From Patescibacteria group bacterium (GTDB lineage: Bacteria; Patescibacteriota; Microgenomatia; UBA8517), in contig JBBTZT010000003.1 in assembly GCA_038061225.1 (NCBI GenBank), forward strand, positions 113,092 to 177,091: 64,000 nucleotides of DNA, written 5' to 3'. The notes beneath the pieces were generated by a model that was not told where the DNA came from, ran no database searches, and worked only from the letters and a program-made list of their open reading frames with translations. Position numbers and translations under genes: made by a program. Positions within the stretch are counted from its first letter, which is position 1. Each line of letters starts with the position of its first letter. This document shows positions 1 to 64,000 of the stretch, piece after piece.

Positions 1-1
1 A

Positions 2-685
2 ACTTTAGGGATTAATCCATCGACTTTTGGATATGTCGAGGATTTGGCAGGAAGAGAGGACCATCTTAATGGTGATTTAATTTTAAAATTAACTAAAATA
101 GAACACGCCGATCCTAAATTTGGAATCTATGGTATTGGTTCTTGGTTTGAGGTTATTAATAAAGAGAAGAAAAAAAGGATGGAAGGTTATTATTCTTGGG
201 GATGGGGACCAAAGTCTGGTGCAAAGCTTTTAGTTTTAGTTAAAAGAAATGGGGAAATTACACATTTGGCAACTCAAAGAGAACAAAAGTTCCCAACAGG
301 GGGGATTGAATATACTCTTGCTGGTGGATTTCCAAAATTAAATGAATCAGTTTTGGATTTTATAGTTAGATCGTTTCAAAAAGATTTAAATCTAAGTGTA
401 ACTAAAAAAGATGTAACACTTGACCAAATTATTTCACTAGGAAGACTTAATCCAGATTCAGGTATGACTAATAATAAACCTAATTTATATGCAGTAATAG
501 TTGATCTTTCAGATAATTTATATAAAGACGTTAAAAAAGGAGATAAATTTGAGGAAGATGAAGGAATGGTTTTATGGCCAATTGATAAACTATCAGACCT
601 TATCAATAAATGTGACGATGCATATTTCCTCTCAGCCTTAACCCGTCTTAGTTTGTCTTCAGATACAAATTTAAAATTAATTTAA
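2..685 (+). CDS. Nudix-fold hydrolase-like protein, 5'-partial (frame is open to the window edge; the first in-window start codon is TTG at 44)
   Basis: Degenerate Nudix box G-x5-E-x7-R (AGGFPKLNESVLDFIVRSF). Same fold signature as the downstream ORF. AT-rich like the host genome. Confidence 0.4.
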   Translation, partial: TLGINPSTFGYVEDLAGREDHLNGDLILKLTKIEHADPKFGIYGIGSWFEVINKEKKKRMEGYYSWGWGPKSGAKLLVLVKRNGEITHLATQREQKFPTGGIEYTLAGGFPKLNESVLDFIVRSFQKDLNLSVTKKDVTLDQIISLGRLNPDSGMTNNKPNLYAVIVDLSDNLYKDVKKGDKFEEDEGMVLWPIDKLSDLINKCDDAYFLSALTRLSLSSDTNLKLI

Positions 686-700
686 AATATACCCTATAAC

Positions 701-729
701 TTGACATTTAGGCATAAGTTTGATATTAT
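701..729 (+). promoter_or_regulatory. sigma70-like promoter TTGACA-17 nt-TATTAT for the G+C-rich Nudix gene; AAGGAG RBS at 817-822
   Basis: TTGACA at 701-706, 17-nt spacer, TATTAT at 724-729. A strong Shine-Dalgarno lies 6 nt before the ATG at 828. Confidence 0.45.
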
Positions 730-827
730 TCTTTCAGTTTAATTGCTCTTTTACATTCCTTCAAATGGACACCCTAATCTTAGAGGTGCCCGAACAAATA
801 TTTAATAAAATTTAAAAGGAGTACAAA

Positions 828-1496
828 ATGACTCAGAAAGTTGTACGTACCGATCAGGTAGTTTTGCCAGAAGAAAAATCTTTTGGATGGCAACCTGTAC
901 ACGGAAAAGATGGTCAAGTCGTGGCATTTGAAAACCCGCGCTTTGGCCGGTTTGAGCACATTGCCTTCGTTGATGGGGACTCTGGCGCTTTCTTGTACGA
1001 TGGAATGCGCAAACTAGATGGTCCAATCAATGAAGATGGTCATGCCAATCCTGGCGTGATTTTTGTTGTTGTGGAAGATCGTGAAGATGGTATCTATCTG
1101 CATTGTCAAGAAGAGATTCGTCCATTAATTTACGATCACATCGAAGGAGTTCAAGGAGTAAAGTGCATTGGCTTTGCAGGTGGATTTTCCCATAAGGGAG
1201 AAAAACCCAACAAAGCGGCACTTCGCGAACTTCTGAGCGAACAGGGTATTGAAGTTGAAACCGCCTCTGTTGAGCGCATTGGGTATGCATCAGATAATCG
1301 TGCCTCAACTGAAACTTGTATTGAGGTTTTCCTCGGCAAGTTTTCACGCATGATTACGCCAGTCCGAGAAGGTCATGAGATAATTCTCAAATCTGTTCTT
1401 GTACGGATTGACCAATTTATTCCTGGACTTGATGGTATCGTCAATTCTGCATATGCTATGGTGGTTTCACACCTAGGTCTAGTCAAGCAGAAGTAA
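828..1496 (+). CDS. Nudix hydrolase (ADP-ribose pyrophosphatase-like); G+C-rich, probably horizontally acquired
   Basis: Nudix box GFSHKGEKPNKAALRELLSEQGI (G-x5-E-x7-REUxEExGU with one substitution). Strong RBS. G+C visibly much higher than the flanks. Confidence 0.65.
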   Translation: MTQKVVRTDQVVLPEEKSFGWQPVHGKDGQVVAFENPRFGRFEHIAFVDGDSGAFLYDGMRKLDGPINEDGHANPGVIFVVVEDREDGIYLHCQEEIRPLIYDHIEGVQGVKCIGFAGGFSHKGEKPNKAALRELLSEQGIEVETASVERIGYASDNRASTETCIEVFLGKFSRMITPVREGHEIILKSVLVRIDQFIPGLDGIVNSAYAMVVSHLGLVKQK

Positions 1497-1515
1497 ATTT
1501 GTTCGGGCGCTTCTG

Positions 1516-1581
1516 TCCCTCACCAATCTCAGTAATAGTTTTGATGACGTTTGCGTTGTCTAAATTTGAGATGGTGAGGGA
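1516..1581 (+). terminator. Long imperfect hairpin downstream of the Nudix gene (TCCCTCACCAATCTCAG ... TGAGATGGTGAGGGA), followed by a second hairpin at about 1592-1655
   Basis: 15/16-bp inverted repeat with a loop of about 35 nt. No U-tract, so probably not a canonical intrinsic terminator. Confidence 0.3.
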
Positions 1582-1670
1582 TCATGAAGTTTTGCCAGTG
1601 CGGTATAGAAATAATTGAATTAAAAACTCAATAAAAACTATATCGCATGGCAAGAACAAATTTTATTAGA

Positions 1671-1679
1671 AATGCTACA
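1671..1679 (+). promoter_or_regulatory. Extended -10 (TGnTACAAT) only 8 nt upstream of the MFS ATG, implying a leaderless or very short-leader transcript
   Basis: aaTGcTACAAT at 1669-1679; ATG at 1688; no SD. Confidence 0.3.
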
Positions 1680-1687
1680 ATATCTTC

Positions 1688-2875
1688 ATGCCTGATCGAG
1701 TTAAAAATTTAAAATTAAACAAAAGATTAATGTTTGGGACGAGGTTTTTTATAGAGTTAAAAACTTTAAACGGAGTTATTCAACTATTTTATTTATCCAG
1801 AGGTCTTGATTTAGGACAAATAATTTATTTGAGTCTTGTTTGGTCTGTAACCTCATTTCTTTGTGATGTTCCGTCAAGTTTTTTAGCTGACAAATTTGGC
1901 AGGAAAAAACTTATTATGTTAGGCATTTTTTTAACGGCACTCTCTACATTTTTGTTATTTAATGCTTCAGGATTTCTACAATTTACTTTAGCTTATATTG
2001 TTGGTGCAGCTGGTTATTCATTTTTTATGGGTGCAGATCATGCAATTTTATATGATTCTTTAAAAGAAGTTGGAGAAGAACCAAATGCAAATCGTGTAGC
2101 AGGTAAGTATTTTTCATCAGCCAGCTTACCAAAAATATTCATGCCATTTTTGGGAAGTTTTATAGCCAAAGGATTACTGCCTTCACAGTTTATGATATTA
2201 ATTGCAATTGATTTAGTTGGTACAGTTGTGTCAATGATTTTTGCATCATTTTTAACTGAGCCAAAATTTAAAGAAAAAACTGTTAAAAAATTAAGTTTAC
2301 TTAAAGAAGGGTTTAATTTAATTAAATCTGACAGTATTCTTTTTAAATTTGCATTGAATAAAATTATTGTATTTCAAGCAGCCTTTGTGTATTGGAGAAT
2401 CTATCAAGTACTTCTTAAAAATGCTGGTTTACCGATAATATATCTTGGTGCCATTTATACTGTTTTTCAAGGAATTACATTTTTAATGTTTTGGAATACA
2501 GAAAAAGTACAAAACAAAGTGGGAAAAGTTAACTTCATGTTTTACCCACCAGTAATTGGTTTTATCACAATTATTGCATCTCTTTTGACATCTAACTTAA
2601 TAATTTTATTCTCTGCTTGTGTATTATTATTAATAGTTGGGACTGTTAGAGATCCATTATTTATGGCTCAAATTCAGACAAGAATTCCATCCTTTAATAG
2701 AGCAACAGCAACTAGTACTTTAAATACAATTAAAAATATAAGTGATGTTCCACTTTTACTTTTAGTTGGCTATTTAGCAAAAGTAGATATAAACTATGTT
2801 CTAATCGTCTCAGCAGTATTATTTATAATACCAATAATATTCATGAGAATTAAAAAAGAAGAATTAACCATTTAA
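1688..2875 (+). CDS. MFS transporter
   Basis: About 12 TM helices. MFS signature LADKFGRKKLIMLG in loop 2-3. Confidence 0.7.
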   Translation: MPDRVKNLKLNKRLMFGTRFFIELKTLNGVIQLFYLSRGLDLGQIIYLSLVWSVTSFLCDVPSSFLADKFGRKKLIMLGIFLTALSTFLLFNASGFLQFTLAYIVGAAGYSFFMGADHAILYDSLKEVGEEPNANRVAGKYFSSASLPKIFMPFLGSFIAKGLLPSQFMILIAIDLVGTVVSMIFASFLTEPKFKEKTVKKLSLLKEGFNLIKSDSILFKFALNKIIVFQAAFVYWRIYQVLLKNAGLPIIYLGAIYTVFQGITFLMFWNTEKVQNKVGKVNFMFYPPVIGFITIIASLLTSNLIILFSACVLLLIVGTVRDPLFMAQIQTRIPSFNRATATSTLNTIKNISDVPLLLLVGYLAKVDINYVLIVSAVLFIIPIIFMRIKKEELTI

Positions 2876-2888
2876 AAAATTTATAATT

Positions 2889-3419
2889 ATGGATAGCAAA
2901 GAAAATTCAGACAAGTTTACAAATTTTACAACAAGTGAGGATTATTTTGATCCTGCAATTATTTCACTTGTTTTGGAAAAGGCAAGAAAAAATGAAAGAG
3001 GTAGATTTAACTTAAGAATTCATGAAAATGACGATTCAAGACAACACCTATTAATTAATGCAATTGTAGAAAATAACTATATTAAGCCACATATGCACAG
3101 TGAAGAAAACAAAACAGAAATGTTTAGAATTTTAAAAGGTGAAGCATATCTTGTTTTTTTCAATGATTCAGAAGAAATATCAAAAATAATTAAACTTTCT
3201 GATAAAATTGATGGTAGAAAAACTGCACGTGTCAAATCAGGCCAAATGCATACAGTAGTTTGTGAAGAAGATATTGTGTTTCTGGAATCAAAAAAACAAC
3301 CAAGTGGATATAGAAAAGACGACGATAAATCTTTTGCCTCTTGGGCACCAGAAGAGAATACTGAAGAAGGTTTGATATATTTTCAAGGATTATTAGCCAA
3401 AATTAAACAATCTTATTGA
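2889..3419 (+). CDS. WbuC-family cupin-fold metalloprotein (O-antigen/rhamnose cluster associated)
   Basis: Motifs RFNLRIH...Q..L.NA......YI.PH.H and FASWAPEE typical of the WbuC family. Adjacent to RmlC and RmlD. Confidence 0.6.
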   Translation: MDSKENSDKFTNFTTSEDYFDPAIISLVLEKARKNERGRFNLRIHENDDSRQHLLINAIVENNYIKPHMHSEENKTEMFRILKGEAYLVFFNDSEEISKIIKLSDKIDGRKTARVKSGQMHTVVCEEDIVFLESKKQPSGYRKDDDKSFASWAPEENTEEGLIYFQGLLAKIKQSY

Positions 3420-3454
3420 AATTAATATCTATTTAACATAGAATCAATTTACAT

Positions 3455-4042
3455 ATGATGCGATTTGATCCCGAAAAAAATATTATTAAAACTTCAATCG
3501 AGGGGGTTGTTTTAATTCAAAGACCAATATTAGGAGATGCTAGGGGTTTTCTTCATGAGCCATATAATAAAGAAGAATTAAAAGTAGCAACTGGTATTGA
3601 GTTTAACCCTGTTCAGTGGACTCATGCTTATATTAAACCTGGGGTAATTAAGGCGGTTCATTCTGAAGATTGGAATAAATTAATCTACCCTATTACAGGT
3701 GTCTTGTACGCTCCAATTGTTGATCTTCGCCCTGAATCTTCTACTTTTGGAAAAGTTGAATATATAACTATTGATAATACTAAAGAAGATTCTCCGCGAC
3801 ATGCTTTATTCTTACCTAGTGGAGGTATAGGGAATTCAATTTGTACATTAGGTACTGAAATGATGCACTATTTTTATTTAATTGATAAATACTGGGATGA
3901 TGCCAAAGCCAGTGGTATTGCCTGGAATGATCCTGACCTTGCTATCAAATGGCCAATTAAAGATCCAATACTTTCTGAAAGAGACAAAACAAACAAAACG
4001 CTTCGTCAAGCGTTTCCTGAAAAATTTACATCTAAAAAATGA
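3455..4042 (+). CDS. rmlC: dTDP-4-dehydrorhamnose 3,5-epimerase family (RmlC-like cupin)
   Basis: RGFLHE, FGK, and the C-terminal WNDPDLAIKWP motif conserved in RmlC. Confidence 0.7.
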   Translation: MMRFDPEKNIIKTSIEGVVLIQRPILGDARGFLHEPYNKEELKVATGIEFNPVQWTHAYIKPGVIKAVHSEDWNKLIYPITGVLYAPIVDLRPESSTFGKVEYITIDNTKEDSPRHALFLPSGGIGNSICTLGTEMMHYFYLIDKYWDDAKASGIAWNDPDLAIKWPIKDPILSERDKTNKTLRQAFPEKFTSKK

Positions 4043-4938
4043 TGCATAGAATGAAAAAAGTATTGGTGATTGGTGCAAGTGGTTTGGTTGGATCTAGATT
4101 TGTCGAACTTGCAAAAAACAAAATCGATATCATTCCTGTTGATGAAAAAACTTTAGATATTACAAACAGAGACGCTGTCGAAGTTTTTTTTAAAGAAAAT
4201 AAATTTGATTCAGTTTTAAATTTTGCAGCAATAACTAATGTAGATGGCGCAGAAAAAGAAAGAGATAACAAAAGTGGATTTACTTGGAAATTAAATGTAA
4301 TAGGACCTCAAAATCTTGCTATTGCTTGTAAAGAAAATGGTAGATTTCTAGTCCAAATTTCTACAGATTTTGTTTTTACTGGAAATAAAGAAGATCCAGG
4401 ACCATATAGTGAGGATCATCCTATACCTCAAAATAATAACGGTATTGGTTGGTATGGCTGGACAAAAAATAGAGCAGAAAAGGCTATACAGAACTCAAGA
4501 GTAAGGAATTCGATTGTCAGAATTGCTTACCCATTCTACTCCACAAAGTTTGATTTAAAGTTAGATTTTGCAAAAAATTATCTAAAACTTTTTGATGATG
4601 GAAAATTATTTCCAATTTTTAAAGATCAAACCATAACACCAATTTATGTTGATGATTTGGTAGAACCATTGGTCAAAATTCTAGATGACGAAATAGAGGG
4701 CACATTTCATCTAGTCTCACGCGATGTTACAACTCCATTTGATTTTGTAGAGTATTTATTGAAAAAAAATAGAAATGTCGAAGGGGTAGTCAAAGAAGGA
4801 TCAATGAGTGAGTTTTTGAAGGCAAAAGGCAGAACACCAAGACCAAGATTGGGAGGCTTAAAAACAAAGATAACTCAACAAAAATTGGGGATGAAATTTA
4901 AAACGTGGCGTGAGATGATTGATGAGTTTTCAAAATAA
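4039..4938 (+). CDS. rmlD: dTDP-4-dehydrorhamnose reductase (RmlD-like, NAD(P)-binding)
   Basis: N-terminal GxSGxxG Rossmann motif (VIGASGLVGS). STDFVFTG matches the RmlD STDYVF motif. ATGA coupling to rmlC. Confidence 0.7.
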   Translation: MMHRMKKVLVIGASGLVGSRFVELAKNKIDIIPVDEKTLDITNRDAVEVFFKENKFDSVLNFAAITNVDGAEKERDNKSGFTWKLNVIGPQNLAIACKENGRFLVQISTDFVFTGNKEDPGPYSEDHPIPQNNNGIGWYGWTKNRAEKAIQNSRVRNSIVRIAYPFYSTKFDLKLDFAKNYLKLFDDGKLFPIFKDQTITPIYVDDLVEPLVKILDDEIEGTFHLVSRDVTTPFDFVEYLLKKNRNVEGVVKEGSMSEFLKAKGRTPRPRLGGLKTKITQQKLGMKFKTWREMIDEFSK

Positions 4939-5884
4939 AATGATTAAAAAAAAGAAAAAAATTAGCGCTTCAATAATCATTTTAACCACGAACGCTTTAG
5001 CTATGACCAAAGAACAACTTCTTGACGTCGCAAAGCTTGAAGTAGATAACTTAGATTGTGAATGCATGATTGTCGATAATGGTTCTCCTGATGGTACAGA
5101 AGAGGCTTTAAAAGATTATAAATTGCCAAATATGAAATATAAGTTTATTCAAAGTGGCGCTAATTTAGGTTTTGCGGGTGGAAATAACGTTGGAATAAAA
5201 GATGCTTTAAAGAGAAAAATTGATTATATTATTTTAATGAATAATGATTTAATCCTCCAAAAAGATATAGTTTTGAAGCTAGTTAGCTTTATAGATAAAA
5301 ATCCTAAAGTAGGAGTTGCTTCACCTAAGATGTATTTTGCCAAAGGATACGAATTTCACACAGATAAATATAAGACATCAGAAAAAGGTAATGTCTTATG
5401 GTATGCAGGTGGAATAATTGATAAAGAAAATGTATACACTACGCACAGAGGGGTGGACGAAGTAGATCATGGACAATACAATAAAATTGAAGAAACTGAT
5501 GTCGCAAACGGCGCCTGTGTAATTATTAGGAGAGAAGTTTTTGAAAAAATTGGTATGCTGGATGCCTCATTTTTTTTGTATTGGGAAGATGCAGATTTTT
5601 CAGCGAGGGCAGAGAGAGCTGGATATAAAGTAATTTACTACCCCGATACTTGGATGTGGCATAAAGTCTCAGCTTCTACAGGTGGATCAGGAAGCCCTAC
5701 AAATGATTATTTTTTAATCAGAAATAGATTCTACTATTCAATGAGATATTCAAAGTTAAGAACAAAATTTGCAGTTTTAAGGGATACAGTACGTAATATT
5801 TTTACAGGTAGAATATGGCAGAGATGGGGAGCGATTGATGCTTTATTAGGTCGAAAAGGGATGGGTCAGTGGAAATATAGATAA
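4919..5884 (+). CDS. GT2 family glycosyltransferase (rhamnosyltransferase-like)
   Basis: DNGSPDGT, NLGFAGGNN and CVIIRREVFEKIG motifs of the GT-A fold. Confidence 0.7.
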   Translation: MMSFQNKMIKKKKKISASIIILTTNALAMTKEQLLDVAKLEVDNLDCECMIVDNGSPDGTEEALKDYKLPNMKYKFIQSGANLGFAGGNNVGIKDALKRKIDYIILMNNDLILQKDIVLKLVSFIDKNPKVGVASPKMYFAKGYEFHTDKYKTSEKGNVLWYAGGIIDKENVYTTHRGVDEVDHGQYNKIEETDVANGACVIIRREVFEKIGMLDASFFLYWEDADFSARAERAGYKVIYYPDTWMWHKVSASTGGSGSPTNDYFLIRNRFYYSMRYSKLRTKFAVLRDTVRNIFTGRIWQRWGAIDALLGRKGMGQWKYR

Positions 5885-5891
5885 CTGCTTC

Positions 5892-6815
5892 TTAGAAGCT
5901 TGTCAAAGCCTTTAAATAAATCTTCGTAATATTCAATTTTCCAAGAATTGTGTAAATAACTATTCTTAACAAAACTCCAAATTTAAGTATCCCTGTTAAT
6001 ATAGGAAGTTGCCATTTTGGCATATGTAGGTTATAAAATAATTTAAGATTTTGCATTTCCATAATTGTCGCTTTTTCACTTCCATTGGTTGCCATACCAT
6101 AATGAACTGTCTTCCACTTTGGTAAATACCATGTCTCCCATCCTTTTTTGTAAATTCTATATGCAAGCTCTACTTCTTCTACGTAAAGAAAAAACTTTTC
6201 GTCAAAAATTCCTGACTCGTCCATTGCCTTTTTTCTCATTAAGAAAAAAGCACCGGTTACCCAATCTTGCTTATGCATTTCTTTATAATAATCTTCATTC
6301 GTGTGAATAAATGAAGACGAATGCATTGGATGATATGGTTTAATGATGTTATCTAGGTATGGAATATCGTCGATAAATGTCATCCAAGCAATTACTCTTG
6401 ATAAAGTTGGGAAATATCCTCCTGACCCTTGGTAATTTTTAAGATCTGGATTTACTAATGCACAGCTAGATAGTCCTACTTCTGGATGAGAATTCATCCA
6501 ACTAATCATTTCCTTGAATATATTTTTGTCAATTATTTTTGTATCGTCGTTTAAAAGTAAAATATATTTACCTTTTGCAATTTTCATACCCATGTTGTTA
6601 TTCTCACCAAAACCTCCATTTACTTCTCTTCTTATAATTCTAACTTCAGGGAAGTTAGAATTTATTTGTTTTCCTATCATGTCAGCAGAAGCATTATCAA
6701 TAATGATTATTTCATTAGAGATGTCTTTTAACGCAGAATATAAAGTTTTTAGACAATCTTCGAGGTATTTCATTTGAGAAGATACTATGACAATTGATAA
6801 ATCTATTTGATTCAT
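5892..6815 (-). CDS. GT2 family glycosyltransferase
   Basis: LSIVIVS...IIIDNAS...NGGFGENNN...LLNDDT. Confidence 0.7.
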   Translation of the reverse strand: MNQIDLSIVIVSSQMKYLEDCLKTLYSALKDISNEIIIIDNASADMIGKQINSNFPEVRIIRREVNGGFGENNNMGMKIAKGKYILLLNDDTKIIDKNIFKEMISWMNSHPEVGLSSCALVNPDLKNYQGSGGYFPTLSRVIAWMTFIDDIPYLDNIIKPYHPMHSSSFIHTNEDYYKEMHKQDWVTGAFFLMRKKAMDESGIFDEKFFLYVEEVELAYRIYKKGWETWYLPKWKTVHYGMATNGSEKATIMEMQNLKLFYNLHMPKWQLPILTGILKFGVLLRIVIYTILGKLNITKIYLKALTSF

Positions 6816-7645
6816 TTGTTTAATTTAGTAAGTAATTTTTGCCACTTCTGACCTGACCATAATATCGCGTTGATTATAAAATGATTAATTAATCCATGAT
6901 ATATTTTGCTTGAAGGAATTAATCTCTTCCATCTTTCTGTTTCGTTTGCTAGTTTTTTAAATGTTGCTCCGTGGTAATGTGTGATTACTGATTCTGGAAG
7001 GTAATAGACTTTAAGTCCATTTTTCCAACATTGTCTACAGTAATCAATGTCTTCAAAATAGGCCCAATATCTTTCATCTAAAATGCCAACTTTTTCAATT
7101 GCCTTTGGGGTTATTAGAAACACAGCTCCTACAACTGAATCGACTGTGGTTGGTTTTCTGTCTCTGGGTGCAAATTTATCAAATAAACCTTTTTTACCAA
7201 GATAATATTCTAATATTGCATTCTTAATTGTAGGAAAATTAAAACAAGACATTTGAAGTGTTCCATCAATATTTAGAAGTTTGCTACCCACTACTCCCGC
7301 ATCAGGTGTTTTATCAGTAAATTCAACCAATGCATTTAATGAATCCTTGTATACAACTGTATCGTTATTCAGAAGTAAAACATATTTACCCTTAGCAAGT
7401 CTGATACCTTGATTATTTGCTTTGGCATAACCAGTATTGTTGTTATTGAATATTGCATGGAAATTATCATATTTTGCATCATATTTTTTCAACATCTCGA
7501 CAGAACCATCATTACTTCCATTATCAGTTATAAATACTTCAAATGGAAAGTTTAGTTTATATTTGTAAATTGATTTAATACAACCTTCAGTTAAATCAAT
7601 TGTGTTTAGATTAACAATTATTATGGATAATTTTATTTTATTCAT
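6812..7645 (-). CDS. GT2 family glycosyltransferase (start probably MNKIKLSIIIVNLN at 7645; the track ORF extends to 7672)
   Basis: LSIIIVNLN...FITDNGSNDGS...TGYAKANNQG...LLNNDT. Confidence 0.7.
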   Translation of the reverse strand: MNKIKLSIIIVNLNTIDLTEGCIKSIYKYKLNFPFEVFITDNGSNDGSVEMLKKYDAKYDNFHAIFNNNNTGYAKANNQGIRLAKGKYVLLLNNDTVVYKDSLNALVEFTDKTPDAGVVGSKLLNIDGTLQMSCFNFPTIKNAILEYYLGKKGLFDKFAPRDRKPTTVDSVVGAVFLITPKAIEKVGILDERYWAYFEDIDYCRQCWKNGLKVYYLPESVITHYHGATFKKLANETERWKRLIPSSKIYHGLINHFIINAILWSGQKWQKLLTKLNK

Positions 7646-8534
7646 GATTAAATTGTGCAAATATAGCTTCATCAGATAACTTTGATGCTTTTATTTCCTT
7701 TGCTCTTTGTTTTAACATTATTCTAAATCTGCCAAGTGCCATTATTATAATTCTAATGTATCCTGGATGTTTAAGTGATCTTGAGATCAAACCAATTATA
7801 TGCTTTTTAATTAGATTTTTACTATGTATGTTTTTCCAAAGCATCAATAACTGATTTCTTTCTTTGACTCTTGCAACATAAATCTTAGGAAATTTTGAAA
7901 TTGTAGATTCATGTTTATGGACAACTTTTCCCCTGGGTTCCCATAAATTTATATACCCTCTTTTCGCTGCTCTGTAACATAAATCAATATCCTCCCAATA
8001 GAATGGAGATAATAACTTTTCATCCATACCTTCAAGTTCTTCCCAAATACTTCTCCTAAATAAACCGCTTCCTCCGCTGACATAAAAACTTGTGTGTGCA
8101 CCTTTAGTTTCAGCATTCATTCCTAATTGAATATATCCATCAGCAAATGATCCTTTGGCTCCGCCGTAACCTTCTTCATGAGTTGAAACTGCAAATACTT
8201 TTGGATTTTTAAAATGGGGTAGAAGTGGTTCAAGAAAATCCTCATTTGGAATTACATCAGTGTTAATTAATAGTATTATGTCTCCTTTGGCTACTTTTGA
8301 ACCTGTATTTACAGCTGCTGAAAAACCCCTGTTGTTTCCATGTTTAATTAACTTTATTGAATTTTTATAATTTTTTTCTATAAATGAAACACTATTGTCC
8401 CAACTACCATCATCTACAACGATGACCTCAACTATATGATTTTTTGGATTATATACGGCCTTAAAAAGTTTTGGTAAATTCTTTTCCATTATTAATTTAC
8501 CGTTAATGTTTGGAATAACAACAGATACTTGCAT
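7638..8534 (-). CDS. GT2 family glycosyltransferase; inverted paralog of 29774..30682
   Basis: VSVVIPNING...VVDDGS...NRGFSAAVNTG...INTDV. Roughly 55-60% identity by eye to the + strand gene at 29774. Confidence 0.75.
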   Translation of the reverse strand: MQVSVVIPNINGKLIMEKNLPKLFKAVYNPKNHIVEVIVVDDGSWDNSVSFIEKNYKNSIKLIKHGNNRGFSAAVNTGSKVAKGDIILLINTDVIPNEDFLEPLLPHFKNPKVFAVSTHEEGYGGAKGSFADGYIQLGMNAETKGAHTSFYVSGGSGLFRRSIWEELEGMDEKLLSPFYWEDIDLCYRAAKRGYINLWEPRGKVVHKHESTISKFPKIYVARVKERNQLLMLWKNIHSKNLIKKHIIGLISRSLKHPGYIRIIIMALGRFRIMLKQRAKEIKASKLSDEAIFAQFNHE

Positions 8535-8585
8535 GATATTTTATTTATTGTAACATATTATTATATCTGTCTAAACCTAAATTAA

Positions 8586-9467
8586 ATGAATAATCCGAAA
8601 TTATCAATAATTATACTGAATTATAATACAAAAGAACTTCTCTCTGATTGTCTAAAATCTGTTAAAGAACATATGAATGAAGTTCCAATGGAAGTAATTG
8701 TTTCAGATAATTCATCAACTGACGGAAGCCAGATAATGATCAAAAAGAATTTTCCTTGGGTTAAATTTATTGAAGGAGAGAATGAAGGTTTTTCCAAAGG
8801 CAATAATAGGGCAAAGCCATACGTAAAAGGAAAAATGGTTTTGTTTTTAAATCCCGACACAATTGTTTATAAAGATGTTTTTGCAAAAACTGTAAGATAT
8901 TTAGAAGAACATCCAAAAGTTGGAGCAGTTACTTGTAAGTTGGTTCTGTCTGATGGCAGTATGGATAAAGATATTCGTAGAAAGTTTCCAACTCCAAGGA
9001 TATCTTTTAATAAGTTGGTATTAGGTAAAACTCGTGAGTACTACTATGAATATATTCCAGAAAGCGCAACTCACGAGGTTGAAGCAATTCAAGGAGCCTT
9101 TTTCCTTTCATATAAAAAACTTTTGGATAAAGTCGGTTGGTTTGATGAAAGATACTTCTTCGATGGCGAAGATGTAGATTTATGTTATCAAATTCATAAA
9201 GCTGGGTATTCACTAGTTTATTATCCTGATGTCCACATAACCCATTTGAAAGGTGTTACTAAAGGTAAAGTAAAGAAATGGAGATTTAAAGTAACTGATG
9301 CACAGAGAAAAAAATTAAGACTTGCTGGTGTTGCTTCGATGGAATTATTTTATAGAAAAAATCTTTGGGATAAATATCCATTAATATTTAATTACCTTAT
9401 TGTGTTGGGAATTAATCTGTTTAAAATAGTTAGATACGTGAAAGTAGTTTTACTTTCCTCCTATTAA
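8586..9467 (+). CDS. GT2 family glycosyltransferase
   Basis: LSIIILNYNTKELL...VSDNSSTDGS...EGFSKGNN...LNPDT. Confidence 0.7.
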   Translation: MNNPKLSIIILNYNTKELLSDCLKSVKEHMNEVPMEVIVSDNSSTDGSQIMIKKNFPWVKFIEGENEGFSKGNNRAKPYVKGKMVLFLNPDTIVYKDVFAKTVRYLEEHPKVGAVTCKLVLSDGSMDKDIRRKFPTPRISFNKLVLGKTREYYYEYIPESATHEVEAIQGAFFLSYKKLLDKVGWFDERYFFDGEDVDLCYQIHKAGYSLVYYPDVHITHLKGVTKGKVKKWRFKVTDAQRKKLRLAGVASMELFYRKNLWDKYPLIFNYLIVLGINLFKIVRYVKVVLLSSY

Positions 9468-10098
9468 TTATTTTTCTCCACTTTTCAATTTCTCTGTGGT
9501 TGCCAGTTAATAAAATCTTTGGAACTTTTAAGCTGTTGTAATCTTCTGGGCGAGTATATTGAGGGTATTCACTATTCATATTGGAATGAGATTCTTCCGC
9601 TAGGGACTCCGGTTTAATGACATTTGGTATTAGGCGTGTTACAGCATCTGTAATTACCATCGCTGGTATTTCTCCGCCTGTTAAAACATAATCGCCGATC
9701 GAAATGATCTCATCAACAAAATTTTCATGAACTCTATGATCAATTCCTTCATAGTGACCACAAATTAAAACTAATCTCTTCAATTTGGAATAGTCGTATG
9801 CTTTTTTCTGAGTAAATTTCTCTCCGCCCGCATCAGTCATTATTATTTTTAAACCTTTTGTTTTTGGTTTAGCGTCTATCGATTTTAATGCATTATCAAT
9901 AACATCAACGCGGATTATCATTCCTGCTCCACCACCGTATGGTCTATCATCTACAGTTTTTCTTTCATCAATTCCAAATTGACGCATATCAACAATGTTT
10001 AATTTCAAAAAGTCTTTGTCTTGTGCCCGCCACATAATAGATTCATTCATGGGGCCATCAAACATCTTTGGAAACAAAGTAATAATATCAATTATCAT
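9430..10098 (-). CDS. trmD: tRNA (guanine37-N1)-methyltransferase TrmD
   Basis: Full-length match to the TrmD architecture (MIIDIITLFPKMF..., RPYGGGAGM, GHYEGIDHRV). Confidence 0.9.
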   Translation of the reverse strand: MIIDIITLFPKMFDGPMNESIMWRAQDKDFLKLNIVDMRQFGIDERKTVDDRPYGGGAGMIIRVDVIDNALKSIDAKPKTKGLKIIMTDAGGEKFTQKKAYDYSKLKRLVLICGHYEGIDHRVHENFVDEIISIGDYVLTGGEIPAMVITDAVTRLIPNVIKPESLAEESHSNMNSEYPQYTRPEDYNSLKVPKILLTGNHREIEKWRKIINRRKVKLLSRI

Positions 10099-10120
10099 AT
10101 GGATATTGTATCATTTAAGA

Positions 10121-11245
10121 ATGCAAAAGGTTGTAATTGTAATGCCTGTCTGGAATGAGGCTTCAAATCTCCGTAAAATGGTTAAACAGCTTCTTGATGT
10201 TGAGTTTCCAATTATTAATGCAGAAATGAATTTGTTGGTTGTTGATAATCACTCAACTGACGACACTGTGCAAGTTGTAGAAGAATATTCAAAAAAAGAT
10301 AAACGAGTAAAGTTAATTCAACAAAAAAATAATGGTCTTGGCTGGGCTTATGTTTCTGGATTTCAATATGCAATGAAAGAATTTAATGCAGATGCAGTTT
10401 TGGAGATGGATGGAGATTTTCAACATCCAACAAGATTTATAAAACCAATGGTAGATACATTTTTAGCTGGTGCAGATTACTGTATTGGAAGTAGATATGT
10501 TAAGGGTGGGTCTATTCCTAAAGAATGGCAATTTTCAAGACGAGCAGTTTCATATTTAGGAAATTTATTTATAAGACTTGTTTTACTTAGACCTTCATTA
10601 CATGACTTGACAACTGGCTTTAGACTCTCAAGAGTAAAAGGGGTACTAGATCAAATTGATCTCCCTAATTTAATGGAACTTAATAGATTTGCATATAAAG
10701 TAGATCTATTATATCAATCAATTAAATTATCAAAAAAGACAGTTGAAGTCCCTTTAAAATTTGCGCCTCGAACAATGGAAAAATCTAAATTTAATCCAAA
10801 AGAAATGATTGCAACTTTTAAAGTAGCAATCATTTTAGGTATTAAGGATAAGATGAAAATTATCAAGTTTGGAATAGTTGGTTTTACTGGGTTTGTAGTT
10901 AATTATATTACTCTTCGAATCTTTCGAAATCTAGGATTTACTGAAACTTTATCTTGGGCTTTTTCTACAGAACTTGCAATAATTAATAATTATATATTTA
11001 ATAACATATGGACATTTAAAGAAGATGAAATAAAAGGAATAAAACAAACTATTCTTAAATTTTTCCAATTTAATCTAACATCAGCAGGAGCTCTTTTAAT
11101 ACAGTCAATAGCAGGTCCATTCGGGGTTAAACTCGTTGGTGTTCAATATGATGCATTAGTTTTAGCTTTTGTCGTATTGTTCTTGGTTATGCCTTACAAC
11201 TTCGCCATGTATAATCTCGTTATATGGAGAAAAAAGAAGGTTTGA
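10121..11245 (+). CDS. Polyprenyl-phosphate sugar synthase (Dpm1/ArnC/GtrB-like GT2) fused to a C-terminal GtrA-family 4-TM domain
   Basis: N-terminal VIVMPVWNEASNL...VVDNHSTDDT...MDGDFQHP GT2 core. C-terminal FGIVGFTGFVVNYITLRIF...ELAIINNYIFNNIWTF is the GtrA family. The ATG at 10121 is chosen to avoid trmD overlap. Confidence 0.7.
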   Translation: MQKVVIVMPVWNEASNLRKMVKQLLDVEFPIINAEMNLLVVDNHSTDDTVQVVEEYSKKDKRVKLIQQKNNGLGWAYVSGFQYAMKEFNADAVLEMDGDFQHPTRFIKPMVDTFLAGADYCIGSRYVKGGSIPKEWQFSRRAVSYLGNLFIRLVLLRPSLHDLTTGFRLSRVKGVLDQIDLPNLMELNRFAYKVDLLYQSIKLSKKTVEVPLKFAPRTMEKSKFNPKEMIATFKVAIILGIKDKMKIIKFGIVGFTGFVVNYITLRIFRNLGFTETLSWAFSTELAIINNYIFNNIWTFKEDEIKGIKQTILKFFQFNLTSAGALLIQSIAGPFGVKLVGVQYDALVLAFVVLFLVMPYNFAMYNLVIWRKKKV

Positions 11246-11417
11246 GTCAAAAACCATAATTTTTTCACATTCGTGTTTTGGTTTTGGAGGAAATATTTTT
11301 TCATCACATTTTAAACATACTTGACCTTCAAGCCTTATTCTTTGATGCGTTGCTCTCCAAATTCTTGCAATCTCCATCTGTATATAATTAGTCTTGAATT
11401 CGTATAAAACCCCACGC

Positions 11418-12569
11418 TTAAAGAAATGGTGCCCAGTCAGATATTGGCATGGCGTTTTGGGAAATGAAAGCAAGCGAATATAAATATATAGGAATAATTA
11501 TGACAGCCATAGCTATTTTAAATTCCTTTTTGATCAAAGTTTCTCTAAATCCAAGTAACAAAAATGGAATAAGTGGTAATGAATATCTCATTAAATCTCT
11601 ATGTGTCACAAATAAAAGAGGAGTAAAGAATACAAGTGCAAAATAAAAATAAGTTGTGAGTTTTTCTTGGTATAATTTATATACGCCAAGGATTCCAATT
11701 AAATATATAAAGATAATTTCTTCAAGCCAAAATGTACCTACCCAAGGAGCGGAATAATTAAAGATTTGGAAAGGAGGAAAGAAAAGATGCATGTTATCAC
11801 CTGATTTAAAATAAACCCAAAAATCACCATATGTAATTTTGTAAAATGAAAATACTAAAAACACACCAAAAGGAATTAGTAGCAGTGGCAAATATTTTTT
11901 GTATTCTATATTTTTTAGGTTTTTAAGATAGGGAATAAAAATTTGAAGAAAGTAAGCTACAAACAGCAATATTGCAGGTGATTTAGTCATTTGAGCGAGC
12001 ATTCCCCACATGCCTGCTAGCCAATATTTTTTCTTTCCAAAAAAGAAAGTTGATGCGAGTATCGCGGCAATAAAAAATGGTTCAGCTGAGCCGACTGATC
12101 TAACAATTAACCATCTGGCAGGAAAAATCGCAAAAACAAAAGTTAGCCATAATGAGTCATTATTATTTAAGAATCTTCTTGCGTGTTTGTAGAAGAAAAA
12201 TAAGGCAAGTAAAGAACTTGAAATAGTTACAAAAAGCATCGAATATGGGCTACCAAAAATTGGTGAAAATATCTTTATAAATATTGGAAACATTGGAAAA
12301 TGAGCAGAATAATATTCATTTGTTAATGGGAATTGAAAGTTCTTAGCTATTAATTCAGGATTATATAAAGTTTTTTCAGCAACCATATAAAGTGGACCGT
12401 CAAAATTCGACACGACAGTGGCCATTCCACCATCAGGTAGAGGAATATTCCAAAACTTCTCGAACCTAGCAAAAAACGGCATCCAAATAAAAAAAGTAGG
12501 CACGATTGTTAACAATATTAGTGGGATCAATTTTTTAAATTTATTCACCATAGTTTGATAATACCACAA
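11418..12569 (-). CDS. Polytopic membrane protein, PIG-V/GT76-like mannosyltransferase family (paralog of 49791..50930)
   Basis: About 9-10 TM helices. Shared motifs NFDGxxY, FPLxxxY and FP(A/T)..Y.E with 49791. Confidence 0.4.
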   Translation of the reverse strand: MWYYQTMVNKFKKLIPLILLTIVPTFFIWMPFFARFEKFWNIPLPDGGMATVVSNFDGPLYMVAEKTLYNPELIAKNFQFPLTNEYYSAHFPMFPIFIKIFSPIFGSPYSMLFVTISSSLLALFFFYKHARRFLNNNDSLWLTFVFAIFPARWLIVRSVGSAEPFFIAAILASTFFFGKKKYWLAGMWGMLAQMTKSPAILLFVAYFLQIFIPYLKNLKNIEYKKYLPLLLIPFGVFLVFSFYKITYGDFWVYFKSGDNMHLFFPPFQIFNYSAPWVGTFWLEEIIFIYLIGILGVYKLYQEKLTTYFYFALVFFTPLLFVTHRDLMRYSLPLIPFLLLGFRETLIKKEFKIAMAVIIIPIYLYSLAFISQNAMPISDWAPFL

Positions 12570-12598
12570 TTAGGCTCATGTATGTTAGACTTTAAACT

Positions 12599-13297
12599 AT
12601 GGATTCCATTTCTATTTTTTTTCCTACCTATAACGAAGAAGCAAATATAAAAGAGACGATTTTAAAAGCCCTAGAGGTTTTAAAGAAGAATTTTAAAAAC
12701 TTTGAAATAATTGTTGTAAATGATGGGTCTAGGGACAAAACCAGAGAAATTATAGAAAAACTAGGAAAAGAAGATACAAGGATACGAATAATAAATCATA
12801 AGGAGAACAAGGGTTATGGTGCAAGCTTAAAATCAGGTTTTTATAATTGTCGATATGATTGGATTGCATTTACTGATTCTGACGGACAATTTGATTTTGG
12901 TGAGATTAGTGAATTTATTAATAAACAAGGTGAGACAAATGCAGATTTAGTAATTGGATATTATAAAAAAAGACAGGTAAGCAAATTCAAAATAATAACA
13001 TCTAAAATGTGGGAAATATCTGTAGAGATGCTTTTTGGATTACATGTACACGATATTGATTGTGGATTTAAGTTAATTTCAAAAAAAATTATTGATAAAA
13101 TTCCTAAGCTTGAAAGTGAAAGAGGAGCTTTTATTTCAAGTGAGTTTTTGATCAAATCAAAAAAAGCTGGATTTAAAATTGTAGAAATTCCTGTAACCCA
13201 CTATCCAAGATTACAAGGTAAAGGTACTGGAAGAGATTTAAGAGTTATAATTAAAAGTTTTCTAGATCTATTTCGCCTTTGGCGCAAACTTAAATGA
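12599..13297 (+). CDS. GT2 polyprenyl-phosphate glycosyltransferase (Dpm1-like, soluble catalytic domain)
   Basis: ISIFFPTYNEEANI...VVNDGSRDKT...NKGYGASL. Confidence 0.7.
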   Translation: MDSISIFFPTYNEEANIKETILKALEVLKKNFKNFEIIVVNDGSRDKTREIIEKLGKEDTRIRIINHKENKGYGASLKSGFYNCRYDWIAFTDSDGQFDFGEISEFINKQGETNADLVIGYYKKRQVSKFKIITSKMWEISVEMLFGLHVHDIDCGFKLISKKIIDKIPKLESERGAFISSEFLIKSKKAGFKIVEIPVTHYPRLQGKGTGRDLRVIIKSFLDLFRLWRKLK

Positions 13298-14784
13298 AAA
13301 TTGAAAATTATCGACCAGCTATGCTGTGGAAATTAAAAATTACTGATTTTATAAAAGCTAATTGGTTATTAATTACAATATTATTGATTGGAAGTTTTCT
13401 TCGTTTATATAAAATCAGTGCTTATATGACCTTTTTAGGTGATGAAGGAAGAGATGTGTTAGTTGTTAGAAACTTACTAGTACATTTTGATCCCATATTG
13501 ATAGGTCCTGGAACTTCAGTTGGAGATATGTATTTAGGTCCACTTTATTATTATTTTATGGCTCCATTTTTATTTCTTTCTAATTTTTCTCCCGTTGGTC
13601 CTGCAGTAGGAGTTGCCCTTTTAGGCATTGCAACCATATATTTAGTTTATGTAACTGGCCATGATTGGTTTGGTAAAAAAGCTGGCTTAATTGCCTCTTT
13701 GTTTTTTGCCATTTCCCCTACAGTAATTATCTATTCCCGTTCATCTTGGAATCCCAACATAATGCCTTTTTTTGCACTTTTATCTATTTTTTCAATTTGG
13801 AAAGTTTGGAAAGAGAAAAACTATAAATATTTAATATATTCTGCTATTTCATTTGCATTTGTACTTAATTCTCACTATTTAGGTGTTTTATTATTGCCAG
13901 TATTATTTATTTATTGGTTTTTGTCGCGCCCCCCTATACGCTATACGCTATACGCTATTGCACTATTCTTATTTTTAATGTCTCCAATTTTAATTTTTGA
14001 CTTAAGACATGATTTTATGAATTTTAATGCCTTGATTAACTTTTTAAATTCAAACGGAAACAACTTAGGATTTAGTTTAAGTGGGTTTATTACAAAAATT
14101 TATGGAACATTTGAAATTATAATTAATAGTTTATTAATATCTAAAAATTTACAATTTGGAAGATATGTTTCTCTAGGAATAATGCTATTTTTAGTTTTTG
14201 TTTTAACAAAGAAGAAATTCAACATACTACTTCTATGGCTTGGCTTTGGAATTATAGGCTTCGGATTATATAATCTGTCTATATATGATCATTATTTTGG
14301 ATTTTTATTTGCCGCGCCATTTTTATTAATCGGAGGATTCATCGAAAATATTTTTGAAAATTTAAGTAAAGCGGGAAATTATGTTTTATTGTTAGCAATT
14401 TTATTATTGTTTATTGTAAATGTAATCAATAATCCATTAAGAAACAGTCCTAATAATCAAATGAAAAGAGCAGAAAATGTTGCTAATAAAATTATTGCAG
14501 AATCAAAAGATCAATATTTTAATATTGCTGTTGTTGCAGAACAAAATTATGAAGATGGATATCAATATTTTTTAGAAAAAAATAATTCTAAAATAATTGA
14601 AATTGATGCGCAACTTCCTGAGACAGTTGCTGATCAACTTTTTGTAATTTGTGAAAAAGTAAAAGAAAAATGTGACCCCACTCATTCATCTAAGGCAGAA
14701 GTGGCTAATTTTGGTTGGAGTATAATCAGCGAGCAATGGACTGTAGACGGAGTGCAGTTATATAAATTAATACATACAAAATAA
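13294..14784 (+). CDS. GT-C fold membrane glycosyltransferase, family A paralog 1 (ArnT/PMT-like, DE motif)
   Basis: FLGDEGRD first-loop motif and about 12 TMs. Paralogous to 15757, 17253 and 27577. Confidence 0.55.
   Translation: MKIENYRPAMLWKLKITDFIKANWLLITILLIGSFLRLYKISAYMTFLGDEGRDVLVVRNLLVHFDPILIGPGTSVGDMYLGPLYYYFMAPFLFLSNFSPVGPAVGVALLGIATIYLVYVTGHDWFGKKAGLIASLFFAISPTVIIYSRSSWNPNIMPFFALLSIFSIWKVWKEKNYKYLIYSAISFAFVLNSHYLGVLLLPVLFIYWFLSRPPIRYTLYAIALFLFLMSPILIFDLRHDFMNFNALINFLNSNGNNLGFSLSGFITKIYGTFEIIINSLLISKNLQFGRYVSLGIMLFLVFVLTKKKFNILLLWLGFGIIGFGLYNLSIYDHYFGFLFAAPFLLIGGFIENIFENLSKAGNYVLLLAILLLFIVNVINNPLRNSPNNQMKRAENVANKIIAESKDQYFNIAVVAEQNYEDGYQYFLEKNNSKIIEIDAQLPETVADQLFVICEKVKEKCDPTHSSKAEVANFGWSIISEQWTVDGVQLYKLIHTK
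13934..13958. repeat. 7-bp tandem repeat (CTATACG)x3.5 inside the CDS 13294..14784
   Basis: Direct reading of the sequence. Confidence 0.9.
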
Positions 14785-15773
14785 TGGCAAACTATAAAGA
14801 ATCTAAATTAATATTAGAAGAAATAAAAAAGGCAAAAAATATTGTTGTAAATTGTCATCGCGGTCCTGATGGTGATTCAATTGGTAGCGCTTTGTCAATG
14901 CAATCTGTAATTAGTAATATGGGTATAAAAGTTGATGTCATTTGTCCAAATCAATTGCCAGTCGACCTTTTATTTTTAAATAATAGTAATAATGTCAAAA
15001 TTGTTGATTTTAATAAGTTTGATTTTTCAAAATATGATTTATTTATTACTTTAGACTCTTCTACTTATGGTATGGTTACGGGAGATGAAAAAATAGAAAA
15101 ACCAGATATTAAAATAATTGTCATTGACCATCATTTTACTAACGAGGGTTTTGGTGATATCAATTTAATTGATAGTAAAGTTACATCTACAGCAGAATTA
15201 TTGTTTAAGGTTTTTGTAGATTGGAATACATCACTTGATAGTGATATTGCAACTAAATTATTAACTGGGATATTAAGCGATACAGGTTGTTTTCAATATG
15301 GTGGGGTAGGAAGACCTACATTTGAAATTGCAGCTAAATTATTAAGTTTAGGAGCAAACAAAGATGAAATAATTTTTAATATTTTTAGAAGTGTTAAGTT
15401 TGGAACACTAAAGTTTTGGGGGAAAGTAATTGAAAATATGCAATATGATATCAACTATTCTTTTATTTGGTCTGCAATTCCTTTATCTGTTTATAAAGAA
15501 TATGGTGAAGATTCATCTTCAAAAGAAGATGTTGCCAATTTATTTTCTCCTGTAGTAAGGGATACAGATTTTGGTTTGATTATGGTGGAAATTGATAAAG
15601 ACGTTTTAGCAATTAGTTTTAGAGCAAGGAGTAATTTTGATGTATCAAAAATAGCAGAAGCTTTGGGTGGAGGTGGGCATATTGCAGCATCTGGAGCAAA
15701 AGTTAAAGGGTTGTTTGAAGATTCTGTTAAGAAAGTTTTAGAAGTGTGTCGGAAATATGCTAGAAAAAATTAA
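14784..15773 (+). CDS. nrnA: DHH-family phosphoesterase NrnA (bifunctional oligoribonuclease/pAp phosphatase)
   Basis: HRGPDGDSIGSA and VIDHHFTNEGFGD DHH motifs; GGGH near the C-terminus (DHHA1). Confidence 0.75.
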   Translation: MANYKESKLILEEIKKAKNIVVNCHRGPDGDSIGSALSMQSVISNMGIKVDVICPNQLPVDLLFLNNSNNVKIVDFNKFDFSKYDLFITLDSSTYGMVTGDEKIEKPDIKIIVIDHHFTNEGFGDINLIDSKVTSTAELLFKVFVDWNTSLDSDIATKLLTGILSDTGCFQYGGVGRPTFEIAAKLLSLGANKDEIIFNIFRSVKFGTLKFWGKVIENMQYDINYSFIWSAIPLSVYKEYGEDSSSKEDVANLFSPVVRDTDFGLIMVEIDKDVLAISFRARSNFDVSKIAEALGGGGHIAASGAKVKGLFEDSVKKVLEVCRKYARKN

Positions 15774-17256
15774 AAAATTATATACCCTGCCTGCGCAGGC
15801 AGGTCCTTGGAATTTGATGATTTTGATTGTTTTACTTCTGGCTTTTGTTTTAAGAACTTATAGAATTGGGGAACTTCTTGATTTCCATTATGATCAAGGT
15901 AGAGATGCTTTAGTTATCTGGGATTTAATTAATAAAGGTAAATTATTTTTAATTGGTCCAACTACAGGTTTAGCTGGTGTATTTAGAGGACCATTCTATT
16001 ATTATTTAATTGCACCATTTTATTTTTTAGGACAAGGAAACCCAATTTATCCAAGCCTATTTTTAGCCTTAACTACTGTTCTTGCAATCTGGTTAATGTA
16101 CTATCTAGTATCAAAATTTCAAGATAAACAAAGCGGTTTAATTGCAATTTTACTGGCTTCTTTTTCATACTATATGATCTGGGCAAGTAGATGGTTAAGT
16201 AACCCTACACCAATGCTTTTATTATCCATGTTTTTGGTTTTGGGAATGTATATTGTTCTAAAAAGTAAACAATATGGATGGTATGTAATAGCTCTTGTTT
16301 CTGGTTTTTCACTTTTTAGTTTTGGTTCATCAGGTGAACTTTTCTACATTCCTGCAATTTTAATATTTTTGATATTGAATTGGAAAAACAGACCAAATGC
16401 AAAAACTTTAATTGTATCAACGGTTTTATTTATATTTACTTTCTCCCCACTTATAATTTTTGATATTAAACATAATGGAATTTTAAGGAATGGAATGAGT
16501 AAAAATTTTATTGAGGAAAAAAGTTTCACATTTCCTCCCAAAAATATTATAGAAAGTCGAACAAAATTGTACTACGAATCATTTTCAACAAAGCTATTCC
16601 ATTATAGAGGTAGATCAGAATTAATTTTACTCTCTATTTTATTAGTATTATTTATATACCTATTGCCATCACTTTATAAAAATAAATTTTCAAAAATTGT
16701 ATTACTATTACTCATTTCTCCATTGATTGGTCTTTATTTTTATCAAGGAAATAATAATAATTTCTATGAATATTATCTGACAGGTTATTATATGATTTAT
16801 ATAATGCTTTCAAGTTTAGTTCTAGGAAAACTATGGCAAAAAAAATATCTAGGGAAATTATTTGTAATTATTTTTTTATTAATTTTCATACGCAATAATT
16901 ATGAACCACTTAAGTTTAAATTGACATCTAATTCAGACAATCCAAACAGTATTACATTTATCAACCAACTACAAGCTGTTGATTATTTAGCTCATGATTC
17001 AGTTGGCAATAAGTTTAATATTGATGCCTATGTTCCCCCTGTCATTTCATATTCTTATGACTATTTATTTAAATGGAAAGGAGTAATACAAGAAGAAAAT
17101 CAGGTAAGATTACTTTATACCTTATACGAAGAAGATCCACCACATCCAGAAAGACTTAAAGCTTGGCTTGATAGACAAAAAGGAATTGGAAAAGTGATAG
17201 AAGAAAAAAAATTTGGTGCAATAACCGTACAAAAAAGGGAAAGGTTTGTTAAATGA
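15757..17256 (+). CDS. GT-C fold membrane glycosyltransferase, family A paralog 2 (start may instead be ATG 15817)
   Basis: HYDQGRDALV motif. Paralog of 13294. The N-terminal 20 codons contain the 18-bp palindrome. Confidence 0.55.
   Translation: MLEKIKKLYTLPAQAGPWNLMILIVLLLAFVLRTYRIGELLDFHYDQGRDALVIWDLINKGKLFLIGPTTGLAGVFRGPFYYYLIAPFYFLGQGNPIYPSLFLALTTVLAIWLMYYLVSKFQDKQSGLIAILLASFSYYMIWASRWLSNPTPMLLLSMFLVLGMYIVLKSKQYGWYVIALVSGFSLFSFGSSGELFYIPAILIFLILNWKNRPNAKTLIVSTVLFIFTFSPLIIFDIKHNGILRNGMSKNFIEEKSFTFPPKNIIESRTKLYYESFSTKLFHYRGRSELILLSILLVLFIYLLPSLYKNKFSKIVLLLLISPLIGLYFYQGNNNNFYEYYLTGYYMIYIMLSSLVLGKLWQKKYLGKLFVIIFLLIFIRNNYEPLKFKLTSNSDNPNSITFINQLQAVDYLAHDSVGNKFNIDAYVPPVISYSYDYLFKWKGVIQEENQVRLLYTLYEEDPPHPERLKAWLDRQKGIGKVIEEKKFGAITVQKRERFVK
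15786..15803. repeat. 18-bp perfect G+C-rich palindrome CCTGCCTGCGCAGGCAGG (copy 1)
   Basis: The sequence equals its own reverse complement. An identical copy lies at 43642..43659. Confidence 0.9.
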
Positions 17257-18746
17257 ACAATAAAGTAAAAATAATACTTTTTTCTATTCTGATATTATCG
17301 TTTTTATTACGCCTATATAACTTTAGATCTTATTACGTTTTTTCTCATGATCAAGATCTTGCTTCATGGATTATTAAAGACATTTTAGTAAATGGCCACT
17401 TAAGACTTATTGGTCAAGAAACATCTAGTCAGGGAGTTTTTATTGGGGCGCTTTTTTATTATCTCCAAATACCTTTTTATCTTTTTGGTAGAATGAGCCC
17501 GTTATCTGCTGTCTTTTTACCTGTAATTTTAGGAGTATTTGCAACATATAGTTTATTTTTTGTTTTTAGTAAAATTGCAAATATTAAATTAGGATTGATT
17601 GCTGCATTTATTTATGCAGTATCTGCTTTAATTGTTTTCGTTGATCGTGAGGTAGCTCCAACAATGCCTGTAATGCTATGGACAATGTGGTATTTATATA
17701 GTCTTTTCTTGATTTACAAAAGCAAGTATTTAAAGGGTTTTGTTTTAAATATCTTCTTAATTGGATTGATTTGGCATTTAAATCCTTCCTTAATTTTACT
17801 AACACCTTTAGTCTTAGTTGCGTTTTTGTTTTCTAAAAAGAAAATTGATAAAGTAACCATTTTCAATGTAAAAGCGATACTTATTGGATTTTTGGTTTTG
17901 TTTTTAACTAGTTTGCCTCTAATTTTCTTTGAGTTTAGACACGATTTTAGTCAGACAAAAGCAGTTATTTTATCGTTAACTACCAAGAAAGATTTTATTC
18001 AAGGCACTTCAACAGGTTTTGCAAAATTTGATAGAGTTATGCAACTTGTTAACAAAAATACCATTAGCATTTTTTCTAAACATCATTTCATTCACCCAAG
18101 TATAGTATTTATTTTGTTAATTAGTTTACTTTATTATTTTATTAAAATTAAAAAAATTAATTTATTTTTGTCTACCACATTTATTTTGTGGTTGGGACTC
18201 TATATTGTTTTTTTTAGTCTAAATTCTAAAAACCCTTCAGAATATTATTTTAATGGCATGAATATTATCTGGATTTTTATTGCTTCCTTAGGTCTTTTTG
18301 AACTTAAGAAAACAAAGGTAGGATTATTACTTTTTTATCTATTAACAATCTTGTTTTTTCTAGTAAATATAAATTATATATTTAAATATAACCCTGACAA
18401 AAAAGGATATATTGAAAAAGTTGATTTAGTAAAATATATAAATGCAGACAGGATAAAACGTGATTATCCTTGTATCTCGATATCTTATATAACAAATCCG
18501 GGGTACGATTTAGGTTATAGATATTTATTTTATTTAGAAAATATGCATGTAAATAGACCTATATCAAACTCTCCAGTTTATACCATAGTTTATCCACACA
18601 ATTTGGTTAATAGTATTGATAAAGCATTTGGATCTTTAGGGCTTATTTATCCTGATTATGACCGTTATAATAAAGAAGAAGTGGAAAAAAGTTATATTGG
18701 TGCAAATTCTAATTTAACTGATCCAATGTTTGGATACACTGAATAA
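17253..18746 (+). CDS. GT-C fold membrane glycosyltransferase, family A paralog 3
   Basis: SHDQDLASW motif; GxxxYY and FEFRHDF motifs shared with family A. Confidence 0.55.
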   Translation: MNNKVKIILFSILILSFLLRLYNFRSYYVFSHDQDLASWIIKDILVNGHLRLIGQETSSQGVFIGALFYYLQIPFYLFGRMSPLSAVFLPVILGVFATYSLFFVFSKIANIKLGLIAAFIYAVSALIVFVDREVAPTMPVMLWTMWYLYSLFLIYKSKYLKGFVLNIFLIGLIWHLNPSLILLTPLVLVAFLFSKKKIDKVTIFNVKAILIGFLVLFLTSLPLIFFEFRHDFSQTKAVILSLTTKKDFIQGTSTGFAKFDRVMQLVNKNTISIFSKHHFIHPSIVFILLISLLYYFIKIKKINLFLSTTFILWLGLYIVFFSLNSKNPSEYYFNGMNIIWIFIASLGLFELKKTKVGLLLFYLLTILFFLVNINYIFKYNPDKKGYIEKVDLVKYINADRIKRDYPCISISYITNPGYDLGYRYLFYLENMHVNRPISNSPVYTIVYPHNLVNSIDKAFGSLGLIYPDYDRYNKEEVEKSYIGANSNLTDPMFGYTE

Positions 18747-19494
18747 TATGAATATATCTATAATCATACCATCTTTTAATGAAGAAAATAATATAAGAAC
18801 GGGATCTCTTTCAGGGATAGTTGATTATTTAAATCAACAAAAATATAGATGGGAAATAATTGTAGTAGACGATGGGTCTAGTGATAAAACTGCAGAGCTA
18901 GCTGAAAAATTTGCTAAAAACCACAAAAATGTTGTTGTTCTGAGAGAACCTCATAGAGGAAAAGGTGGAACTGTTATTGCGGGAATGCTAAAAGCTAATG
19001 GAGATGTTGTTATTTTTGACGACATGGATCAAGCAACACCGATTGATCAATTAGAAAAAATATTACCAAAATTTTCAAATGGCTACGATATAGTTATTGG
19101 TTCAAGAGTGGGTAGAGAAGGTGCACCTTTAATCAGGAAAACAATGGCCTTAGGATTTTCTATCTTACGCAATTTAGTATTGCGACTTCCATATAAAGAT
19201 ACACAGTGTGGATTTAAAGCTTTTAAAAAGAAAGCATCTAATGAAATATTTAAACGTTTACAGATTTTTAATCAACAACAAGCACAATCTGGAGCTTCAG
19301 TTTCAGCAGGATTTGATCTTGAAATATTATATGTTGCCAGAAAATTAAAATTAAAGGTGGCGGAAGTTCCTGTCGTTTGGCATCACAAAGAAGGAACTAA
19401 AGTTAATCCAATTAAAGATAGTTGGGAAGGTCTAAGAGATCTAATGAAAGTAAGACTAAATGCTATTCAAGGAAAATATAATTTAAGGAGATGA
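18730..19494 (+). CDS. GT2 polyprenyl-phosphate glycosyltransferase (Dpm1/GtrB-like)
   Basis: ISIIIPSFNEENNI...VVDDGSSDKT...FDDMDQATP...GFKAF. Confidence 0.7.
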   Translation: MDTLNNMNISIIIPSFNEENNIRTGSLSGIVDYLNQQKYRWEIIVVDDGSSDKTAELAEKFAKNHKNVVVLREPHRGKGGTVIAGMLKANGDVVIFDDMDQATPIDQLEKILPKFSNGYDIVIGSRVGREGAPLIRKTMALGFSILRNLVLRLPYKDTQCGFKAFKKKASNEIFKRLQIFNQQQAQSGASVSAGFDLEILYVARKLKLKVAEVPVVWHHKEGTKVNPIKDSWEGLRDLMKVRLNAIQGKYNLRR

Positions 19495-20321
19495 AAACTA
19501 AATCTTCAAAAATAGTTTTGTTCAAAGATCAAAAAATTAGACGTGATTGGAATAAAAAAGAACAAAAATGGTATTTTTCTGTTATTGATATCGTAGGAGT
19601 TTTAAGCAAAAGTACCAGCACTCAGGCATATTGGCGCAAGTTGAAGGAAAGGTTAAAAGCTGAAGGTAGCGAAACCGTGACAAAATGTCACGGTTTGAAA
19701 ATGAAAGCGATTGACGGAAAAATGAGGTTAACAGACGTGGCAGATACTGAAACAATGCTTAGATTAATCCAATCAATACCATCACCTAACGCTGAGCCTT
19801 TTAAATTATGGCTTGCGAGAGTTGGTTATGAAAGAATTGAAGAAACTGAAGATCCAGAAAAAGGAATTCAACGAGCATTGTCTACATATCTTAAAAAAGG
19901 ATATTCCAAATCATGGGTTGATCTAAGGCTTAAAAGTATAGAAATTAGAAAAGATTTAACTAATGAGTGGGATGAAAGAGGTGTTAGTAACTCAAAAGAA
20001 TATGCAATATTAACTGACGATATTACCTTTGCATGGGCGGGACTTCGAACAAAAGATTACAAAGATTATAAAAATTTAAAAAAAGAAAATTTGCGGGACA
20101 ATATGACTAATTTGGAGTTAGTTTTAAATATGTTAGCAGAGACAGCAACTACAGAAATTTCAAAAACTAAAAAACCTGATACTTTTTATAAAAATAGAAT
20201 TGTTGCCAAAGAAGGAGGGGATATTGCGGGAAGAGCAAGAAAACAAATTGAAGTCAAAAGCGGTAGAAAAGTGGTCAGTAAATATCGTTTTGGCGAAAAA
20301 AGAGATAAACTATTAAAATGA
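19491..20321 (+). CDS. Bro-N domain protein (phage antirepressor / DinD-like)
   Basis: N-terminal Bro-N signature (F....iR.....WYFSVIDIVGVL...ESGLY-type, LIQSIPSPNAEPFKLWLARV). ATGA coupling on both sides. Confidence 0.55.
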   Translation: MKTKSSKIVLFKDQKIRRDWNKKEQKWYFSVIDIVGVLSKSTSTQAYWRKLKERLKAEGSETVTKCHGLKMKAIDGKMRLTDVADTETMLRLIQSIPSPNAEPFKLWLARVGYERIEETEDPEKGIQRALSTYLKKGYSKSWVDLRLKSIEIRKDLTNEWDERGVSNSKEYAILTDDITFAWAGLRTKDYKDYKNLKKENLRDNMTNLELVLNMLAETATTEISKTKKPDTFYKNRIVAKEGGDIAGRARKQIEVKSGRKVVSKYRFGEKRDKLLK

Positions 20322-21841
20322 ACTTTAGGAAAATCTTTAAGGAGTGGAAGTGGACGATATTTGGATTGGTTATTATTTTGATGATTGGTTTAGTAATAAG
20401 AATCGTAAACTTAACGATTCTTCCGATTTTTGTTGATGAGGCAATCTACGTTAGATGGGCACAAGTCATGGCTATTGAGCCAACCTTAAGATTTTTACCT
20501 TTATCAGATGGTAAGCAACCTCTTTATATGTGGATTTTGATGTTTTTAATTAAATATTTTTCCGATCCCTTATTTATTGGACGTTTAGTATCGGTTATGA
20601 CGGGTATGGGAACTGCCGTGGGCGTGTTTGTGTTTAGTTATGTTTTATTTAAAAACAAATTTGTTTCTTTAATTTCTTTATTACTTTATATCTTGTCACC
20701 ATTCATTTTTTTCTTTGACAGAATGGCTTTAGTTGATTCAATGTTATCAATGTTTGGTATTTGGACAGCTATTTTTTCTTTTTTGACTGCAAAATATAAA
20801 CGACTTGATCTTGCAATGATAGCTGGATTTATGTTGGGGTTTGCTGCTTTAACCAAATCTCCTGCCATGTTTACTGCCTTATTGTTACCAAGTTTTTGGG
20901 CTTTAACAAATTGGAAAGGTATTTGGAGGTTGGGAGTTACTTATTTTATAGCTTTTGTGATGTATAACATTCAAAGATTGGGTCCAAATTTTGGACAATT
21001 AAGTGCCAGAACTGGTGATTATATCTTACCGATTAGCCATATTTGGACAAGGTTTTTCGATCCACTCTTACCACATTTAAAAGATTTTGTGGTCTGGTTA
21101 TCAAGCATGGGACCAGTTGCACTAATACCTCTTGTTTTGCTTGGTATATTTTTAGGATTTAAAAAATATTTTAAACAAACACTTGTTCTTGTTGTTTGGG
21201 GGCTATTTCCAGTTTTTATTCAAGCAGAACTGGGTCTAACTTTTACTGCTAGGTATGTATTTTTTACATTGCCTTATTTATTTATTTTGGCAGGAATGTC
21301 CTTTTTAATACAAATTAAATGGTTGCGAGTTACGATTCATGGGTTACTGGCTTTTTTTGTAATTCAAAGTATCATATTTGATTATTATCTTTTAACTAAC
21401 CCTGAAAAAGCTAATTTACCAAGAGGTGAAAGATCTGGGTATTTAGAGGAGTGGACTGCAGGACAAGGAATCAAAGAAGTATCTCTTTATATAAGAAAAG
21501 AAGAATTAAAAGATAAAGGTAAGCAAATTGTTGTTGGAACTGAAGGTTATTTTGGAACATTACCAGATGGATTACAGTTATATTTAAATGATTTGCCAAA
21601 TGTGATAGTTATTGGTGTTGGAGTTATTATTGATGATACTCCTAAGAGTTTAAAAGAAGCAGTCAAAGCAGGAAATAAAACTTATTTAGTTATTAATAAA
21701 TCAAGGTATAAAGGTAAAGCAGAAGAACAAGGCCTAAAACTTATAGCAAAATATCCAAAAGGATTAAGACTAACAGATTCAAGGCAATATGTAATAAATG
21801 GCCCACAAGAAGAACTTCTCTTCTTCGAACTCACAAAATGA
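20318..21841 (+). CDS. GT-C membrane glycosyltransferase, ArnT/PMT (GT39/GT83)-like singleton
   Basis: IFVDEAIYVRWAQ first periplasmic loop (classic DE motif); about 11 TMs. Confidence 0.6.
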   Translation: MNFRKIFKEWKWTIFGLVIILMIGLVIRIVNLTILPIFVDEAIYVRWAQVMAIEPTLRFLPLSDGKQPLYMWILMFLIKYFSDPLFIGRLVSVMTGMGTAVGVFVFSYVLFKNKFVSLISLLLYILSPFIFFFDRMALVDSMLSMFGIWTAIFSFLTAKYKRLDLAMIAGFMLGFAALTKSPAMFTALLLPSFWALTNWKGIWRLGVTYFIAFVMYNIQRLGPNFGQLSARTGDYILPISHIWTRFFDPLLPHLKDFVVWLSSMGPVALIPLVLLGIFLGFKKYFKQTLVLVVWGLFPVFIQAELGLTFTARYVFFTLPYLFILAGMSFLIQIKWLRVTIHGLLAFFVIQSIIFDYYLLTNPEKANLPRGERSGYLEEWTAGQGIKEVSLYIRKEELKDKGKQIVVGTEGYFGTLPDGLQLYLNDLPNVIVIGVGVIIDDTPKSLKEAVKAGNKTYLVINKSRYKGKAEEQGLKLIAKYPKGLRLTDSRQYVINGPQEELLFFELTK

Positions 21842-21854
21842 TACAATTTAAATT

Positions 21855-23330
21855 GTGGAAGAAGAAATTGGAATAGAAACAATAGGAATAGAGACCATAA
21901 AGCAAAGATCTGTTCGTGGAGTTGTTATTTTAACTGGTAGAACTTTTTTACTTCAAATTATTGGTCTTGTTGCACAATTTTTTCTATTTGCCTATCTTGG
22001 TGGTTATGAATTTGGAGTTTTTGCAATTATTTCTGCAATCATTAATTTTCTAGTTTATTTTTCTGATATTGGACTAGCTGCAGCTTTAATTCAGAAAAAA
22101 GAAACTCCAACTGATACAGATTTAAAAACAACTTTCTTTGTTCAACAAATATTAATTTTCACAATAATTGGAATTGTTTTTTTACTAACCCCTTTCTTTG
22201 TCCAAAAATATTCACTAACCTATGATGGTCAAATACTTTTATACGCATTATCTTTATCCCTTGTCTTTTCATCTCTTAAAAGTATTCCTTCAGTACTTTT
22301 GGAAAGAAAATTGGAGTTTATTAAATTAGTTTTTCCCCAAATTTTAGAACAAATTGTTTATAACGTAGTTTTGGTATTTTTTGCCATGAAGGGTTTTGGT
22401 TTAAAAAGTTTTACTATTGCAGTAATTTTAAGGGGAATTATAGGACTTGTTGCAATTTATGCACTTCAACCATGGAAACCTGGAATTGCCTTTTCCTTAA
22501 ATACTCTAAAAGGATTATTTAAATTTGGTATTCCATATCAAATTAATACATTTTTAGCAACGCTAAAAGATGATGGAATGACGATTGTGTTAGGAGGAAT
22601 AATCGGTCCAGTTGGAGTTGGAATATTATCATTTGCTCAGAAGTTAGCGAGGCTTCCGTTAACATTTTTTATGGATACGGTAACACGTGTGACTTTCCCT
22701 GCATTTTCAAGAATGCAAGATCACAAGAATGATTTAGAAAGAAGTGTTACAAGATCAATATTTTTCATTTGTCTTTTTGTTTTTCCAAGTTTAATGGGAA
22801 TAATTATACTTTCTCCATTGTTAGTTCGTGTTGTTCCAAGATATGAACAATGGATACCAGCACTTATCCCAATTATATTTATCTCAATAAATTTTGCTTT
22901 TGCCAGTGCTACAACACAACTTACTAATCTTTTAAATGCGATTGGCAAAATTAAAATAACATTTTATTTAATGATAATGTGGACTGTTTTATCTTGGACT
23001 TTTATTCCATTTTTAGCTCTAAAATTTGGAGTATTGGGAGCATCAATTGGTTATGCTTTAGTTGGGTCATCATCTCTAATTGCGATATATATAGCTAAGA
23101 AGTATGTAAACTTTGGAGTTATCGATTCAATGATCAAGCCATTGATTGGATCAGTTGTTATGGGGGTAGTCTTGATTTTTGTACGTAAATTTTTGGATAT
23201 TAGTGTGAATTCAATGCTTATTCTAAGTTTAGTTGGTGTATTAGTTTATGGTTCGTCAATGATTTCTATGATGGGTGTTTCTTTAATAGAAGATGCTAAA
23301 AAAAGTTACAAAACAATTTTCTCTCGTTAG
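21855..23330 (+). CDS. Wzx/MOP-superfamily polysaccharide flippase (GTG start inferred)
   Basis: 14 predicted TMs. The N-terminal RGVVILTGRTFLLQIIG pattern is typical of polysaccharide biosynthesis/flippase proteins. Confidence 0.6.
   Translation: MEEEIGIETIGIETIKQRSVRGVVILTGRTFLLQIIGLVAQFFLFAYLGGYEFGVFAIISAIINFLVYFSDIGLAAALIQKKETPTDTDLKTTFFVQQILIFTIIGIVFLLTPFFVQKYSLTYDGQILLYALSLSLVFSSLKSIPSVLLERKLEFIKLVFPQILEQIVYNVVLVFFAMKGFGLKSFTIAVILRGIIGLVAIYALQPWKPGIAFSLNTLKGLFKFGIPYQINTFLATLKDDGMTIVLGGIIGPVGVGILSFAQKLARLPLTFFMDTVTRVTFPAFSRMQDHKNDLERSVTRSIFFICLFVFPSLMGIIILSPLLVRVVPRYEQWIPALIPIIFISINFAFASATTQLTNLLNAIGKIKITFYLMIMWTVLSWTFIPFLALKFGVLGASIGYALVGSSSLIAIYIAKKYVNFGVIDSMIKPLIGSVVMGVVLIFVRKFLDISVNSMLILSLVGVLVYGSSMISMMGVSLIEDAKKSYKTIFSR
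21869..21898. repeat. 15-bp tandem repeat GGAATAGARACMATA x2 at the 5' end of the flippase ORF
   Basis: 12/15 identity between units; encodes IGIETIGIETI. Confidence 0.8.
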
Positions 23331-25014
23331 CCTAATAATAATTGGAACTATCACATGGTCTTTGACTATGGTAAGAAGTGGACTGCTTTATAAATTTGGT
23401 TATGGATTTTGGGGACCAAATGGCCATGATGGTATTTGGCACATAGCTCTTTCTAATAGTCTTTCTAAAGGAACTTTAGAAAATCCAATTTTTTCTGGTT
23501 CTTTGTTGCAGAATTATCACCTTGGTTTTGATCTGCTCTTAGCTTTGTTAAATAAATTAACAACAATTCCTATTAGTATTTTGTATTTCCAGATTCTGCC
23601 TCCTATTTTCGCTTTAATGATTGGTTTACTAGTATATTTATTTGTTTTAAATTGGAGAGGATCTAAAAATGAAGCACTATGGTCTACAGCCTTTGTTTAT
23701 TTTAGTTCATCGTTTGGATTTATTATTACATTTTTAAGAGATAGAGTTATCACAGGTGAGTCAATGTTTTGGTCACAACAATCTATCTCTACTTTAGTTA
23801 ATCCTCCTTTCGCACTATCTCTAATATTTATTTTATCTGCTCTTATCTCTTTACAAAAAAAGAATTTATTTTTTAGTATTATATTTTTTGGAATATTAAT
23901 TCAAATTAAAGCTTATGCCGCTATTCTTGTTCTTGCTGGTTTGTTTATCTCTGGTCTGTATTCATACATCTTCCATCATAAATCTTACATCTTAAAAGTC
24001 TTTCTTGCTTCACTTTTTTTAAATTTAATTTTGTTTGTGACAACAAGGAGTGACGGCTTGTCAACGTTTGTTTGGCAACCTATGTGGTTTTTAGAAACTT
24101 TAATGTCCTATTCAGATAGATTTGGTTGGGAAAGGCTTTATTCTGCAATGACAACTTATAAAATGGGGCATATTTGGTTTAAAGAAATTTTGGCATATTC
24201 ATTAGCTTTTGCAATTTTTATACTGGGTAATATGGGAGTGCGTATTATTGGATTTTATTATTTTTTAAAAGTACTTAAAAATAAAATCAAAATTGATGAA
24301 ATTTTAGTATTTATTACTACTATTTTGTTAATGGCGATTATAATTCCAATGTTTTTAGTTCAAAAAGGTACGCCTTGGAATACTATTCAATTTTTCTATT
24401 ATTATTTATTCTTTTCCTCAATTTTTGCAGGTATATCTATGGATTTACTTACAAACAATAAAAAACGAATAGTTAGAGTTGGTTTAATGACTTTATTTTC
24501 TATGTTTACAATATTTGGAGCATGGTCTACCTTGCAACATTATTTACCTAAAATGCCACAATCTATGGTCTCAAATGAAGAATATGCCGCCTTAGATTTT
24601 TTGACTAAACAAACAGATGGAATAATTTTTACTTATCCATTTGATGAGAGTAAAGCCATTTTAGCTACTAAAAACCCTCCTCGTCCACTTTATTTCTATG
24701 AATCAACATCATATGTATCAGCTTTTACTCATAAACCAGTATTTCTTGAAGATCAGGTAAACTTAAACATCATGGGCTATAGCTGGGAGAATCGCAGAGA
24801 ACAGACGTTGTGGTTTATCTTAAACCTTGATAAAGAGGCGGGTAGAGAGTTTTTGGGTCGCAATAATATAAAATATTTGTATTTAGTTAAAGAAGCTTCA
24901 CCTCTTTTTGGAGAGCTACTTAGGTTAGGTTCGGCTGAATTAGATCTAAAGAAGATTTTTGAAAATAAAAAAAGTATAATATACCAATATGGCAAAGATT
25001 TCGGTAGTAATTAA
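23293..25014 (+). CDS. Polytopic membrane protein with C-terminal extracytoplasmic domain, family E paralog 1 (uncharacterised; possibly a polymerase/ligase-like GT-C)
   Basis: Motifs GHDGIWHIAL and ENPIFSGSLLQNYH shared with 38446..40281 (-). Confidence 0.5.
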   Translation: MLKKVTKQFSLVSLIIIGTITWSLTMVRSGLLYKFGYGFWGPNGHDGIWHIALSNSLSKGTLENPIFSGSLLQNYHLGFDLLLALLNKLTTIPISILYFQILPPIFALMIGLLVYLFVLNWRGSKNEALWSTAFVYFSSSFGFIITFLRDRVITGESMFWSQQSISTLVNPPFALSLIFILSALISLQKKNLFFSIIFFGILIQIKAYAAILVLAGLFISGLYSYIFHHKSYILKVFLASLFLNLILFVTTRSDGLSTFVWQPMWFLETLMSYSDRFGWERLYSAMTTYKMGHIWFKEILAYSLAFAIFILGNMGVRIIGFYYFLKVLKNKIKIDEILVFITTILLMAIIIPMFLVQKGTPWNTIQFFYYYLFFSSIFAGISMDLLTNNKKRIVRVGLMTLFSMFTIFGAWSTLQHYLPKMPQSMVSNEEYAALDFLTKQTDGIIFTYPFDESKAILATKNPPRPLYFYESTSYVSAFTHKPVFLEDQVNLNIMGYSWENRREQTLWFILNLDKEAGREFLGRNNIKYLYLVKEASPLFGELLRLGSAELDLKKIFENKKSIIYQYGKDFGSN

Positions 25015-25900
25015 TACCTACAACGAAGAAAAGAAAATTGGTCGTTGTTTGGCATCTCTTAAAGGTTTTGCAAACGAAATAATAGTTGTTGACATGATGT
25101 CAACAGATAGGACAAGGGAATTGGCTAAAAAGTACAATGCAAAAATATTTAAACACAAAAAAATTAGCTATGTTGAACCTGCTAGAAACTTTGCAATCGA
25201 AAAAGCCAAAAATGATTGGGTTTTCATATTAGATGCGGATGAAGAAATTCCAGAAAGTCTAAAAATATATTTAAAGAAAGAAATAAAAGAACCTCAAGCT
25301 CAATTTTATAGAATTCCAAGAAAAAATATAATCTTTAGTAAATGGATGAGACACTCTGGTTGGTGGCCTGATATGAATATCAGATTTTTTAAGAAGGGAT
25401 CTGTAATCTGGGATGAAGTAATTCACTCTGTACCAATGACAACAGGTAAAGGTATGGATCTTCCGCAAAAGCAAGAATTTGCTATTAAACATAGGCACTA
25501 TTCTTCTGTTGAAGAATATATAACCAGAATGAATAGGTATACAACAATTCAAGCTAAGGAATTAAATAAAAAAGGAATTGAATTTAAGTGGAGAGATATT
25601 TTAATTAAACCAGCATCAGAGTTTTTAAGAAGATATTTTGCTGAAGAAGGGTATAAAGATGGTTTGCATGGCCTTACTATTTGTTTGTTACAAATTCTTT
25701 CAGAGTTAGTTGTATATGCAAAACTATGGCAAAAACAAGAATTTAGAAAAAGAAAAATTGATGCTAGTGATACTTTTAATGAGCTTAAAATAATATCCAA
25801 GGATTTTATGTGGTGGGTTTATGCTTCAAAAATTAATGATTCAAGTAACTTTATTTCTAAAATATGTCTAAAAATAATTCGAAAACTAAAGTATCGATAA
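24989..25900 (+). CDS. GT2 family glycosyltransferase
   Basis: ISVVINTYNEEKKI...VVDMMSTDRT...ILDADEE. C-terminal GYKDGLHG motif shared with 25864 and 46284. Confidence 0.65.
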   Translation: MAKISVVINTYNEEKKIGRCLASLKGFANEIIVVDMMSTDRTRELAKKYNAKIFKHKKISYVEPARNFAIEKAKNDWVFILDADEEIPESLKIYLKKEIKEPQAQFYRIPRKNIIFSKWMRHSGWWPDMNIRFFKKGSVIWDEVIHSVPMTTGKGMDLPQKQEFAIKHRHYSSVEEYITRMNRYTTIQAKELNKKGIEFKWRDILIKPASEFLRRYFAEEGYKDGLHGLTICLLQILSELVVYAKLWQKQEFRKRKIDASDTFNELKIISKDFMWWVYASKINDSSNFISKICLKIIRKLKYR

Positions 25901-26598
25901 CCGCCATAGTTATTTTTGGAGGTAATTATAACAAAAAGTTATTGGAAAGCGCTAAAAAATCAGTTTCTTGGTGTAGCGAATTAATTTTAATTAATGGGAC
26001 TAAAGGAAATTTTAGCGATTGGAGAAATGAAGGATTAAAAAAAGCAAAAGGAGATTGGGTTTTATATGTAGATAGTGATGAGGAAATTTCTCATGCTTTA
26101 TATGAAGAAATTTTGTCAACCGTCAACCGTTCACCGTCAACCGTTCACGCTTTCGCAATCCCACGAAGGAACATTATTTTTAACAAAGAATTTAAATACT
26201 CAGGTCAATATCCTGATTATCAAAAAAGGTTATTTAAAAAAGATAAATTAACAAAATGGATTGGTGAAGTTCATGAGGAGCCAATTGTCGATGGTGAAAT
26301 TGGATATTTGAAAAATGCGATAATTCATCACAAAAATATGACAATAAGTGAGATGGTTGAAAAAACAAACAATTGGTCTGAAATTGAAGCAGAACTTATG
26401 TTTAAAGCTAGTCATCCTAAAATGAATTTTATTAGATTCGCGTCTGCAGGATTTCGTGAATTCATGTTACGTTTTATTAAACAAAAAGCATTTTTAGATG
26501 GAAAAGAAGGTGTAATTTACGGAATATATCAAATATATAGTAAACTAATATCTTATTCTAAATTATGGGAAAAGCAGCTATCTACAATCCGTACCTAG
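25864..26598 (+). CDS. GT2-like glycosyltransferase (divergent N-terminus)
   Basis: YVDSDEE motif; C-terminal FLDGKEGV like 24989 and 46284. Contains the 14-bp tandem duplication. Confidence 0.5.
   Translation: MSKNNSKTKVSITAIVIFGGNYNKKLLESAKKSVSWCSELILINGTKGNFSDWRNEGLKKAKGDWVLYVDSDEEISHALYEEILSTVNRSPSTVHAFAIPRRNIIFNKEFKYSGQYPDYQKRLFKKDKLTKWIGEVHEEPIVDGEIGYLKNAIIHHKNMTISEMVEKTNNWSEIEAELMFKASHPKMNFIRFASAGFREFMLRFIKQKAFLDGKEGVIYGIYQIYSKLISYSKLWEKQLSTIRT
26115..26148. repeat. 14-bp tandem duplication GTCAACCGTTCACC x2 (plus a leading half-unit) inside the CDS 25864..26598
   Basis: Direct reading; encodes STVNRSPSTVHA. Confidence 0.9.
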
Positions 26599-27599
26599 AT
26601 ACTTTAGGTGGGGGAGAACGTTACAGTTTAACCTTTGCTAAAGTATTAGCGGAAATTGGGTTTGACGTTGATATTGAATGGAAAGATAAATCAATAAAAG
26701 AAAAACTCTCGAAAAGATTTGGATTAAAATTGCCAAATAATATTAATGTTGTTGATAATATCAATCGCGGGGAAGGTTATGATATTTGTTTTTGGGTAAC
26801 AGATGGTAGCATTCCCACTTTGAGATCGAGAAGAAATTATCTTCACTTCCAAGTTCCATTTCATGATGTCAATGGAACATCGTTGCTAAATAAAATGAAG
26901 TTATTTAGAATAGAAAAAATAATTTGTAATTCTTACTTTACCAAAACAATAGTTGACAAAGAGTATGGAGTAAATTCTATTGTTCTTTATCCACCCGTTG
27001 CTACGGATTTGTATAAAGCAAAAAGAAAAATTGAGCAGATTTGTTATGTCAGTCGTTTTTCTGAATTAACACAAAATAAAGGGCATGACATTTTAATTAA
27101 ACAATTTAAATTATTAGTTAAAGACAAAAAGTTTAAAGAATGGAAATTAGTTTTAGCAGGCGGGACTGAAATAGGTTCAACTGATTATCTTAAAAGACTA
27201 AAGAAAATGAGCAGTGGATATAATATAGAATTTGTAGAAAGTCCTACGGTAGATATTTTAAAAAATATATTTGGCAAATCAAAAATATTTTGGTCTGGTT
27301 CAGGGTTTAGTGAGAATGAAGTTAAAAATCCTGAAAGAGTGGAACATTTTGGAATTACACTAGTTGAGTCGATGTCCGCAGGATGTGTTCCTGTCGTATA
27401 TAAGGCAGGTGGATATAAAGAAATTATTGATAATAGTAAAAATGGATTTTTATGGAATGATAAAAAAGATCTTTTAGAATTAACTAAAAAAACAGTAAAA
27501 GAAAAAGGATTATTAAAAACAATTTCTAAAAATGCGATTGACTCGTCAAAAAAATATAGCTATGAAACATTTAAAAATGAAATCAGAAAAATTATATAG
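26565..27599 (+). CDS. GT4 family glycosyltransferase
   Basis: E-x7-E motif FGITLVESMSAGCVPVV. Confidence 0.65.
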   Translation: MGKAAIYNPYLDTLGGGERYSLTFAKVLAEIGFDVDIEWKDKSIKEKLSKRFGLKLPNNINVVDNINRGEGYDICFWVTDGSIPTLRSRRNYLHFQVPFHDVNGTSLLNKMKLFRIEKIICNSYFTKTIVDKEYGVNSIVLYPPVATDLYKAKRKIEQICYVSRFSELTQNKGHDILIKQFKLLVKDKKFKEWKLVLAGGTEIGSTDYLKRLKKMSSGYNIEFVESPTVDILKNIFGKSKIFWSGSGFSENEVKNPERVEHFGITLVESMSAGCVPVVYKAGGYKEIIDNSKNGFLWNDKKDLLELTKKTVKEKGLLKTISKNAIDSSKKYSYETFKNEIRKII

Positions 27600-29124
27600 T
27601 GTCTTATCAATTGCAATATTTGTAATTGCATTTTTTTTAAGGGTAATGTTTTTGCAAAATAACGCATTAACTTTTGGATATGACCAAGCACGAGATGCAT
27701 TAATTGCTAAGCAAATCATTTCAGGAGATATTAAAATACAAGGACCACCATCTTCAGCTCCGGGGCTTTATCATGGCGTTTTTTATTATTACTTATTAGC
27801 ACCAGCTTATCTAATAGGTCACGGAAGCCCTATTGTTGTGGCTTATTATTTAGCTTTTTTAAATTCACTTACTGTTTTTATTGTTTTTTTTACAGCGAAG
27901 CTGGCCACGAAGAATTCGTGGATTGCACTTTTGTCAGCATCTTTATACGCTATTTCATTTGAATCAACTCAATACGCAACATGGCTTAGCAATCCAACAA
28001 TCGCGGTCTGGACAGTCCCTTTAATGTATTTAGGCTTATGGATTTGGATTTTATCAATAAAACAAAAGAAATTAATAGTCGGTCCAATTTTAGCAGCAAT
28101 TGGATTGGGTCTTTCCATACAAGCGGAAATATTTCTTGCCTATCATATTGTTCCTCTTCTGATATGGTTGGCGATTTACAACAAAAATATTACTAAAAAA
28201 AGTTTATATTATTTTTTTGGATTTTTAATCTTTGTAACCTTTAGTCTTATTCTCTGCGAGTTTAAATTTGGTTTTAATAGTTTAACTGCTATAAAATCAC
28301 TAGCTACAACAAGCGGGGGGAATTTGGCATATGCAAAATCTGTTGGTGATTATTTAATTCTTTATTTAAATCAAGTGGGTCGTATTTTTGCCTTTAATAC
28401 TTACCCTGGGAATATTGGATATGGTGGTGGAGTAATAATTATACTTGGGATATATTCACTTTTAAATTACACACATAGCTTCGCTGCCAAAAAAAATCCA
28501 TACCCTGCATTTTTAGCAGTTTGGCTATTTTCTCATCTATCTGTTGTTACTGTTGGCGGAATGTCAACCCCCTTTTTAATGGTTGGAATTGGACCAGCAA
28601 TATCTTTGATGTTGGGTTTTTATATATATAAATTATTTAATAAAAAGAGAATTTTTGCTATTTTAATTTTTTTAATAATATTTTATGGAAATTTAAATTT
28701 TATTCTTTCTCAGAATAAATTAGGGTCAACTCTTTTTTCTATACAAAAAGACATGCTTCTTTCAAAACAAATTGATGCGATTGACTATACATATCAATTA
28801 GCCGACGGAAAACCATTTAGCATTAGTAGTCTGACATCTCCTCTTTGGATAAATATTGTTTGGACATATTTATATAAATGGTATGGGGTGAATACTTACG
28901 GATATGCCCCTTATTGGCATGGTAAGGATCAAATAGGACAGCTTGATAGTTTAGAGAGAATTGACAATCCCTTTGATACATCATTTCTAATACTTGAGCC
29001 TATGGCAGGCATACCTGTTAGATATTTGTCAGAAACAATTGCTGAGGAAGATGTCGATACCAAAATGGTTGAAGAAAAATCCTTCGGAGAAATAATAGTT
29101 CAAAAAAGAATAAAAATTTTTTAA
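27577..29124 (+). CDS. GT-C fold membrane glycosyltransferase, family A paralog 4
   Basis: GYDQARDALIAKQI, GxxYYYL; paralog of 13294/15757/17253. Confidence 0.55.
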   Translation: MKSEKLYSVLSIAIFVIAFFLRVMFLQNNALTFGYDQARDALIAKQIISGDIKIQGPPSSAPGLYHGVFYYYLLAPAYLIGHGSPIVVAYYLAFLNSLTVFIVFFTAKLATKNSWIALLSASLYAISFESTQYATWLSNPTIAVWTVPLMYLGLWIWILSIKQKKLIVGPILAAIGLGLSIQAEIFLAYHIVPLLIWLAIYNKNITKKSLYYFFGFLIFVTFSLILCEFKFGFNSLTAIKSLATTSGGNLAYAKSVGDYLILYLNQVGRIFAFNTYPGNIGYGGGVIIILGIYSLLNYTHSFAAKKNPYPAFLAVWLFSHLSVVTVGGMSTPFLMVGIGPAISLMLGFYIYKLFNKKRIFAILIFLIIFYGNLNFILSQNKLGSTLFSIQKDMLLSKQIDAIDYTYQLADGKPFSISSLTSPLWINIVWTYLYKWYGVNTYGYAPYWHGKDQIGQLDSLERIDNPFDTSFLILEPMAGIPVRYLSETIAEEDVDTKMVEEKSFGEIIVQKRIKIF

Positions 29125-29126
29125 AT

Positions 29127-29777
29127 ATGAATACAAAAAAAATAGGTGAGGATTTACATGCACACGTTCCTGCAAACTGGTATTTTGAAAGTTTAAAAAA
29201 AGATCCATTTCAAAAATATTGGCATACTACAAGATTTAGAGAAGTTAAAAAGGTAATAACTACAGCTGACTCGGTATTAGACGTTGGTTGTGCGGATGGA
29301 GTTTTCTCTAATGTAATTTTTAAAAGTACAAATGCTAAAAAGTTTATAGGGCTTGATATTGTTAAAACATCAATTGAATGGGCAAAAAAACATTGGTCTA
29401 AAAATAGGGAAATGAAATTTATAGTAGCAGATGCTCACAGTTTGCCTTTCAAAGATAAAATATTTGATGCAGTCTTTTGTTTGGAAGCATTAGAGCATGT
29501 TGCAGATCCTATTAGAGTGTTAAGTGAATTTAAAAGAGTTATGAAAAAAGGAGGCTATGGTGTCTTTTTAGTTCCATCGGATAATAATTTATTTAAAGTG
29601 GTTTGGTGGTTGTGGTTACATTTTTATCCAAGAGGTTGGGTTTGGAGGGAAACTCATATTCAAACATATAGAGACAGTTATCTGCCAAAAGCATGTAAAA
29701 AAGCAGGTTTTGAAGTGGAACTAGACAGAAAATTTAATTTAGGAATGTTACACTTAGTTAAAGTAACAAAACCATGA
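29127..29777 (+). CDS. Class I SAM-dependent methyltransferase
   Basis: Motif I VLDVGCADGVFS; FDAVFCLEALEHV. Confidence 0.75.
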   Translation: MNTKKIGEDLHAHVPANWYFESLKKDPFQKYWHTTRFREVKKVITTADSVLDVGCADGVFSNVIFKSTNAKKFIGLDIVKTSIEWAKKHWSKNREMKFIVADAHSLPFKDKIFDAVFCLEALEHVADPIRVLSEFKRVMKKGGYGVFLVPSDNNLFKVVWWLWLHFYPRGWVWRETHIQTYRDSYLPKACKKAGFEVELDRKFNLGMLHLVKVTKP

Positions 29778-30682
29778 GATCCAGCTACGCTATGAAAGTA
29801 TCAATAGTTATCCCAAATTATAATGGTAGAGAGTTTTTGGAAACAAATCTACCTAGTATTATTTCTGCACAGTATAATCCAAAGAATAAAATATTTGAAA
29901 TAGTGATAGTGGATGATCGTTCTACAGATGAAAGCGTTAGTTATCTTAATAATAAATACAAAAATATAATCCGTTTAATTAAACACACTAAAAACAGAGG
30001 TTTTTCTGCAACTGTTAATACAGGAGTTAGGTCGACAACAGGAGATTTCATTTGTCTATTAAATACTGACGTTTTACCTTCCACTAATTTTTTAGAATTA
30101 GTATTAGATAGTTTTAGAGATGAAAAAGTATTTGCAGTTTCTCTCCACGAAAAAAATTATGGTCCTGCAAGAGGTTATTTTGAAGATGGATTTATACAAA
30201 TAAGTTCAAAAAAAGAATCTAAAGAAATTGAAAATAGTTTTTATGTAAGTGGAGGAAGTGGTGTATTTAGAAAAAGTATTTGGCAAGAATTAGGAGGATT
30301 AGATGAAAAGTTATTATCTCCATTTTATTGGGAAGATATTGATATATGTTTTAGAGCAGCTAAAAGAGGTTACTTAAATTTATGGAATCCTTTTGGAAGG
30401 GTTGTTCATAATCATGAATCAACTATTTCAAAATTATCCAAAAAATATATAGAAAGAGTTCGTGAGAGAAACCAATTATTAATGCTTTGGAAAAATCTAC
30501 ATAGTAAAGCAATGTTTGAGAAACATTTAAATGGTTTGTTTAAGCGGATATTAAAAAATCCAAGATATCTTCGAATTATCTTAATGTCGTTATTTAAATT
30601 GGGCTTAGTTATTAAAGCCAGACGTAAGGAAATAAAAGAATGTATTGTTAGTGATGAAGCAGTTTTTCAAAAATATCAATGA
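29774..30682 (+). CDS. GT2 family glycosyltransferase; paralog of 7638..8534 (-)
   Basis: VSIVIPNYNGREFL...VDDRSTDES...NRGFSATVNTG...LNTDV. Confidence 0.75.
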   Translation: MRSSYAMKVSIVIPNYNGREFLETNLPSIISAQYNPKNKIFEIVIVDDRSTDESVSYLNNKYKNIIRLIKHTKNRGFSATVNTGVRSTTGDFICLLNTDVLPSTNFLELVLDSFRDEKVFAVSLHEKNYGPARGYFEDGFIQISSKKESKEIENSFYVSGGSGVFRKSIWQELGGLDEKLLSPFYWEDIDICFRAAKRGYLNLWNPFGRVVHNHESTISKLSKKYIERVRERNQLLMLWKNLHSKAMFEKHLNGLFKRILKNPRYLRIILMSLFKLGLVIKARRKEIKECIVSDEAVFQKYQ

Positions 30683-32319
30683 TTAAACTTTTTTGGTTTG
30701 GCTTGATAGTTATCTTTACAATTCCTGCTTTTTGGAATCTACTTCGACCTGGGTTTTTTTCGATGCAGGATGATCTGCAAGCTTTTCGTATTCAACAAAT
30801 GGATAAATGTTTAACTGACTTTCAGATTCCCTGTCGCTGGGTTCCTGATGCTGGTTATGCTTATGGTTATCCTCAATTTAATTACTATCCACCTCTTCCT
30901 TATTATGTTGGAGCAGTGCTTCATAGAGTAGGAATTCAATATATTGATGTAGTTAAAATATTATTTATCATAGGTTATATCTTGTCTGCTATTGCTATGT
31001 ATATCTTAGTTAGTGAATTAACTAATAAATGGTCGGGATTTGTAGCTTCAGTTCTCTATACTTATATTCCATATAAAGCGGTTGAAGTTTACGTCAGGGG
31101 TGCGTTAAGTGAATTTTGGGCGCAAGTTTTCTTTCCTTTAATATTATGGTCTTTATATAAACTAATTAAGACAAATAAAAAGATTTATATCCCAACGACA
31201 GCCTTATTTATAGGTTTACTGGCAACAACCCATACCCTAATGACTATGATATTTGCTCCAATTGCTATTTTGTGGGCATTTTACTGGTTATATTTACAAA
31301 AGGGAAAAAATATAAACAAAATAGTTTGGGCTGGAATACTTGGAGTAGGGCTTTCTGCTTTTTTCTTACTCCCTGTAATTTTTGAGAAGAAATTTGCCCA
31401 TGTTGACTCTGTTCTTTCAGGTTATTTTGATTATAGAGCTCATTTTGTAAGTTTGTATAAACTTTTTATATCTCGCGAGTGGGGATATGGATCATCAGGT
31501 TTTCCCAATGAAAAATTAAACTTATCACTTGGAATTGTGCAATGGCTGGCTGGCTTATTTGCTGGATTACTTGCTTTAATTAGTTACAAAAAAAACAAAA
31601 TTTTATCTCTTACTACTTTCTGCATACTACTTGCTACATTGTTTTCTGTTTTTATGATTCATATGAAATCAAGTTTCATTTGGGCTAAGTTACCATTTAT
31701 GTGGTATTTACAATTTCCCTGGAGATTTTTGGCTGTTTCTATATTTCTTTTGTGTTTGTTGTCTGGTTTTTTTATATTCTTTTCAAAAAAACTCCAATAT
31801 ATTTTAGGAATAATTTTAATTATTGCTTCTATTATCCTAAATATTAAATTTTTTGTTCCTAAAGATTGGCTTTATATAACTGATGCCGATAAATTTTCAG
31901 GTGTTAGTTGGCAAAAACAAATGACAATATCAATTTTTGATTATTTACCAATTTATGCAACTCTTCCTCCAATAAATGAAGCTCCTGATATACCAGAAGT
32001 GTTAGATGGAAAAGCTTTATTTAGTGATTATAAAAAGGGAAGTAATTTTCAAACTGGGAAAGTAGATGTTTTAGAAGATGCAACAATTAGAATTCCTCTA
32101 TATGATTTTCCAGGAATGCAGGTTAAAGTAGATAGTAAAAAAGTAGAACATTATAATAATGATTGCAGGGGGCAAGAGTTTTGCTACGGGCTAATTTCCT
32201 TCAAATTGCCCGAAGGTGAATATAATATAGAAGTCAAATTAACAGATACTCCAATTAGGAAAATAGGTAATTTAGTATCACTTGTTAGTATAATAATATT
32301 ATTATGGTTAAGTTTTTGA
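30679..32319 (+). CDS. Polytopic membrane glycosyltransferase-like protein, family B paralog 1 (DD first-loop motif)
   Basis: FSMQDDLQAF, PCRWVPD, YxxRGALSE shared with 32304 and 33875. About 13 TMs plus a C-terminal beta-rich domain. Confidence 0.5.
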   Translation: MIKLFWFGLIVIFTIPAFWNLLRPGFFSMQDDLQAFRIQQMDKCLTDFQIPCRWVPDAGYAYGYPQFNYYPPLPYYVGAVLHRVGIQYIDVVKILFIIGYILSAIAMYILVSELTNKWSGFVASVLYTYIPYKAVEVYVRGALSEFWAQVFFPLILWSLYKLIKTNKKIYIPTTALFIGLLATTHTLMTMIFAPIAILWAFYWLYLQKGKNINKIVWAGILGVGLSAFFLLPVIFEKKFAHVDSVLSGYFDYRAHFVSLYKLFISREWGYGSSGFPNEKLNLSLGIVQWLAGLFAGLLALISYKKNKILSLTTFCILLATLFSVFMIHMKSSFIWAKLPFMWYLQFPWRFLAVSIFLLCLLSGFFIFFSKKLQYILGIILIIASIILNIKFFVPKDWLYITDADKFSGVSWQKQMTISIFDYLPIYATLPPINEAPDIPEVLDGKALFSDYKKGSNFQTGKVDVLEDATIRIPLYDFPGMQVKVDSKKVEHYNNDCRGQEFCYGLISFKLPEGEYNIEVKLTDTPIRKIGNLVSLVSIIILLWLSF

Positions 32320-33896
32320 ATAAGCATTGGATTGTTGTCATTATTTTTATTCTTGGACTTTCTGTCTCACAGCCTTTGATGAAAACTGGTTATTTCTCAC
32401 ATCAGGACGACTTGCAAGTAATGAGAATTTTTGAAATGAGAAAATGTTTTTCTGATTTTCAAATTCCCTGCAGGTGGGTTCCAGATATGGGTTGGGGAAA
32501 TGGTTTTCCTCTTTTTAACTTTTACGGTCCGTTTACATATTATTTAGGAGCAGTAGTTAGTTATGTTTTAGGATATCTAAATTCTGCAAAATTATTATTT
32601 TTTACAACACTAATTGTAGGAAGTTTTGGAGTATATTTATTAGTCAGAGAATTGTGGGGAAAGTATGCTGGATTAACTGCAGCTAGTTTGTATCTATTTG
32701 CTCCCTATAAAGCATTGGATATATATGTACGCGGCGCACTTTCGGAAAGTATGGCGCTTGCAATAATTCCTTTTGTTTTTTACTTTCTTCAAAAGAAAAA
32801 TTATAAACTTTTTACAGTTAGCTTATTTTTCTTTTTAATAACACACAACATAATGACTGTTATTTTTGTTCCAGTTGTTGTTCTTTGGGGGATTTATGTT
32901 TTATTTCTAAATAAGTTTAATAACTTAAAATTTGTTTTGCTATCGTTTATAATAGCCTTTGGCTTAGCTTCCTTTTTTATCTTACCGGCTTTTTTTGAAA
33001 AAAATTTAGTGCAGACTCAAAGTTTAACTAGATTTGAACTTGATTTTAGAGCTAATTTTATTAGTATAAAGCAATTATTTTTTGATAGAGTTTGGGGATA
33101 TGGTACATCAATTCCAGGACCAGAGGGTGGGATGAATTTTTCTATTGGTTGGCCACATTGGTGGCTAGTTTTACTGTCAACTTTTGCATTACTTTTTGTG
33201 AAAGACAAAAAGAGCATTCTACTTGCTCTATTCTACATACTACTATTCTTGTTCTCCATATTCATGACTCACAACAAGTCCTCGTTCATTTGGGAAAATA
33301 TAAGTATTTTAACTTTTTTCCAATTTCCTTGGAGGTTTTTATCATTATCTATATTAACTTCTTCTATTTTGGGAGGTTTTGTAATATCTTTATTTAGGGA
33401 AAAATTACAAATATATGCAAGTTTATTTATTATATTAATTACTGTTTTTTTAAATTGGAGTTATTTTAAGCCAAGAGAATTTTACGAGGTTACAGAGAAA
33501 GAGAAGATGACTGGAGAACTTTGGGAATATCAAAGAAAAGGTGCAATATTAGATTATTTACCAAAAACAGCACTTGAGCCGAGAGAGGGTGCAAATACAA
33601 CTTTGTCAAATTTCCAAAGTTATTCAAATAAATTTTCATTCGAAATTAATCTTGATAAAGAAACTCAAATTGAAATCCCTATTTTTTATTTTCCAAATTG
33701 GGAAGTAACAGTTGACGGTGAAAAATATTTAGTATCACACGATAATATTTTAGGTAGAATTTCAGTTTTAGTTCCCGAAGGTTATCACAAAATTGTAGGT
33801 AATTTCAAAAATACTGTAATTAGAACATTTGCTAATTATTTAACTTTAGTTAGTTTTTTTAGCTTAATTTATATATGGAGAAAACACAAAAACTAA
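32304..33896 (+). CDS. Family B paralog 2
   Basis: FSHQDDLQVM, PCRWVPD, VRGALSES. Confidence 0.5.
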   Translation: MVKFLNKHWIVVIIFILGLSVSQPLMKTGYFSHQDDLQVMRIFEMRKCFSDFQIPCRWVPDMGWGNGFPLFNFYGPFTYYLGAVVSYVLGYLNSAKLLFFTTLIVGSFGVYLLVRELWGKYAGLTAASLYLFAPYKALDIYVRGALSESMALAIIPFVFYFLQKKNYKLFTVSLFFFLITHNIMTVIFVPVVVLWGIYVLFLNKFNNLKFVLLSFIIAFGLASFFILPAFFEKNLVQTQSLTRFELDFRANFISIKQLFFDRVWGYGTSIPGPEGGMNFSIGWPHWWLVLLSTFALLFVKDKKSILLALFYILLFLFSIFMTHNKSSFIWENISILTFFQFPWRFLSLSILTSSILGGFVISLFREKLQIYASLFIILITVFLNWSYFKPREFYEVTEKEKMTGELWEYQRKGAILDYLPKTALEPREGANTTLSNFQSYSNKFSFEINLDKETQIEIPIFYFPNWEVTVDGEKYLVSHDNILGRISVLVPEGYHKIVGNFKNTVIRTFANYLTLVSFFSLIYIWRKHKN

Positions 33897-35494
33897 TATC
33901 TAAATATCTTGTTTTAATAATATTATCACTTTCTATTCCTGCTGTTAGATATTTTTTTGTGTATGGTTATTTTGGTGTTTCAGATGATTTGCACATTGGT
34001 TGGCTTTTTGAAATGGATAGAGTAATTAAAATGTTGCAATTTCCTCCAAGATACGTTCCAGATTTGTCTTTTGGTTTTGGTTATCCTCTTTTTAATTTTG
34101 TTTATCCATTACCTTTTTATATAGCTGAGTTTTTTCATTTAGTAGGTTTCTCGCTAGTTAATAGTGTCAAACTTGTTTTTGGTCTTTCGATTCCATTTTC
34201 AATGTTTTTTGCTTACAAGCTATTAAAACACTATTTATCAGAAGGGCTGTCACTTGCTGGAGCTACTCTATATGTATACGCTCCATATAGGGCTTTGGAG
34301 ATCTTTGTAAGAGGAACGATAGGGGAGATAGTTGCCTTTGTATTTTTCCCAATAATTCTTTATAGCGTAATCAAAAAGAAGCCATATTTTTTAGCTTTAT
34401 CTTTTGCTGGCCTTATTCTGTCGCACAATATTATGGCTTATATGTTCATGCCATTTTTATTGGTATTTATTATCGCTAATAAATCATTTATGGTTTCTTT
34501 AAAAGGAATATTATTAGGACTATTGTGTTCAATCTACTTTTGGTTTCCTGCGCTTTTAGAAAGCAAATTAATGAAATATGATACTGTTTTTAACTTTTAT
34601 GATCACTACCCTACTTTAAAACAATTTATTACTCCATATTGGGGTTATGGAGCTTCAGTTGCTGGTAATTACGATACCATGTCTTTTTATATGGGCATAA
34701 CAGGGCTGGTGGTGGTAGGTGTGGGTTTAATTTTATTTTTCTTAAATTTAAAAAAGTTTTCAAAAGAAGAAAAAATATTCATTGGTTGGGGAGCTCTGGT
34801 ATTTTTTATATCTATTTTTATGATGAACTTTCGTTCAGCATTTTTATGGAGGAGCATTCCCCTTTTGCCGTATTTCCAATTTCCATGGAGATTTTTGGCA
34901 ATGACAACATTTGTTAGTCCTATTTTTTTACTTTGTTTTACAAAGTTTAAAAATCAAAAGATCTTGAGCCTAATTTCTTTTCTTGTTATATTTTTTGCGA
35001 TAGTTTTAAATTTCAATTACTTTAAAACCAGTGAGTATCTTGGTCGTGGTGATGATTATTATTTAAATAGATATATACCTTCTTTATCAGTTAGTGAAGC
35101 TTACAAACAAACTTTAGAAGAATATTTAAGATTACCAAAGGATACCAAGATAAGACCTAATAAACTTTATCCTAGAGCATACACAGATGATCTGGAAGTA
35201 ACTCTTCAAATTGAAGAAGAAAATGCACTCAATGCAAAAATAACAACAGATAGTAAAACTGATTTTAATCTAAATTATAATAAATATTATTATCCAGGAT
35301 TTATTGCAAAAATTGATGGCAATAGGGTACAAATTAGTGCCGGAGAACCATTTGGGCAAATTTCATTTACAGTACCTAGTGGTAAACATGAGGTAATTGT
35401 TTTATATAAAGAATCATCTTTTAGATTAATCTTTGATATAATTTCACTAGGGGCAATAGTTACTTCGATTTATTTAATAATGAAAAATAGATGA
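33875..35494 (+). CDS. Family B paralog 3
   Basis: GVSDDLHIGW, PPRYVPD, VRGTIGE. Confidence 0.5.
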   Translation: MEKTQKLISKYLVLIILSLSIPAVRYFFVYGYFGVSDDLHIGWLFEMDRVIKMLQFPPRYVPDLSFGFGYPLFNFVYPLPFYIAEFFHLVGFSLVNSVKLVFGLSIPFSMFFAYKLLKHYLSEGLSLAGATLYVYAPYRALEIFVRGTIGEIVAFVFFPIILYSVIKKKPYFLALSFAGLILSHNIMAYMFMPFLLVFIIANKSFMVSLKGILLGLLCSIYFWFPALLESKLMKYDTVFNFYDHYPTLKQFITPYWGYGASVAGNYDTMSFYMGITGLVVVGVGLILFFLNLKKFSKEEKIFIGWGALVFFISIFMMNFRSAFLWRSIPLLPYFQFPWRFLAMTTFVSPIFLLCFTKFKNQKILSLISFLVIFFAIVLNFNYFKTSEYLGRGDDYYLNRYIPSLSVSEAYKQTLEEYLRLPKDTKIRPNKLYPRAYTDDLEVTLQIEEENALNAKITTDSKTDFNLNYNKYYYPGFIAKIDGNRVQISAGEPFGQISFTVPSGKHEVIVLYKESSFRLIFDIISLGAIVTSIYLIMKNR

Positions 35495-36714
35495 AAAGAT
35501 TTATTACAACAATTTTAGCAATTGGCTTAATTCTTAGGCTTATACTTTCATCTATTACTTATCATTCAGATATTGTCCCATTTGATTTTGCAGCTAAAAT
35601 AATAAAGAATGGAAATATTACCAACTTTTACGATTATTTATGGAACCTTCCAGAAGACCACCCTTATTTAAAAGTTTATCCCAGAAATTTATTTAATTAT
35701 CCACCTCTACCATATTTCTTTTTGGGTGGGGCATCATTACTTACTACTTGGATAGTAGATCAAACAGTACATGATAATTTTGTACTAAATTTTTCTTCGA
35801 CACTTGGTAATCCACAACTCAATTTATTACTTCTATTATTAAAACTTCCTTATTTTTTCTTTGACATAGCAATTGCTTATTTATTGATGGGAATATTTAA
35901 AGAGGAAAAACAAAAAAAGTGGGCATTTGCTTTGTGGATGTTTAATCCAGTTAATCTTTATGCAACATATATGGTAGGCCAGTTTGATATTATTCCAACT
36001 TTTTTGACAGTTGCTGTGCTTTACCTTGCTGTCAAGAAAAATAATTTTACACTAGCTGCAGTGCTATTGGGGTTAGGGGCAGGATTTAAGATATTTCCTC
36101 TACTTTTCATGGTTCCACTTGCATTTGTTAAACCAAATTTATTGGATAGAATAAAATTATTACTAACATCAGTAATAACATATGTTTTATTTGCATATCC
36201 ATTTCTTTGGTCAAAAGGATTTAGAATGACTGCGGCACTTGCCAACCAAACGACCAAAAGCTTTTACGCTAATGTTCCAGTTTCAGGTGGTGAATCAATA
36301 ATTTTATTTTTAGCAGCTGTCATCTTTTTTTACATTTTGTTTTTTTACAAAAAAACTTTAGTAGAAGATCTATGGAAAAGATTTTTTGTAATGATTTTAG
36401 TATTTTTCATCTTCACCCACTTTCATCCTCAATGGTTTTTGTGGACCATGCCGTTTTTTGTAATTGATCTTGTTAAAACAAAATTAAAGCATTGGCCACT
36501 TTTTGTAATGTTGTTAATAACTTTTATTGGAATGATTACCTTTTTTGATTCAGGACTTTCAATTGGCTTGTTCTCGGCCATAAATCCCACTCTTTATAAT
36601 CTTCCCCCAGTTTGGCAGTTATTAGGATTAAATCTTGACATCAATGTTTCAAGAAGTATCTTACAGACAATATTTACAGGAATATCTGCCTATTATATAT
36701 ATGAATATGCGTAA
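35491..36714 (+). CDS. Polytopic membrane protein, family D paralog 1 (DUF2029/GT87-like mannosyltransferase candidate)
   Basis: GLGAGFKIFPLLF motif; about 10 TMs. Paralog of 36701..37909. Confidence 0.4.
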   Translation: MKRFITTILAIGLILRLILSSITYHSDIVPFDFAAKIIKNGNITNFYDYLWNLPEDHPYLKVYPRNLFNYPPLPYFFLGGASLLTTWIVDQTVHDNFVLNFSSTLGNPQLNLLLLLLKLPYFFFDIAIAYLLMGIFKEEKQKKWAFALWMFNPVNLYATYMVGQFDIIPTFLTVAVLYLAVKKNNFTLAAVLLGLGAGFKIFPLLFMVPLAFVKPNLLDRIKLLLTSVITYVLFAYPFLWSKGFRMTAALANQTTKSFYANVPVSGGESIILFLAAVIFFYILFFYKKTLVEDLWKRFFVMILVFFIFTHFHPQWFLWTMPFFVIDLVKTKLKHWPLFVMLLITFIGMITFFDSGLSIGLFSAINPTLYNLPPVWQLLGLNLDINVSRSILQTIFTGISAYYIYEYA

Positions 36715-37909
36715 ACTTTTATTAATCGCTGTTGCCTTAAGATTATTGGTATCTGGTTTGTTGTTTCATCCCGATATAAAGACTATTGCTTTTCAAACAT
36801 CTTTTCTTAAAAAGGGTATTGTTAATATTTATCCATATCTAATAAATAATAAAGTAAGCCTTCCTTTAAAAGAAGAATTTGTTTATTTCCCGCTTAGCTA
36901 TTTGACTTTAGGCAGTTATCAAACATTTGTCTCTAGCTTTTTAGGTAATGATTTTAGCAATTGGCTTAGTGATGCTGGAGCAAATTCTGTGGTAAATAAT
37001 CCGAATATTATTAAATACTTAATATTTTTAAAGTTTCCACTTCTAGTTTGTGATATTTCAATTGCCTTTTTATTACTCAACTTCTTTAAGAACAGAAAAA
37101 AAGGAGAGCAAGCTTTTACTCTTTGGTTATTTAATCCATTTACAATTATTCTAATTTATGCCTTTTCAAATATTGATATCTATGCAGTTTTATTAACAGT
37201 TATTGCTTTTTTATATATTAAAAGAGAGAAATTAATAACTGCCTCAGTTTTTCTAGGTCTTGCAATTTCTTTTAAACTTTATCCATTACTTTTTGTTCCA
37301 TTTATATATTTAGAAGCAAAAAACATTAAAGATAAAATATTAACTGTATTAATTCCAATTTCAATATTTATCGCATCAGTAATTCCTTTTTGGTCAGAGG
37401 CTTTTGTAAAATCCGCGCTTGTTTCGGGATTATCTGTCAGAATATTTAGTCCAAATTTTGAAATAGGGTTTGGTGAATCTATGATTATTGGCATATTTTT
37501 ACTTTCAATATTATTTTGTTTTGCTTGGATGTATGAGAAGAACATTAAATTACTTAATTATTTTATTGTTTTGCTACTTGTACTATTTTCATTTTCTCAC
37601 TTTCATATTTCTTGGCTTTTGTGGATTGCACCATTTTTAGTAATAGTAGTAATTAAAAAACCAATTACACTTTGGCCTGTGCTTTTGTGGTCTATGCTTG
37701 CTATTTCAATCCCACTATTTTATACAGACAGGTCAATGACAATATCACTTTTTAGAATATATACTACTTGGTATGATTTGCTTCCAACACCGTTTATTGT
37801 TATACAGAAATTATATGACCCATATAATTTTCAAAGTATAATACATTCTGTTATGGCTGGAATGTCTGTTTTATTATCGTTTAATTTACTTAAAGATGAA
37901 CAAATTTAA
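36701..37909 (+). CDS. Family D paralog 2 (the track ORF starts at 36635; the ATG at 36701 or 36707 avoids the long overlap)
   Basis: GLAISFKLYPLLF motif; same topology as 35491. Confidence 0.4.
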   Translation: MNMRKLLLIAVALRLLVSGLLFHPDIKTIAFQTSFLKKGIVNIYPYLINNKVSLPLKEEFVYFPLSYLTLGSYQTFVSSFLGNDFSNWLSDAGANSVVNNPNIIKYLIFLKFPLLVCDISIAFLLLNFFKNRKKGEQAFTLWLFNPFTIILIYAFSNIDIYAVLLTVIAFLYIKREKLITASVFLGLAISFKLYPLLFVPFIYLEAKNIKDKILTVLIPISIFIASVIPFWSEAFVKSALVSGLSVRIFSPNFEIGFGESMIIGIFLLSILFCFAWMYEKNIKLLNYFIVLLLVLFSFSHFHISWLLWIAPFLVIVVIKKPITLWPVLLWSMLAISIPLFYTDRSMTISLFRIYTTWYDLLPTPFIVIQKLYDPYNFQSIIHSVMAGMSVLLSFNLLKDEQI

Positions 37910-38495
37910 TTTATTTACAATTTTTACAATTCTGTTTTTATTATTTGTTGTTCCAGGGTTATTGGCAAGTTTTATTAAAATGATTCCTGCAAATGATCAG
38001 CCGGGATATGGTAGTAAAGGTAGTGTTTCAATTTACGGCCAACGTGATTTTACACAGTATTTTGTGTCAAAAAATAAAAATTTAGTTGCAATTGGTACAA
38101 CTATTAAAAATCCAAATTTAAAAAACAAGAAAGATATTATTTTTAATTTGTATGATGATAGTGATAATTTAATTAGAACGACAACTTTAAATGGTTTTAA
38201 TATTGGGGATGGGGACTTTGTAAAAATAGTGTTTGAAAATGTAGTAGATTCAGAAAATAAAAAATATTATTTTATTCTTTCTTCACCTAGTGCAGGAGAT
38301 GAAGAAACAATTGGAGTATTTTTAACAGAACCAACTGATGAAATTCTAGAGTTTATATATGATGACGAAACACATCTAGGAGGTGCCCCAATTGTGACAT
38401 ATCACAAACCAGATAGTAGACTAGAAGTCATAAAAGTAGTTTATTCTAATTTATTTTCCAAACTTCTATTTCTTGATTTTCAAAGAATAAAGTAA
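37896..38495 (+). CDS. N-terminally membrane-anchored extracytoplasmic protein, unknown function
   Basis: Single N-terminal TM (IFTILFLLFVVPGLLASFI) followed by a soluble domain of about 170 aa. Confidence 0.4.
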   Translation: MNKFNLFTIFTILFLLFVVPGLLASFIKMIPANDQPGYGSKGSVSIYGQRDFTQYFVSKNKNLVAIGTTIKNPNLKNKKDIIFNLYDDSDNLIRTTTLNGFNIGDGDFVKIVFENVVDSENKKYYFILSSPSAGDEETIGVFLTEPTDEILEFIYDDETHLGGAPIVTYHKPDSRLEVIKVVYSNLFSKLLFLDFQRIK

Positions 38496-40281
38496 GTCCA
38501 ATATTTTGTAAGTCTATCTTTGGTCTTAATGCTTTTGGGAAATATAATAAATTGGTTTTAGTGGACGAAAGTGATTTACTGACTTCGTCAAGATCTTTGC
38601 TTTCAAAAATAATTTTTTTGATTTCAAGTCTTATGCGATAATCATAGCCCATGATGTCTACTTGTTCATAATCATCAAAATAAGTCCTCCTTGAAGAAAG
38701 AGCTGAAACATATGCAGTATCAAACCAATCCCATATATTTGGAATAGCTAAACCTTCATTTAAATATTGATTATATGGAGGTGTAACAATAACGGCATCT
38801 TTTCCAGAATTTTGTTTTATAAAATCTAATGCTTCAATTTCAGAGGAACTAATTTTAGTAAAAGCGGGTCGTAGATGACCTTCTGATATGTAAAATTCTT
38901 TTAATAATCTTACTTGTGTTGGAATCATTAGTATTATAATAATTGGAGTTAAAAAGATAAATTTTTTGTTAGTAACTATTTTTGAAACTGCTATTCCTGA
39001 TAATATTCCAAAAAGTAATATGAAATATTGTAAAAATTGTGAAGTATTACTGGCAATTCCTTTTTGTAAAAATAGAAGTGGTAATACAAGCGAAAGAACT
39101 ATAGATATTTTAAAAATTGCATTTGTTTTCACGAATTCCCATAAACCTAAAAATCTCATTCCCAAATTTCCAAAGAAGAAAATTAAAAAACCCATTCCTT
39201 CAAGCCAAATAACACGTTTCCAATTGTGTTCGTATATGTATGTTTGACGCCTTAATTCCCAATCTAATAGATTTAATCTTGATGGTTCAACTATCATTGT
39301 TCTGATATACCACCATGGTTCAAAGATTAAGAATGATTTTCCTGATGAATTTGGTAGATAAATAATAAGTGCTAGGATTCCACTAAATAAAGTAAGCAAA
39401 AATAATCTAAGGTCTTTATTAAATATTAAGTTCCAAGTTCCAATAATTGCTAAAGTTAATAGTAAAATAACTCCTGCATAAATTTTAAAAGCAGAAATTG
39501 TTCCAAGTAATATAAACGAAATTAGAAAATACTTAATTTGTAACTTCTTCTCTTTTTGTTCTAAAAAAGTTATCGTAAAGTAAATTGATGCTAAAAACAA
39601 AAAATTTGAAATAATTTGTGGAGGATTTCCACTTGAACTTTGTATTTGTGTTGCCCAAAAGACACTTTCACCTTTGTTGATTAAGTATCCAAAACTGCCT
39701 GCAAAATAGGTAAAAATAGTTGCCCAAATTCCGCTAGAGAAGTTTTTAGTTAATTTTTTTGTTAGGTAGAATACTGATGCTCCCAAAAATAGTGAATAGA
39801 AGAAAGGGAAAATTCTAAAATACAAATTAAAATTACTAATGTTTGTATATTTACTTACCATTGCAGGTAAGATGTCAGAGAAGAAATGATAATTTTTAAG
39901 AGGTGTACCTGCAAAAATTGGATTTTCTAATGGCCAACCTTTTTTCATTTCTTCCATTAAAGCAATATGCCATGTTCCATCATGTCCGTGGGCGCTCCAA
40001 AAGACTAAATCTCCTGATTTGTATATTCCACTTGGAGCAATGACTGCAAGCTGGCCAATGATACCAATTACAAATACTACTAATACTACCAATGAGCGAA
40101 TATTGAAGTTGATTTTGATTAATTTTACTGCTCTGATGATGGATTTAAGATATAGGATCAAAGATAAAAACAAAACAACAATGATTAAATAGGGAATATT
40201 TAGTACAATTAAGATATATGAAACTAGAGTGGCTAAAGAAAATACAAAAATTGATCCCATTAAGACAGATTCCATATTCAA
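38446..40281 (-). CDS. Family E paralog 2 (membrane plus C-terminal extracytoplasmic domain), the only minus-strand gene in the 12.6-63.3 kb block
   Basis: SAHGHDGTWHIAL, ENPIFAGTPLKNYH. Confidence 0.5.
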   Translation of the reverse strand: MNMESVLMGSIFVFSLATLVSYILIVLNIPYLIIVVLFLSLILYLKSIIRAVKLIKINFNIRSLVVLVVFVIGIIGQLAVIAPSGIYKSGDLVFWSAHGHDGTWHIALMEEMKKGWPLENPIFAGTPLKNYHFFSDILPAMVSKYTNISNFNLYFRIFPFFYSLFLGASVFYLTKKLTKNFSSGIWATIFTYFAGSFGYLINKGESVFWATQIQSSSGNPPQIISNFLFLASIYFTITFLEQKEKKLQIKYFLISFILLGTISAFKIYAGVILLLTLAIIGTWNLIFNKDLRLFLLTLFSGILALIIYLPNSSGKSFLIFEPWWYIRTMIVEPSRLNLLDWELRRQTYIYEHNWKRVIWLEGMGFLIFFFGNLGMRFLGLWEFVKTNAIFKISIVLSLVLPLLFLQKGIASNTSQFLQYFILLFGILSGIAVSKIVTNKKFIFLTPIIIILMIPTQVRLLKEFYISEGHLRPAFTKISSSEIEALDFIKQNSGKDAVIVTPPYNQYLNEGLAIPNIWDWFDTAYVSALSSRRTYFDDYEQVDIMGYDYRIRLEIKKIIFESKDLDEVSKSLSSTKTNLLYFPKALRPKIDLQNIGLTLFFENQEIEVWKIN

Positions 40282-41696
40282 ATTATATACTACTTGCGAT
40301 ATTAATACTTGGGTTTATCATTCGTGTATATAAAATTAATTCACTTCCTTTATATGGTGATGAATTAACAATTGTTTACGATTCATATAGTATTTTAAAA
40401 ACTGGAATGGATCAAACAGGACAGTTTCTACCGTTAACATTTAAAATGGGTGCAGGTAGGCCTGCAGGCTATGTTTACGGTAGTATACCGTTTATAGCTA
40501 TTTTTGGACCTACTGTTTGGGGAGTCAGGGGTTTATCACTTCTATCTGGACTAGGAATAATTATTTTGATGTATTTTTTAGGAAAGAAGTTGTTTAGCCA
40601 AAAGATAGGATTAATGGCTTCATTTTTAACTTCAGTCTCGCTATGGGATATTTATTTATCTCGTGCTGGGTTTGAAGCACATTTTGCATTATTTTTAACT
40701 CTTTTCGGAGGTGTTATGTTTTTGTATAAAAAATATATATTTATGGCAATACTTTTTGGTGTAGCAATATTTACCTATCCAACCTTTAAATTAACTATTC
40801 CATTATTATTTTTAGCCTTTATATTTTTTTCAGAAATAAAAAGAACATTTCAAAACAAAACTTTTCTTTTATCTCTTGCAGTTTTAGCTGTCTTTGCGGG
40901 ATTTTCTCTAAAAGAAACAATAAATGGTGTGTCTGATAATAGATTTTTTAATATAAACACCTTTTCTGATTCTAATTTAAAAGAAAGTATTATTCAAAAA
41001 ATTAATGAAGAAAGAAATCTTTCAACATTGCCAGAATCTATTAAACCATTCATTTATAATAAACCATTAAAATATTCTCGAATTCTTTTTGAGAATTATA
41101 TGGAAAATTTATCACCTCAGTTTTTATATTTAAGAGGCGACAGGAATCCTCGACACAACCCAGGTGAGTGGGGAATGTTATATCTAGTTGAATTACCACT
41201 TTTATTTGTAGGATTATACTTTTTATTTAAAGATAATAAAAAAGCTTTAGTGTTATTAATATCTTGGATATTAATTACGCCACTTGCCACTATGTTTTTA
41301 GGACAAACTCATGCGCTTCGAAATAATTTGATGTTGCCTCCTTTTATTTTAATTTCAGCTTATGGATTATTAAGTGTTTCAAATAAATTAAAAAATGTAT
41401 TTATTTTCTTAATATTAATACAACTCATTGGTGTTTTAATGGTGGTTTATTTCTTCGCGCCAAATAAGTTTGGAAGTTTTTGGTCACTTGAGGCAAAAAC
41501 TGCATCCTTAAAAGCTATTAACACTGACAAAAATCAACGAGTTGTGCTCGCGACAAGCATAGACAATATAGAATATGCATACCCAGTTTATGCAAAAATA
41601 GACCCAAAAGAAGTGATAGCTCAATATGGCAAATTTCCTAAAAAATATAACAATGTAATAATTTCAAATGAGATTCAGCAAAGCTATGAAAAATAG
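40218..41696 (+). CDS. GT-C membrane glycosyltransferase (GT39-like), family C paralog 1 (start may be TTG 40251)
   Basis: LPLYGDELTIVYDSYSIL first loop. Confidence 0.55.
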   Translation: MKLEWLKKIQKLIPLRQIPYSNYILLAILILGFIIRVYKINSLPLYGDELTIVYDSYSILKTGMDQTGQFLPLTFKMGAGRPAGYVYGSIPFIAIFGPTVWGVRGLSLLSGLGIIILMYFLGKKLFSQKIGLMASFLTSVSLWDIYLSRAGFEAHFALFLTLFGGVMFLYKKYIFMAILFGVAIFTYPTFKLTIPLLFLAFIFFSEIKRTFQNKTFLLSLAVLAVFAGFSLKETINGVSDNRFFNINTFSDSNLKESIIQKINEERNLSTLPESIKPFIYNKPLKYSRILFENYMENLSPQFLYLRGDRNPRHNPGEWGMLYLVELPLLFVGLYFLFKDNKKALVLLISWILITPLATMFLGQTHALRNNLMLPPFILISAYGLLSVSNKLKNVFIFLILIQLIGVLMVVYFFAPNKFGSFWSLEAKTASLKAINTDKNQRVVLATSIDNIEYAYPVYAKIDPKEVIAQYGKFPKKYNNVIISNEIQQSYEK

Positions 41697-43314
41697 ATTT
41701 ATATTAACATTAATTATTGCTTTAAGTTTCTTTTTACGAATATACAAAATTACTTCTATTCCACCATCCTTGAATTGGGATGAGACTTCAATTGGATACA
41801 ACGCATATAGCATTATGTTGACTGGCAAAGATGAATGGGGGGAGTTTGTGCCACTTCATTTTAAATCATTTGGAGAATATAAACTTCCAGCTCAAATATA
41901 TGCTTCAATTCCGGGAATATATTTTTTTGGTCTTAATGAATTAGGAGTTAGAATCACTCCTGTTGTTTATGGTACTTTAACCGTCTTACTTTTGTACTTA
42001 TTGTTGCAGCGACTTTACAACCTACGTCCTATATCCCTGATCGGCACGTTTCTTCTCGCAATATCCCCGTGGCACATACAATTAACAAGAGCTTCTTTTG
42101 AATCATCCTTTTCTCTGTTTTGGTTTTTGATGGCGATTTGGTTTTTGATTAAAGGATTTAAAAAACCAAAATGGCTTGTTATTTCAACAATTCCGTTTGT
42201 AATATCCGTTTATACATATAATACCGCTAGGGTTTTCACACCATTGTTCTTATTTGTGTTTTATCTTATTAACTACAAATTTATGTTAAAGAATTTTAAA
42301 TATGCTCTTTTTGGTTTTTTGACATTTGTAGCTTTAGCAATCCCAATTATTCCATTTGTTATATCGGGTGATGCTGCAGCAAGATATAAATTAGTAAGTA
42401 TTACAGATGACAAGGGACTAGTACCTAGAATTGAGGAGAGAAGAAATTTATCAAAACTACCACCATCTCTAACTAAATTAATACATAATAGATATACATA
42501 TAATACATATTATTTCTCCAAAAATTATTTAGCTCATTTTACTCCTAGTTTTTTATTTTTAGATGGAGCTGGACATAAACAACATCATGTTCAAGGCGTT
42601 GGGGAATTGTACTGGATCCAAGCACCGTTTTTGATTTATGGGTTGTATTTATTAATAAAAAGAAAAGATAGATCATTAAAAATTTTATTACCGTGGTTAC
42701 TTTTAGCTTTTGTACCTGTATCAATGACCAATGATAGTATTCCAAATGCGCTTCGCACTCTAATTGCTGTACCTGTTTACCAAATTTTTTCAGCAGTAGG
42801 AATATTTGAATTTTTTAAATTTAAAAGATACAAAAAAATAATTTTAAGTTTGTCTGTAATTTTGTTTATAGTTAATTTTTATATGTTTGCTATTAATCTC
42901 TATATCCTATACCCTATACGCTATTCAAAGGATTGGCAGTATGGCAATTCCCAAGTTGTAGAATATATAAAAAATAACCAAGATAAATATGATTTAGTTG
43001 TTTATACAAGAAGTTATGGTGAGCCACATATTTTTACTCTTTTTAATTTGAAATATGATCCCGCAAAATATCAAAATAGTCCAAATCTTAATCGTTTTGA
43101 AACTTTTGATTGGGTAAGAGTATTAAAATTTGATAAATACTATTTTCCAGATTTGGGAGATAAAGGAACAAAGTATGAAGATATAGTTCGCGCAAATCCA
43201 GACACAAAAATATTATTTGTAGGTAAGTCTGGTGATTTTCCAGAAAGTGCAATAATATTAGAAAGGATAAACTTTTTAAATGGTGAAGAAGCTTTTGAGA
43301 TTACTACAAACTAA
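41668..43314 (+). CDS. Family C paralog 2
   Basis: SLNWDETSIGYNAYSIM...DEWGEFVPLHFKSFGE. Confidence 0.55.
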   Translation: MRFSKAMKNRFILTLIIALSFFLRIYKITSIPPSLNWDETSIGYNAYSIMLTGKDEWGEFVPLHFKSFGEYKLPAQIYASIPGIYFFGLNELGVRITPVVYGTLTVLLLYLLLQRLYNLRPISLIGTFLLAISPWHIQLTRASFESSFSLFWFLMAIWFLIKGFKKPKWLVISTIPFVISVYTYNTARVFTPLFLFVFYLINYKFMLKNFKYALFGFLTFVALAIPIIPFVISGDAAARYKLVSITDDKGLVPRIEERRNLSKLPPSLTKLIHNRYTYNTYYFSKNYLAHFTPSFLFLDGAGHKQHHVQGVGELYWIQAPFLIYGLYLLIKRKDRSLKILLPWLLLAFVPVSMTNDSIPNALRTLIAVPVYQIFSAVGIFEFFKFKRYKKIILSLSVILFIVNFYMFAINLYILYPIRYSKDWQYGNSQVVEYIKNNQDKYDLVVYTRSYGEPHIFTLFNLKYDPAKYQNSPNLNRFETFDWVRVLKFDKYYFPDLGDKGTKYEDIVRANPDTKILFVGKSGDFPESAIILERINFLNGEEAFEITTN

Positions 43315-44701
43315 TTTTGTTTTGATTTTAATTTGTTTATTGTTTTTGGGAACTAGACTTTTTAAAATAGACACAATTCCTTCTTCTGTTTACTGGGATG
43401 AGGCATCAATTGGTTATAATGCATATAGTATTTTACAAACTGGTAGAGATGAATGGGGGGAGTTTATGCCACTTCATTTTAGAGCTTTTGGTGAATTTAA
43501 ACTACCTGTTTATATTTATTCTGTTATGTTTACAGAGTCTATTTTTGGTTTAACTCCATTTGCTGTACGTTTGCCATCGGTTATTTATGGTTTGTTATCA
43601 GTCATTGGTTTGTACCTAGTAGTTTTAGAATTAACAAAAAACCTGCCTGCGCAGGCAGGCAAATTATTATCTCTCTTTTCTTCTTATCTTTTTTCTATTT
43701 CACCTTGGTTTTTTATCTTTTCAAGGACAGGATATGAAGCAACTGCAGGATTAGCGTTTTTTATCTGGGCAATTTATTTAATAATTAGAAATAAATTAAT
43801 TTTAGCGACTCTTTTATTCATTGGATCTGCTTATAGTTACAATAGCTTTAGAATATTAACACCTTTAGTACTTGGTCCAGCGCTACTGTATTTTTTACTA
43901 GGAACTAGCAAGCTTCGCTTATTAAAGAAAAGATTTACTGTTGTTGTAGTTTCGATATTATTTTTGTTGATAAGCATTTTTCCACTATATAAATTATACA
44001 AACAGGATTCAGGACTATCGAGGCTGCAAACAGTTGGATCAAAAAACATTGTCCAAAATTATATAAAAAACTTTTCTCCTGACTTTTTGTTTATTACAGG
44101 AGATACAAACCCCAGAAGTCAAATGCTAAATACAGGACAGTTATATTATTTAGATGCAATATTTTTAGTTTTAGGAATAATATACATTCTAAAGAAAAAA
44201 GATAGAAAACTATATTATATTTTAGCCATTTTATTACTGGCTCCAATTCCTGCCAGTATTACAAAAGAAAATCCACATGCCTTGCGTTCTATTTTAATGA
44301 GTCCAATAATGTCGGTAATATCTGCAATCGGAATTTATTATTTATCTAATTTTTTTAAAAAACAAAAACAATTAATTTTTGTTACTGTTCTTGTTTTGTA
44401 CTCACTTTGTTTTGAAAATTATATGTACAAATTCGCTACTCAATATAACAACTTATCATCATCTTCGTGGCAGATTGAATACAAACAAATATTTCAAAAA
44501 CAAAAAAGTGGATGTGTTTTTGATGAATTTGCTCAGCCTTATATTTTTGCACTTTTCTACGGCGTAGACGATGAAATGAATAAAGTTGATCCAAATTATT
44601 TTATCGCGTCTCGCGTTTTAAATCCTGTTTCAGACTGGGGCTTTTCAACTGTCGCATCGTTCGGTAATTATACTTTTCCAAAATTATGTCAAACAAAATA
44701 A
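43280..44701 (+). CDS. Family C paralog 3 (carries the 18-bp palindrome insertion)
   Basis: SVYWDEASIGYNAYSIL...DEWGEFMPLHFRAFGE. Confidence 0.55.
   Translation: MVKKLLRLLQTNFVLILICLLFLGTRLFKIDTIPSSVYWDEASIGYNAYSILQTGRDEWGEFMPLHFRAFGEFKLPVYIYSVMFTESIFGLTPFAVRLPSVIYGLLSVIGLYLVVLELTKNLPAQAGKLLSLFSSYLFSISPWFFIFSRTGYEATAGLAFFIWAIYLIIRNKLILATLLFIGSAYSYNSFRILTPLVLGPALLYFLLGTSKLRLLKKRFTVVVVSILFLLISIFPLYKLYKQDSGLSRLQTVGSKNIVQNYIKNFSPDFLFITGDTNPRSQMLNTGQLYYLDAIFLVLGIIYILKKKDRKLYYILAILLLAPIPASITKENPHALRSILMSPIMSVISAIGIYYLSNFFKKQKQLIFVTVLVLYSLCFENYMYKFATQYNNLSSSSWQIEYKQIFQKQKSGCVFDEFAQPYIFALFYGVDDEMNKVDPNYFIASRVLNPVSDWGFSTVASFGNYTFPKLCQTK
43642..43659. repeat. 18-bp perfect palindrome CCTGCCTGCGCAGGCAGG (copy 2), in-frame insertion in a GT-C gene
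   Basis: Identical to copy 1; encodes LPAQAG in the same codon phase. Confidence 0.9.
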
Positions 44702-46287
44702 CTTACATACTGCTAGGGTTAATTATTACTTTTGCTGGGTTCTTGCGATTTTACAAACTTGATCAAATACCAATATCTTTAAATTGGGATGAAGTAGCAG
44801 CTGGCTATAATGCATACACTATTGCAAACTGGGGGGCTGATGAGTATGGAAATAAATTTCCAATTATATTTAAGTCGTTTGCCGATGACAAGCATCCAGT
44901 ACATATTTATTTAACAGCAGTAGTAGTTAAATTGTTTGGTCTGACTGATTTTAATATTCGCGCAACAAGCGCTGGAATTGGTGTTTTATCTGTATTTGCA
45001 ATATTCTTTTTGGCTAGAGAGTTGTTTAAAAGTGATTTGGCCGGGTTATTATCCTCGTTATTTCTTGCTGTCTCTCCATATCACATTCATTTTTCAAGAG
45101 GTCTTTGGGAAAATAATTTTGCACTATTCTTTTTAATAGGAGGATTGTCTTTATTTTACGTAGGTATACGAAAAAAGAACTATTTGTTTCCTATTTCGTT
45201 CGTATTTTTTGGTTTAAGTTTTTTTTCATACCACTCAGCCAAAATTGTGGTTCCGATAGTTGTGTTAATTGCCTCTTTACTTAATATCAAAAAAATATTT
45301 ACCAACAAAAAGATGCTTATTCTATCTATTGTGGTTACTCTGTTTTTTGCAGGTTTGATAATAGCTGAACCAAAGATTTTAGGGTTTGCTAGGATTAATC
45401 AAACAAAATTTTCAGAGGAAATGATTGCAAAAAGTGGAGATGAAATAAACATTATTTTAAATAATTACAAAAAATACTTTAGTTATTCATATTTATTTCA
45501 AACTGGAGATTTAGGGCCAAGGGCTTCAGTAAAAGTAATTGGAGAGTTTTATAAAATTGATTTAATTTTGTTTTTTGCAGGTTTAATTGCCTTGTTTGTT
45601 AAGCGAAAGTGGCAAGCAATGATACTTATATTAATTTGGTTACTAATATCTCCAATTCCTGGGGCAGTATCATCATTTGATCCAAGTGCAATTAGAGGAA
45701 TATTTATGATAGGGCCAGTAATGTTATTGTCTGCTGTTGGTGCATCTTCAATTGTGATGTTGTTTAAGAATAAACAAAGCTTGGCCAAATATAAATTTGG
45801 TAAGCTACTGCAAACAATATCGTTAATATTAATTTTAATATTAGTAGGTAAAGAGGCAACAAACTATTTAAATTATTATTCAAAAATTTATCCAATCAAA
45901 GAAGCTATTGAATGGCAGTATGGAATGAAGCAGATAGTTGAATATACAAAAGAAGATAAAAATTTTTATAAAATGTATGTAGACAATATTAGACAACAAC
46001 CATATATTTATTTTCTATACTACCAAAAAGTTTCACTCCCAGAACTTTTAAAAACTGTAAAATATGATGAAAGTAATTCAAAAAGTTTTAATACAGTTCT
46101 GTCGTTTGGAAAATATCAGTTTGGAGGATGGAACATTATTAATAGTTATCCAAATGCTGAAATACTGTATGCAATTACACCAAGCTATTACACAGGACTT
46201 AGATATATCCAGCAATTTGACCTAGATAAGCTTATTAAGTATCCTGATAAGACAGACGCATTTTATATAGTAGAAGGGCATCAATGA
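44686..46287 (+). CDS. Family C paralog 4
   Basis: SLNWDEVAAGYNAYTIA...DEYGNKFPIIFKSF. Confidence 0.55.
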   Translation: MSNKITYILLGLIITFAGFLRFYKLDQIPISLNWDEVAAGYNAYTIANWGADEYGNKFPIIFKSFADDKHPVHIYLTAVVVKLFGLTDFNIRATSAGIGVLSVFAIFFLARELFKSDLAGLLSSLFLAVSPYHIHFSRGLWENNFALFFLIGGLSLFYVGIRKKNYLFPISFVFFGLSFFSYHSAKIVVPIVVLIASLLNIKKIFTNKKMLILSIVVTLFFAGLIIAEPKILGFARINQTKFSEEMIAKSGDEINIILNNYKKYFSYSYLFQTGDLGPRASVKVIGEFYKIDLILFFAGLIALFVKRKWQAMILILIWLLISPIPGAVSSFDPSAIRGIFMIGPVMLLSAVGASSIVMLFKNKQSLAKYKFGKLLQTISLILILILVGKEATNYLNYYSKIYPIKEAIEWQYGMKQIVEYTKEDKNFYKMYVDNIRQQPYIYFLYYQKVSLPELLKTVKYDESNSKSFNTVLSFGKYQFGGWNIINSYPNAEILYAITPSYYTGLRYIQQFDLDKLIKYPDKTDAFYIVEGHQ

Positions 46288-47141
46288 TTAAAACTATGAA
46301 CAAAATAAAATTAAGTGTAGTGTTAGCTACAAGAAACGAAGAAGAAAATATTGCAAAGTGTTTGGAATCAGTCCGCCAGCTGGCGGATGAAATTATTATT
46401 TTTGATGAGTATTCTACAGATAAAACAAGAGAAATTGCAGAAAAGTTTGGCGCAAAAGTATTTCTTGAACCTCATCATGATATTTTTCATATAACTAAAC
46501 AAAAAGCACTAGAAAAAGCAAAAGGTGAATGGGTATTACAGCTTGATGCAGATGAAGTGGTATCTCATGAACTTAGAAAGCAAATTATTGCAGTAAGTAA
46601 TCATCAATCACCAATTGTTAATAATAATCCACTTTTTCTTAGACACCAGAAGTTAATTGAAAAAAGAGACGGTAAAATAGGCAAAGATAATGGAGAAGTT
46701 GTTGGCTATTTTATTCCCAGAAGGAATATGTTTTTGGGTAAACCCTTAATTCATGCAGGTGTATACCCTGATGGGGTAATTAGACTAGTTAAAAAAGGTT
46801 TTGCCAAGTTTCCATCTAAATCAGTCCATGAACAAATTGAACTTGATGGAAAAGTGGGTTGGTTAAACGGAGATTTGTTACATTTCGATTCCCCAACTTT
46901 AAAAAGATATTTCATGAGGTTAAATAGATATACAGATATTCAGGCTGAAGAGTTGAGTTCTAAAGAACTACCAAAAAGTATTTGGTCTTTTTATCTGTTC
47001 ACTGTCCACAAACCACTAATCACTTTTTGTTCACTGTTCCTGCGCCATAAAGGTTTTCTTGATGGAGTAAATGGTTTTCTTTGGAGTTTGTTTTCTTCTT
47101 GGCATTTCCCAATTGCATATTTTAAATACATTACTTCTTGA
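46284..47141 (+). CDS. GT2 family glycosyltransferase
   Basis: LSVVLATRNEEENI...IIFDEYSTDKT...LDADE...GFLDGVNG. Confidence 0.65.
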   Translation: MIKTMNKIKLSVVLATRNEEENIAKCLESVRQLADEIIIFDEYSTDKTREIAEKFGAKVFLEPHHDIFHITKQKALEKAKGEWVLQLDADEVVSHELRKQIIAVSNHQSPIVNNNPLFLRHQKLIEKRDGKIGKDNGEVVGYFIPRRNMFLGKPLIHAGVYPDGVIRLVKKGFAKFPSKSVHEQIELDGKVGWLNGDLLHFDSPTLKRYFMRLNRYTDIQAEELSSKELPKSIWSFYLFTVHKPLITFCSLFLRHKGFLDGVNGFLWSLFSSWHFPIAYFKYITS

Positions 47142-47179
47142 CATCTGTCATAGTTCTGTCATAATTGTGACATATGACA
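47138..47179 (+). promoter_or_regulatory. Promoter/operator of the TA module: TTGACA-17-ATAATT overlapping four TGTCA/TGACA half-sites
   Basis: TGTCATA at 47146 and 47157, TGACAT/ATGACA at 47168-47179. The -10 lies 7 nt upstream of the ATG. Confidence 0.45.
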
Positions 47180-47458
47180 CAGCAATTAATAACAATGGAA
47201 TCATTTGCTTCTGTTCAGGAAGCTCAAGCTGGAATAACAAAATTATTTACTAGAGCCAAGGACAAAGGCAAATTTGTACGAGTAATGAGAAATCAGGAAC
47301 CACTTGGGGTATTAATCCCAAACGTACTTTGGGAGTCACTTCTCGAAGATATTGAAGCTCTATCAAGTCCAAATTATATAAAAGCGATTGCTAATTCTAG
47401 AAAATCAAAAAGATTATATTCTTCAGATGAAGTTAAAGAAATACTGGGCTATAATTAA
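47174..47458 (+). CDS. Type II antitoxin, Phd/YefM family
   Basis: FVRVMRNQEPLGVLIPNVLWESLLEDIEAL matches the YefM fold pattern; placed directly upstream of the toxin. Confidence 0.75.
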   Translation: MTQQLITMESFASVQEAQAGITKLFTRAKDKGKFVRVMRNQEPLGVLIPNVLWESLLEDIEALSSPNYIKAIANSRKSKRLYSSDEVKEILGYN

Positions 47459-47461
47459 TTA

Positions 47462-47713
47462 GTGTATTCTTACGAATTTAAGACTAAAGCATTAAAGCAA
47501 CTTAAAAAACTGGATAAAACTGTCCAGAAAAAGATTGTTTGTAAATTGGATCAAATATCTAAAGAAGAGATTTTATTTAGTAACAGAAGGCTAACAAAAT
47601 TTAAAATTGGTTCATACAGGTTAAGAATTGGTGATTATCGCGTAATTTATGATATTGACGGTAAAATGATAACTGTTTTATTGTTGGGACACAGAAAAGA
47701 TATTTATAAATAA
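47462..47713 (+). CDS. Type II toxin, RelE/ParE family (GTG start)
   Basis: YRLRIGDYRVIYDIDGKMITVLLLGHRKDIY signature. Confidence 0.8.
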   Translation: MYSYEFKTKALKQLKKLDKTVQKKIVCKLDQISKEEILFSNRRLTKFKIGSYRLRIGDYRVIYDIDGKMITVLLLGHRKDIYK

Positions 47714-47718
47714 ATAAT

Positions 47719-47820
47719 ATGGATTTGAAAAATAAAGTGGTTGTAGTTACAGATGATGATTTAAGAGGTAAAGAAAGGGTTTTTAGAATAGATAGAATTT
47801 TGGAAGTAAAGTACGTATAA
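47719..47820 (+). pseudogene. 33-codon ORF that is a diverged duplicate of the 5' end of the downstream SDR gene
   Basis: MDLKNKVVVVTDDDLRGKERV versus SDR MNLKNKVVVVTGATGGIGRELV. Confidence 0.4.
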
Positions 47821-47828
47821 TTAGTAAA

Positions 47829-48554
47829 ATGAACTTAAAAAACAAAGTTGTGGTTGTAACTGGGGCTACAGGTGGTATTGGCAGGGAGTTGGTTAAAAGA
47901 TTAGATATTGAGGGTGTCACGCAAATACTGGTTTCAAAAATCGAGAGTGAACTTCAGAATCAGTTGAGACCATTAAACAATAAAAATAGTGTTTACTTTG
48001 TTGCTGATCTGTCTGATCAAGATGATACTATGAAGGTTGCAGATAAAATATCAAAAAAATATTCAAAGATTGATGTTTTAATAAATGCTGCTGGAATTGG
48101 AATTTATAAACCACTTGAAGAATTAAGTCTAGAAGAATGGAATAAATCGATGAATATTAATCTAAATGCAACGTTCATCATGATAAAAGAATTAATTTCT
48201 AATCTTAATAACTCAAGTGAATCAATTGTATTGAGTCTAGGTTCTGGCATGGGGGTTTTTCCTGAACCACAAAGATCTGCATATTGTACTTCAAAATTTG
48301 CACTTCGTGGTTTGATGTTAACACTAGCAGAAGAGTATAAAAGATTTAAGAAGCCTGAGTTTTGTTTACTTACCCTAGGTAGTACCTTAACTAGTTTTGG
48401 ATCGATGAGTTTTGAAGAAAAAAAGAGAGATATGGAAAATGGTAAAGGATATCTAACTCCTGAATGGGTAGGTCAAAAAATAGTGGAACTTTTAAAACTT
48501 GAAAGTAGAGAAGTTGAATATGAGTTTTCCTCCCCAGATTACAATAGGGTATAA
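47829..48554 (+). CDS. SDR-family oxidoreductase
   Basis: TGATGGIGRE cofactor motif; YCTSK catalytic YxxxK. Confidence 0.75.
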   Translation: MNLKNKVVVVTGATGGIGRELVKRLDIEGVTQILVSKIESELQNQLRPLNNKNSVYFVADLSDQDDTMKVADKISKKYSKIDVLINAAGIGIYKPLEELSLEEWNKSMNINLNATFIMIKELISNLNNSSESIVLSLGSGMGVFPEPQRSAYCTSKFALRGLMLTLAEEYKRFKKPEFCLLTLGSTLTSFGSMSFEEKKRDMENGKGYLTPEWVGQKIVELLKLESREVEYEFSSPDYNRV

Positions 48555-48643
48555 TTATCCCATATAAAAAAGAAATCTCCCCGCCAGGTTGAAGTACGAA
48601 AACTTCGGCCGAGAGATTATCTTAATGTGTATAATAACATAAT

Positions 48644-49804
48644 ATGTCAAATAAATCAACGAGATTCAACGATAAAGCTATGAATGAACAAGCTTCGCTT
48701 ATGAAAATTGCACTAGTAAGTGGGGCTTCAAGTAAACTTGATTCGGTTCGTGGGATTGGAGCCAATAATCAAGGACTTTTTGATGCTTTAAGAAAGGCAT
48801 CTAATAAAAAAGTTGATCTTGAGGGTTTAACCAGAAATAGCGATTTTTCAAAATTTGATATAGTTCATTTTACTGCCTTTAGACCATTTTTTATTTCACT
48901 TCCATTTACAAAGCCTAAAAATACTAAATTTATATTAACAGTTCATGATTTAATTCCACTTATTTATCCAAAATACTATCAAGCTGGTATAAAAGGAAGA
49001 ATTAAATTTTTGATAAATAAAATACTGATAAAGTTATATGTTGATGCGATAATAACAATTTCGGAGACTTCGAAAAAAGACATTTGTAGATTTTTAGGAG
49101 TTAAATCTGAGATAGTAAATGTCATATATATTGCACCCAAAAAAGCTATTCAAAAATTAAAAACAGAAAATTGGGAGAAAGAAATAAAAGAAAAATACAA
49201 ATTACCTAATAAATTTGTTTTATTTGATCATGGTATTAATTATAATAAAAATTTAACAACCTTATTGAAAGCCTGCAATATTACTAATACAAAAGTGGTG
49301 GTTATCGGGAAAGAAGCCACCGAAGTTGAAGGATATAAAAGTGATTTAAAAAATTTGAAAGGCCCGCAAGATTGGTTACGTTTTATTCTTGGTATACCTC
49401 ACCCACAACTTGCACATTTAAATGAACTTTCAAAATTGATTGGAAACAAAAATATAATACGAGTTGGTTATGTTAGTGATGAGGACTTAAATAAATTATT
49501 TAACCTTGCCACGGTTTGTATCCAACCTTCTTTTTATGAAGGTTTTGGTATGCCACCACTTGAGGCTATGACAGTTGGCTGTCCTGTAATTTGTAGTAAA
49601 ACTCAGGCACTAGTTGAAGTTTGTGAAGATGCATGTTTGTATTTTGATCCATACGGTGTTGATGATTTAGTAGAAAAAATAAACAAATTTATGATTAGTG
49701 CTGAAACCAGAAATGAGTATATTAAAAAAGGTTTTGAACAAGTTAAAAAATATTCTTGGGACAAGAATGCAAAAGAAACAATAGAAATATATGCAAAAGC
49801 GTAA
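48644..49804 (+). CDS. GT4 family glycosyltransferase
   Basis: EGFGMPPLEAMTVGCPVI E-x7-E motif. Confidence 0.7.
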   Translation: MSNKSTRFNDKAMNEQASLMKIALVSGASSKLDSVRGIGANNQGLFDALRKASNKKVDLEGLTRNSDFSKFDIVHFTAFRPFFISLPFTKPKNTKFILTVHDLIPLIYPKYYQAGIKGRIKFLINKILIKLYVDAIITISETSKKDICRFLGVKSEIVNVIYIAPKKAIQKLKTENWEKEIKEKYKLPNKFVLFDHGINYNKNLTTLLKACNITNTKVVVIGKEATEVEGYKSDLKNLKGPQDWLRFILGIPHPQLAHLNELSKLIGNKNIIRVGYVSDEDLNKLFNLATVCIQPSFYEGFGMPPLEAMTVGCPVICSKTQALVEVCEDACLYFDPYGVDDLVEKINKFMISAETRNEYIKKGFEQVKKYSWDKNAKETIEIYAKA

Positions 49805-50930
49805 TTTTTGGTTTATCTTAAAAAGCTTCGTTATTTGGAGAATAGCAATAACTTTAATAGCAATTTTATCTATTAGATACTTACCATTATTTAGTCAGAA
49901 TTTTTTTGGTGGAAAATATATTAACTACATAACAAATCCATTATTTTGGGGTTGGGCTAATTTTGATGGGGAACATTATCTATCAATTGCGATATATGGA
50001 TATAAAAATTTGCAACAATTTTACTTTCCTTTGTATCCATTTTTAATTGATTTATTTTCAAATATTTTAGGAAAAAGTCTAGTAAACTATTTATGGTCAG
50101 GGATTTTAGTATCAAATATCAGTTTGTTTCTAGCACTTTTGGGTTTTTATAAATTGGCTCTTCTTGATTATTCAGAAAAAATATCAAAGTTAGCTGTTGT
50201 TTTACTTTTATTATTTCCAACATCTTTTTATTTTGGAGCAGTTTATACAGAAAGTTTATTTTTATGTCTTGTTGTTTGGTCGTTTTATTTTTTTAGAAAA
50301 CAAAAATATTTTTTAGCATCAATTTTAGGAGTATTAATATCTGCAACTCGTGTTGTAGGAATTATTTTATTACCAGTATTTTTAGGTCATTTTATTTTAA
50401 CTAAAAAAACAATAAAGAAAGAATTATTGTCTCTTTTGTTAATGCCATCAGGATTATTGGGATTTATGTATTACTCATATCTTAATTGGGGAGGATTCTT
50501 AAATTTTTTTAAGACCGCTACTCTTTTTGGAGAACAAAGATCTAAAACATTGATAATCTTACCTCAAGTTTTTTATCGTTATATTGTAAAAATAATACCA
50601 GATCTTTCTTGGGACTATTTCCCAATAGTTTTTACCGTTTTACTTGAGTTTTTTGTAGCTTCTTTATTCATATGTTTACTTATGTTCTCATTCAAAAAAA
50701 TACGTTGGGATTACTGGTTATTTGCAACTCTTGGATATTTAATTCCTACTTTGTCTGGTAGTTTTTCGTCTCTTCCTAGATATGTGCTTATTTTATTTCC
50801 ATTATTTTTATTTGCTTCTCAAAAATTAATAAACACAAAAAAACCTTTGCTTATTGGGATTTTTGTTATTTTGGCTATAATGCTTGTTATTGCAGAGTCA
50901 TTTTTTATTAGAGGTTATTTTGTATCATGA
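49791..50930 (+). CDS. PIG-V/GT76-like membrane mannosyltransferase candidate (paralog of 11418..12569)
   Basis: WANFDGEHYLSIAIYGY, FPLYPFLI; about 10 TMs. Confidence 0.4.
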   Translation: MQKRNFWFILKSFVIWRIAITLIAILSIRYLPLFSQNFFGGKYINYITNPLFWGWANFDGEHYLSIAIYGYKNLQQFYFPLYPFLIDLFSNILGKSLVNYLWSGILVSNISLFLALLGFYKLALLDYSEKISKLAVVLLLLFPTSFYFGAVYTESLFLCLVVWSFYFFRKQKYFLASILGVLISATRVVGIILLPVFLGHFILTKKTIKKELLSLLLMPSGLLGFMYYSYLNWGGFLNFFKTATLFGEQRSKTLIILPQVFYRYIVKIIPDLSWDYFPIVFTVLLEFFVASLFICLLMFSFKKIRWDYWLFATLGYLIPTLSGSFSSLPRYVLILFPLFLFASQKLINTKKPLLIGIFVILAIMLVIAESFFIRGYFVS

Positions 50931-50931
50931 T

Positions 50932-51741
50932 ATGAAAATATTAATTACAGGATCAAAGGGGTTTGTTGGTAAACATTTAGTAAAGAGTTTAGGAAAAAAA
51001 TATGAAATTGTTGAATATGATTTAAAAATTGGTAGAGATATATTTAATGAAAAATTATTAGAAAAACATCTTAATAAAATTGAAGTTGTAATTCATCTTG
51101 CAGCTTTTATATCAGGAATTGAATCTTGGGAGAAACCTGAAGAATATTTGTTAAATAATGGTATAGGTACTTATAAAGTAATTAAAGCATCAATTAAAAA
51201 AGGGGTTAGAAAAATCATAATCTTTTCATCTGCAGCGGTTTATGGAGATCCATTGACACCTTATGGGGCATCAAAAATTTTTGCAGAAACAATTTCTAAA
51301 TGTTATAAGAATCAAATTGAAATAGTAATTGTAAGACCATTTAATATTTATGGTGTAGGTCAAAATTCTGCATATGGATATGTTATACACAATTTTGCAG
51401 AAAGAATTAGAAAAAAAAGACAAATTGAGATATTTGGAACAGGTAATCAAACTCGCGATTTTATTTATATTAATGACGTAATTAATACTGTTGAAAAATT
51501 AATAAACATTAAATCTTTAGAGCAAGCTATAGATTTGGGTACAGGGGAAAGTATTAAAATTGTGAAACTGGGAAAGCTTTTAGGTAAAGTTTTAAATATA
51601 AAATATAAGACAATTTATTCTGATGCACGGAACGAATTATTTGAAAGTGTAGCTAATACAAAAGCCTTACAAGATATTGGAATTGATGCATCAAAATTTA
51701 CAAAACTTGAAATCGGATTAAAAAAAACACTATTAAAATAA
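50932..51741 (+). CDS. NAD-dependent epimerase/dehydratase family protein (short form)
   Basis: MKILITGSKGFVGKHL Rossmann motif; YGASK catalytic motif. Confidence 0.65.
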   Translation: MKILITGSKGFVGKHLVKSLGKKYEIVEYDLKIGRDIFNEKLLEKHLNKIEVVIHLAAFISGIESWEKPEEYLLNNGIGTYKVIKASIKKGVRKIIIFSSAAVYGDPLTPYGASKIFAETISKCYKNQIEIVIVRPFNIYGVGQNSAYGYVIHNFAERIRKKRQIEIFGTGNQTRDFIYINDVINTVEKLINIKSLEQAIDLGTGESIKIVKLGKLLGKVLNIKYKTIYSDARNELFESVANTKALQDIGIDASKFTKLEIGLKKTLLK

Positions 51742-52998
51742 ATGAAAAGATTAAAAAAAGTAATATCTCACCCATTGTTTTTTGGTGGTGTTGTGATGGT
51801 GGGTGGAAGTATGGTTATAAATGTTATTAATTATTTCTATCATCTGATTGTTGGACGTCTACTTGGACCAATTAATTATGGTACTTTAGCAAGTCTTTTT
51901 TCGATTTTGTATATTGTTGGAATAGTACCGACATCTACATCTGTGGCAATAGTAAAATTTATATCTTCTTGTAAAAGTCACAATGAAATCTCTTTAGTTT
52001 ATAAATCAATAAATAAATTAATATTTGTTATTGCCCTGATTCTTGCAGGACTACTGGTGGTTAGTTCTCCTTTTATTGCTAATTTTTTGCGTATTGATAA
52101 TATATTTTTAGTAGTGTTAATTGCCCCGATTATATTTTTTTCGCTAACAACTTTAGTTAATCAGGCAACATCTCAAGGTCTATTAAGATTTTCTGGCTAT
52201 ATATTACCAGGCTTTGTTTCGTCAATTGGAAAATTGGTGTTCGGTATATTATTTATATTATTAGGCTTTTCTGTTTTTGGTGCGATGGGGGGGATCGTTT
52301 TGGGAGCAATTTTTGCTTATTTAATATCTATTCCATCAGTAAATAAAATAGCAAATAGAAAAATATATAGATATAGTAAAATATACGATCTCAAAGATTT
52401 TTTAAAATATTCATTTCCAGTTTTGATTCAATCACTTGCATTTACTTCAATATTTACACTAGATGTTATTTTAGTAAAACATTTTCTTTCTCCTTATGAT
52501 GCAGGGATTTATGCAGCGCTTTCGACACTAGGTAAAATAATCTTTTTCGCGTCTGCTCCTGTAGCTTCTGCAATGTTTCCAATAGTAGTAAAAAGAAAGG
52601 TAAACAATAAAGGTTATGTAAAAATATTTATAGTTTCTCTAATTATTACTTCTGCAATTGGTGTTACAGTTACATTAATATATTGGCTATTTCCGGATTT
52701 AATTATTAGAACACTTTATGGTAATGATTATTTATCAGCAAAATCTGAACTAGTATTTATGGGAATTTTTGTACTTTTCTATTCTTTGTCGAATTTTTTA
52801 CTAAACTTTTTACTTTCAGTTTCTAAAACAATAGTTGTAGTTATTCCATTAGTAGCAGCAATTGTCCAACCTATTTTAATATATGTATATCATAAAAACA
52901 TATCAGAAATAATTAAAGTTTCAATGTTCACAACTATTGTTATGTTTTTATCAATATCTTTGTTTTTGGGGTATAATTTTGCAAGACGAAAAATATGA
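51742..52998 (+). CDS. Wzx/MOP-type oligosaccharide flippase
   Basis: 12-14 TMs; GxxxNxxxN-type N-terminus. Confidence 0.55.
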   Translation: MKRLKKVISHPLFFGGVVMVGGSMVINVINYFYHLIVGRLLGPINYGTLASLFSILYIVGIVPTSTSVAIVKFISSCKSHNEISLVYKSINKLIFVIALILAGLLVVSSPFIANFLRIDNIFLVVLIAPIIFFSLTTLVNQATSQGLLRFSGYILPGFVSSIGKLVFGILFILLGFSVFGAMGGIVLGAIFAYLISIPSVNKIANRKIYRYSKIYDLKDFLKYSFPVLIQSLAFTSIFTLDVILVKHFLSPYDAGIYAALSTLGKIIFFASAPVASAMFPIVVKRKVNNKGYVKIFIVSLIITSAIGVTVTLIYWLFPDLIIRTLYGNDYLSAKSELVFMGIFVLFYSLSNFLLNFLLSVSKTIVVVIPLVAAIVQPILIYVYHKNISEIIKVSMFTTIVMFLSISLFLGYNFARRKI

Positions 52999-53741
52999 TA
53001 AACAAAAGTAAGAAATATTTGTCGATAATAGTACCTGCTTATAAACAGGAAAAAACTATTAAAAAAGATTTGAAAAATATCGAATCAGTAATGAGTAAGG
53101 GACTAGGAACATCATATGATTATGAAATAATCTGTGTTGTTGATGGTAAAGTTGATGGAACTCTGAAAGAGGCCTTAAAGATTAAATCAAGTAATATAAA
53201 AATGTACGGATACAATCAAAACAAAGGTAAAGGCTATGCTGTGAGATATGGAATGAGTAAAGCAAAAGGAGATTTAATTTCCTTTTTAGATTCGGGAATG
53301 GATATAAGTCCTAAAAGTATGATGATGCTTATGGCTCATATGGATTGGTATGATGCTGATATAATTGTGGGTAGTAAAAGGCATCCTGTTTCTCAGGTTA
53401 ATTACCCATTTATACGAAAGGTTTTAAGTTTGGGTTACTATTTTGGGGTAAAACTTCTTTTTGGTTTAAAACTTACTGACACACAAAGTGGAATAAAACT
53501 TTTTAAAAGAAAAGTGGTAGAAAAAATTGTTCCAAAACTTTTAGTTAAAACATATGCTATGGATATAGAAATGTTAGTTGTAGCGAAACATTTTGGATTT
53601 ACTAGAATTTATGAAGCTCCTATTGAGGTTGTGTTTAATAAAGAAACAAGTAGAATTAAGTGGAAAACAGTTTTTTGGATGCTTTGGGATACATTAGCTG
53701 TTTTTTATCGATTAAGAATCCTTCATTACTATGATTTTTAA
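52995..53741 (+). CDS. GT2 polyprenyl-phosphate glycosyltransferase (Dpm1/GtrB-like)
   Basis: LSIIVPAYKQEKTI...VVDGKVDGT...FLDSGMD...QSGIKLF. Confidence 0.65.
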   Translation: MINKSKKYLSIIVPAYKQEKTIKKDLKNIESVMSKGLGTSYDYEIICVVDGKVDGTLKEALKIKSSNIKMYGYNQNKGKGYAVRYGMSKAKGDLISFLDSGMDISPKSMMMLMAHMDWYDADIIVGSKRHPVSQVNYPFIRKVLSLGYYFGVKLLFGLKLTDTQSGIKLFKRKVVEKIVPKLLVKTYAMDIEMLVVAKHFGFTRIYEAPIEVVFNKETSRIKWKTVFWMLWDTLAVFYRLRILHYYDF

Positions 53742-55581
53742 AAAAATTATAATTCTTCTTATTATTTTTTTCTGTTCAGTAAAAACAGTGTCAGCATCCG
53801 ATAATAAATTTATTACTATAGTAAATCCTGTGAGAATTTCAAGATACACAACAACTTCATCTGAAAGTTTAAAAAGTGAATACAAAGCAGTAAAGAAATA
53901 TGGTTTTCCTGCAACATGGCTACTTACCTATGATGCTTTAAATAATAAAGATATTATTGATGAAATAAGAAAAATGGATACAAATCAAGAATTTGGCATT
54001 TTTTTAGAAGTAACCAAAACTTTTGCGTCTGAATCTGGAGTAGGATATCACGATAGTGGTTTTTGGCACCATGCAAGTGCTGTATTTCTTTCAGGATATA
54101 CACAAGAGGAACGGATAATACTAATAGATAAAGTTTTTGACAAATTCAAGCAAGAATTTGGGGCATATCCAAAATCGATTGGTTCTTGGTGGACAGATGG
54201 ATATTCTCTTTCATATATAAAAGATAAATATGGAGTAGTTGCAAATCTTGTTTGTTCTGATCAATTTTCAACTGATGGTTACCAACTTTGGGGTCAACCT
54301 TGGCAAATGCCATATTATCCGATTAAAAGCTACCCTGCAGTTCCTGCCTCAAATCTTCAGAATAAGTTAGATTTAGTAAATATTCAGTGGGCTTCAAGAG
54401 ATCCTTTAAATGGTTACGATAGTAGTCTTTATAGTACACAGGATTATTTAGTTGCTGAAAATAATTTAGATATAAATTATTTTAATAAACTATTAGATTT
54501 ATATTTAAACACAAATAATTTAAGTCAAATAACAGTAGGTCTTGAAGCTGATCTTGACCCAGTAGGTTACGCTGGAGAATTTACAAAACAAATAGAAATG
54601 GTTAAAGAATATTTAAACAAAGGCATAAATGTAGTAACGATGTCTGAGTTTTATGATAAATATAAAGAAAAATACCCCAACATCTCACCCAGTACTCAAA
54701 TAAAGTCAAAGGATTTATTAGGAAAAGATGTGGAAGCAGTTTGGTATAATAGTCCTTTTTATAGATTACATTACACTAAAAATATTGTTAACAATATTAT
54801 TCAGATAAAAGACATTAGAACTTACGGCAAAAATTTAATTGATCCCTATTTTGCATCACCCAATTATGAATTTAATTTATCTATAAATATTCCATCGATA
54901 ATAGATACTGTACAAAACCCAGAAGATGTTTGGATATTGCCTAAAGATTCAGAAATCATAACAAATGATAATAGTTTCATTATTAAAGGAAAGAATATAA
55001 AAATTCCAAAAAAAATTAAAAATGATCCACTAATTAATTTAAAAATAAATAAAAACGAAATAGAAGTTTCCTTTAAAACAATAGCCTTTAATAATATTGA
55101 AGGAGAAATTGTACAAGGGTTTACGTCTGAAGCGATACATTTTTTTAAAGCAAAAAAATCTATCCTCAAACTTATTACAGGTGTTGGATGGGATTATTTC
55201 AAAAAAATAGATTATCTAATCCCACAAGGCGAGATTTATGCACTTTCATATTTAAAATCTTTGCCACGGGGTAAGGTAATGGTGTTTGATAATGAGTGCT
55301 TACAGTGTTCTTGGCATACAAAAAATAAACCAATTGTTTTTGCCAATTTAAGAAGTTATGTTAAAAAATATTCTAAACATTCAATTGTGTACAACTCATC
55401 AGTCTTTAAGGCAAAGACAATTGAAGAAGCTCAAAAAGAATTTAAAAAAGTAAACGCAAAATATGTTTATCTGGTAAAATTTGAGCAGTATAAAGAAAAA
55501 CTTCCATTTTCACCAGGAGATTTGGGGATAGAAAAAATATATTCCAATGCAAATGCAGAGATTTGGGAGGTTAGTGATTGA
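53731..55581 (+). CDS. Secreted 616-aa protein of unknown function (signal peptide; possible carbohydrate-active domain)
   Basis: N-terminal signal peptide IILLIIFFCSVKTVSASD; Trp/Tyr-rich soluble domain. Confidence 0.45.
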   Translation: MIFKKIIILLIIFFCSVKTVSASDNKFITIVNPVRISRYTTTSSESLKSEYKAVKKYGFPATWLLTYDALNNKDIIDEIRKMDTNQEFGIFLEVTKTFASESGVGYHDSGFWHHASAVFLSGYTQEERIILIDKVFDKFKQEFGAYPKSIGSWWTDGYSLSYIKDKYGVVANLVCSDQFSTDGYQLWGQPWQMPYYPIKSYPAVPASNLQNKLDLVNIQWASRDPLNGYDSSLYSTQDYLVAENNLDINYFNKLLDLYLNTNNLSQITVGLEADLDPVGYAGEFTKQIEMVKEYLNKGINVVTMSEFYDKYKEKYPNISPSTQIKSKDLLGKDVEAVWYNSPFYRLHYTKNIVNNIIQIKDIRTYGKNLIDPYFASPNYEFNLSINIPSIIDTVQNPEDVWILPKDSEIITNDNSFIIKGKNIKIPKKIKNDPLINLKINKNEIEVSFKTIAFNNIEGEIVQGFTSEAIHFFKAKKSILKLITGVGWDYFKKIDYLIPQGEIYALSYLKSLPRGKVMVFDNECLQCSWHTKNKPIVFANLRSYVKKYSKHSIVYNSSVFKAKTIEEAQKEFKKVNAKYVYLVKFEQYKEKLPFSPGDLGIEKIYSNANAEIWEVSD

Positions 55582-55619
55582 TGTAAGATATAGGATGGAT
55601 GATGTAGGATATAAGAAGT

Positions 55620-55982
55620 ATGGAAAATAAAAACAGTTTTGAAAAACTTGATGCATGGAAGGAAGCACATAAACTTGTAATTGCAATTTACAAAGTAACT
55701 AAAAAGTTTCCAAATGAGGAAAAGTTTAGACTTATAGATCAGATTTGTAGATCAGTCTCGTCAGTAGCGGCTAATATAGTTGAGGGTAATTCAAGGCAGT
55801 ATAGAAAAGAATTTCTGCAATTTTTATATCTATCTAAGGGATCATTGGAAGAAACGAAATACCACTTATTGCTTGCTAGGGACTTGACGTATATCACTTC
55901 CAAAGAATATGGTAACTTTATAGATCAATGTAATTTAGTTGGTAGACTTATTGCTGGTTTGGTTAAATATCTTAGATCTTAG
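55620..55982 (+). CDS. Four-helix-bundle protein (TIGR02436; formerly '23S rRNA intervening-sequence protein')
   Basis: FEKLDAWKEAHKLVIAIYKVTKKFPNEEKFRLIDQICRSVSSVAANIVEGNSRQ...SKGSLEETKYHLLLARDL. Confidence 0.8.
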   Translation: MENKNSFEKLDAWKEAHKLVIAIYKVTKKFPNEEKFRLIDQICRSVSSVAANIVEGNSRQYRKEFLQFLYLSKGSLEETKYHLLLARDLTYITSKEYGNFIDQCNLVGRLIAGLVKYLRS

Positions 55983-56008
55983 ATCTTATATCATACATCT
56001 TAAATCAT

Positions 56009-57124
56009 ATGAACATATTAGTTTTTTCATGGCGTGATCCGAAACATCCCTTAGCAGGTGGGGCAGAGCAGTCTATGCATGAGCATATGAAAGGATGGGT
56101 TAAAGAAGGTCATTTCGTGACTTTATTTTCATCTCTCATCAAAGATTCTAAACAAATAGAATACCTAGATGGAATAAAAATTGTTAGAAATGGTAATCAA
56201 TATTTAGGAGTTCAGATCAAGGCGTTTTTTTACTATCTTAAAAATAAAAATAATTTTGACTTTGTAGTTGATCAATTTCATGGAATTCCATTTTTTACGC
56301 CACTTTATGTTACAAAACCAAAACTTGCAGTACTACAAGAAGTTGCTAAGGAAGTTTGGTTTAAAAATCCACTCAAATTTCCAATAAATTTTATAATTGG
56401 GTTTATTGGTTATATAACTGAACCGATAATATTTCTTTTTTACAAAAAAACACATTTTATGGTTGGTTCAAATTCAGCCAAAGAAGATTTAATTAAATTT
56501 GGTATAAAAGAAAAAAACATTACTGTTGTTCCACACGGTGTAATTTTACCTAAAAAGATACCTGAACATAAATTAACAAATCCCAAAATGATTACTTATT
56601 TTGGTCCACTAACTGCAGACAAAGGAATAATGGATGCAATCAAAACTTTTAATATTCTAAACAAAAAAGGGAATTATAGTTTTTGCATAATAGGTAGACC
56701 AGAAACTGATAGATATTACAAAAAAGTAATGCAAAAAGTAAGAAAATTTGATCTTAATTCAAAAATAGAATTCTGGAAACGACCAACCGATGAAGAAAAG
56801 TTTGAAATTCTTTCAAAGTCGTATCTACTAATTAATCCATCAATAAGAGAAGGTTGGGGTTTGGTCAACATTGAGGCAAATGCAGTTGGCACTCCTGTTA
56901 TAGCTTATCCATCACAAGGACTTATTGACTCAGTGAGCGATAACCTAAGCGGTGTTCTAACAAAAAACAGTACTCCAGAAGATTTAGCCATGGAAATTGA
57001 AAAATTAGTAAAAGATAAAGCAAAATATCAAAGATTATCAATTGGTGCAAAAAAATGGGCGAGTAGGTTTAGTTGGCAAAAATCAAGAAAAGAAAGCTTA
57101 AAATTAATAAACAGTTTGATATAA
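56009..57124 (+). CDS. GT4 family glycosyltransferase
   Basis: EGWGLVNIEANAVGTPVIA. Confidence 0.7.
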   Translation: MNILVFSWRDPKHPLAGGAEQSMHEHMKGWVKEGHFVTLFSSLIKDSKQIEYLDGIKIVRNGNQYLGVQIKAFFYYLKNKNNFDFVVDQFHGIPFFTPLYVTKPKLAVLQEVAKEVWFKNPLKFPINFIIGFIGYITEPIIFLFYKKTHFMVGSNSAKEDLIKFGIKEKNITVVPHGVILPKKIPEHKLTNPKMITYFGPLTADKGIMDAIKTFNILNKKGNYSFCIIGRPETDRYYKKVMQKVRKFDLNSKIEFWKRPTDEEKFEILSKSYLLINPSIREGWGLVNIEANAVGTPVIAYPSQGLIDSVSDNLSGVLTKNSTPEDLAMEIEKLVKDKAKYQRLSIGAKKWASRFSWQKSRKESLKLINSLI

Positions 57125-57132
57125 TCAAATTT

Positions 57133-58116
57133 ATGAAAGATTTTTATAAAAACAAAAATATTCTCGTAACTGGAGGTGCTGGTTTTATAGGTAGTACTTT
57201 AGTTAGAAAATTAGTTAGCTTTGGCGCTAATGTTAAAATAATAGACACTTTTTTTGATGACCAAGGCGGTAATGAGTTTAATTTAAAAGGATTGGAAAAG
57301 GATATAAAAATTTTTAGAGGTGACACAAGAAACATTAAAGACCTTGAAAAGATTTTACCCAATAGCGAAATTATATTTAATATGGCAGGGACTTTAAGTC
57401 ATGTGGACAGTATGAACAATCCGTGGAGAGATTTAGAAATAAACACCATCTCACAAATTAACATTCTTGAATATTGTAGGAAAAAATTACCGGAAACAAA
57501 AATCCTTTTTGCTGGTACTAGGAATCAATATGGGCGTGCACAATATCTACCGGTTGATGAAAAACATCCAATGATACCAACAGATACTAACGGGATTAAT
57601 AAACACGCAGGAGAACAATATCATCTACTTTATTATCGAGATTTTGGATTAAAATCATGTTCCATTAGAATATCGAATACATATGGTCCAAGGCATCAAA
57701 TGAAGCATCCTAGGCAAGGTGTACTTAACTGGTTTATTAGACAATTGATAGATGATCAAACTGTTGAATTACATGGTACTGGTAATCAAATACGAGATAT
57801 CAATTATGTTGATGACGTTGTAGATTCTTTTCTTTTGTCCGGAAAATCAAATAAAGTGTGGGGCAATGCATACAATATTGGCGGTAATCCGATTTCACTA
57901 AAAGATTTTGTTAAAAAGGCAATACAAATTTTAGAAAGAGGAAAATATAAAATCATTGAAATGCCACAAGAAAGAAAGAAAGTCGAAATAGGTGATTTTG
58001 TGGCTGATTATTCTAAAATAACTCATGATATTAGATGGAAGCCAAAAGTATCTTTAGAAAAAGGTCTTAAAAAAACATTTGACTTTTATCTTAGAAACAA
58101 AAAATATTATTGGTGA
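57133..58116 (+). CDS. NAD-dependent nucleotide-sugar epimerase/dehydratase (UDP-glucuronate decarboxylase / 4,6-dehydratase-like)
   Basis: ILVTGGAGFIGS; IIDTFFDDQGGN resembles the UXS-type second motif; YxxxK present. Confidence 0.6.
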   Translation: MKDFYKNKNILVTGGAGFIGSTLVRKLVSFGANVKIIDTFFDDQGGNEFNLKGLEKDIKIFRGDTRNIKDLEKILPNSEIIFNMAGTLSHVDSMNNPWRDLEINTISQINILEYCRKKLPETKILFAGTRNQYGRAQYLPVDEKHPMIPTDTNGINKHAGEQYHLLYYRDFGLKSCSIRISNTYGPRHQMKHPRQGVLNWFIRQLIDDQTVELHGTGNQIRDINYVDDVVDSFLLSGKSNKVWGNAYNIGGNPISLKDFVKKAIQILERGKYKIIEMPQERKKVEIGDFVADYSKITHDIRWKPKVSLEKGLKKTFDFYLRNKKYYW

Positions 58117-58158
58117 TACTAGAATTATTGAACTTAAACTGTTATTATTTCTCCATAA

Positions 58159-59238
58159 ATGAAATTTATAGATTTGGCAGGAGAATATCAAAATATTAAA
58201 AAAGAGATTGATGCTTCTATTCAAAGAGTTTTGAACAGTGGAGTCTATATTTTGGGAAGTGAAGTCGAAAATTTCGAAAATAGGTTAGCCAGTTATATTG
58301 GAACTAAATTTGCAGTTGGCTTGGCTTCAGGAACTGACGCACTTACCTTAGCTGTTAAATCCTTAGGACTTAAAAAAAATGATTCCATTTTAATGCCCGC
58401 TAATGTTTATCCAACAGTTTTTGGCGTTGCTCTTTCAGGAGTAAAGATAAAATTGGCTGATGTTAATGCTGAAAGTCTAAACATAGATATTGAAAATGTA
58501 AAAAAATATTATTCAAAAGATGTGAAAGCAATTTTAGTAGTCCATTTGTATGGCAACCCAGTTAATCTTGATCCAATAATAAAATTTTGTAAAGAAAAGA
58601 AAATTTACTTGATCGAAGATTGTGCACAAGCGGCAGGAAGTGAATATAAAGGTAGGAAAACAGGCTCATTTGGTGATATTTCGTGTTTTAGTTTCTATCC
58701 AACTAAAAACTTAGGGACTTATGGAGATGGTGGAGCTGTTCTTACCAATAATAAAAAGTTTTACAAGAGAGTTAAAAGTTTGAGAATGTACGGAGAGCAG
58801 GGTAGGTATAATAGTGTTGAAGTAGGACATAATAGTAGATTGGATGAAATACATGCTGCAATACTTTCTGTAAAATTGAAACATCTGGATAAAGGGAATT
58901 TGAAAAGACATAAAATTGCAAGAGTATACGATTCGCTTTTAGCTAAAAAGAATATAGAAATAGTTAAAGAAAATAATCAGGGAAAATCTAATTACCATCT
59001 TTATGTTATAAAAGTAAATAAAAGAGAAAAGTTAATTGAGTTGTTAAAGTCTAAAGATATTCCATCTGTGATACATTATCCACTTCCAATACACTTGGTT
59101 AAATCATTTTCCCATTTAGGATATAAAAAAGGAGATTTTCCAATAACAGAAGATTCTTCAGAAAAAGTACTTTCTTTACCCATGTATCCTGAAATAAAAA
59201 AAGAAGATGTGGTCAAAATATCAAATTTAATAAAATGA
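58159..59238 (+). CDS. DegT/DnrJ/EryC1/StrS-family PLP-dependent sugar aminotransferase (ArnB-like)
   Basis: N-terminal EIDASIQRVLNSGVYILGSEVENFE pattern; about 360 aa; Lys-containing SFYPTKNLG motif. Confidence 0.8.
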   Translation: MKFIDLAGEYQNIKKEIDASIQRVLNSGVYILGSEVENFENRLASYIGTKFAVGLASGTDALTLAVKSLGLKKNDSILMPANVYPTVFGVALSGVKIKLADVNAESLNIDIENVKKYYSKDVKAILVVHLYGNPVNLDPIIKFCKEKKIYLIEDCAQAAGSEYKGRKTGSFGDISCFSFYPTKNLGTYGDGGAVLTNNKKFYKRVKSLRMYGEQGRYNSVEVGHNSRLDEIHAAILSVKLKHLDKGNLKRHKIARVYDSLLAKKNIEIVKENNQGKSNYHLYVIKVNKREKLIELLKSKDIPSVIHYPLPIHLVKSFSHLGYKKGDFPITEDSSEKVLSLPMYPEIKKEDVVKISNLIK

Positions 59239-60488
59239 AAATATGTATCCTCACACACACTTTTCCAAGGTTTGAAAAAGATGTAGCTGCTCCTTTTATG
59301 GATGGAGTAGCATCAGGGATGGTGGAAAATAAAAATGAAGTAATAGTTCTAACTCCTTTTTCATCAAAATTTGGGAAAAATTTAAAATCTAAAAAATATA
59401 AACTGGTTTTGTATAGATATGTCCCTTTTGATAGTTGGCATAAACTTGGCTATTCCGAAACACTAACAAATGATAAAACATTAAAATTTACTAATCTCCT
59501 ACTTTCTCCATTAATGTTTATTTTTGGAACTATTGCGTTATATAAATTAGTCAAAAAAGAAAAAATAGATATAGTTAATGCTCATTGGATATTACCTAAT
59601 GGATTTATAGCAAGTGTTGTTTCTAAATTGACAGAAGTTCCTGTGGTTTCAACACTTCCCGGATCAGATGTTTATATGGCAGATAGAAATAACCTTTATA
59701 GATATATGGCAAAATTTGCAGCAGAAACATCAAGTGCAATATCGAGTAACAGTCCACAGCTTTTAGAAGATTTGGCTCAAATCTGTGAAAAGTTGGGAAC
59801 TAAAAAAGGATCAATTCAAAAGAAATCTTTTCCGATCATGTATGGAACTGATCCTAAAAAATTATATCCTACCACTAAAAATGTGCTAAAAATACGAAAG
59901 AAACTTAACATTAAAAAAGAAAACTTAGTAATATCATCTGTGGGTAGGTTGGTGTCTAAAAAGGGATATAAGTATCTAATTGAAGCTGCTCCTACGGTTA
60001 TTAAAAAGAATAGAAATGTTGTGTTTATGATATTTGGCGAGGGAGATCAACGTCAAGAGCTAGAACAAAGAGTTCGTGAACTAAAATTGGAACAATATTT
60101 CCGATTTCCTGGATGGGTTAAATATGATGAGATGCTTTATTATCAAAACCTTGGAGATATTTTTGTTTTACCATCAATAAGAGATGAAGAGGGTAACTTA
60201 GATGATCAATCAGTTTCTGTTGTAGAAGCGATGGCCTGTGCAAAACCTGTAGTTACAACAGATTTCCCTGGTTATAAGATAGTTATAGAAAATGGTAAAA
60301 ACGGATATCTAGTTCCTGAAAAGAGAAGCGATTTAATAGCTAAGGCATTAATTGATATATCTACTTCAAAAACAAAAATGGTATCTATGTCAAAAAGGTC
60401 GCGACATCTAGTTGTTAATAATTTAACTTGGAGAGTCATTGGGTCACAATATACAAATCTTTTTAAAAAACTGTTAAATAATGAATAA
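59235..60488 (+). CDS. GT4 family glycosyltransferase
   Basis: SVSVVEAMACAKPVVTT. Confidence 0.7.
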   Translation: MKICILTHTFPRFEKDVAAPFMDGVASGMVENKNEVIVLTPFSSKFGKNLKSKKYKLVLYRYVPFDSWHKLGYSETLTNDKTLKFTNLLLSPLMFIFGTIALYKLVKKEKIDIVNAHWILPNGFIASVVSKLTEVPVVSTLPGSDVYMADRNNLYRYMAKFAAETSSAISSNSPQLLEDLAQICEKLGTKKGSIQKKSFPIMYGTDPKKLYPTTKNVLKIRKKLNIKKENLVISSVGRLVSKKGYKYLIEAAPTVIKKNRNVVFMIFGEGDQRQELEQRVRELKLEQYFRFPGWVKYDEMLYYQNLGDIFVLPSIRDEEGNLDDQSVSVVEAMACAKPVVTTDFPGYKIVIENGKNGYLVPEKRSDLIAKALIDISTSKTKMVSMSKRSRHLVVNNLTWRVIGSQYTNLFKKLLNNE

Positions 60489-61173
60489 ATATTACTCCGA
60501 TGAGGTTCCAAAGATTTTAGATGTAGTCAAAAGAAAAAGAATTGGAAACCAAATCTTTAGAGTGTTAAAAATTCATTGTAAAAACTTGTCCAATTTGCGA
60601 GTTCTAGATTATGGCTGTTCAACTGGCGTGATATCAGATATCATTTCAAAAAAAACAAGATCAGTTGTAGGTATAGACGTCGATAAAAAAGCGATTACAA
60701 TGGCTAGAAAAAAGTTTAAAAGAAGTAATCTCAAGTTTAAGATGACAAATAGTATAAAGACAGACTTTAAAGATGAATATTTCGATATTATAATCGCAAA
60801 CCAAATCTATGAGTTTGTCGATAGCGATAAGGAATTGATGAAGGAGTTGTATCGGTTACTAAAGACTGGTGGGGTTTGTTTTTTTGGAGCTAGGAATAAA
60901 TATGCGATTATCGAGGCGCAATATAATATCCCTTTTTTGTCATGGTTACCGTTTCAAGTTCCAGGGTTTGTTGGAAAATACAGATCATACTTCGGTCTTA
61001 AAAGTTTAGCAAAAAATTTTACAATTCATGATTATACAAGTAATATTTTATTGGATCCAGTCAAGTATGGTTTTGACAAATTAGAAAAATATAAATGGTT
61101 ATTTAAAATATTACCCTTGAAATTGATTATATCGTTAATACCAAATTACATATGGATTTTAGAAAAAAAGTAA
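60481..61173 (+). CDS. Class I SAM-dependent methyltransferase
   Basis: VLDYGCSTGVIS motif I. Confidence 0.7.
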   Translation: MNKYYSDEVPKILDVVKRKRIGNQIFRVLKIHCKNLSNLRVLDYGCSTGVISDIISKKTRSVVGIDVDKKAITMARKKFKRSNLKFKMTNSIKTDFKDEYFDIIIANQIYEFVDSDKELMKELYRLLKTGGVCFFGARNKYAIIEAQYNIPFLSWLPFQVPGFVGKYRSYFGLKSLAKNFTIHDYTSNILLDPVKYGFDKLEKYKWLFKILPLKLIISLIPNYIWILEKK

Positions 61174-63302
61174 ATAAATTTACAAAAAAATATTGGGATA
61201 AAATTGCGATTAGTATTGTGCCAATATTATTTTTAATTATTGGAACAACTACACTCTCTGATTATGGAGTAAATTGGGATGAGCCATTCCATTTTATGCG
61301 TGGACAAGCTTATCTTCATTATTATCTTTCTGGTGGACAAAAAGATTATAAATCATTGCCTCCATATCCCAGAATAAATATTAACTGTGTCGACACTAAT
61401 AATCCTGCATGCGATTTTTCTCCTGGTGGCCCATCAGATAGAGAAAATTATAACGGGAGTAATTTAATTTATGAAGAAGCCATTAAGAAGCTGTATCCAA
61501 AAAACTCAAATATTTGGCGTAGTTATTATCAACATGACACATATAACTTTAATGAAATAATAAAAATAGAAAATGGACATCCAGCTGTAGGGGATATTAT
61601 GGCTGCATTTTTTAATTATGTTTTTTATCAAAAATTACACATATTAGGGGATATTGAGTCATATCACTTTTTCGAAATATTTACATCATTTCTTATTGTC
61701 CTTGGGGTGTCTATTATCGTTTATTTAAAATTTGGGGTTTTTTCTGCCATTGTATCTTCGTTTGCATTAGCATCCTATCCACTATTCTTCTCAGAGTCGC
61801 ATTTTAACATTAAAGATCCGCCCGAGACTGCATTTTTTGGATTAACAATAATTTTATTTTACCTTGGAATAACCAAAAGTAAATGGGTTTATTTAATACT
61901 TTCATCTATCTTTATGGCATTCGCAGTCGGAACTAAATTTAATGCCTTTTTTATCGTACCAATTTTGGGATTATGGCTACTTTATTATATATTTACTTCT
62001 GCTTGGAGAAAAAGAAAAAATATAGCCGTAATTATCAGTTTGATTTTATATCCATTCATTACAGTATTTGTTTTTTATATTTTATGGCCTTATCTTTGGA
62101 GCAATCCTATTGAAAACTTTTTAGACATAGTTTTGTTTTATAAACAAATTGGAATGGGTACGCCTGTTGAGATGTCACAATATATATATCATGGCTGGAA
62201 TACATACCCCATTGTTTGGATTGCATATACAACACCAATACCCATATTGGTGTTATCTATTATGGGTTTTTTTGTTTCAATTTATTTATTCCTCTTTAAG
62301 AAAAATAATTTTACCTTTTTAGTTATTTTGTGGTTTTCAACCCCCATGTTACGAGCTTCGTTTCCAAACTCAGCTATATATGGTGGAGTTAGGCAATTAA
62401 TGGAGTTTTTACCAGCAATGGCAATACTTGCAGGAATAGGTACATATTATTTCGTAAAAACAATGAAATACCATAAATCTATCATACTTGTTATTTTTTT
62501 AAGTATGTTATTTGTTACCCATGAAATGGTTAAAATTCATCCTAATCAGAATGTGTATTTTAATCAGATTGTAGGAGGTCTAAAGGGTGCTAAAGATAAA
62601 AAGATACCGTACTGGGGAAATTCATACGGTAACGCATATCAGCAAGGTATCGACTGGATAAACAAAAATGCCGAAGGTAATGCAAGGGTTGGTTTGCCTA
62701 TTTCTACAATGGGAAATTTACCTTGGATTAAATTTAGGTCAGACATTGAATTTAGTAATTCGAGTTGGAGTGGCCCTAAACATGGTGGTGAATATGAAAT
62801 TGAACTAGTTTTTGATTGGGCTCCTACTGCATGGTATAGCTTTGCTTATTACGATGTCTATTTAAATCCAGTTTTTGAAGTAAAAGTTGATAATGTTGCG
62901 ATTCTTAAAGTTTGGAAGAATGACAAAAAATATATTAAAGAAGGTTATGATAAAGAATTGGTATATTTTCCAAAGTTTGTTAAAAAAGAAAAAACAAGTT
63001 TATTTATAGATATTGGAAAAGAAATATATCTATCAAGAATTACTATTAACCATGGTAAATATGGCTGCTTTGTCCAAAAAGGTGGTTATATTTCGTTGTC
63101 TAGTAATGATAAAGATTGGATACGGGAAGTTGAAGCTATCGATTATCCACAGGTTCCACCAGCTGCGATCGGTATAACTGACACTAATTTTGTCTATCTA
63201 TTTGCGGCTAAAAAAGCACGATACATACTACTTGAAACAGCGATAGATAATTCCTGCTTGTTGAAAAAAAATAATCTTGAAATAAGAGGTTTAGCTATTT
63301 GA
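61152..63302 (+). CDS. Large GT-C membrane glycosyltransferase (GT39-like) with C-terminal extracytoplasmic domain
   Basis: DYGVNWDEPFHFMRGQAY first loop. Confidence 0.55.
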   Translation: MDFRKKVNKFTKKYWDKIAISIVPILFLIIGTTTLSDYGVNWDEPFHFMRGQAYLHYYLSGGQKDYKSLPPYPRININCVDTNNPACDFSPGGPSDRENYNGSNLIYEEAIKKLYPKNSNIWRSYYQHDTYNFNEIIKIENGHPAVGDIMAAFFNYVFYQKLHILGDIESYHFFEIFTSFLIVLGVSIIVYLKFGVFSAIVSSFALASYPLFFSESHFNIKDPPETAFFGLTIILFYLGITKSKWVYLILSSIFMAFAVGTKFNAFFIVPILGLWLLYYIFTSAWRKRKNIAVIISLILYPFITVFVFYILWPYLWSNPIENFLDIVLFYKQIGMGTPVEMSQYIYHGWNTYPIVWIAYTTPIPILVLSIMGFFVSIYLFLFKKNNFTFLVILWFSTPMLRASFPNSAIYGGVRQLMEFLPAMAILAGIGTYYFVKTMKYHKSIILVIFLSMLFVTHEMVKIHPNQNVYFNQIVGGLKGAKDKKIPYWGNSYGNAYQQGIDWINKNAEGNARVGLPISTMGNLPWIKFRSDIEFSNSSWSGPKHGGEYEIELVFDWAPTAWYSFAYYDVYLNPVFEVKVDNVAILKVWKNDKKYIKEGYDKELVYFPKFVKKEKTSLFIDIGKEIYLSRITINHGKYGCFVQKGGYISLSSNDKDWIREVEAIDYPQVPPAAIGITDTNFVYLFAAKKARYILLETAIDNSCLLKKNNLEIRGLAI

Positions 63303-64000
63303 GTTTTTTTGCTATAGCTAAATTATATATAGCAAATTCACCATTATCGTTGCTTTTGAAAATAAAATTTAAGATATAAACTAAGATGTTTGAAAATATA
63401 CATATAATTCCAATTGGACAAAGGAGTGTAAAACCTAATATTTTAAGTTGTATTGATTTATTATTTACTAAAGATTTTATTCTATATAGTAAAAATACAT
63501 TAAAATATTGACCTGTTAGTTCAAAATAATTACCCAAAGATTGAATTTTGGTGATGGTAAAACCTGATTCGTTTAACATTTTTTCAAGGGAGTATTTGGT
63601 GTACCTAAAATAGTCATAAGGTGCATCGTGTAATATGTAATTTTGAACTGTTATTAAACAAATTGAACCCTTATGTTTTGTGATTCTGTACGCTTCGTTT
63701 AATGCAAGTTGCGGCTTTGGTAAATGCTCTAAAACAGATATCATTAGTGTTGTGTCAGCGTAATTGTTTTTAAGCGGAATTTTTATAGCGTCAGCTAATA
63801 TATCAGGCTTGTCTTTATTTAAATATTTTTTTGAAACATCTGGATGATCAACTCCGATATATTTTTTATATTTGCTAAGTAATGTGTCCTTGTATTTTTG
63901 TCTTCCACACCCAATATCAACTATTACATCGCCTTTTATTTTTAAGGCTGAAAGAACTGCTTCGTTTTCATATTTTTTAAGAAAATATTGAGGAGCAATC
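63295..64000 (-). CDS. Class I SAM-dependent methyltransferase, 5'-partial (the frame stays open to the window end)
   Basis: Upstream in-frame translation gives GDVIVDIGCGRQ (motif I), then VLEHLPKPQLALNEAYRITKHKG. Confidence 0.65.
   Translation of the reverse strand, partial: IAPQYFLKKYENEAVLSALKIKGDVIVDIGCGRQKYKDTLLSKYKKYIGVDHPDVSKKYLNKDKPDILADAIKIPLKNNYADTTLMISVLEHLPKPQLALNEAYRITKHKGSICLITVQNYILHDAPYDYFRYTKYSLEKMLNESGFTITKIQSLGNYFELTGQYFNVFLLYRIKSLVNNKSIQLKILGFTLLCPIGIICIFSNILVYILNFIFKSNDNGEFAIYNLAIAKKLK

Follow-up and report, generated by a model that had tools for sequence, protein, structure and literature searches.

To our knowledge, pairing between the untranslated ends of a bacterial mRNA has been dissected experimentally in few cases, icaR and hbs, and in none of these has it been documented by covariation across a whole family. 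In Staphylococcus aureus, the motif UCCCCUG in the 3'UTR of icaR pairs with the Shine-Dalgarno (SD) region, blocks initiation and makes a substrate for RNase III (PMC3868564). In Bacillus subtilis, a 14-bp helix between the UTRs of hbs, located outside the SD and overlapping a mapped RNase Y site, modulates the access of ribonucleases and links mRNA stability to translation (PMC5737220). The window analysed here, i.e., the whole 64-kb stretch of DNA to which all coordinates refer, contains a gene for a Nudix-fold protein whose leader and trailer are complementary. The explanation that we favour, with rather better than even confidence, is a monocistronic unit, exchanged horizontally, in which a helix between 5'UTR and 3'UTR closes the mRNA and serves a putative post-transcriptional control of the icaR or hbs kind.

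As in icaR, where the duplex exerts post-transcriptional control, the pairing predicted here joins the 3'UTR and the 5'UTR of one monocistronic mRNA. The two differ, however, since in the Nudix unit the 5' arm stops 17-60 nt short of the AUG across the homologous loci, leaving the SD free and thus departing from the SD pairing of icaR, the 3' arm lies at the stop codon and the helix covaries across the family; there is no sequence relationship between them. With hbs the unit shares a long-range inter-UTR helix placed outside the SD, predicted here from sequence, but the Nudix helix reaches 19-20 bp, abuts the stop codon and joins two more conserved hairpins, and the two are not homologous. A similar bracket geometry is well known in rRNA, where RNase III cuts the stems formed by the 5' and 3' flanks of the 16S and 23S rRNA; in both cases the flanks enclose a functional segment, which in the Nudix unit is a translated ORF. 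Judged by its complementary leader and trailer and by the maintenance of the pairing in evolution, the Nudix mRNA is predicted to fall in the class with 5'UTR-3'UTR pairing in cis. Its elements are the following:

688-734, + strand: predicted promoter frame, with TATACCCTATAAC, then the -35 TTGACA (701-706), a 17-nt spacer and the extended -10 TG-n-TATTAT (724-729)
736-827, + strand: 5'UTR of about 92 nt, with the GCTCTTTTACA box (745-755), a possible hairpin CACCCTAA/TTAGAGGTG (770-788) and the SD AAGGAG (816-821)
782-799, + strand: 5' arm of the gene-bracketing helix, perfect core at 788-799
828-1496, + strand: coding sequence of a 222-aa divergent Nudix-fold protein (PF00293 match, structure model)
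1497-1514, + strand: 3' arm of the gene-bracketing helix, perfect core at 1497-1508
1509-1590, + strand: hairpin 1, core arms perfect over 10 nt (1516-1525/1572-1581)
1592-1653, + strand: hairpin 2, TTGCCAGTGCGGTATAG ... CTATATCGCATGGCAA
1654-1663, + strand: GAACAAATTT box, repeating positions 792-801 (5' arm) in direct orientation with one mismatch

The original prediction had singled out a perfect 12-bp inverted repeat on both sides of the gene. The repeat is real, with the 5' arm core GCCCGAACAAAT at 788-799, but its exact reverse complement ATTTGTTCGGGC is found at 1497-1508 instead of 1496-1507, its first base adjoining the TAA stop codon (1494-1496) without overlapping it. The repeat lengthens to 18 nt (782-799/1497-1514), with 16 of 18 positions in Watson-Crick pairs; both "mismatches" are compatible with G.U pairing on the + strand, and one further G.U pair extends the helix to 19 bp. 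From the end of the 5' arm to the AUG there are 28 nt, and the SD is outside the helix. The 12-mer is far from being common background, since with up to one mismatch the two arms are its only occurrences in 64 kb (expected number 0.18), and at least two copies were obtained in 0 of 100 shuffles. When the 5'UTR was compared with the first 67 nt past the stop, dinucleotide shuffling reproduced a 19-bp helix with G.U pairs in 0 of 2000 cases and the 12-bp Watson-Crick core in 3 of 2000. In the fold of the full 935-nt mRNA the bracketing helix is present both in the minimum free energy (MFE) structure and in the centroid, with an energy of -316 kcal/mol vs -247 +/- 9.6 kcal/mol for shuffles (z = -7.1). 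From the 5' arm, GAACAAAT (792-799) recurs in direct orientation at 1654-1661 and in the inverse orientation at 1497-1504.

Upstream of the leader, the predicted promoter is a strong one of the sigma-70 type (11 of 12 consensus matches, TG present), with a predicted transcription start at about 735-737. The same promoter, together with its spacer and about 12 nt 5' of the -35, is found at 15 of the 16 homologous loci described below, and its frame (ACCCTATARCTTGACWTTTAG...) is unique in the 64-kb window. The leader boxes are also conserved across these loci; the energies of pairing between the leader GCUCUUUUA box and the SD are weak and not consistently better than those of shuffles. Jointly with the UTR helix, the best explanation of positions 688-1663 is a single self-contained, monocistronic and G+C-rich transcription unit, which we consider fairly likely; promoter, 92-nt leader and Nudix gene are followed in it by a structured trailer of 170 nt. 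The unit is located in a sugar-biosynthesis locus, between a gene for an RmlB fusion protein and an MFS gene.

Sixteen distinct homologous loci from metagenomes of Patescibacteria/Microgenomates were compared. The helix between the 5' and the 3' flank brackets the gene in 15 of them, down to 43-54% protein identity and in differing neighbourhoods; in the remaining one (L016) the promoter and the 5' arm are lost and the gene is intact. The sequences of the arms vary between loci (GCCCGAAC/GTTCGGGC, GCCCAAAC/GTTTGGGC, CCTTGAAC/GTTCAAGG, TGGCACCTT/AAGGTGCCA in L028, and, in L027, GGGCACCT..CGGACT pairing with AGTCCG..AGGTGCCC), and so does the length of the helix, which is 18-20 bp in type-A loci and 11-12 bp in type-B loci, with arms down to 9-12 bp in some. 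The 3' arm starts no more than 6 nt from the stop codon, or overlaps it, in 14 of the 16 loci, and is still at the stop in L028 despite the C-terminal extension of the protein; in L027, likewise C-terminally extended, it is at +13 to +24.

A curated alignment of the arms (14 loci, 18 pairs) contains changes on both sides at 10 of the 18 pairs. In this alignment 86.5% of the cells pair, falling to at most 51% once the partner is slid by 1-3 columns, and the covariation score, at 0.403 vs 0.223 for shuffles, is reached by 0 of 500 of them, with the covariation representing few independent events among related sequences, in which one switch from type A to type B gives four or five positions. The cells that are not Watson-Crick comprise 25 of the G.U type vs 2 of the A.C type, which argues for a helix in the sense-strand RNA and not for DNA recombination sites. 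RNAalifold, applied to seven chimeras of leader and trailer, recovered the helix and both hairpins, with compensatory changes in 17 of 51 pairs. In single-sequence folds of the full transcripts the helix is part of the MFE structure in 9 of the 16 loci and absent in 7, and in type-B loci it faces competition from a 5' hairpin for five base pairs. An all-against-all RNAduplex matrix (100-nt leader and trailer windows) was too noisy for specificity, and the curated alignment was used instead. The pairing of the 5' and 3'UTR in the transcript, which had been put forward as the second of two options, is supported by the covariation over 14 loci, by the RNAalifold consensus and by the MFE structure and centroid of the 935-nt mRNA. 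On this comparative evidence, the helix is under selection as RNA, and it demonstrably accompanies the gene from one genomic context to another. Conservation of primary sequence exceeds what pairing needs in the GGYGCC:GGCRCC helix, at the base of hairpin 2 and in the promoter spacer, which hints at a protein or ligand partner. Comparative data alone reveal a helix around a whole coding region, adjacent to the stop codon and kept across deep divergence and changing contexts.

With a G+C content of 0.444 vs a mean of 0.30, the coding sequence is compositionally distinct, as originally noted, and it is the sole G+C-rich island of the window. Its GC1 and GC3 are 0.64 and 0.345 (window means 0.39 and 0.21, respectively), and the GC3 of the gene is higher than that of its neighbours in every host with neighbours measured; no relative was found with the gene, without the repeats and with native G+C. 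The Nudix identity of the product likewise holds, with 23.5 bits for PF00293 (cut-off 21.1) and an AlphaFold model (pLDDT 77.6) with the Nudix fold, which matches NudC, ADP-ribose pyrophosphatases and Nudix-type regulators with E-values from 1e-6 to 1e-4 and TM-scores of just 0.35-0.44. The Nudix box has the form GX5EX7REUXEEXGU; the corresponding residues are here G119, E125, R133, E134, S137 (in the place of E), E138, G140 and I141, and only E134, E138 and G140 are invariant across the family. By profile match and modelled fold, the protein is a member of the Nudix hydrolase superfamily, with putative catalytic activity. The family comprises about 43 clusters, none of them between 78% and 100% identical to the protein of the window, which received no defence-system or phage assignment from PADLOC, PHROGs and NCBIfam. 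The upstream gene, which had been taken for a second Nudix gene, encodes a 634-aa dTDP-glucose 4,6-dehydratase fusion (RmlB-fusion), whose C-terminal part has no Pfam NUDIX match. Paralogy between this C-terminal domain and the Nudix protein is not supported (E = 0.057; no PDB match for the domain).

The slot between the two resident genes has a different content in a sister genome. L050, whose upstream gene is 92% identical to that of the window (90, 89, 88% and so on in further relatives), is without the Nudix gene and carries in the same slot a 449-aa ORF with a G+C content of 0.436 and no annotation from PADLOC, PHROGs and NCBIfam. The promoter of L050 is near-identical up to about 734, where similarity ends, to resume at about 1591 with hairpin 2; the repeat arms (782-799 and 1497-1514) are inside the part that varies between the window and L050. 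The ORF of L050 has a 5'/3' complement of its own, 11 bp long and present in the full-length MFE structure, which the exact-helix test reproduced in 3 of 2000 shuffles, while RNAduplex over long windows was not significant. The check for empty sites in relatives thus gave no strict empty site, and in its place a close relative without the gene and with an alternative occupant. The unit as a whole is found in at least two different gene contexts; the apparent deletion of the MFS gene in L002 is a run of N, i.e., a scaffold gap. The earlier view of a compositionally foreign, exchangeable unit agrees with these findings, and the unit is accessory DNA, probably acquired from a G+C-richer relative. 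That a frame of promoter and hairpin 2 persists at this slot while the cargo differs between sister genomes is part of the best explanation, and we hold it to be the likelier state of affairs. Should the second cargo of this frame prove representative, accessory genes would be expressed and exchanged in a modular way. A broader proposal, which we put forward tentatively as rather unlikely, is that Microgenomates possess exchangeable single-gene cassettes with a conserved promoter/hairpin frame and unrelated G+C-rich cargos, each with its cargo-specific 5'UTR-3'UTR helix. Such a class would imply a dedicated mechanism of expression, processing or exchange at the RNA level, undescribed in bacteria, and its frame would double as homology arms for the swapping of cargos.

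The inverted repeat had been read, as its first option, as marking the ends, or the sites of recombination, of a mobile element (MITE-like or integron-cassette-like) that brought the gene, a DNA-level reading to which the compositionally distinct gene, its patchy distribution in different contexts and the other cargo in the L050 slot lend themselves, as do the GAACAAAT direct repeats and their inverse, superficially like the core sites around an integron cassette. Indeed, the unit resembles such a cassette in being compact, with a single gene followed by an imperfect palindrome and with a pre-gene sequence repeated after the structure and, inversely, past the stop. Integron cassettes, though, have an integrase and an array nearby and are usually promoterless, and in attC sites R'' (RYYYAAC) comes first and R' (GTTRRRY) last, in one imperfect hairpin with extrahelical bases. 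In the Nudix unit the order after the stop is GTTC(GGGC) ... GAAC(AAAT), with GTT ahead of AAC whichever strand is read, GCCCGAAC/GTTCGGGC is off consensus and two hairpins extend over about 160 nt; the L050 leader is without the GAACAAA copy. There is one unit per locus, without integrase or array: the called genes of about 16 neighbourhoods include no integrase, transposase or recombinase, and the first 25 kb of the window contain neither integrase nor recombinase. Repeat and hairpins have no second copy in the window, and in about 380 kb of related DNA each locus contains them once; the unit has a predicted promoter of its own, the limits of the variable DNA are the transcription start and hairpin 2 and not the repeat, and the 25:2 bias toward G.U is unexpected for DNA sites and makes the repeat RNA-like. 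A MITE or IS element was rejected on similar grounds, with no dispersed copies within 64 kb, only short A+T-rich noise from blastn of leader, trailer and coding sequence, no flanking duplication seen and repeats that lie within the variable DNA instead of at its ends. With all this, we regard repeats acting as the ends of a mobile element as highly improbable. In viral contigs, the 15-mer TTAGAGGTGCCCGAA had 17 matches, all in unrelated coding sequence on inspection, and the hairpin-2 and promoter patterns had none. Phage "morons" are autonomous accessory transcription units, and the Nudix unit is like them in that a single gene, equipped with its own promoter and with 3' hairpins, is inserted between two resident genes from which it differs in base composition; it differs in that it is not in a recognisable prophage, in its conserved frame with differing cargo and in the extra UTR helix that brackets the gene. 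An inverton, in which a site-specific recombinase flips the RBS and gene between the repeats off and on relative to a promoter outside them, would suit the geometry (promoter at 701-729 outside, RBS and gene inside), and a concerted change of the arms would also mimic covariation. Yet no recombinase is nearby, the 10 population contigs listed (of 22) all have an identical unit in the same orientation, although assemblies hide minority orientations, the G.U bias speaks against it, the arms are just 9-12 bp in some loci, and the pairing in L027 is kept through a 3x3 internal loop and shifted arms, as in an RNA; we see hardly any chance for it. For genome scans this is a warning that inverted repeats on either side of a gene with odd composition are not necessarily transposon ends.

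If the mRNA closes as predicted, leader positions 782-799 would pair with the first 18 nt past the stop (1497-1514), the coding region would form the loop of a long-range helix, and the possible leader hairpin (770-788), hairpin 1 and hairpin 2 would meet at one multi-helix junction. We infer that the helix would be a cis-acting element of post-transcriptional control. A ribosome covers roughly a dozen nt past the stop, and because its footprint reaches that far a terminating ribosome must melt the helix, so that the closed form would be found mainly on untranslated mRNA. In the hbs-like version, which we prefer, the closed junction would keep endo- and exoribonucleases away from the leader and from the trailer next to the stop, and the lifetime of the mRNA would thereby be tied to translation. 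The icaR-like version has almost the same likelihood; in it, the duplex would serve as substrate for an RNase specific for double strands, e.g., RNase III. The effect of the helix may go in either direction, stabilising or destabilising. The candidate-phyla bacteria that are the hosts are not culturable, and the locus provides a testable model of how the coupling between translation and mRNA lifetime may work in them.

Among the RNA-level rivals, cleavage of the 5'/3' duplex, coaxially stacked on the hairpins, at an RNase III-type site, with destruction of untranslated mRNA or trimming of leader and trailer, is a possibility to which we give limited weight: the helix has 18-20 bp in type-A loci, the bracket geometry matches both the processing stems of rRNA and the duplex that RNase III cuts in icaR (PMC3868564), and the conserved GGYGCC:GGCRCC would suit a defined cleavage site, but the type-B helix of 11-12 bp is short for RNase III and the SD is outside the duplex, unlike in icaR. 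We think it doubtful that the junction is bistable, sensing a ligand or binding a protein, with a factor (possibly the Nudix protein or its substrate) picking the state. Here the outer 6-7 bp of the helix (AGAGGUG with CGCUUCU) would compete with the leader pairing CACCCUAA/UUAGAGGUG and with the hairpin 1 base CUUCUG/CAUGAAG. Every type-A locus allows the two alternative pairings, the hairpin 1 base in L029 appears by eye to be changed on both strands (CUCUAA/UUAGA), an analogue exists in type B (ACCUU with GAGGU or AAGGU) and primary sequence is conserved beyond pairing needs; however, there is no match to a riboswitch or leader family of Rfam with E up to 10, the columns of the leader hairpin are near-invariant and so provide no evidence of covariation, and no conserved internal loop resembling a ligand pocket was found. 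Very little speaks, finally, for a non-functional by-product, i.e., a relic persisting by chance or linkage, such as might be left when an older hairpin received an ORF in its loop: L016 does without the 5' arm and the helix is missing from the MFE structure in 7 of the 16 loci, but the helix is kept with both-side changes at 43-54% protein identity, where the intervening UTR has diverged, and a second, unrelated cargo in L050 is also bracketed.

The two long hairpins after the gene, already predicted from the letters, are confirmed at 1509-1590 and 1592-1653, the fold of 1490-1670 reaching -70.3 kcal/mol vs -34.6 +/- 4.0 for shuffles (z = -9.0) and -60.3 for the - strand. Neither is a canonical intrinsic terminator according to a scan of both, and no internal terminator is predicted in the unit; hairpin 2 is followed in the window by GAACAAAUUUUAUU and in the other loci by no conserved U-tract, and it is not of the canonical kind because no U-tract follows directly. 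In Rfam 15 there was no match at the gathering score over the whole window, and a search of 680-1720 run at E up to 10 returned only noise (E >= 2); no tRNA or tmRNA was found. A reading as domains IV-VI of a group II intron, considered by eye, was rejected, since a promoter about 90 nt upstream leaves no room for domains I-III and hairpin 2 is unlike domain V. The sequence at the base of hairpin 2 is conserved across loci and is also found in L050 despite the other cargo gene. The GAACAAATTT box that follows may pair locally with 1495-1504, closing a three-way junction that would take the place of the long-range helix; it is kept as GGCAAGAACAAA in the window, L029, L030 and L050, in the last without the local partner. 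Hairpin 1, whose basal extension GCTTCTG/CATGAAGT overlaps the outer 3' arm and hence competes with the bracketing helix, is present with compensatory changes at several pairs in seven type-A loci (the window, L014, L019, L020, L029, L030 and L031). L011 has one 3' hairpin, which by eye is nearer to the type-B/hairpin 2 form.

Judged from its sequence, the region reads as a monocistronic unit of promoter, leader, Nudix gene and structured trailer, since it has its own near-consensus promoter (11 of 12 matches) and the MFS gene that follows carries a separate –10-like element. The promoter places the predicted transcription start at about 736, with a 92-nt leader. The elements, in window positions, are:

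701–729, + strand: promoter (TTGACA, 17 nt, TG-n-TATTAT)
770–788: alternative leader helix, CACCCUAA with UUAGAGGUG
788–799, + strand: 12-nt core, 5' copy, GCCCGAACAAAT
816–821, + strand: Shine-Dalgarno (SD) sequence AAGGAG
828–1496, + strand: Nudix gene, 222-aa product
1495–1504/1654–1663, + strand: optional closing stem around both hairpins
1497–1508, + strand: 12-nt core, 3' copy, reverse complement of GCCCGAACAAAT, directly after the TAA stop (1494–1496)
1509–1590, + strand: hairpin 1; at its base, alternative trailer helix, CUUCUG with CAUGAAG
1592–1653, + strand: hairpin 2
1688–2875: MFS gene, next downstream, with its own –10-like TACAAT (1676–1681)

TACAAT lies just 6 nt ahead of the MFS ATG (1688), and the MFS mRNA may be leaderless.

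The 12-bp inverted repeat of the original prediction exists, but its 3' copy is shifted 1 nt downstream from the 1496–1507 first given and abuts the stop codon without overlapping it. The 12-mer is found at its two sites only in the 64-kb window (expected number 0.18). The repeat reaches 18 nt (782–799/1497–1514, 16 of 18 positions Watson-Crick), and its two non-complementary positions are both G.U-compatible on the + strand, giving a 19-bp RNA helix that was matched in none of 2000 dinucleotide shuffles (leader against the first 67 nt of the trailer). Folding of 1490–1670 recovers the two long hairpins predicted after the gene, at –70.3 kcal/mol vs –34.6 ± 4.0 for shuffles (z = –9.0); the opposite strand folds at –60.3 kcal/mol. 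In the predicted transcript (736–1670) an 18-bp leader-trailer helix is present in the minimum-free-energy (MFE) and centroid structures alike, and the energy excess of the whole (–316 vs –247 ± 9.6 kcal/mol) corresponds to about the contribution of this bracket helix and the two hairpins.

The protein belongs to a small family (36, then 43 clusters among 5.8 billion proteins), all of whose clusters come from metagenomes or Patescibacteria/Microgenomates MAGs. Among 16 distinct homologous loci compared, 15 share the same architecture, namely a closely similar promoter (the similarity covering the spacer and ~12 nt ahead of the –35), a stretch of leader complementary to the stop site, and then one or two hairpins. 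The arms (5'/3') are:

window type: AGAGGTGCCCGAACAAAT / ATTTGTTCGGGCGCTTCT
L011, L029, L030: GCCCAAAC / GTTTGGGC
L019: GAATAA / TTATTC
six type B loci (shorter helix, other arm sequence): ACCTTGAACAAA / TTTGTTCAAGGT
L027: GGGCACCT..CGGACT / AGTCCG..AGGTGCCC, with a 3x3 internal loop
L028: TGGCACCTT / AAGGTGCCA, overlapping the stop codon

The only homologous locus that lacks promoter and 5' arm (L016:870–1068) has unrelated upstream sequence holding two palindromes centred on GGTTAAAGACC; its intact 3' arm and hairpin suggest a recent rearrangement.

In an ungapped arm alignment (14 loci, 18 pairs), standard pairs occupy 86.5% of cells vs 32–51% with the partner slid by 1–3 columns, both sides have changed in 10 of the 18 pairs, and the covariation score of 0.403 (0.223 for shuffles) was reached by none of 500. 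The bracket helix and both hairpins were independently predicted by RNAalifold from leader-trailer chimeras of seven loci of type A, the group that includes the window, with compensatory changes in 17 of 51 pairs. As the sequences are related and the evolutionary events few, this covariation is good evidence, not proof. A DNA repeat kept alike by a recombinase or gene conversion would show G.U-type and A.C-type mismatches in equal numbers, while an RNA helix transcribed with the gene would be biased to G.U on the sense strand. The non-Watson-Crick cells are 25 G.U-type (sense strand) vs 2 A.C-type, which argues for an RNA helix as opposed to a DNA repeat. Pairing of the two UTRs in the transcript, at first only the alternative to a mobile cassette, is thus supported by folding, covariation and this bias.

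The mobile cassette itself, MITE-like or integron-cassette-like, is not supported, given the 25:2 ratio, the unit's single copy, its own promoter and the lack of a recombinase nearby. Neither leader, trailer nor gene has a second copy in the window, and ~380 kb of related DNA contains just one instance of the promoter and hairpin motifs at each locus. Genes for an integrase, transposase or invertase are missing from the neighbourhood of every locus and from the window's first 25 kb, and the unit has a single orientation and identical sequence in all 10 population contigs listed, out of 22. An integron attC site is a misfit too, given the triplet order GTT...AAC, wrong core sequences, two hairpins and a promoter of its own. 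One population contig (L002, 5271 onward) seems to have lost the MFS gene, but the sequence there is a scaffold gap filled with N and not a deletion.

The comparison shows selection on the helix as RNA, and places it around the ORF, clear of the SD and at the stop codon. In the loci compared, 17–60 nt separate the end of the 5' arm from the AUG, and the SD is always left out of the arm. In 14 of 16 loci the 3' arm either overlaps the stop or begins no more than 6 nt from it. In L028 it is still at the stop despite a C-terminal extension of the protein; in L027, whose protein is also extended, it lies at +13 to +24. A ribosome on a stop codon covers ~12 nt downstream, so every termination event would have to open the helix. 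The two local helices can take the place of the outer 6–7 bp of the bracket helix, so the structure centres on a junction that may adopt either of two states; in type B loci an inserted leader hairpin competes in a similar way. The bracket appears in the single-sequence MFE structure of the full transcript in only 9 of 16 loci, and competing local pairings may explain its absence from the others.

The helix is probably a functional RNA feature, and we infer a cis-acting post-transcriptional element, any one version of its mechanism being only tentative. A role like that in hbs mRNA, a model for ribonuclease access linked to translation via UTR pairing (PMC5737220), is favoured: when closed, the junction would shield the leader and the part of the trailer next to the stop from ribonucleases, and terminating ribosomes would open it, tying mRNA lifetime to translation. 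Nearly as likely, the helix could be a double-strand RNase substrate, as in rRNA stems or in icaR mRNA, which is a precedent for such a substrate formed by UTR pairing (PMC3868564). A switch of the junction between its states is also kept in consideration, as primary sequence is strongly conserved in the GGYGCC:GGCRCC segment, the base of hairpin 2 and the promoter spacer between hosts whose proteins are just 43–54% identical, which suggests a protein or ligand partner. Like icaR and hbs, the unit pairs both UTRs of one bacterial mRNA, but it is unrelated to them in sequence, and its geometry is different: the helix spans the entire ORF, lies directly against the stop, does not involve the SD and is part of a multi-hairpin junction; no Rfam family matched the unit. 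The mechanism class of UTR-UTR pairing is known from few bacterial cases, and the geometry, the family-wide covariation and the exchangeable promoter/hairpin frame set this example apart from them.

The gene is a Nudix gene as predicted, its product passing the Pfam NUDIX threshold, and the sole G+C-rich island in the window (0.444 vs an average of 0.30). The protein model (pLDDT 77.6) has a Nudix fold and an N-terminal beta domain; the nearest structures are NudC, ADP-ribose or ADP-sugar pyrophosphatases and Nudix-type regulators, at low TM-scores (0.35–0.44). The Nudix box of the window protein is near-canonical; family-wide, only E134, E138 and G140 are invariant. The gene repeatedly adjoins dTDP-rhamnose genes, an MFS transporter and DUF6016, which suggests a nucleotide-sugar-related substrate. 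A DUF6016/cupin-like gene lies beside or near it in two otherwise differing contexts (window 2889–3419; L028:3421–4914, a 497-aa fusion), which may point to a functional connection.

Part of the G+C excess stems from the protein, as GC1 is 0.64 vs 0.39 (z = 7.4; many codons start with G), and part is synonymous, as GC3 is 0.345 vs 0.206 (z = 4.5), topping every other window ORF. GC3 exceeds that of the neighbours in each host with measured neighbours, with a big gap in the A+T-rich L027–L030. Combined with a patchy distribution, multiple gene contexts (beside rho; in dTDP-rhamnose clusters, before or after an MFS gene) and an alternative occupant of the slot, this speaks for horizontal acquisition from G+C-richer relatives, followed by partial amelioration; selection on synonymous sites is a conceivable cause of the GC3.

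The upstream gene, previously read as a second Nudix gene (1–685), is instead the C-terminal 213 aa of a 634-aa dTDP-glucose 4,6-dehydratase fusion (in full at L001:1954–3858), and this domain matched neither Pfam NUDIX nor any PDB sequence. The fusion is widespread in Woesebacteria/Microgenomates and has many close relatives (92, 90, 89, 88% etc.), whereas no relative of the Nudix protein falls between 78% and 100% identity, so the organism's close relatives lack the gene. The 92% relative, L050, indeed lacks it, but the slot is filled, not empty, as two other genes lie between dehydratase fusion and MFS gene:

L050:7912–9665: counterpart of window 688–1663, promoter and hairpin 2 framing other cargo
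L050:8123–9472: 449-aa ORF, G+C 0.436 vs 0.336 for the genome
L050:9789–10160, minus strand: Polbeta-type nucleotidyltransferase, 123 aa (PF18765, E = 2e-14)

Similarity between window and L050 spans the promoter, ends at ~734, essentially at the predicted transcription start, and returns at hairpin 2 and the GAACAAA box (1591–1662, 78%) and again at the MFS gene, which points to a persisting frame with differing cargo. The 449-aa ORF had no match in Pfam, NCBIfam, PDB, PADLOC or PHROG. An 11-bp perfect complement between nt 5–15 of its predicted transcript and a site 14–24 nt past the stop is in the full-length MFE structure, was attained by 3 of 2000 shuffles and is followed by a hairpin-1-like stem; from a single sequence, this is only suggestive of a 5'/3' complement of the cargo's own. 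The nucleotidyltransferase gene, between hairpin 2 and the MFS gene, matches the PADLOC candidate system PDC-S09; absent from the window, it is a further sign of a variable slot.

In seven loci (L016, L019, L020, L022, L025, L026, L031) a conserved (A)ACTTCGAGTTTGCCCGA lies 100–200 nt downstream of the Nudix trailer; it comes after a TTGACA ... TATACT promoter, ahead of rho in many loci, and is a candidate rho leader element in these bacteria. After the unit, the window holds a large rhamnose/glycan-biosynthesis locus (3455–25011) with RmlC, RmlD, at least 7 family-2 and four PMT_2-type glycosyltransferases, a flippase and a DHH phosphoesterase. Amid it is a Bro-N domain protein (19491–20318), of a kind usually met in phages.

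Follow-up and report, generated by a model that had tools for sequence, protein, structure and literature searches.

How polyprenyl- and dolichyl-phosphate monosaccharides cross membranes is a long-standing question, and a Dol-P-Man flippase is not known from any organism. For a self-flipping enzyme, the leading candidate is a lipid-sugar synthase with a built-in GtrA-like domain, of which, to our knowledge, the sole studied example comes from a hyperthermophilic archaeon. That protein, PfDPMS, the dolichyl-phosphate mannose synthase of Pyrococcus furiosus, is the founder of type III DPMS and is represented by the PDB entries 5MLZ, 5MM0, 5MM1, and 9EP0 (PMC5526996, PMC12992685). In the 9EP0 crystal, a flipped Dol-P-Man lies in the polar pocket of the TM domain, from which coupling of synthesis to flipping has already been proposed, and type III DPMS have been reported from archaea only, all of them hyperthermophiles (Gandini et al. 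2026, PMC12992685). Topologically, TMD1 and TMD2 of PfDPMS have been likened to DPM2 and DPM3 (PMC5526996).

In the Gtr and Arn systems, as a sequence-only reading of the locus described below had noted, the synthase and its proposed translocase are separate polypeptides (PMC11127046, PMC12992685). The O-antigen glucosylation systems of Shigella and Salmonella phages consist of GtrB and GtrA (with GtrX); GtrB has two TM helices of its own, forms tetramers, and takes UDP-glucose as donor, and structures of Synechocystis GtrB are available (5EKP, 9NY*). Canonical GtrA reportedly lacks the polar-pocket motifs of type III DPMS (PMC12992685), and direct proof of polyprenyl-phosphate-monosaccharide translocation is absent even for founding members of the GtrA family (PMC11127046, PMC7389260). 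In the aminoarabinose modification of lipid A, ArnC, ArnE/ArnF, and ArnT are likewise distinct proteins, and ArnC, which has two TM helices, uses UDP-Ara4FN. Gram-positive teichoic-acid glycosylation follows the same division of labor, with a CsbB/GtlA-type GT2, GtcA, and a YfhO-type GT-C as separate polypeptides. GtcA is a PF04138 protein in which the TMH4 asparagine N132, together with R95, is needed for function (PMC7389260). The same reaction class also takes in two groups that have no PF04138 domain, actinobacterial Ppm1 and eukaryotic DPM1 (type I, with one TM helix; type II, DPM1-DPM2-DPM3).

The locus described here differs from these divided systems in that both domains are encoded by one gene. 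Within a 64 kb window, meaning the whole stretch of DNA that was analyzed, a single uninterrupted ORF on the plus strand (10121-11245) forms a complete CDS of 374 aa, with a TGA stop codon at 11243-11245. Judged by its sequence, the product is a polyprenyl-phosphate glycosyltransferase of bacterial origin that shares its overall design with the archaeal type III enzyme PfDPMS. The reading favored here, with a probability of about 0.6, is that it is a type-III-DPMS-like lipid-sugar synthase whose TM domain would do more than anchor it, serving as a functional module for lipid handling. The longest ORF at the locus runs from 9995 to 11245 (plus strand). However, the start codon is best placed at the 10121 ATG, because the longer 5′ ORF would overlap the divergent trmD gene (9430-10098, minus strand), because homologues start at the same MxKVVIVMP, and because an identical 374-aa protein, P0001 (annotated as “Patescibacteria group bacterium”), begins at this codon. 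A promoter and terminator scan of 9800-11600 gave nothing above chance.

The pairing of a Dpm1/GtrB-class GT2 with a GtrA-family four-helix domain in one ORF, which the sequence-only reading had put forward, is borne out by Pfam, where both domains lie above their gathering cut-offs, and by the helices of an AF2 model. PF00535 (Glycos_transf_2) matches aa 6-173 with 97.8 bits against a cut-off of 23.3 (E 8.8e-28), placing the GT2 catalytic domain (GT-A fold) at 10136-10639 (plus strand). PF04138 (“GtrA/DPMS, transmembrane domain”) matches aa 249-369 with 57.8 bits against 26.1 (E 1.5e-15), and the match spans profile positions 1-117 of 117. In the AF2 model, the C-terminal domain has four long helices (TMH1, aa 245-270; TMH2, aa 275-298; TMH3, aa 307-339; TMH4, aa 341-368), which occupy 10853-11224 (plus strand) and after which comes a basic tail, WRKKKV. 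The charge distribution points to an N-in/C-in topology. The domain junction falls at about nt 10850, as had been supposed, where an interface helix (aa 226-243) gives way to TMH1, which starts at aa 245 (nt 10853). Stand-alone GtrA-type proteins, such as Shigella phage GtrA and Listeria GtcA, have about 120-150 aa and stand beside a separate GtrB-type synthase, whereas here the domain is fused. When the TM domain alone is compared with the PDB, PfDPMS is the sole match (E 1.3e-9). The two proteins have the same covalent GT2 plus four-helix GtrA-like architecture, but their identity is only 32%, and the AF2 model superposes on PfDPMS with a global TM-score of only about 0.6, which leaves its TMD1/TMD2 geometry provisional.

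The roles of the catalytic, lipid-phosphate, and A-loop residues considered here are taken from work on PfDPMS (PMC5526996). By alignment, the metal/diphosphate motif D97-G-D99-F-Q101-H102-P103-T104 (10409-10432, plus strand) corresponds to 89-DADLQHPP-96 of PfDPMS. Its sequence, DGDFQHPT, departs from the strict type III motif 89-DADxQHPP-96 (where x is L, F, or Y) through A90G and P96T, yet it retains the functional residues of the motif (D, D, Q, H, and P95), and across 38 homologues there is no variation at D97, D99, F100, Q101, H102, or P103. Position 90 is Ala in 25 of these 38 close homologues and position 96 is Pro in 27, and the family consensus is DADFQHPP. The putative lipid-phosphate residues S124-R125-Y126, R140, and S144 (10490-10552, plus strand) correspond to the SRY (with R117), R131, and S135 of PfDPMS and are invariant in the 38 homologues; phosphate-binding Arg/Ser residues are also common to DPM1 and Ppm1. 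K193 (10697-10699, plus strand) aligns with Lys178, which contacts both sugar and phosphate in PfDPMS. This lysine is family-invariant, but the local motif is KVD instead of 178-KIL-180. According to the alignment and the AF2 model, an acceptor loop with R217 and K223 (PfDPMS Arg202 and Lys208) leads into the interface helix, which is amphipathic (together 10769-10849, plus strand). The residues that are invariant in the 38 homologues include D97, D99, Q101, H102, R125, R140, S144, K193, R217, K223, E13, and G72-L73. Most catalytic-only relatives of the DPM1/Ppm1 type have DAD-x-SH-D and Gln at position 178, whereas the fusion protein and PfDPMS have QHP and Lys178. The full PfDPMS-like set of 12 positions is found in 6 of 91 fused sequences, the 374-aa protein being one of the six.

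In the proposed mechanism, the cytoplasmic GT2 domain would use D97, D99, and Q101 to bind a nucleotide sugar together with a divalent metal. The phosphate of the lipid carrier, which in this bacterium is presumably undecaprenyl phosphate in place of the dolichyl phosphate of PfDPMS, would be held by R125, R140, and S144 between two amphipathic interface helices. Inverting transfer of one hexose would then give polyprenyl-P-β-hexose. This synthase step, from nucleotide sugar to polyprenyl-P-β-hexose, is strongly supported by homology and very probably takes place.

In the TM domain, the polar-pocket residues Asn248 and Asn277 of PfDPMS align with N261 in TMH1 (10901-10903, plus strand) and N290 in TMH2 (10988-10990, plus strand), the latter being invariant (38/38). 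In TMH4, the segment M357-P358-Y359-N360 (11189-11200, plus strand) aligns so that N360 corresponds to PfDPMS Arg341, a type III position that is Arg in Thermococcales and Asn elsewhere. M357 replaces the gating Phe338, a position at which type III enzymes tolerate Tyr and at which the close family has Leu or Met. P358 and N360 are invariant in the close family. The TMH4 correspondence comes from an alignment with 90 diverse representatives, 78 of which have Asn at the N360 position, and it is trusted because it recovers the Arg-to-Asn pattern of PMC12992685. It supersedes an alignment of 38 close homologues with PfDPMS, without the last 10 residues, in which Phe338 fell on F350 and Arg341 on L353. 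The invariant N360 can be likened to N132 of GtcA at the level of the helix, both being TMH4 asparagines. Overall, the invariant intramembrane polar residues are N261, N290, N294, N295, Q316, N318, and N360. N261 appears in this list, yet it is N in 36 of the 38 close homologues. An internal TMD1/TMD2 sequence repeat has been reported for PfDPMS; in the fusion protein, local alignment detected no such repeat (score 20.5 vs a shuffle mean of 25.6).

The convergent neighbor downstream of the fusion gene encodes a minimal GT-C-fold membrane glycosyltransferase (11418-12569, minus strand; likely start 12551, 377 aa), and this GT-C lies downstream on the opposite strand in all 59 of the related loci examined. 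A Pfam scan of the 377-aa protein from the window returned no match, and its homologue P0374 passes PMT_2 (29.2 bits vs 26.1). Its AF2 model has a pLDDT of 88 and a pTM of 0.90, and in Foldseek all significant matches (E ≤ 0.001), as well as the next 30 or so ranked, are GT-C enzymes. This GT-C is the candidate consumer of the lipid-linked sugar. Some relatives have a 285-aa ORF, with no Pfam match and no TM segment, between the fusion gene and the GT-C; it is absent from the window. Two further genes are syntenic. The first encodes a catalytic-only GT2 of the polyprenyl-phosphate glycosyltransferase class (12599-13297, plus strand; 232 aa; PF00535, E 1.7e-35), which is present in 56 of the 59 loci, matches the catalytic HMM of the fusion protein at positions 1-221 (E 2e-16), and is without the DPMS-specific H94, R117/SRY, and K178. 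The second encodes a PMT_2-family GT-C glycosyltransferase (13294-14784, plus strand; PF13231, E 8.7e-12), present in 45 of the 59. The abundance of GT-C enzymes noted from the sequence alone is real, with about 14 GT-C-type genes in the 64 kb window, including members of the PMT_2, PMT, and GT87 families. It is unlikely, however, that the fusion protein supplies the donor for all of them, as had been proposed, because three further GT2 paralogues of this class, all catalytic-only, are encoded in the window and the conserved partner is one particular 377-aa GT-C.

If the favored reading is correct, the C-terminal four-helix GtrA-like domain would support the isoprenoid chain, and a polar pocket of N261, N290, and N360 would help the sugar-phosphate head group to cross to the outer leaflet. 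There, the lipid-sugar would be used by the adjacent 377-aa GT-C and possibly by other GT-Cs of the locus. That the TM domain supports the chain, aids flipping, and feeds the GT-C is a tentative proposal, with a chance somewhat short of even. Obligatory coupling of synthesis and flipping, which the sequence-only reading suggested, would be a reasonable hypothesis by analogy with PfDPMS, and it is not a new one.

It is also possible, if not the likelier case, that the same enzyme uses its GtrA-like domain as an anchor, an isoprenoid-binding platform, and/or a docking scaffold for the GT-C, while another protein, such as a Wzx/MATE-like transporter or a scramblase, carries out translocation. Several observations on related proteins are consistent with this. 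TM-deleted and chimeric variants of PfDPMS keep wild-type activity, and TMH4 of PfDPMS provides a platform on which the dolichyl chain rests (PMC5526996; PMC12992685). The synthase activity of PfDPMS survives TM-domain deletion, N277M, or F338Q, and no assay of its flipping has been reported (PMC12992685). For Rv3789, a GtrA-family protein, the proposed flippase role has met with a challenge (PMC12992685), and a hub or scaffold role has been proposed for PsPA7_6247 (PMC12992685; bioRxiv 10.1101/2020.04.19.049825). In the window, two Polysacc_synt_3 (Wzx-like) transporters (21855-23330 and 51742-52998) could in principle flip lipid-linked sugars, and the strict 59/59 adjacency with one GT-C fits a physical complex. 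However, conservation of the TM domain is no lower than that of the catalytic domain (76.5% vs 69.6%), a level that fits poorly with a simple anchor, and this conservation and the invariant intramembrane polar residues exceed what an anchor needs. A protein-protein interface could be an alternative cause of the TM-domain conservation. [quoted passage not shown]

Nearly every contact that PfDPMS makes with mannose and guanine is retained, and among the GT-Cs of the locus are families that take polyprenyl-P-mannose as substrate (PMT/PMT_2 and GT87), so that the sugar transferred by this synthase is most likely mannose from GDP-mannose, at about even odds. The PfDPMS sugar contacts D89, H94, R117, and K178 and the base-stacking G68-L69 are retained as D97, H102, R125, K193, and G72-L73, and the Q93/P95/K178 combination is common to the fusion protein, PfDPMS, and few other fused sequences. 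GT87, PMT, and PIG-M-like GT-C families, all present in the window, are mannose users in characterized systems. Specificity for GDP is nevertheless not assured, because the residue that reads guanine N1/N2 in PfDPMS, Asp39 (PMC5526996), has Asn43 in its place. The product may instead be polyprenyl-P-glucose, -galactose, or -GlcNAc, or carry a modified hexose, made from a UDP- or dTDP-sugar, so that “DPMS-like” would describe the scaffold only; this is conceivable, though less likely than not. PfDPMS itself has residual GDP-Glc activity (PMC5526996). The sugar-nucleotide genes in the window (RmlC, RmlD, other epimerases/dehydratases, and a DegT aminotransferase) include those of dTDP-rhamnose and aminosugar types, and no GDP-mannose synthesis gene is found there. 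In addition, the cut-offs of all NCBIfam equivalogs lie far above the scores of the fusion protein, and the best models are for hexose and other transferases: PgfS, 82.8 vs 500; AglJ, 56.6 vs 325; ArnC, 41.3 vs 529; PpgS, 35.5 vs 370; and the Halobacterial Dol-P hexose transferase, 26.8 vs 375. NCBIfam assigns it no equivalog.

That the fusion is an artefact, in which adjacent gtrB-like and gtrA-like genes were joined by a sequencing or assembly error near nt 10850, has no point in its favor and is ruled out for practical purposes: the frame is continuous, with no stop and no frameshift between the GT2 and GtrA-like domains, 15 contigs, up to 330 kb long, have the identical 374-aa sequence on record, every one of the 120 closest homologues, from different sources, is of the same length (366-390 aa, 68-100% identity) and carries both domains, sequence conservation around the junction (84% identity, with K223-F224 and the interface helix counted in) ranks with the highest in the protein, and PfDPMS crystals show the same covalent architecture.

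The fusion is also less unusual than the sequence-only reading took it to be. Its architecture is identical to that of the solved PfDPMS, Pfam names PF04138 after DPMS, and the two-domain form is the rule among relatives, since the 120 closest homologues all have it and so do 74 or more of the 150 top-ranking cluster representatives (clustered at 50% identity). Many distant relatives are catalytic-only proteins of about 240-260 aa. The fused design is already known from archaeal PfDPMS, and the 374-aa protein adds a bacterial case, from an uncultured, ultra-small member of the Woesebacteria/Patescibacteria. Conservation of the gene extends to 459 or more species genomes. All of the best 80 loci lie in bacterial MAGs, and wherever their label is informative it reads Woesebacteria, Microgenomates, or Patescibacteria, which differs from the distribution reported for type III enzymes in hyperthermophilic archaea. 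A literature search for the fusion in bacteria or CPR found no specific prior description. What is mildly new is a bacterial enzyme of type-III-DPMS-like design, set against the published restriction to hyperthermophilic archaea.

This distribution corrects the impression that the design is confined to archaea and hyperthermophiles. The same architecture, with most functional residues kept, is standard in a large group of uncultured bacteria, and a bacterial family in close linkage with one particular GT-C partner enlarges the range of proteins with which self-flipping can be probed. It is rather unlikely, on present evidence, that mesophilic, ultra-small CPR bacteria (Woesebacteria/Microgenomates) possess a true type III DPMS equivalent that both makes and flips polyprenyl-P-mannose for the 377-aa GT-C. 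If they do, the published view of the type III design as a hyperthermophile adaptation would be overturned, the design would seem to have either an ancient origin or one shared laterally by archaea and CPR bacteria, and a bacterial family with invariant intramembrane Asn residues would be at hand for studying self-flipping by lipid-sugar synthases. The proteins are currently annotated only as “glycosyltransferase” or “hypothetical protein”, and the names proposed are polyprenyl-phosphate hexosyltransferase (type-III-DPMS-like) for the fusion protein and GT-C glycosyltransferase for its neighbor. Several of the best 80 loci come from records whose sample names refer to groundwater, aquifers, or peat.

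The longest open reading frame spans 9995–11245 on the forward strand, and its ATG at 10121 yields a 374-residue protein that ends at a TGA stop (11243–11245). This ATG is taken as the start because a longer 5′ extension would run into the divergent trmD gene (tRNA (m1G37) methyltransferase, 9430–10098 (−), PF01746 E 5e-55), and because the homologues, among them the identical P0001 in the database, begin at the same methionine. The interval 10121–11245 of the sequence-only reading is exact. Only 22 bp (10099–10120) separate the start codons of the two divergent genes, and a scan of 9800–11600 gave no promoter- or terminator-like signal above chance.

In Pfam, Glycos_transf_2 occupies residues 6–173 (97.8 bits, cut-off 23.3) and PF04138, “GtrA/DPMS, transmembrane domain”, residues 249–369, over all 117 profile positions (57.8 bits, cut-off 26.1). 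The sequence-only reading had proposed a Dpm1/GtrB-like GT2 fused to a GtrA flippase-type domain near nucleotide 10850; both domains are present, the junction lies there, and the frame crosses it without a stop or frameshift. An identical protein is recorded from 15 contigs, both domains occur in all 120 nearest homologues (366–390 residues), and the junction region, at 84% identity, ranks with the most conserved stretches of the sequence, which rules out a sequencing or assembly artefact. The observation of a fusion is correct and well above chance. Topology, suggested as a further check, is compatible as well: charged residues are absent from the TMH1-2 and TMH3-4 loops and present in the TMH2-3 loop, and the tail (WRKKKV) is basic, a distribution that fits a predicted N-in/C-in arrangement.

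Among all PDB sequences, Pyrococcus furiosus dolichyl-phosphate mannose synthase (PfDPMS, 5mlz_A) aligns end to end with the protein (23–364 with 2–354, E 6e-38, 32% identity). The next matches, GtrB and ArnC, cover the N-terminal half only, and the transmembrane (TM) domain searched alone has PfDPMS as its sole PDB match (E 1.3e-9). The PfDPMS structure, a GT2 domain covalently joined to four TM helices in two pairs, defines the type-III DPMS, and activity remains intact after deletion of residues 230–352 (Gandini et al. 2017, PMC5526996). Its TM domain was termed GtrA-like by Gandini et al. 2026 (PMC12992685), who showed again that TM mutants retain synthase activity and proposed that PfDPMS moonlights as a translocator of its own product. 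In their crystal 9EP0, a Dol-P-Man molecule is seen upside-down; its head group occupies a polar pocket of Asn248, Asn277 and Arg341, with Phe338 as the gate. The idea of a synthase fused to a flippase is the hypothesis already published for PfDPMS, the closest solved relative, and the Pfam family name (GtrA/DPMS) already mirrors the fusion. Since the architecture is solved, named in Pfam and widespread, the fusion itself is already known and not novel in kind. The interpretation given in the sequence-only reading has partial support.

For comparison of residues, native PfDPMS 1–342 was rebuilt from the phmmer alignment, and its numbering agrees with every residue that the papers name. The metal/diphosphate motif 89-DADLQHPP-96 corresponds to D97-G-D99-F-Q101-H102-P103-T104, and the close-family consensus is exactly DADFQHPP. 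Further pairs are E12 with E13, G68-L69 with G72-L73, SRY (R117) with S124-R125-Y126, R131 and S135 with R140 and S144, K178 with K193 and, in the A-loop, R202 and K208 with R217 and K223. The guanine-reading Asp39, in contrast, is replaced by Asn43. In the TM polar pocket, Asn248 and Asn277 match N261 and N290. The pairing of TMH4 comes from an alignment in which 90 diverse representatives serve as a bridge; there the invariant N360 falls at position 341, an Asn in all non-Thermococcales type-III enzymes (PMC12992685), and Met357 at gate position 338, where PfDPMS has Phe. All twelve checked positions are present in only 6 of 91 fused sequences, this one included. Measured against the strict 2026 definition of type III, the protein has two substitutions in DADxQHPP and lacks Phe338, its K193 aligns with K178 of the KIL site within a local K-V-D motif, and its host is non-archaeal, unlike the reported hosts. 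From these differences it would best be called type-III-DPMS-like.

Homology shows a predicted GT2 polyprenyl-phosphate glycosyltransferase with all of the metal/diphosphate and lipid-phosphate binding residues. Given the bacterial host, the lipid carrier would be undecaprenyl phosphate. The transferred sugar may be mannose, as the sugar contacts are kept and GT-C families of the mannose type are close by; the change of Asp39 to Asn and the lack of any visible GDP-mannose synthesis gene in the window speak against it. The TM domain would handle the lipid and help to flip its head group. A specific function is favored by its conservation, at least equal to that of the catalytic domain (76.5% versus 69.6%), and by its invariant intramembrane Asn and Gln residues. 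The differing gate residue argues against the putative flipping, as does the interpretation of GtrA proteins in the literature as scaffolds too. Strict adjacency to one GT-C enzyme is compatible with either a scaffold or substrate channelling.

With phmmer, 1.84 billion cluster representatives yielded 29,720 relatives at E ≤ 1e-3, of which 235 reach E ≤ 1e-30. Two-domain proteins make up at least 74 of the 150 best representatives, and about 50 are catalytic-only. Relatives occur at 459 or more loci in one-genome-per-species contigs. The best 80 of these are bacterial MAGs, whose informative labels are Woesebacteria, Microgenomates or Patescibacteria, some with groundwater, aquifer or peat sample names. 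This distribution contrasts with the statement that type-III DPMS occur only in hyperthermophilic archaea (PMC12992685). The modest new content is a very large CPR-bacterial family with almost all of the functional motifs of the archaeal type-III enzymes; its genes are paired with one for a minimal GT-C enzyme, and it extends a design thought restricted to archaea and hyperthermophiles. Many MAG records titled “uncultured Gammaproteobacteria bacterium” (loci L001, L007, L009, L012 and others) hold the Woesebacteria-type cluster at 55–82% identity, some on chromosomes of about 0.8 Mb; these labels look like placeholders or errors.

In 59 related loci with full flanks, a convergent 383/377-residue membrane protein always lies downstream, a 232-residue GT2 is found in 56, divergent trmD upstream in 49, a PMT_2 GT-C in 45 and a DHH protein in 35. 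The multi-pass neighbor (11418–12569 (−), 377/383 residues) is called hypothetical by the sources that give it a name, and has no Pfam match itself. A homologue 68% identical to it passes the PMT_2 cut-off, and one source names a homologue “Gpi18-like mannosyltransferase”. With its AF2 model (pLDDT 88, pTM 0.90), Foldseek matches at E ≤ 0.001 are only GT-C enzymes (STT3/AglB oligosaccharyltransferases), and the next 30 or so are also GT-C (PglB, ALG9/ALG12, ArnT, PimE, GPI-MT-I). Its first loop carries an invariant N49-x-D51-G-P-L-Y motif. The neighbor is confidently predicted to be a GT-C-fold glycosyltransferase. In 24 of the 59 loci, a soluble protein of about 285 residues, with no Pfam match or TM segment, lies between synthase and GT-C gene (e.g., L005, 7139–7996 (+)); it is absent from the window.

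The many GT-C enzymes of the sequence-only reading are borne out by about 14 GT-C-type genes in the window (PMT_2/PMT, PTPS_related, GT87 and the 377-residue neighbor), alongside many GT2 and GT4 genes and sugar-nucleotide modifying enzymes. The GT-C genes are unusually dense in 13294–46287 and 61152–63302 (nine PMT_2/PMT, two PTPS_related, two GT87-like), partly in tandem (e.g., 40218–46287), with GT2 and GT4 genes interleaved and two Wzx-like transporters (21855–23330, 51742–52998) among them. Three catalytic-only GT2 proteins of 232–254 residues (12599–13297, 18730–19494 and 52995–53741, all (+)) align with the catalytic domain of the fused protein over nearly all of that domain, and lack a TM domain and the DPMS-specific residues H94, K178 and R117/SRY. 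Possibly these are further lipid-sugar synthases that depend on a separate membrane partner. A search of the window with the family HMM detected no second GtrA-like domain. Six large ORFs of 379–616 residues inside the glycosylation locus (23293–25014, 27532–29124, 33875–35494, 38446–40281 (−), 49791–50930 and 53731–55581) lack a Pfam match at E < 0.001; judged by their size and position, some of them could be additional unrecognized membrane glycosyltransferases or polymerases. The dTDP-rhamnose genes RmlC and RmlD, an epimerase/dehydratase and a DegT-type aminotransferase lie in 3455–4938 and 57073–59238. A Bro-N domain protein, of a kind usually associated with phages and mobile elements, sits mid-cluster (19491–20321 (+)) and occurs in 1 of 59 related loci. 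Among the sugar-modifying genes lies a 120-residue “23S rRNA intervening sequence protein” (55620–55982 (+), PF05635 E 9e-38), which is also bAvd-like.

Follow-up and report, generated by a model that had tools for sequence, protein, structure and literature searches.

How does one and the same GC-rich palindrome come to lie inside two genes of an AT-rich patescibacterial genome, and what kind of DNA is it? We analyzed a stretch of 64,000 bp (the window), in which a sequence-only reading had pointed out an 18-bp perfect palindrome at 15786-15803 and an exact duplicate at 43642. Both are present as described. The palindrome, CCTGCCTGCGCAGGCAGG (hereafter PAL), is perfect over its 18 bp, and its two 9-bp arms are perfect inverted repeats, trivially so as in any palindrome. 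An exact search gave two matches in the window (15786-15803 and 43642-43659), and allowing up to three mismatches returned the same two. The G+C content of PAL is 78% against 30% for the window, in line with the description of a GC-rich palindrome in an AT-rich genome. The similarity of the two copies ends sharply at 18 bases, and the flanks are unrelated. None of 100 dinucleotide-preserving shuffles contained a match and the chance expectation is zero, so that chance recurrence is negligible, as had been claimed. The copies are 27.8 kb apart. A regularly spaced repeat array of the CRISPR type was not found; the two window copies lie far apart, and the copies elsewhere are isolated. The two copies and their host genes are as follows (a slash marks the point of insertion).

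15786..15803, no strand assigned: PAL copy 1, CCTGCCTGCGCAGGCAGG, after the second base of a Thr codon (AC/T), adding LPAQAG.
15757..17256, plus strand: host gene of copy 1, a GT-C/PMT_2-family glycosyltransferase of 499 aa (Pfam PF13231).
43642..43659, no strand assigned: PAL copy 2, identical to copy 1 over its 18 bp, placed behind the second base of an Asn codon (AA/C), adding LPAQAG.
43280..44701, plus strand: host gene of copy 2, a GT-C/PMT_2-family (GT39-like) glycosyltransferase of 473 aa.

Both copies are read as xxC CTG CCT GCG CAG GCA GGx, giving the six codons of LPAQAG, and the single codon phase reported for them is thus correct. The host genes had been taken as unrelated, whereas both belong to the GT-C/PMT_2 family. 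The two insertion points are nevertheless not homologous: copy 1 lies in the N-terminal tail ahead of the first hydrophobic helix, and copy 2 in a short loop (ELTKN/K) between two hydrophobic helices.

The 5′ end of the copy-1 host gene overlaps the 3′ end of a DHH-family (nrnA-like) gene. It had been suggested that the host gene might start at 15817, leaving copy 1 as an intergenic hairpin. However, about 18 orthologues keep the N-terminus M..K..KLYT/PWNL; therefore, the start codon at 15757 is real and copy 1 is inside the coding sequence. The same orthologues lack the six residues, KLYT being followed directly by PWNL. At the second site, exactly 6 aa are absent from all 60 aligned orthologues, and the PAQAG peptide was found in none of 120 homologues of the copy-2 gene. 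Both window copies are exact 18-bp gains relative to the orthologues, with neither deletion nor duplication at the site. The idea of an ancestral LPAQAG peptide is ruled out, since the orthologues lack the six residues at both sites.

Comparing strains, we found the copy-1 allele to be identical in 12 independent contigs from the Hainich aquifer and Logan assemblies, while the copy-2 insert allele occurred in four contigs from well H41. Three sister-strain contigs (L146-L148), 97.5-98% identical overall, lack exactly the 18 bp of copy 2. In the same sister contig, copy 1 is present (L151, 99.56% identical to the window) and copy 2 is absent (L146), so that strains near-identical to the window and from the same aquifer have one copy and not the other. 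The gain of PAL is young: copy 1 is confined to one species-level population, and copy 2 to one of two co-occurring alleles. The region 43239-44138, comprising the first ~900 bp of the copy-2 host gene, is a divergent patch with 81-90% identity to the sister strain versus ~98% elsewhere. Because copy 2 sits in this patch, the strain difference may reflect the import of an allele by recombination and not a fresh insertion.

PAL is abundant in other genomes. Scans with one genome per species recovered the identical 18-mer from at least 120 species genomes, and the lineages named among the 80 matches listed were Patescibacteria (46), Proteobacteria (11) and Bacteroidota (10). Most bearers are Patescibacteria, of many classes, and others include Bacteroidota, Gammaproteobacteria and phage contigs, with 25 viral stretches carrying PAL. 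Its contexts are unrelated genes, tRNA genes and spacers, and its positions are scattered over N-terminal tails, loops, low-complexity linkers, tRNA variable arms and spacers. The copy number per genome looks low (two in the 64 kb here, at least three in one 600-kb contig). A literature search found no paper containing the 18-mer, and topical searches gave no description of such an element in Patescibacteria. As inserted DNA, PAL is apparently of an unusually small and undescribed kind.

The insertion properties were measured on about 126 low-GC PAL sites. When the search prescribed the 7-bp arms and allowed any centre, this centre was GCGC in 60 of 122 matches (33 of 51 in low-GC DNA), and any other centre occurred three times at most. 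A stem with a free loop is ruled out, since the GCGC centre makes up half of all matches and the others are essentially singletons. A systematic search for target-site duplication revealed exact flanking repeats of at least 5 bp at 4 of 203 PAL sites, a count that rules out such duplication as a general feature. About 2-3% of the copies are flanked by direct repeats of 7-14 bp, and the sites with flanking repeats are mostly in heptamer-periodic low-complexity DNA. The flank signal consists solely of a symmetric purine at -1 and pyrimidine at +1. Such R/Y steps were seen at 73 of the 126 sites versus a background of 23%, and the reverse YR steps at a single one. The preference is equal in coding phase 2 (the LPAQAG reading phase), in the other phases and in intergenic copies. 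It is therefore not a by-product of codon usage.

Open reading frames of at least 150 aa hold 74 of the 126 low-GC sites (59%). Among these 74, the LPAQAG phase accounts for 52 (70%), followed by PACAGR (13) and CLRRQ (9; P = 9.5e-11); PAL in DNA of at least 56% G+C shows no phase bias. The codon interrupted by an LPAQAG-phase copy stays synonymous in 47 of 52 cases, and it mostly encodes D, G or N. The peptide added in this phase is a bland one.

A related palindrome lies in a third glycosyltransferase gene of the window.

46372..46387, no strand assigned: PAL2, the 16-bp perfect palindrome TCCGCCAGCTGGCGGA, encoding VRQLAD in the GT2 gene.
46284..47141, plus strand: the GT2 glycosyltransferase gene hosting PAL2.

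The arm pattern YCYGCCWG fits both PAL2 and PAL. In the window, PAL2 is a same-length replacement and not an insertion: the orthologues read SVKSIADE at equal length, and the amino-acid change, SVKSIAD to SVRQLAD, is conservative. PAL2 recurs eight times in the 1.1 Mb of low-GC loci selected for PAL and in 55 viral stretches; as PAL was the criterion for choosing these loci, co-occurrence statistics from this set are biased. One GT2 orthologue (L275) carries a perfect PAL at the codon adjacent to the PAL2 site, and another (L276) has a 21-bp variant there. In the GT2 orthologues, a single permissive site was hit independently more than once. A third member, PAL1b (CCTGCCTGCCGGCAGGCAGG, 20 bp), occurs in phages and tRNA genes. 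All three palindromes are perfect through the centre. PAL2 at 46372 resembles HIP1 of cyanobacteria (GCGATCGC), an exact GC-rich palindrome of 8 bp that is over-represented in coding and non-coding DNA, where base substitution gives rise to it at extreme density. By comparison, PAL copies 1 and 2 are sparse 18-bp insertions.

The leading idea of the earlier reading, a small palindromic insertion element, is supported by the clean insertion and by the abundance of PAL elsewhere; the result named as its refutation, a motif missing elsewhere and an ancestral LPAQAG, is contradicted on both points. In our opinion, PAL is probably a discrete, two-fold-symmetric 18-bp module that is added as a unit, that is, an ultra-short, non-autonomous palindromic insertion element. 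Dyad symmetry holds for the insert, for its centre and for the target step, and a stagger is absent; therefore, the reaction would most likely be a symmetric double-strand event. A blunt break at R/Y may take up a blunt self-complementary 18-mer; joining two 3′ ends that have each received the same 9 nt (CCTGCCTGC) would amount to the same. The main alternative route for the same element would be a hairpin or single-strand one with an HUH-type enzyme, as in IS200/IS605 or REP. We infer the mechanism from symmetry. The inserting activity would be supplied in trans and be either widespread or often transferred. Insertion itself appears to be roughly phase-blind, with purifying selection sparing the copies in loops, tails and the LPAQAG phase. 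Once in the glycosyltransferases, the hairpin- or cruciform-prone PAL may be effectively neutral or selfish. Several observations do not sit easily with this insertion module, among them the seemingly low copy number and the divergent patch around copy 2. The identity of the 18-mer across phyla is hard to explain for an element that co-evolves with its transposase. The minority of copies with 7-14-bp repeats and the same-length replacement by PAL2 are both unpredicted by a simple blunt-insertion model.

In its behaviour, we find PAL close to the GC clusters known from fungal mitochondria and, with a tenth of the size, to the palindromic elements of Rickettsia. Among the mitochondrial clusters are in-frame insertions in yeast var1, Magnusiomyces 'byp' elements and the GC-rich palindromes that flank mitochondrial tRNA genes of Neurospora (PMC8811140, with references to Yin et al. 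1981 and Hudspeth et al. 1984). Like them, PAL is a short GC-rich palindrome in an AT-rich genome, is polymorphic between strains, sits in frame in protein genes and extends to spacers and to tRNA genes, within them or alongside. The mitochondrial clusters encode no enzyme of their own, merge and nest, and mechanisms for them have been suggested; they measure ~30-50 bp, vary in sequence between genomes and occur in mitochondria only, and AG/TAG repeats, interpreted as target duplications, usually border them (PMC8811140). PAL, in contrast, is 18 bp long, is invariant including its centre, has no flanking repeats and occurs in bacteria and phages. Rickettsia palindromic elements are inserted in frame in unrelated housekeeping genes, where they add a peptide and leave the host protein intact (PMC10969869). 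PAL shares this in-frame insertion into unrelated protein genes. However, the Rickettsia elements are ~150 bp long, encode a conserved peptide of tens of residues and form ten families confined to Rickettsia (PMC10969869), whereas PAL has 18 bp, adds six residues and is cross-phylum.

Among the alternatives, the one that survives best takes PAL as a scar of break repair, which we consider unlikely and yet a real possibility. It states that a fixed templated 9-nt tail is put on both ends of a double-strand break, or that a self-complementary oligonucleotide is ligated in, with no copy-to-copy descent. A conserved repair or defence activity would act, and PAL would mark healed chromosome breaks. 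Such a scar would suit the unbroken symmetry at the centre of each of the three family members, the symmetric R/Y step without duplication, and the identical sequence in distant phyla without any linked gene. PAL and PAL2 were also found at the centres of other, break-prone palindromes (L077, L065 and L069 for PAL; L066, L082 and L107 for PAL2). Likewise, PAL lies inside 5′ fragments of tRNA-Gln, adjoining homing-endonuclease genes. However, outside the tRNA-Gln cases, nuclease genes are not generally enriched beside PAL: GIY-YIG occurred in 3 of the 150 ORFs adjoining it. A linkage to GIY-YIG/HNH endonucleases is confined to the tRNA-Gln cases and was rejected as a general feature, since a profile made from two of the ORFs of those cases likewise showed no general enrichment. 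Moreover, we know of no bacterial activity that adds a fixed sequence at breaks, and a scar would leave at least three related but distinct palindromes unexplained.

PAL could also be a single-stranded hairpin moved by an HUH-type tyrosine transposase of the IS200/IS605 TnpA or RAYT kind, a minimal REP-like element tolerated in genes. The missing target duplication, a feature shared with IS200/IS605-type hairpin elements, speaks for such a hairpin, as does a stable fold (7-bp arms closing a GCGC loop, -11 kcal/mol for the RNA). PAL by itself lacks coding capacity, and its intergenic copies are embedded in REP-like repeats. REPs and REPINs are known as miniature mobile DNA of a non-coding kind, short palindromes that form hairpins and are moved in trans (PMC3116915, PMC3337134). 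Nevertheless, REPs are extragenic, imperfect and usually arranged as inverted doublets, and each is tied to a single-copy RAYT, the system being lineage-specific and vertically inherited (bioRxiv 10.1101/2022.05.22.493013). PAL is instead perfect, single, mostly genic (59% of the low-GC copies, as above) and identical in distant phyla. No RAYT or Y1 transposase was seen in the window or among the 150 neighbouring ORFs. IS200/IS605-type elements have two different, imperfect subterminal hairpins and a one-sided 4-5-nt target. PAL has a single perfect palindrome, and no conserved 4-5-nt target or guide lies beside it, only the symmetric R/Y. Furthermore, the loop is self-complementary in every family member, which this mechanism does not need. 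On balance, we regard the HUH route as quite unlikely.

It is more doubtful still that PAL is a selected functional cis-element, either bound by a dimeric protein that serves chromosome organisation, methylation/restriction or recombination, or forming an mRNA hairpin. Homodimers typically bind sites with such perfect dyad symmetry. PAL2 arose without a change of length and with conservative substitutions, which is how binding sites become embedded in genes. Perfect copies are as common as decayed ones at unselected secondary positions, and the arms flanking PAL look shuffled in one Sphingobacteriales genome, as if at a crossover point. However, the sites are not conserved between orthologues and differ even between near-identical strains; their positions are scattered, with no regularity relative to gene starts. 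The T-run of an intrinsic terminator is absent behind both window copies, and no Rfam match was obtained at PAL in 18 loci, which rules out a known RNA family. In addition, the function would have to be common to Patescibacteria, Bacteroidota, Proteobacteria and phages. That PAL is a restriction target, a recombinase target or an RNA element, as raised from the sequence, is no more than conceivable.

A transposon footprint had likewise been proposed, and we find it highly improbable. PAL would then be the excision footprint, or the abutted 9-bp terminal repeats, of a cut-and-paste transposon with the ends CCTGCCTGC...GCAGGCAGG. The structure is indeed that of two inverted 9-bp ends with nothing between, the inverse junction (GCAGGCAGG followed by CCTGCCTGC) occurs four times, and a few copies have the 7-14-bp direct repeats. 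MITEs of DDE insertion sequences similarly have two inverted ends and no gene, occur in several copies and lie sometimes inside genes (PMC10969869). However, MITEs span roughly 50-500 bp and make target-site duplications (PMC10969869), while PAL has 18 bp, more than 90% of its copies lack a duplication and both window copies are exact 18-bp gains. Searching the 1.1 Mb of low-GC loci, we found no half-sites paired at transposon distances, the half-sites outside PAL being decayed palindromes. A larger or parent element ending in PAL half-sites was not found in these loci. No transposase or recombinase gene was present in the 64-kb window, and none was seen among the 150 ORFs neighbouring PAL elsewhere. 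These ORFs matched 184 different Pfam families, none of them enriched, as would befit a non-autonomous element.

Finally, a coincidence, a peptide motif of ancestral origin or an artefact of assembly or adapters has practically no probability for the window copies: some matches in DNA of at least 56% G+C, lacking a phase bias, could partly be chance, but the shuffles gave no match, the orthologues lack the peptide, both alleles occur in several independent assemblies, PAL lies within long contigs and not at their ends, and the codon-phase bias (P as above) excludes an artefact as the source.

Returning to the insertion module, we tentatively extend it to the whole family. PAL, PAL1b and PAL2 may be products of an unrecognised insertion activity, widespread in bacteria and phages, that places a fixed dyad-symmetric 16-20-bp sequence at purine/pyrimidine steps without target duplication. 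They could be either the smallest mobile element or a templated mark of break healing, active today in Patescibacteria and reshaping protein loops and tRNA arms. We hold this wider view with less confidence than its opposite. If our reading holds, 18 bp would be the smallest DNA unit known to spread through genomes. Its spread would moreover take in tRNA genes and essential-looking genes of the smallest free bacterial genomes, and the unit would be identical in phyla that otherwise share almost no mobile DNA. PAL would be a concrete and countable marker of an insertion or break-repair activity. Bacteria would thereby supply a counterpart to the mitochondrial GC clusters, whose mechanism has been a question for decades. 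Six-residue indels of the LPAQAG type in Patescibacteria proteins should be treated as element insertions and not as lineage signatures, and they are usable as strain markers, as between the aquifer wells H41 and H52. As a side observation, the window as a whole is one long glycosylation gene cluster.

We located the 18-bp perfect palindrome PAL at two positions in the window, and the exact duplication described in the sequence-only reading is real.

15786-15803: PAL copy 1, CCTGCCTGCGCAGGCAGG, in a GT-C family gene with its start codon at 15757
43642-43659: PAL copy 2, CCTGCCTGCGCAGGCAGG, in the gene of a 473-aa GT-C/PMT_2 glycosyltransferase

The two copies share exactly 18 bases and nothing beyond. 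No third match was found in the window with up to three mismatches permitted, and 0 of 100 dinucleotide-preserving shuffles of the window gave a match. The G+C content is 30% along the whole length, and a scan of the window for GC-rich palindromes picked out, besides both PAL copies, a single further notable palindrome, TCCGCCAGCTGGCGGA at 46372. Reading the long ORFs, we confirmed that both copies lie in the same codon phase (xxC CTG CCT GCG CAG GCA GGx), which encodes LPAQAG. The hosts, earlier taken as unrelated, both belong to the GT-C family, although the insertion positions are non-homologous. Another GT-C-like gene holds a 10-bp GC-rich palindrome (GCCTGCAGGC, 40460-40469) encoding GRPAGY.

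Comparing both hosts with their relatives, we find that PAL is very probably an inserted unit. In the copy 2 loop, two window paralogues are six residues shorter, and the sequence ...LTxx|KLLS..., shorter by exactly six residues, stands in all 60 of the orthologues aligned. PAQAG occurred in none of the best 120 homologues of this host. At the DNA level, contigs from the Hainich aquifer with 97.5-98% identity to the window are missing exactly these 18 bp, with no duplication or deletion at the empty site. At the copy 1 site, about 18 orthologues (64-86% identity) read M..K..KLYT|PWNL, and the insert is exactly six codons. As the orthologues conserve this N-terminus, the start codon at 15757 is genuine and copy 1 is intragenic, which refutes its suggested intergenic placement. 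Exactly at PAL-used sites, we also noticed a 21-bp non-PAL insertion encoding LSRRLVN in another lineage (L154 2031-2051, protein P0130) and a non-PAL insertion of ~24 bp encoding HKQSLPFRG (L150 about 700-730, protein P0005). We take the two sites for permissive loops or else hot spots.

The PAL copies are young. The near-identical sister contig Hain_H52_01um_R3_159 has copy 1 (identical protein; DNA 99.56% identical to the window) and lacks copy 2, whose insert was found in no other sampled orthologue. The copy 2 allele is on four contigs from well H41, and the allele without it comes from wells H52 and H51; recovered from separate wells, both alleles are genuine and share one aquifer. Over its first ~900 bp (43239-44138), the copy 2 gene is 81-90% identical between strains versus ~98% elsewhere, so the copy 2 difference may reflect allele import instead of a fresh insertion. 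This patch holds two in-frame indels besides PAL: 24 bp additional in the sister strain at 43317, and about 24 bp additional in the window at 43871-43930, including the near-palindrome AGCAAGCTTCGCT.

Scanning one genome per species, we found exact PAL in at least 120 stretches. The chance expectation is 596 Gb / 4^18, or ~9 matches, at equal base frequencies and well below 1 in DNA of 30-45% G+C; at least about 90 of the matches listed are in low-GC DNA. Patescibacteria lineages make up 46 of the 80 records among the matches listed (WWE3, Woese-, Gottesman-, Beckwith-, Shapiro-, Dojka-, Nomura-, Kaiser-, Yonath-, Uhr-, Zambryski- and Wildermuthbacteria, Saccharibacteria, Paceibacterota and others), alongside Proteobacteria (11), Bacteroidota (10) and Terriglobia (3). 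Two cultured isolates, Litoribacter ruber and Rosettibacter primus, are among the matches listed, at loci of moderate G+C (0.32 and 0.45). Viral contigs carry PAL in 25 stretches. With the motif present elsewhere and the 18-bp gains clean, the main interpretation of the sequence-only reading, a small palindromic insertion element, holds. In two GC-rich phage contigs (L131 5704-6377 and L132), a PAL pair brackets a 208-aa ORF adjoining a preceding 526-aa ORF; both copies are extended by the same 11 bases, inverted, giving a 29-bp inverted repeat around the gene.

When we fixed the 7-bp arms and let the central four bases vary, GCGC came up in 60 of 122 metagenome matches (33 of 51 in low-GC DNA) and any other centre at most three times in the same scan. 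This dominance at a free centre indicates that the unit is the exact palindrome. PAL inserts without target duplication, exact flanking repeats of at least 5 bp being present at 4 of 203 sites. A minority of copies of PAL or of PAL1b, a related 20-bp palindrome, are flanked by 7-, 8-, 11- or 14-bp direct repeats inside heptamer-periodic sequence, which may reflect either target duplication in a few cases or insertion into tandem repeats:

L081, 1120
L201, 995
L159, 729
L220, 597
L344, 8396
L338, 1660
L354, 3391

A purine precedes PAL and a pyrimidine follows it in about 79% of arms. RY insertion steps account for 73 of 126 sites versus a 23% background, and YR steps for 1 of 126. The R|Y bias is equal in LPAQAG-phase, other-phase and intergenic copies, which rules out a codon-usage effect and makes it a property of the insertion process or of copy survival. 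Inside ORFs of at least 150 aa lie 74 of the 126 low-GC sites, in the phases LPAQAG (52), PACAGR (13) and CLRRQ (9; P = 9.5e-11). For 47 of the 52 LPAQAG-phase copies the interrupted codon, mostly Asp, Gly or Asn, remains synonymous. There is an excess in N-terminal tails (10 of 62 in the first 5%), and low-complexity linkers are recurrent hosts. We read these phase and position biases as selection on the translated product. Matches in DNA of at least 56% G+C behave like chance matches or REP-type hairpins, and the phase bias is absent there. The PAL hairpin is stable, with a folding energy of -11 kcal/mol as RNA.

Two relatives of PAL, like PAL itself, are perfect through the centre.

46372-46387: PAL2, 16 bp, TCCGCCAGCTGGCGGA, in the GT2 gene at 46284-47141
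PAL1b, 20 bp, CCTGCCTGCCGGCAGGCAGG, on viral contigs

The arms of PAL2 match the pattern YCYGCCWG, as do those of PAL. Low-GC DNA picked for containing PAL (1.1 Mb) holds eight copies of it, often 40-200 bp from a PAL copy, and it is also present in 55 viral stretches. The window PAL2 is a same-length 16-bp replacement, not an insertion: more than 100 orthologues read SVKSIADE and the window SVRQLADE. Among GT2 orthologues, L275 carries a perfect PAL copy at the neighbouring codon, D|LPAQAG|E, L276 carries the 21-bp variant CCTGCCTGCCGGCGAGGCAGG there, and L277 carries PAL2 with a single mismatch. The loop was thus hit several times independently. PAL1b was found in 35 viral stretches, and a single 29.5-kb contig holds as many as six copies. 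On phage contigs, the long variable arm of a complete tRNA-Met gene (ARAGORN call) consists of PAL1b in one case, and PAL1b also interrupts the D-loop of a tRNA-like sequence:

L360, 2239-2330: PAL1b in tRNA context
L337, 8616: PAL1b in tRNA context
L367, 515: PAL1b in tRNA context

The window is a single long cell-envelope glycosylation cluster, in which we found no transposase or recombinase genes. Elsewhere, the 150 ORFs adjoining PAL copies matched 184 different Pfam families, the commonest being pilin-type N_methyl (5), the DNA polymerase III delta subunit DNA_pol3_delta2 (3) and GIY-YIG (3). Taken together, PAL has neither an enzyme of its own nor one as its neighbour. No Rfam family covers it.

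What is established for PAL is a discrete 18-bp gain, a site without duplication or loss, an R|Y target step, an invariant sequence and no linked gene. We lean towards a non-autonomous element, selfish or neutral, that is produced or moved in trans. Two-fold symmetry holds for insert, centre and target alike, without any stagger, so a symmetric double-strand reaction is the simplest: a blunt self-complementary duplex would be taken up at a blunt R|Y break or, equivalently, the same nine bases would be added to both 3' ends before joining. This specific route is a tentative proposal, somewhat less probable than not. A hairpin or single-strand route of the IS200/IS605 or REP kind is an alternative that likewise leaves no target duplication; it leaves the self-complementary centres, the intragenic location and the cross-phylum identity unexplained. 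A selected binding site predicts the kind of change seen in the same-length PAL2 replacement and is contradicted by PAL sites, which are not conserved between orthologues. A DDE-type MITE, or the transposon footprint also raised in the sequence-only reading, is contradicted by the missing target duplication and by the lack of a parent element in 1.1 Mb of low-GC loci. It is a real possibility that PAL stems from an insertion or break-healing activity not yet recognised.

The nearest analogue of PAL is the fungal mitochondrial GC clusters, GC-rich palindromes in AT-rich DNA with strain-specific in-frame var1 insertions, tRNA-gene association, merging and nesting, and an unknown mechanism (PMC8811140). 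The second is the Rickettsia palindromic elements, which are ~150 bp and inserted in frame into many genes (PMC10969869). PAL stands apart from both in its length of 18 bp, an unchanging sequence from phylum to phylum, the lack of target repeats, and its presence in genomes of free bacteria and phages. It fails defining tests of MITEs and of REP/REPIN-RAYT systems (PMC3116915; bioRxiv 10.1101/2022.05.22.493013). Outside subscription journals, we found no literature with the PAL sequence and, by topical search, none describing such an element in Patescibacteria. PAL is best classed among the palindromic in-frame insertion elements, as an extreme and new variant.

Intergenic PAL is often the exact centre of longer inverted repeats, including a 36-bp perfect palindrome (L077). 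In Sphingobacteriales and relatives (L012, L033, L071, L077, L083, L102), a few flanking arms, AGCGTGTTA, GGGCGTTT, CGGTAGCGG and GGATG, appear in shuffled combinations, as if exchange had occurred at the palindrome. PAL also lies at positions 9-12 of a short 5' tRNA gene copy just upstream of an intact tRNA:

L027, 1725-2105
L037, 3530-4013
L042, 362-487
L038, 6792-6914
L110, 389-745
L094, 6019-6136
L120, 526-673

The fragments are of tRNA-Gln in five genomes; that of L094 copies the adjacent tRNA-Thr, and that of L120 does not match its neighbouring tRNA-Ala. Three of the fragments are separated from the tRNA by a GIY-YIG or HNH endonuclease ORF.

The glycosylation cluster of the window also includes a PhD/YefM-ParE toxin-antitoxin pair (47174-47713) and a Bro-N domain protein (19491-20321). 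A stand-alone gene for a 23S-rRNA-intervening-sequence/bAvd-like four-helix protein (55620-55982) has inverted arrays of heptamer-periodic sequence on its flanks, and some PAL copies are bordered by similar DNA. A related genome has a member of this gene family (L150 3385-3747) between the PMT_2 and GT2 genes, a position without such a gene in the window.

Follow-up and report, generated by a model that had tools for sequence, protein, structure and literature searches.

A Bro-N gene inherited with a glycosylation operon in Woesebacteria-like Patescibacteria

We found that a Bro-N gene lying inside a cell-envelope glycosylation operon was gained once by the ancestor of a Woesebacteria-like clade, just upstream of a GT-C gene, and was then inherited with the locus. 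The gene occupies 19491..20321 on the + strand of the window, by which we mean the whole 64,000-nucleotide stretch of patescibacterial DNA that was analysed. It is an ORF with an ATG start that encodes a DinD-like protein of 276 aa, belonging to the PADLOC PDC-S13 family and to PHROG 15286. The explanation we prefer overall, with moderate confidence, is that of a cellular two-domain DinD-like protein that is a long-standing resident of the operon and acts on DNA. Most likely the gene product is a DNA-binding passenger that is expressed through the operon and is not a glycosylation factor. It is a new member of the BRO family, PDC-S13 and DinD-like group, and the kind of operon that hosts it, glycosylation, is also new.

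Results

The Bro-N gene is joined to both of its neighbours with no spacer DNA at either junction. Its ATG (19491-19493) overlaps the TGA (19492-19494) of the upstream GT2 glycosyltransferase gene, forming an ATGA at 19491..19494, and its TGA (20319-20321) overlaps the ATG (20318-20320) of the downstream gene in a second ATGA at 20318..20321, with all of these features on the + strand. The upstream gene (18730..19494) matches Pfam Glycos_transf_2 (E 9e-31) and in the public gene call starts at 18748 and encodes 248 aa. The downstream gene (20318..21841) encodes a 507-aa membrane glycosyltransferase of the GT-C type (Pfam PMT, E 4.5e-8; PMT_2, E 7.8e-7). The Bro-N gene sits in a long, co-directional array that contains GT2 genes, a DHH phosphoesterase, a Wzx-type flippase, methyltransferases and at least nine GT-C-type paralogues (PMT_2, PTPS_related, GT87). 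A repeat scan around the gene returned no credible flanking direct or inverted repeats, only short matches at chance level. An earlier note on this DNA had described this layout, with ATGA overlaps on both sides, no spacer or repeats, a GT2 gene upstream and a GT-C gene downstream, and the description was borne out in every part. We also found no recombination site or terminal repeats at the ends of the window copy, and promoter-like and terminator-like sites were no commoner around the gene than in shuffled sequence and in fact fewer, which makes that scan uninformative.

The composition of the gene is native to its surroundings. Its G+C content is 0.326, with a window mean of 30%, its GC3 is 0.224 compared with 0.205 ± 0.036 in the window, and its codon usage is ordinary, ranking 27th of the 55 window genes. 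Contigs from Hainich groundwater metagenomes that carry a Patescibacteria annotation encode a protein identical to the window copy, and among named genomes Candidatus Woesebacteria bacterium GW2011_GWF1_31_35 (CP011214.1) comes closest. Since the 276-aa protein matches PHROG 15286 over its full length (E 2e-113) and PADLOC PDLC04920, the PDC-S13 profile, at E 5.7e-124 (aa 4-269 against profile positions 3-268 of 286), and since more than 8000 close homologues were scored, the ORF at 19491..20321 is not a chance reading frame.

The earlier note had also proposed that the protein carries a Bro-N domain, and the HMM match on which that proposal turned was found: the match to Pfam Bro-N (PF02498) reaches 36.7 bits, above the gathering threshold of 25.6, and covers aa 20-109 and profile positions 6-91 of 96. 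A KilA-C domain, which the same note had suggested might accompany it, was not found. Pfam searches of aa 111-276 at E up to 1 gave only noise, with no ANT/KilA-C, ORF6C or T5orf172 nuclease domain, and the C-terminal module lies outside every Pfam model in this range. Pfam likewise recognised no effector domain (nuclease, NADase or pore) in the protein, no enzymatic mobility domain was found in it, and sequence searches of PDB chains, both with the single sequence and with a profile, gave no match. Some longer family members are fused to an LMW phosphatase, a reverse transcriptase, a Na/H antiporter, an acyltransferase, HTH_3 or ORF6N. Reading function from these fusions was considered and dropped, as the partners are unrelated and inconsistent and look like chimeric or read-through gene calls.

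The C-terminal module is related to that of E. coli DinD. By BLASTP the window protein is 30% identical over 80 aa to DinD aa 145-222 (E 2e-5). Aligning a broad family profile (A3) with a DinD profile (A4) by hhalign gave a probability of 87.5% (E 3.5e-6, 103 columns), pairing aa 154-259 of the window protein with DinD 145-249 in colinear order; an earlier hhalign comparison that used a narrow profile (A2) had reached a probability of only 15%. The NCBIfam DinD equivalog (NF008573) matches at 23.7 bits over aa 143-226 only and does not reach its curated cutoff of 242. The DinD-like nature claimed by the earlier note is upheld by the equivalog and hhalign matches. Judged by these alignments, the protein has the plan of the DinD-like superfamily, a Bro-N domain with a homologous C-terminal module. 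Given an equivalog score of 23.7 against a cutoff of 242, it is classed from its sequence as a distant DinD paralogue and not an orthologue.

We built an AlphaFold2 model from an 80-sequence alignment (pLDDT 79, pTM 0.54). The Bro-N domain (aa 20-109; 19548..19817, + strand) is basic and is modelled as alpha/beta and winged-helix-like, with the N-terminal alpha/beta domain of the model extending over aa 11-112; its predicted fold fits the winged-helix-like KilA-N/APSES type. It is followed by a conserved acidic linker (aa 113-126; 19827..19868, + strand), YERIEETEDPEKGI, with a net charge of -4 and pLDDT below 50. Among 80 homologues this linker is nearly invariant, and E114, R115, E118, D121, P122 and E123 are the invariant residues. 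The helical C-terminal module (aa 122-257; 19854..20261, + strand), which carries the DinD homology, is predicted as helices with pLDDT 80-97. The protein as a whole is strongly basic (net charge +21, pI 9.8), with both domains basic (+9 in the Bro-N domain) and the linker acidic.

The fold comparison covered PDB and BFVD. Using Foldseek with the AlphaFold2 model, six chains of DdrC were significant (E 1e-4 to 4e-3, probability 1.0) and all others had E >1. The structure search against viral models gave E 3e-5 or worse, at 11-17% identity, and returned assorted Bro-N, KilA-N and antirepressor proteins. A profile search of PDB chains detected no sequence similarity between the Bro-N/DinD-like family and DdrC. 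Since there is no sequence signal, the link to DdrC would hold at the level of predicted fold only.

The Bro-N gene is present at the same locus in all ten clade members examined (the window, L005/L014, L008/L016, L010-L012, L013, L015, L017, L099, L100 and L102). In these genomes it lies between a GT2 gene and the GT-C gene of the 500-aa class that precedes the flippase, and in some of them one or two additional genes separate it from the GT2 gene. The downstream ATGA junction is kept in seven of the eight relatives in which it could be read (L013, L015, L016, L010/L011, L099, L100 and L102). The exception is L014, in which an additional adh_short gene follows the Bro-N gene and there is no ATGA with the GT-C gene. 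In L017 the contig ends, with the same ATGA still visible. In a neighbour-joining tree of 107 family members, the syntenic copies group with the 30-odd best database hits in a single clade, separate from all other CPR and Bacteroidota copies. This steady pairing of the Bro-N and GT-C genes across the clade may mean a functional tie.

Divergence of the Bro-N gene is in step with that of its neighbours. Between the window and its closest relative, L013, dS is 0.69 for the Bro-N gene and 0.53, 0.82 and 0.58 for the GT2, GT-C and flippase genes, and against the other relatives dS is saturated for the Bro-N gene and flanking genes alike. The dN/dS ratio is 0.07-0.15 for the Bro-N gene and 0.06-0.29 for the flanking genes. 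A gene that diverges alongside its neighbours and stays under purifying selection is not newly inserted, nor is it a remnant in decay. Selection acts on the protein sequence itself, so the gene is more than a spacer held open for translation.

When JGI metagenomes were scanned with the GT-C protein encoded downstream, five loci from four lineages (L093, L094, L095/L096 and L097) were recovered, all without the Bro-N gene. In all five the GT-C gene directly follows either the GT2 gene or the GT2 gene plus one PMT gene. The comparison of orthologous loci that the earlier note had suggested therefore has a divided outcome, the ten clade members having the gene at the site and four related lineages being without it.

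One of these lineages is close enough to a carrier for the change to be read exactly. On either side of the site, L016, a complete Woesebacteria genome that carries the gene, and L094, which does not, share about 91% DNA identity. The blastn alignment breaks at 7013 and 7828 in L016, corresponding to 3705 and 3696 in L094, and the difference amounts to 824 nt, exactly the ORF minus the 4-nt overlap. This indel is bounded by ATGAAAAAAA and ATGAAGAAAA, which are the starts of the Bro-N and GT-C genes and both encode Met-Lys-Lys, so that its boundaries are two 10-nt start-codon repeats, ATGAA(A/G)AAAA. In a flippase tree L094 is the sister of L016 (100/100 bootstraps), and the pair is nested among carriers. 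Since the tree places L094 inside the carriers, the gene was lost secondarily and cleanly in this line, and hence at least once in the clade. A single ancestral gain followed by this loss in the L094 line is the simplest history, and the loss could have come about by slippage between the 10-nt repeats or by homologous exchange with an empty allele. As a natural experiment the pair is clean: carrier and non-carrier share 91% identity, and the ORF is all that separates them.

Beyond this clade the family is large and widely spread. In a search of 1.84 billion cluster representatives, a limit of E ≤ 1e-3 gave 14,138 clusters and a limit of E ≤ 1e-30 gave 1,661, which puts the family at about 14,000 clusters (50% identity). 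GTDB species genomes contain 204 relatives, and the best 80 of the 204 are 62-86% identical to the window protein. The hosts of these 80 include Woesebacteria, Saccharibacteria, many Parcubacteria lineages, WWE3, Elusimicrobiota and a Woesearchaeota archaeon, together with Bacteroidales, Chitinophaga, Clostridia, Cloacimonadota, Armatimonadota, Ignavibacteria and a Bathymodiolus endosymbiont. Relatives were also found on 24 plasmid records, mostly large non-mobilizable replicons. The Bro-N/DinD-like subfamily is a cellular one, with 62-86% identity kept from CPR bacteria to Bacteroidota and DPANN archaea.

No neighbouring gene is constant among these copies. Outside the glycosylation clade, 143 immediate neighbours in 75 loci match 188 Pfam families, none of which occurs in more than four loci, and Glycos_transf_2 accounts for two of the 143. 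Some tightly nested copies are found within defence operons: that of L023 is flanked by a DNA methylase and a type III res subunit, that of L034 lies between an SNF2/PLD helicase and an Eco57I-type methylase in a DISARM/BREX-like operon, and that of L090 lies upstream of HsdS; further copies adjoin a T2SS-F gene or a DUF2779 gene. Of the CPR-type copies, 28 of 40 have same-strand genes on both sides, and in 17 of 41 a neighbour lies ≤25 nt away on one side or both. For Bacteroidota-type copies, which stand by themselves, the median gaps are 201 and 146 nt.

As a separate observation, the Bacteroidota copies lie in units of about 1.07 kb that have palindromic, attC-like repeats at their ends. 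The end repeats were assessed by local alignment with shuffled controls. The putative upstream attC-like element in L087 folded no better than shuffles (z +0.5), and because of this the attC reading of the Bacteroidota units is only half supported.

Discussion

Our data point to a gene that is inherited with its operon and encodes a protein that probably acts on DNA. The family is very large and highly conserved, and its members are stand-alone proteins in which an acidic linker joins an N-terminal, winged-helix-like Bro-N domain to a C-terminal module that is helical, basic and shared with E. coli DinD. From the arrangement of the window locus, the gene probably lacks a promoter of its own and would be expressed by termination-reinitiation at the two ATGA junctions. 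Being, as we infer, both promoterless and translationally coupled, it would ride on the operon. An inexact deletion would have polar effects on the GT-C gene and those after it, which may explain why only an ORF-exact loss is seen. We place the activity of the protein on DNA because of its basic charge, its Bro-N domain, its homology to DinD and its DdrC-like predicted fold; action on glycans is disfavoured because the family has no association with glycosylation elsewhere. The protein is probably a dimer that would bind DNA through both of its basic domains. Its targets would be unusual DNA, such as breaks, invading DNA, recombination intermediates or RecA-bound duplex, and by analogy its mode of action would resemble those of DdrC, which bridges nicks and ends, and DinD, which strips RecA from duplex DNA. 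The benefit to the cell could be control of repair or recombination, or defence against phage.

On a first alternative the protein would be a single-gene anti-phage defence system, a PDC-S13 candidate, which senses phage DNA or protein and halts infection, and the operon would only supply its expression. The full-length match to PDLC04920 speaks for it. PDC candidates were chosen for nesting in BREX, DISARM or type I RM operons, and three relatives of the window protein (L023, L034 and L090) are nested likewise; the wide horizontal spread, with 62-86% identity across phyla, would suit a defence gene. However, most of the neighbours in the 75 loci are housekeeping genes, and no effector domain was recognised. 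Stable vertical descent and even purifying selection over saturated dS are also unusual for defence genes, which turn over fast. We therefore consider dedicated defence unlikely, although it is the best placed of the alternatives.

A second alternative is that the gene is a selfish passenger cassette, inserted exactly between genes and protected by a coupling that makes inexact loss harmful, with little benefit to the host. The ORF-exact indel between L016 and L094 is what such a cassette would leave. The frequent nesting of CPR-type copies (28/40 same-strand; 17/41 with a gap ≤25 nt), the ~1.07 kb Bacteroidota units with palindromic attC-like ends and the lack of constant neighbours also fit it. 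Against this, a dN/dS of about 0.1 shows selection on the protein sequence that goes beyond keeping a frame open. The window copy has no recombination sites, the protein has no mobility enzyme domain, and the clade pattern is one gain plus loss with no repeated gains. Purely selfish maintenance is accordingly improbable.

The earlier note had raised the possibility of a co-opted DNA-binding regulator. In favour of a transcription factor that regulates the glycosylation operon are the DNA-binding fold of Bro-N and the retention of the same GT-C neighbour throughout the clade. Against it, the gene sits in the middle of the operon with no promoter region adjoining it, the same operon is intact in relatives without the gene, and the family is not associated with glycosylation genes elsewhere, with Glycos_transf_2 in only two of 143 neighbours outside the clade. 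A regulator of this operon is thus very unlikely.

In 50,697 GenBank phage records searched by tblastn there were four weak or short matches, each to an unannotated faecal 'Bacteriophage sp.' fragment of 4-7 kb. No relatives turned up in IMG/VR when it was scanned with peptide patterns of the window protein, and no phage genes lie within 10 kb on either side of the Bro-N gene. The earlier note's view of the gene as a hallmark prophage gene and possible remnant of a phage insertion, an antirepressor left from a decayed phage, is suggested by the frequency of Bro-N domains in phage antirepressors and by the weak structural matches to viral Bro-N and KilA-N proteins (11-17% identity), but it is contradicted by the near absence of the subfamily from phage collections, a locus free of phage genes, att sites and repeats, the lack of an ANT/KilA-C domain, native composition, flank-like divergence, and inheritance with the locus under purifying selection, so that it is effectively excluded. 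The case separates having a Bro-N domain from being derived from phage.

The gene can be compared with several known systems. Phage Bro-N antirepressors and the Bro-N/T5orf172 homing-type nucleases (for example ICP1 Odn and PLE CapR; PMC8263062, PMC8096241) have the N-terminal Bro-N domain, which binds DNA or protein, in common with the window protein. Their C-terminal module differs, and the window gene lies outside any phage or satellite.

PDC-S13 is one of 145 PADLOC candidates, picked because their members occur nested within operons of the BREX, DISARM or type I RM kind (Payne et al., bioRxiv 10.1101/2024.01.29.577857), and a literature search found no paper that mentions it by name. The window gene has a full-length HMM match to PDC-S13 and the same nested, co-oriented habit. 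The host of the window gene is a glycosylation operon and not a BREX, DISARM or RM operon, and no defence-system neighbour was found at the window locus, where the neighbours are glycosyltransferases, a DHH protein and a flippase. Because the same embedding is seen in an operon not devoted to defence, the argument of guilt by embedding is weakened for the PDC-S13 family.

DdrC of Deinococcus radiodurans (PDB 7QVB, 7UDI and 8U0G) is the sole solved structure that resembles the predicted fold of the window protein. It is a domain-swapped dimer that binds nicks and double-strand ends, bridges both and compacts DNA (PMC9303277, PMC11347143). The same papers state that homologues outside Deinococcus are absent, and they do not mention Bro-N or DinD. 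Any likeness would lie in a two-domain fold, with a winged-helix N-terminal domain and a helical-bundle C-terminal domain, and the comparison is between a predicted monomer of the window protein and a domain-swapped crystal dimer. TM-scores against the model are low (0.35-0.50) because the orientations of the domains differ. The N-terminal domain of DdrC is acidic, whereas the Bro-N domain here is basic (+9).

E. coli DinD (b3645; NCBIfam NF008573) is close to the window protein in length, with 274 aa compared with 276 aa, and also has Bro-N at its N-terminus (aa 10-105, Pfam 32.4 bits), giving the same order of domains. It is a stand-alone gene as well. The DinD family, like that of the window protein, is highly conserved, with 74-84% identity across distant taxa. 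DinD and the window protein are only about 25-30% identical over some 100 residues. DinD is SOS-regulated from its own promoter, whereas the window gene lies inside an operon with no space for a promoter. According to Uranga 2011, as cited in PMC10602874 and PMC4849656, DinD is SOS-induced and inhibits or removes RecA filaments, an activity known for E. coli DinD only.

These comparisons allow a wider and distinctly speculative proposal, which we think unlikely as a whole. The Bro-N/DinD-like family, DinD and DdrC, supposedly confined to Deinococcus, could form one pan-prokaryotic superfamily that binds DNA breaks or foreign DNA and is carried as minimal one-gene cassettes, as attC-like units of ~1.07 kb in Bacteroidota and as ORF-exact, translationally coupled inserts in streamlined CPR genomes. 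The window copy would then be one that became fixed, with its coupling to an essential envelope operon guarding it against loss. For the window protein itself, two activities that can be assayed, the binding of nicks and ends and the removal of RecA filaments, are suggested by its links to DdrC in fold and to DinD in sequence.

The Bro-N gene within the glycosylation array

The Bro-N gene of the window (19491-20321, + strand) lies in a co-directional array of about 34 kb (window 12599-46287, + strand), a very large portion of a small CPR genome. We counted nine or more paralogous membrane glycosyltransferases of the GT-C type in this array (PMT_2, PTPS_related and GT87), together with several GT2 genes, one GT1 gene, a Wzx-type flippase and methyltransferases. 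Several of its membrane proteins of 530-575 aa (23293-25014, 27532-29124 and 33875-35494) gave no Pfam match.

A perfect AAGGAG (window 19485-19490) abuts the ATG of the Bro-N gene. At zero spacing, this motif lies too near the start codon to support a normal Shine-Dalgarno interaction. The start of the downstream GT-C gene has no AAGGAG-type motif. The zero-spaced motif at one start and the motif-free start at the other are consistent with translation by reinitiation rather than independent initiation.

The corresponding GT-C gene was compared in two near-identical contigs of same-clade carriers. In the public gene calls for one of them (L010:6965-8345) the gene 3′ of the Bro-N gene is broken into a short minus-strand ORF and a 272-aa ORF, while in the other (L011:6828-8345) it is intact at 505 aa. 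Our own ORF call recovered the intact 505-aa frame in both contigs. The split in L010 therefore probably reflects a gene-calling difference rather than a pseudogene.

Family copies in other lineages

In candidate division WWE3, two genomes each carry two family copies on opposite strands about 5 kb apart (L032:6977-7828 and 12395-13225; L051:6427-7278 and 11655-12485). In Bacteroidota copies (L036, L039, L071 and L080) a conserved 15-nt inverted repeat, TCTTTGGAATTGAAA / TTTCAAGACCAAAGA, flanks the start codon, its arms separated by 36-37 nt (for example L036:6974-6988 and 7025-7039). This repeat may act as an operator, or it may fold into a hairpin that masks the start codon.

Among the Bacteroidota and Cloacimonadota relatives considered (L087, L083, L086, L074, L068 and L091), the conserved unit is more than the ORF alone. 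About 95 nt of conserved DNA, containing a Bacteroidetes-type -7 box (TATCTTTG), precede the family gene, and inverted ends delimit the unit, with GTTAGCTTTCATTG on the upstream side and CAACGAAAAGCTAAC directly after the stop codon. Direct repeats lie on either side of the unit; they are 52 nt long with a spacing of 1066 in one locus (L087:2073-3190) and 144 nt long with a spacing of 1076 in another (L083:1977-3196), and in both loci the repeats end in GTTAGC. Folding gave a long, imperfectly paired hairpin for the downstream element (z -3.3) and a poor fold for the element upstream in L087. The unit resembles an integron-type gene cassette that carries attC-like sites.

Comparison with DinD

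True DinD, represented by the E. coli protein (L098:2761-3582; homologues P0271-P0390), is unusually conserved, with 74-84% identity between E. coli and Aeromonas, Pseudomonas, Limnobacter and a Chlorobiaceae MAG. DinD and the subfamily of the window show the same pattern, in which high conservation is combined with a wide, patchy spread.
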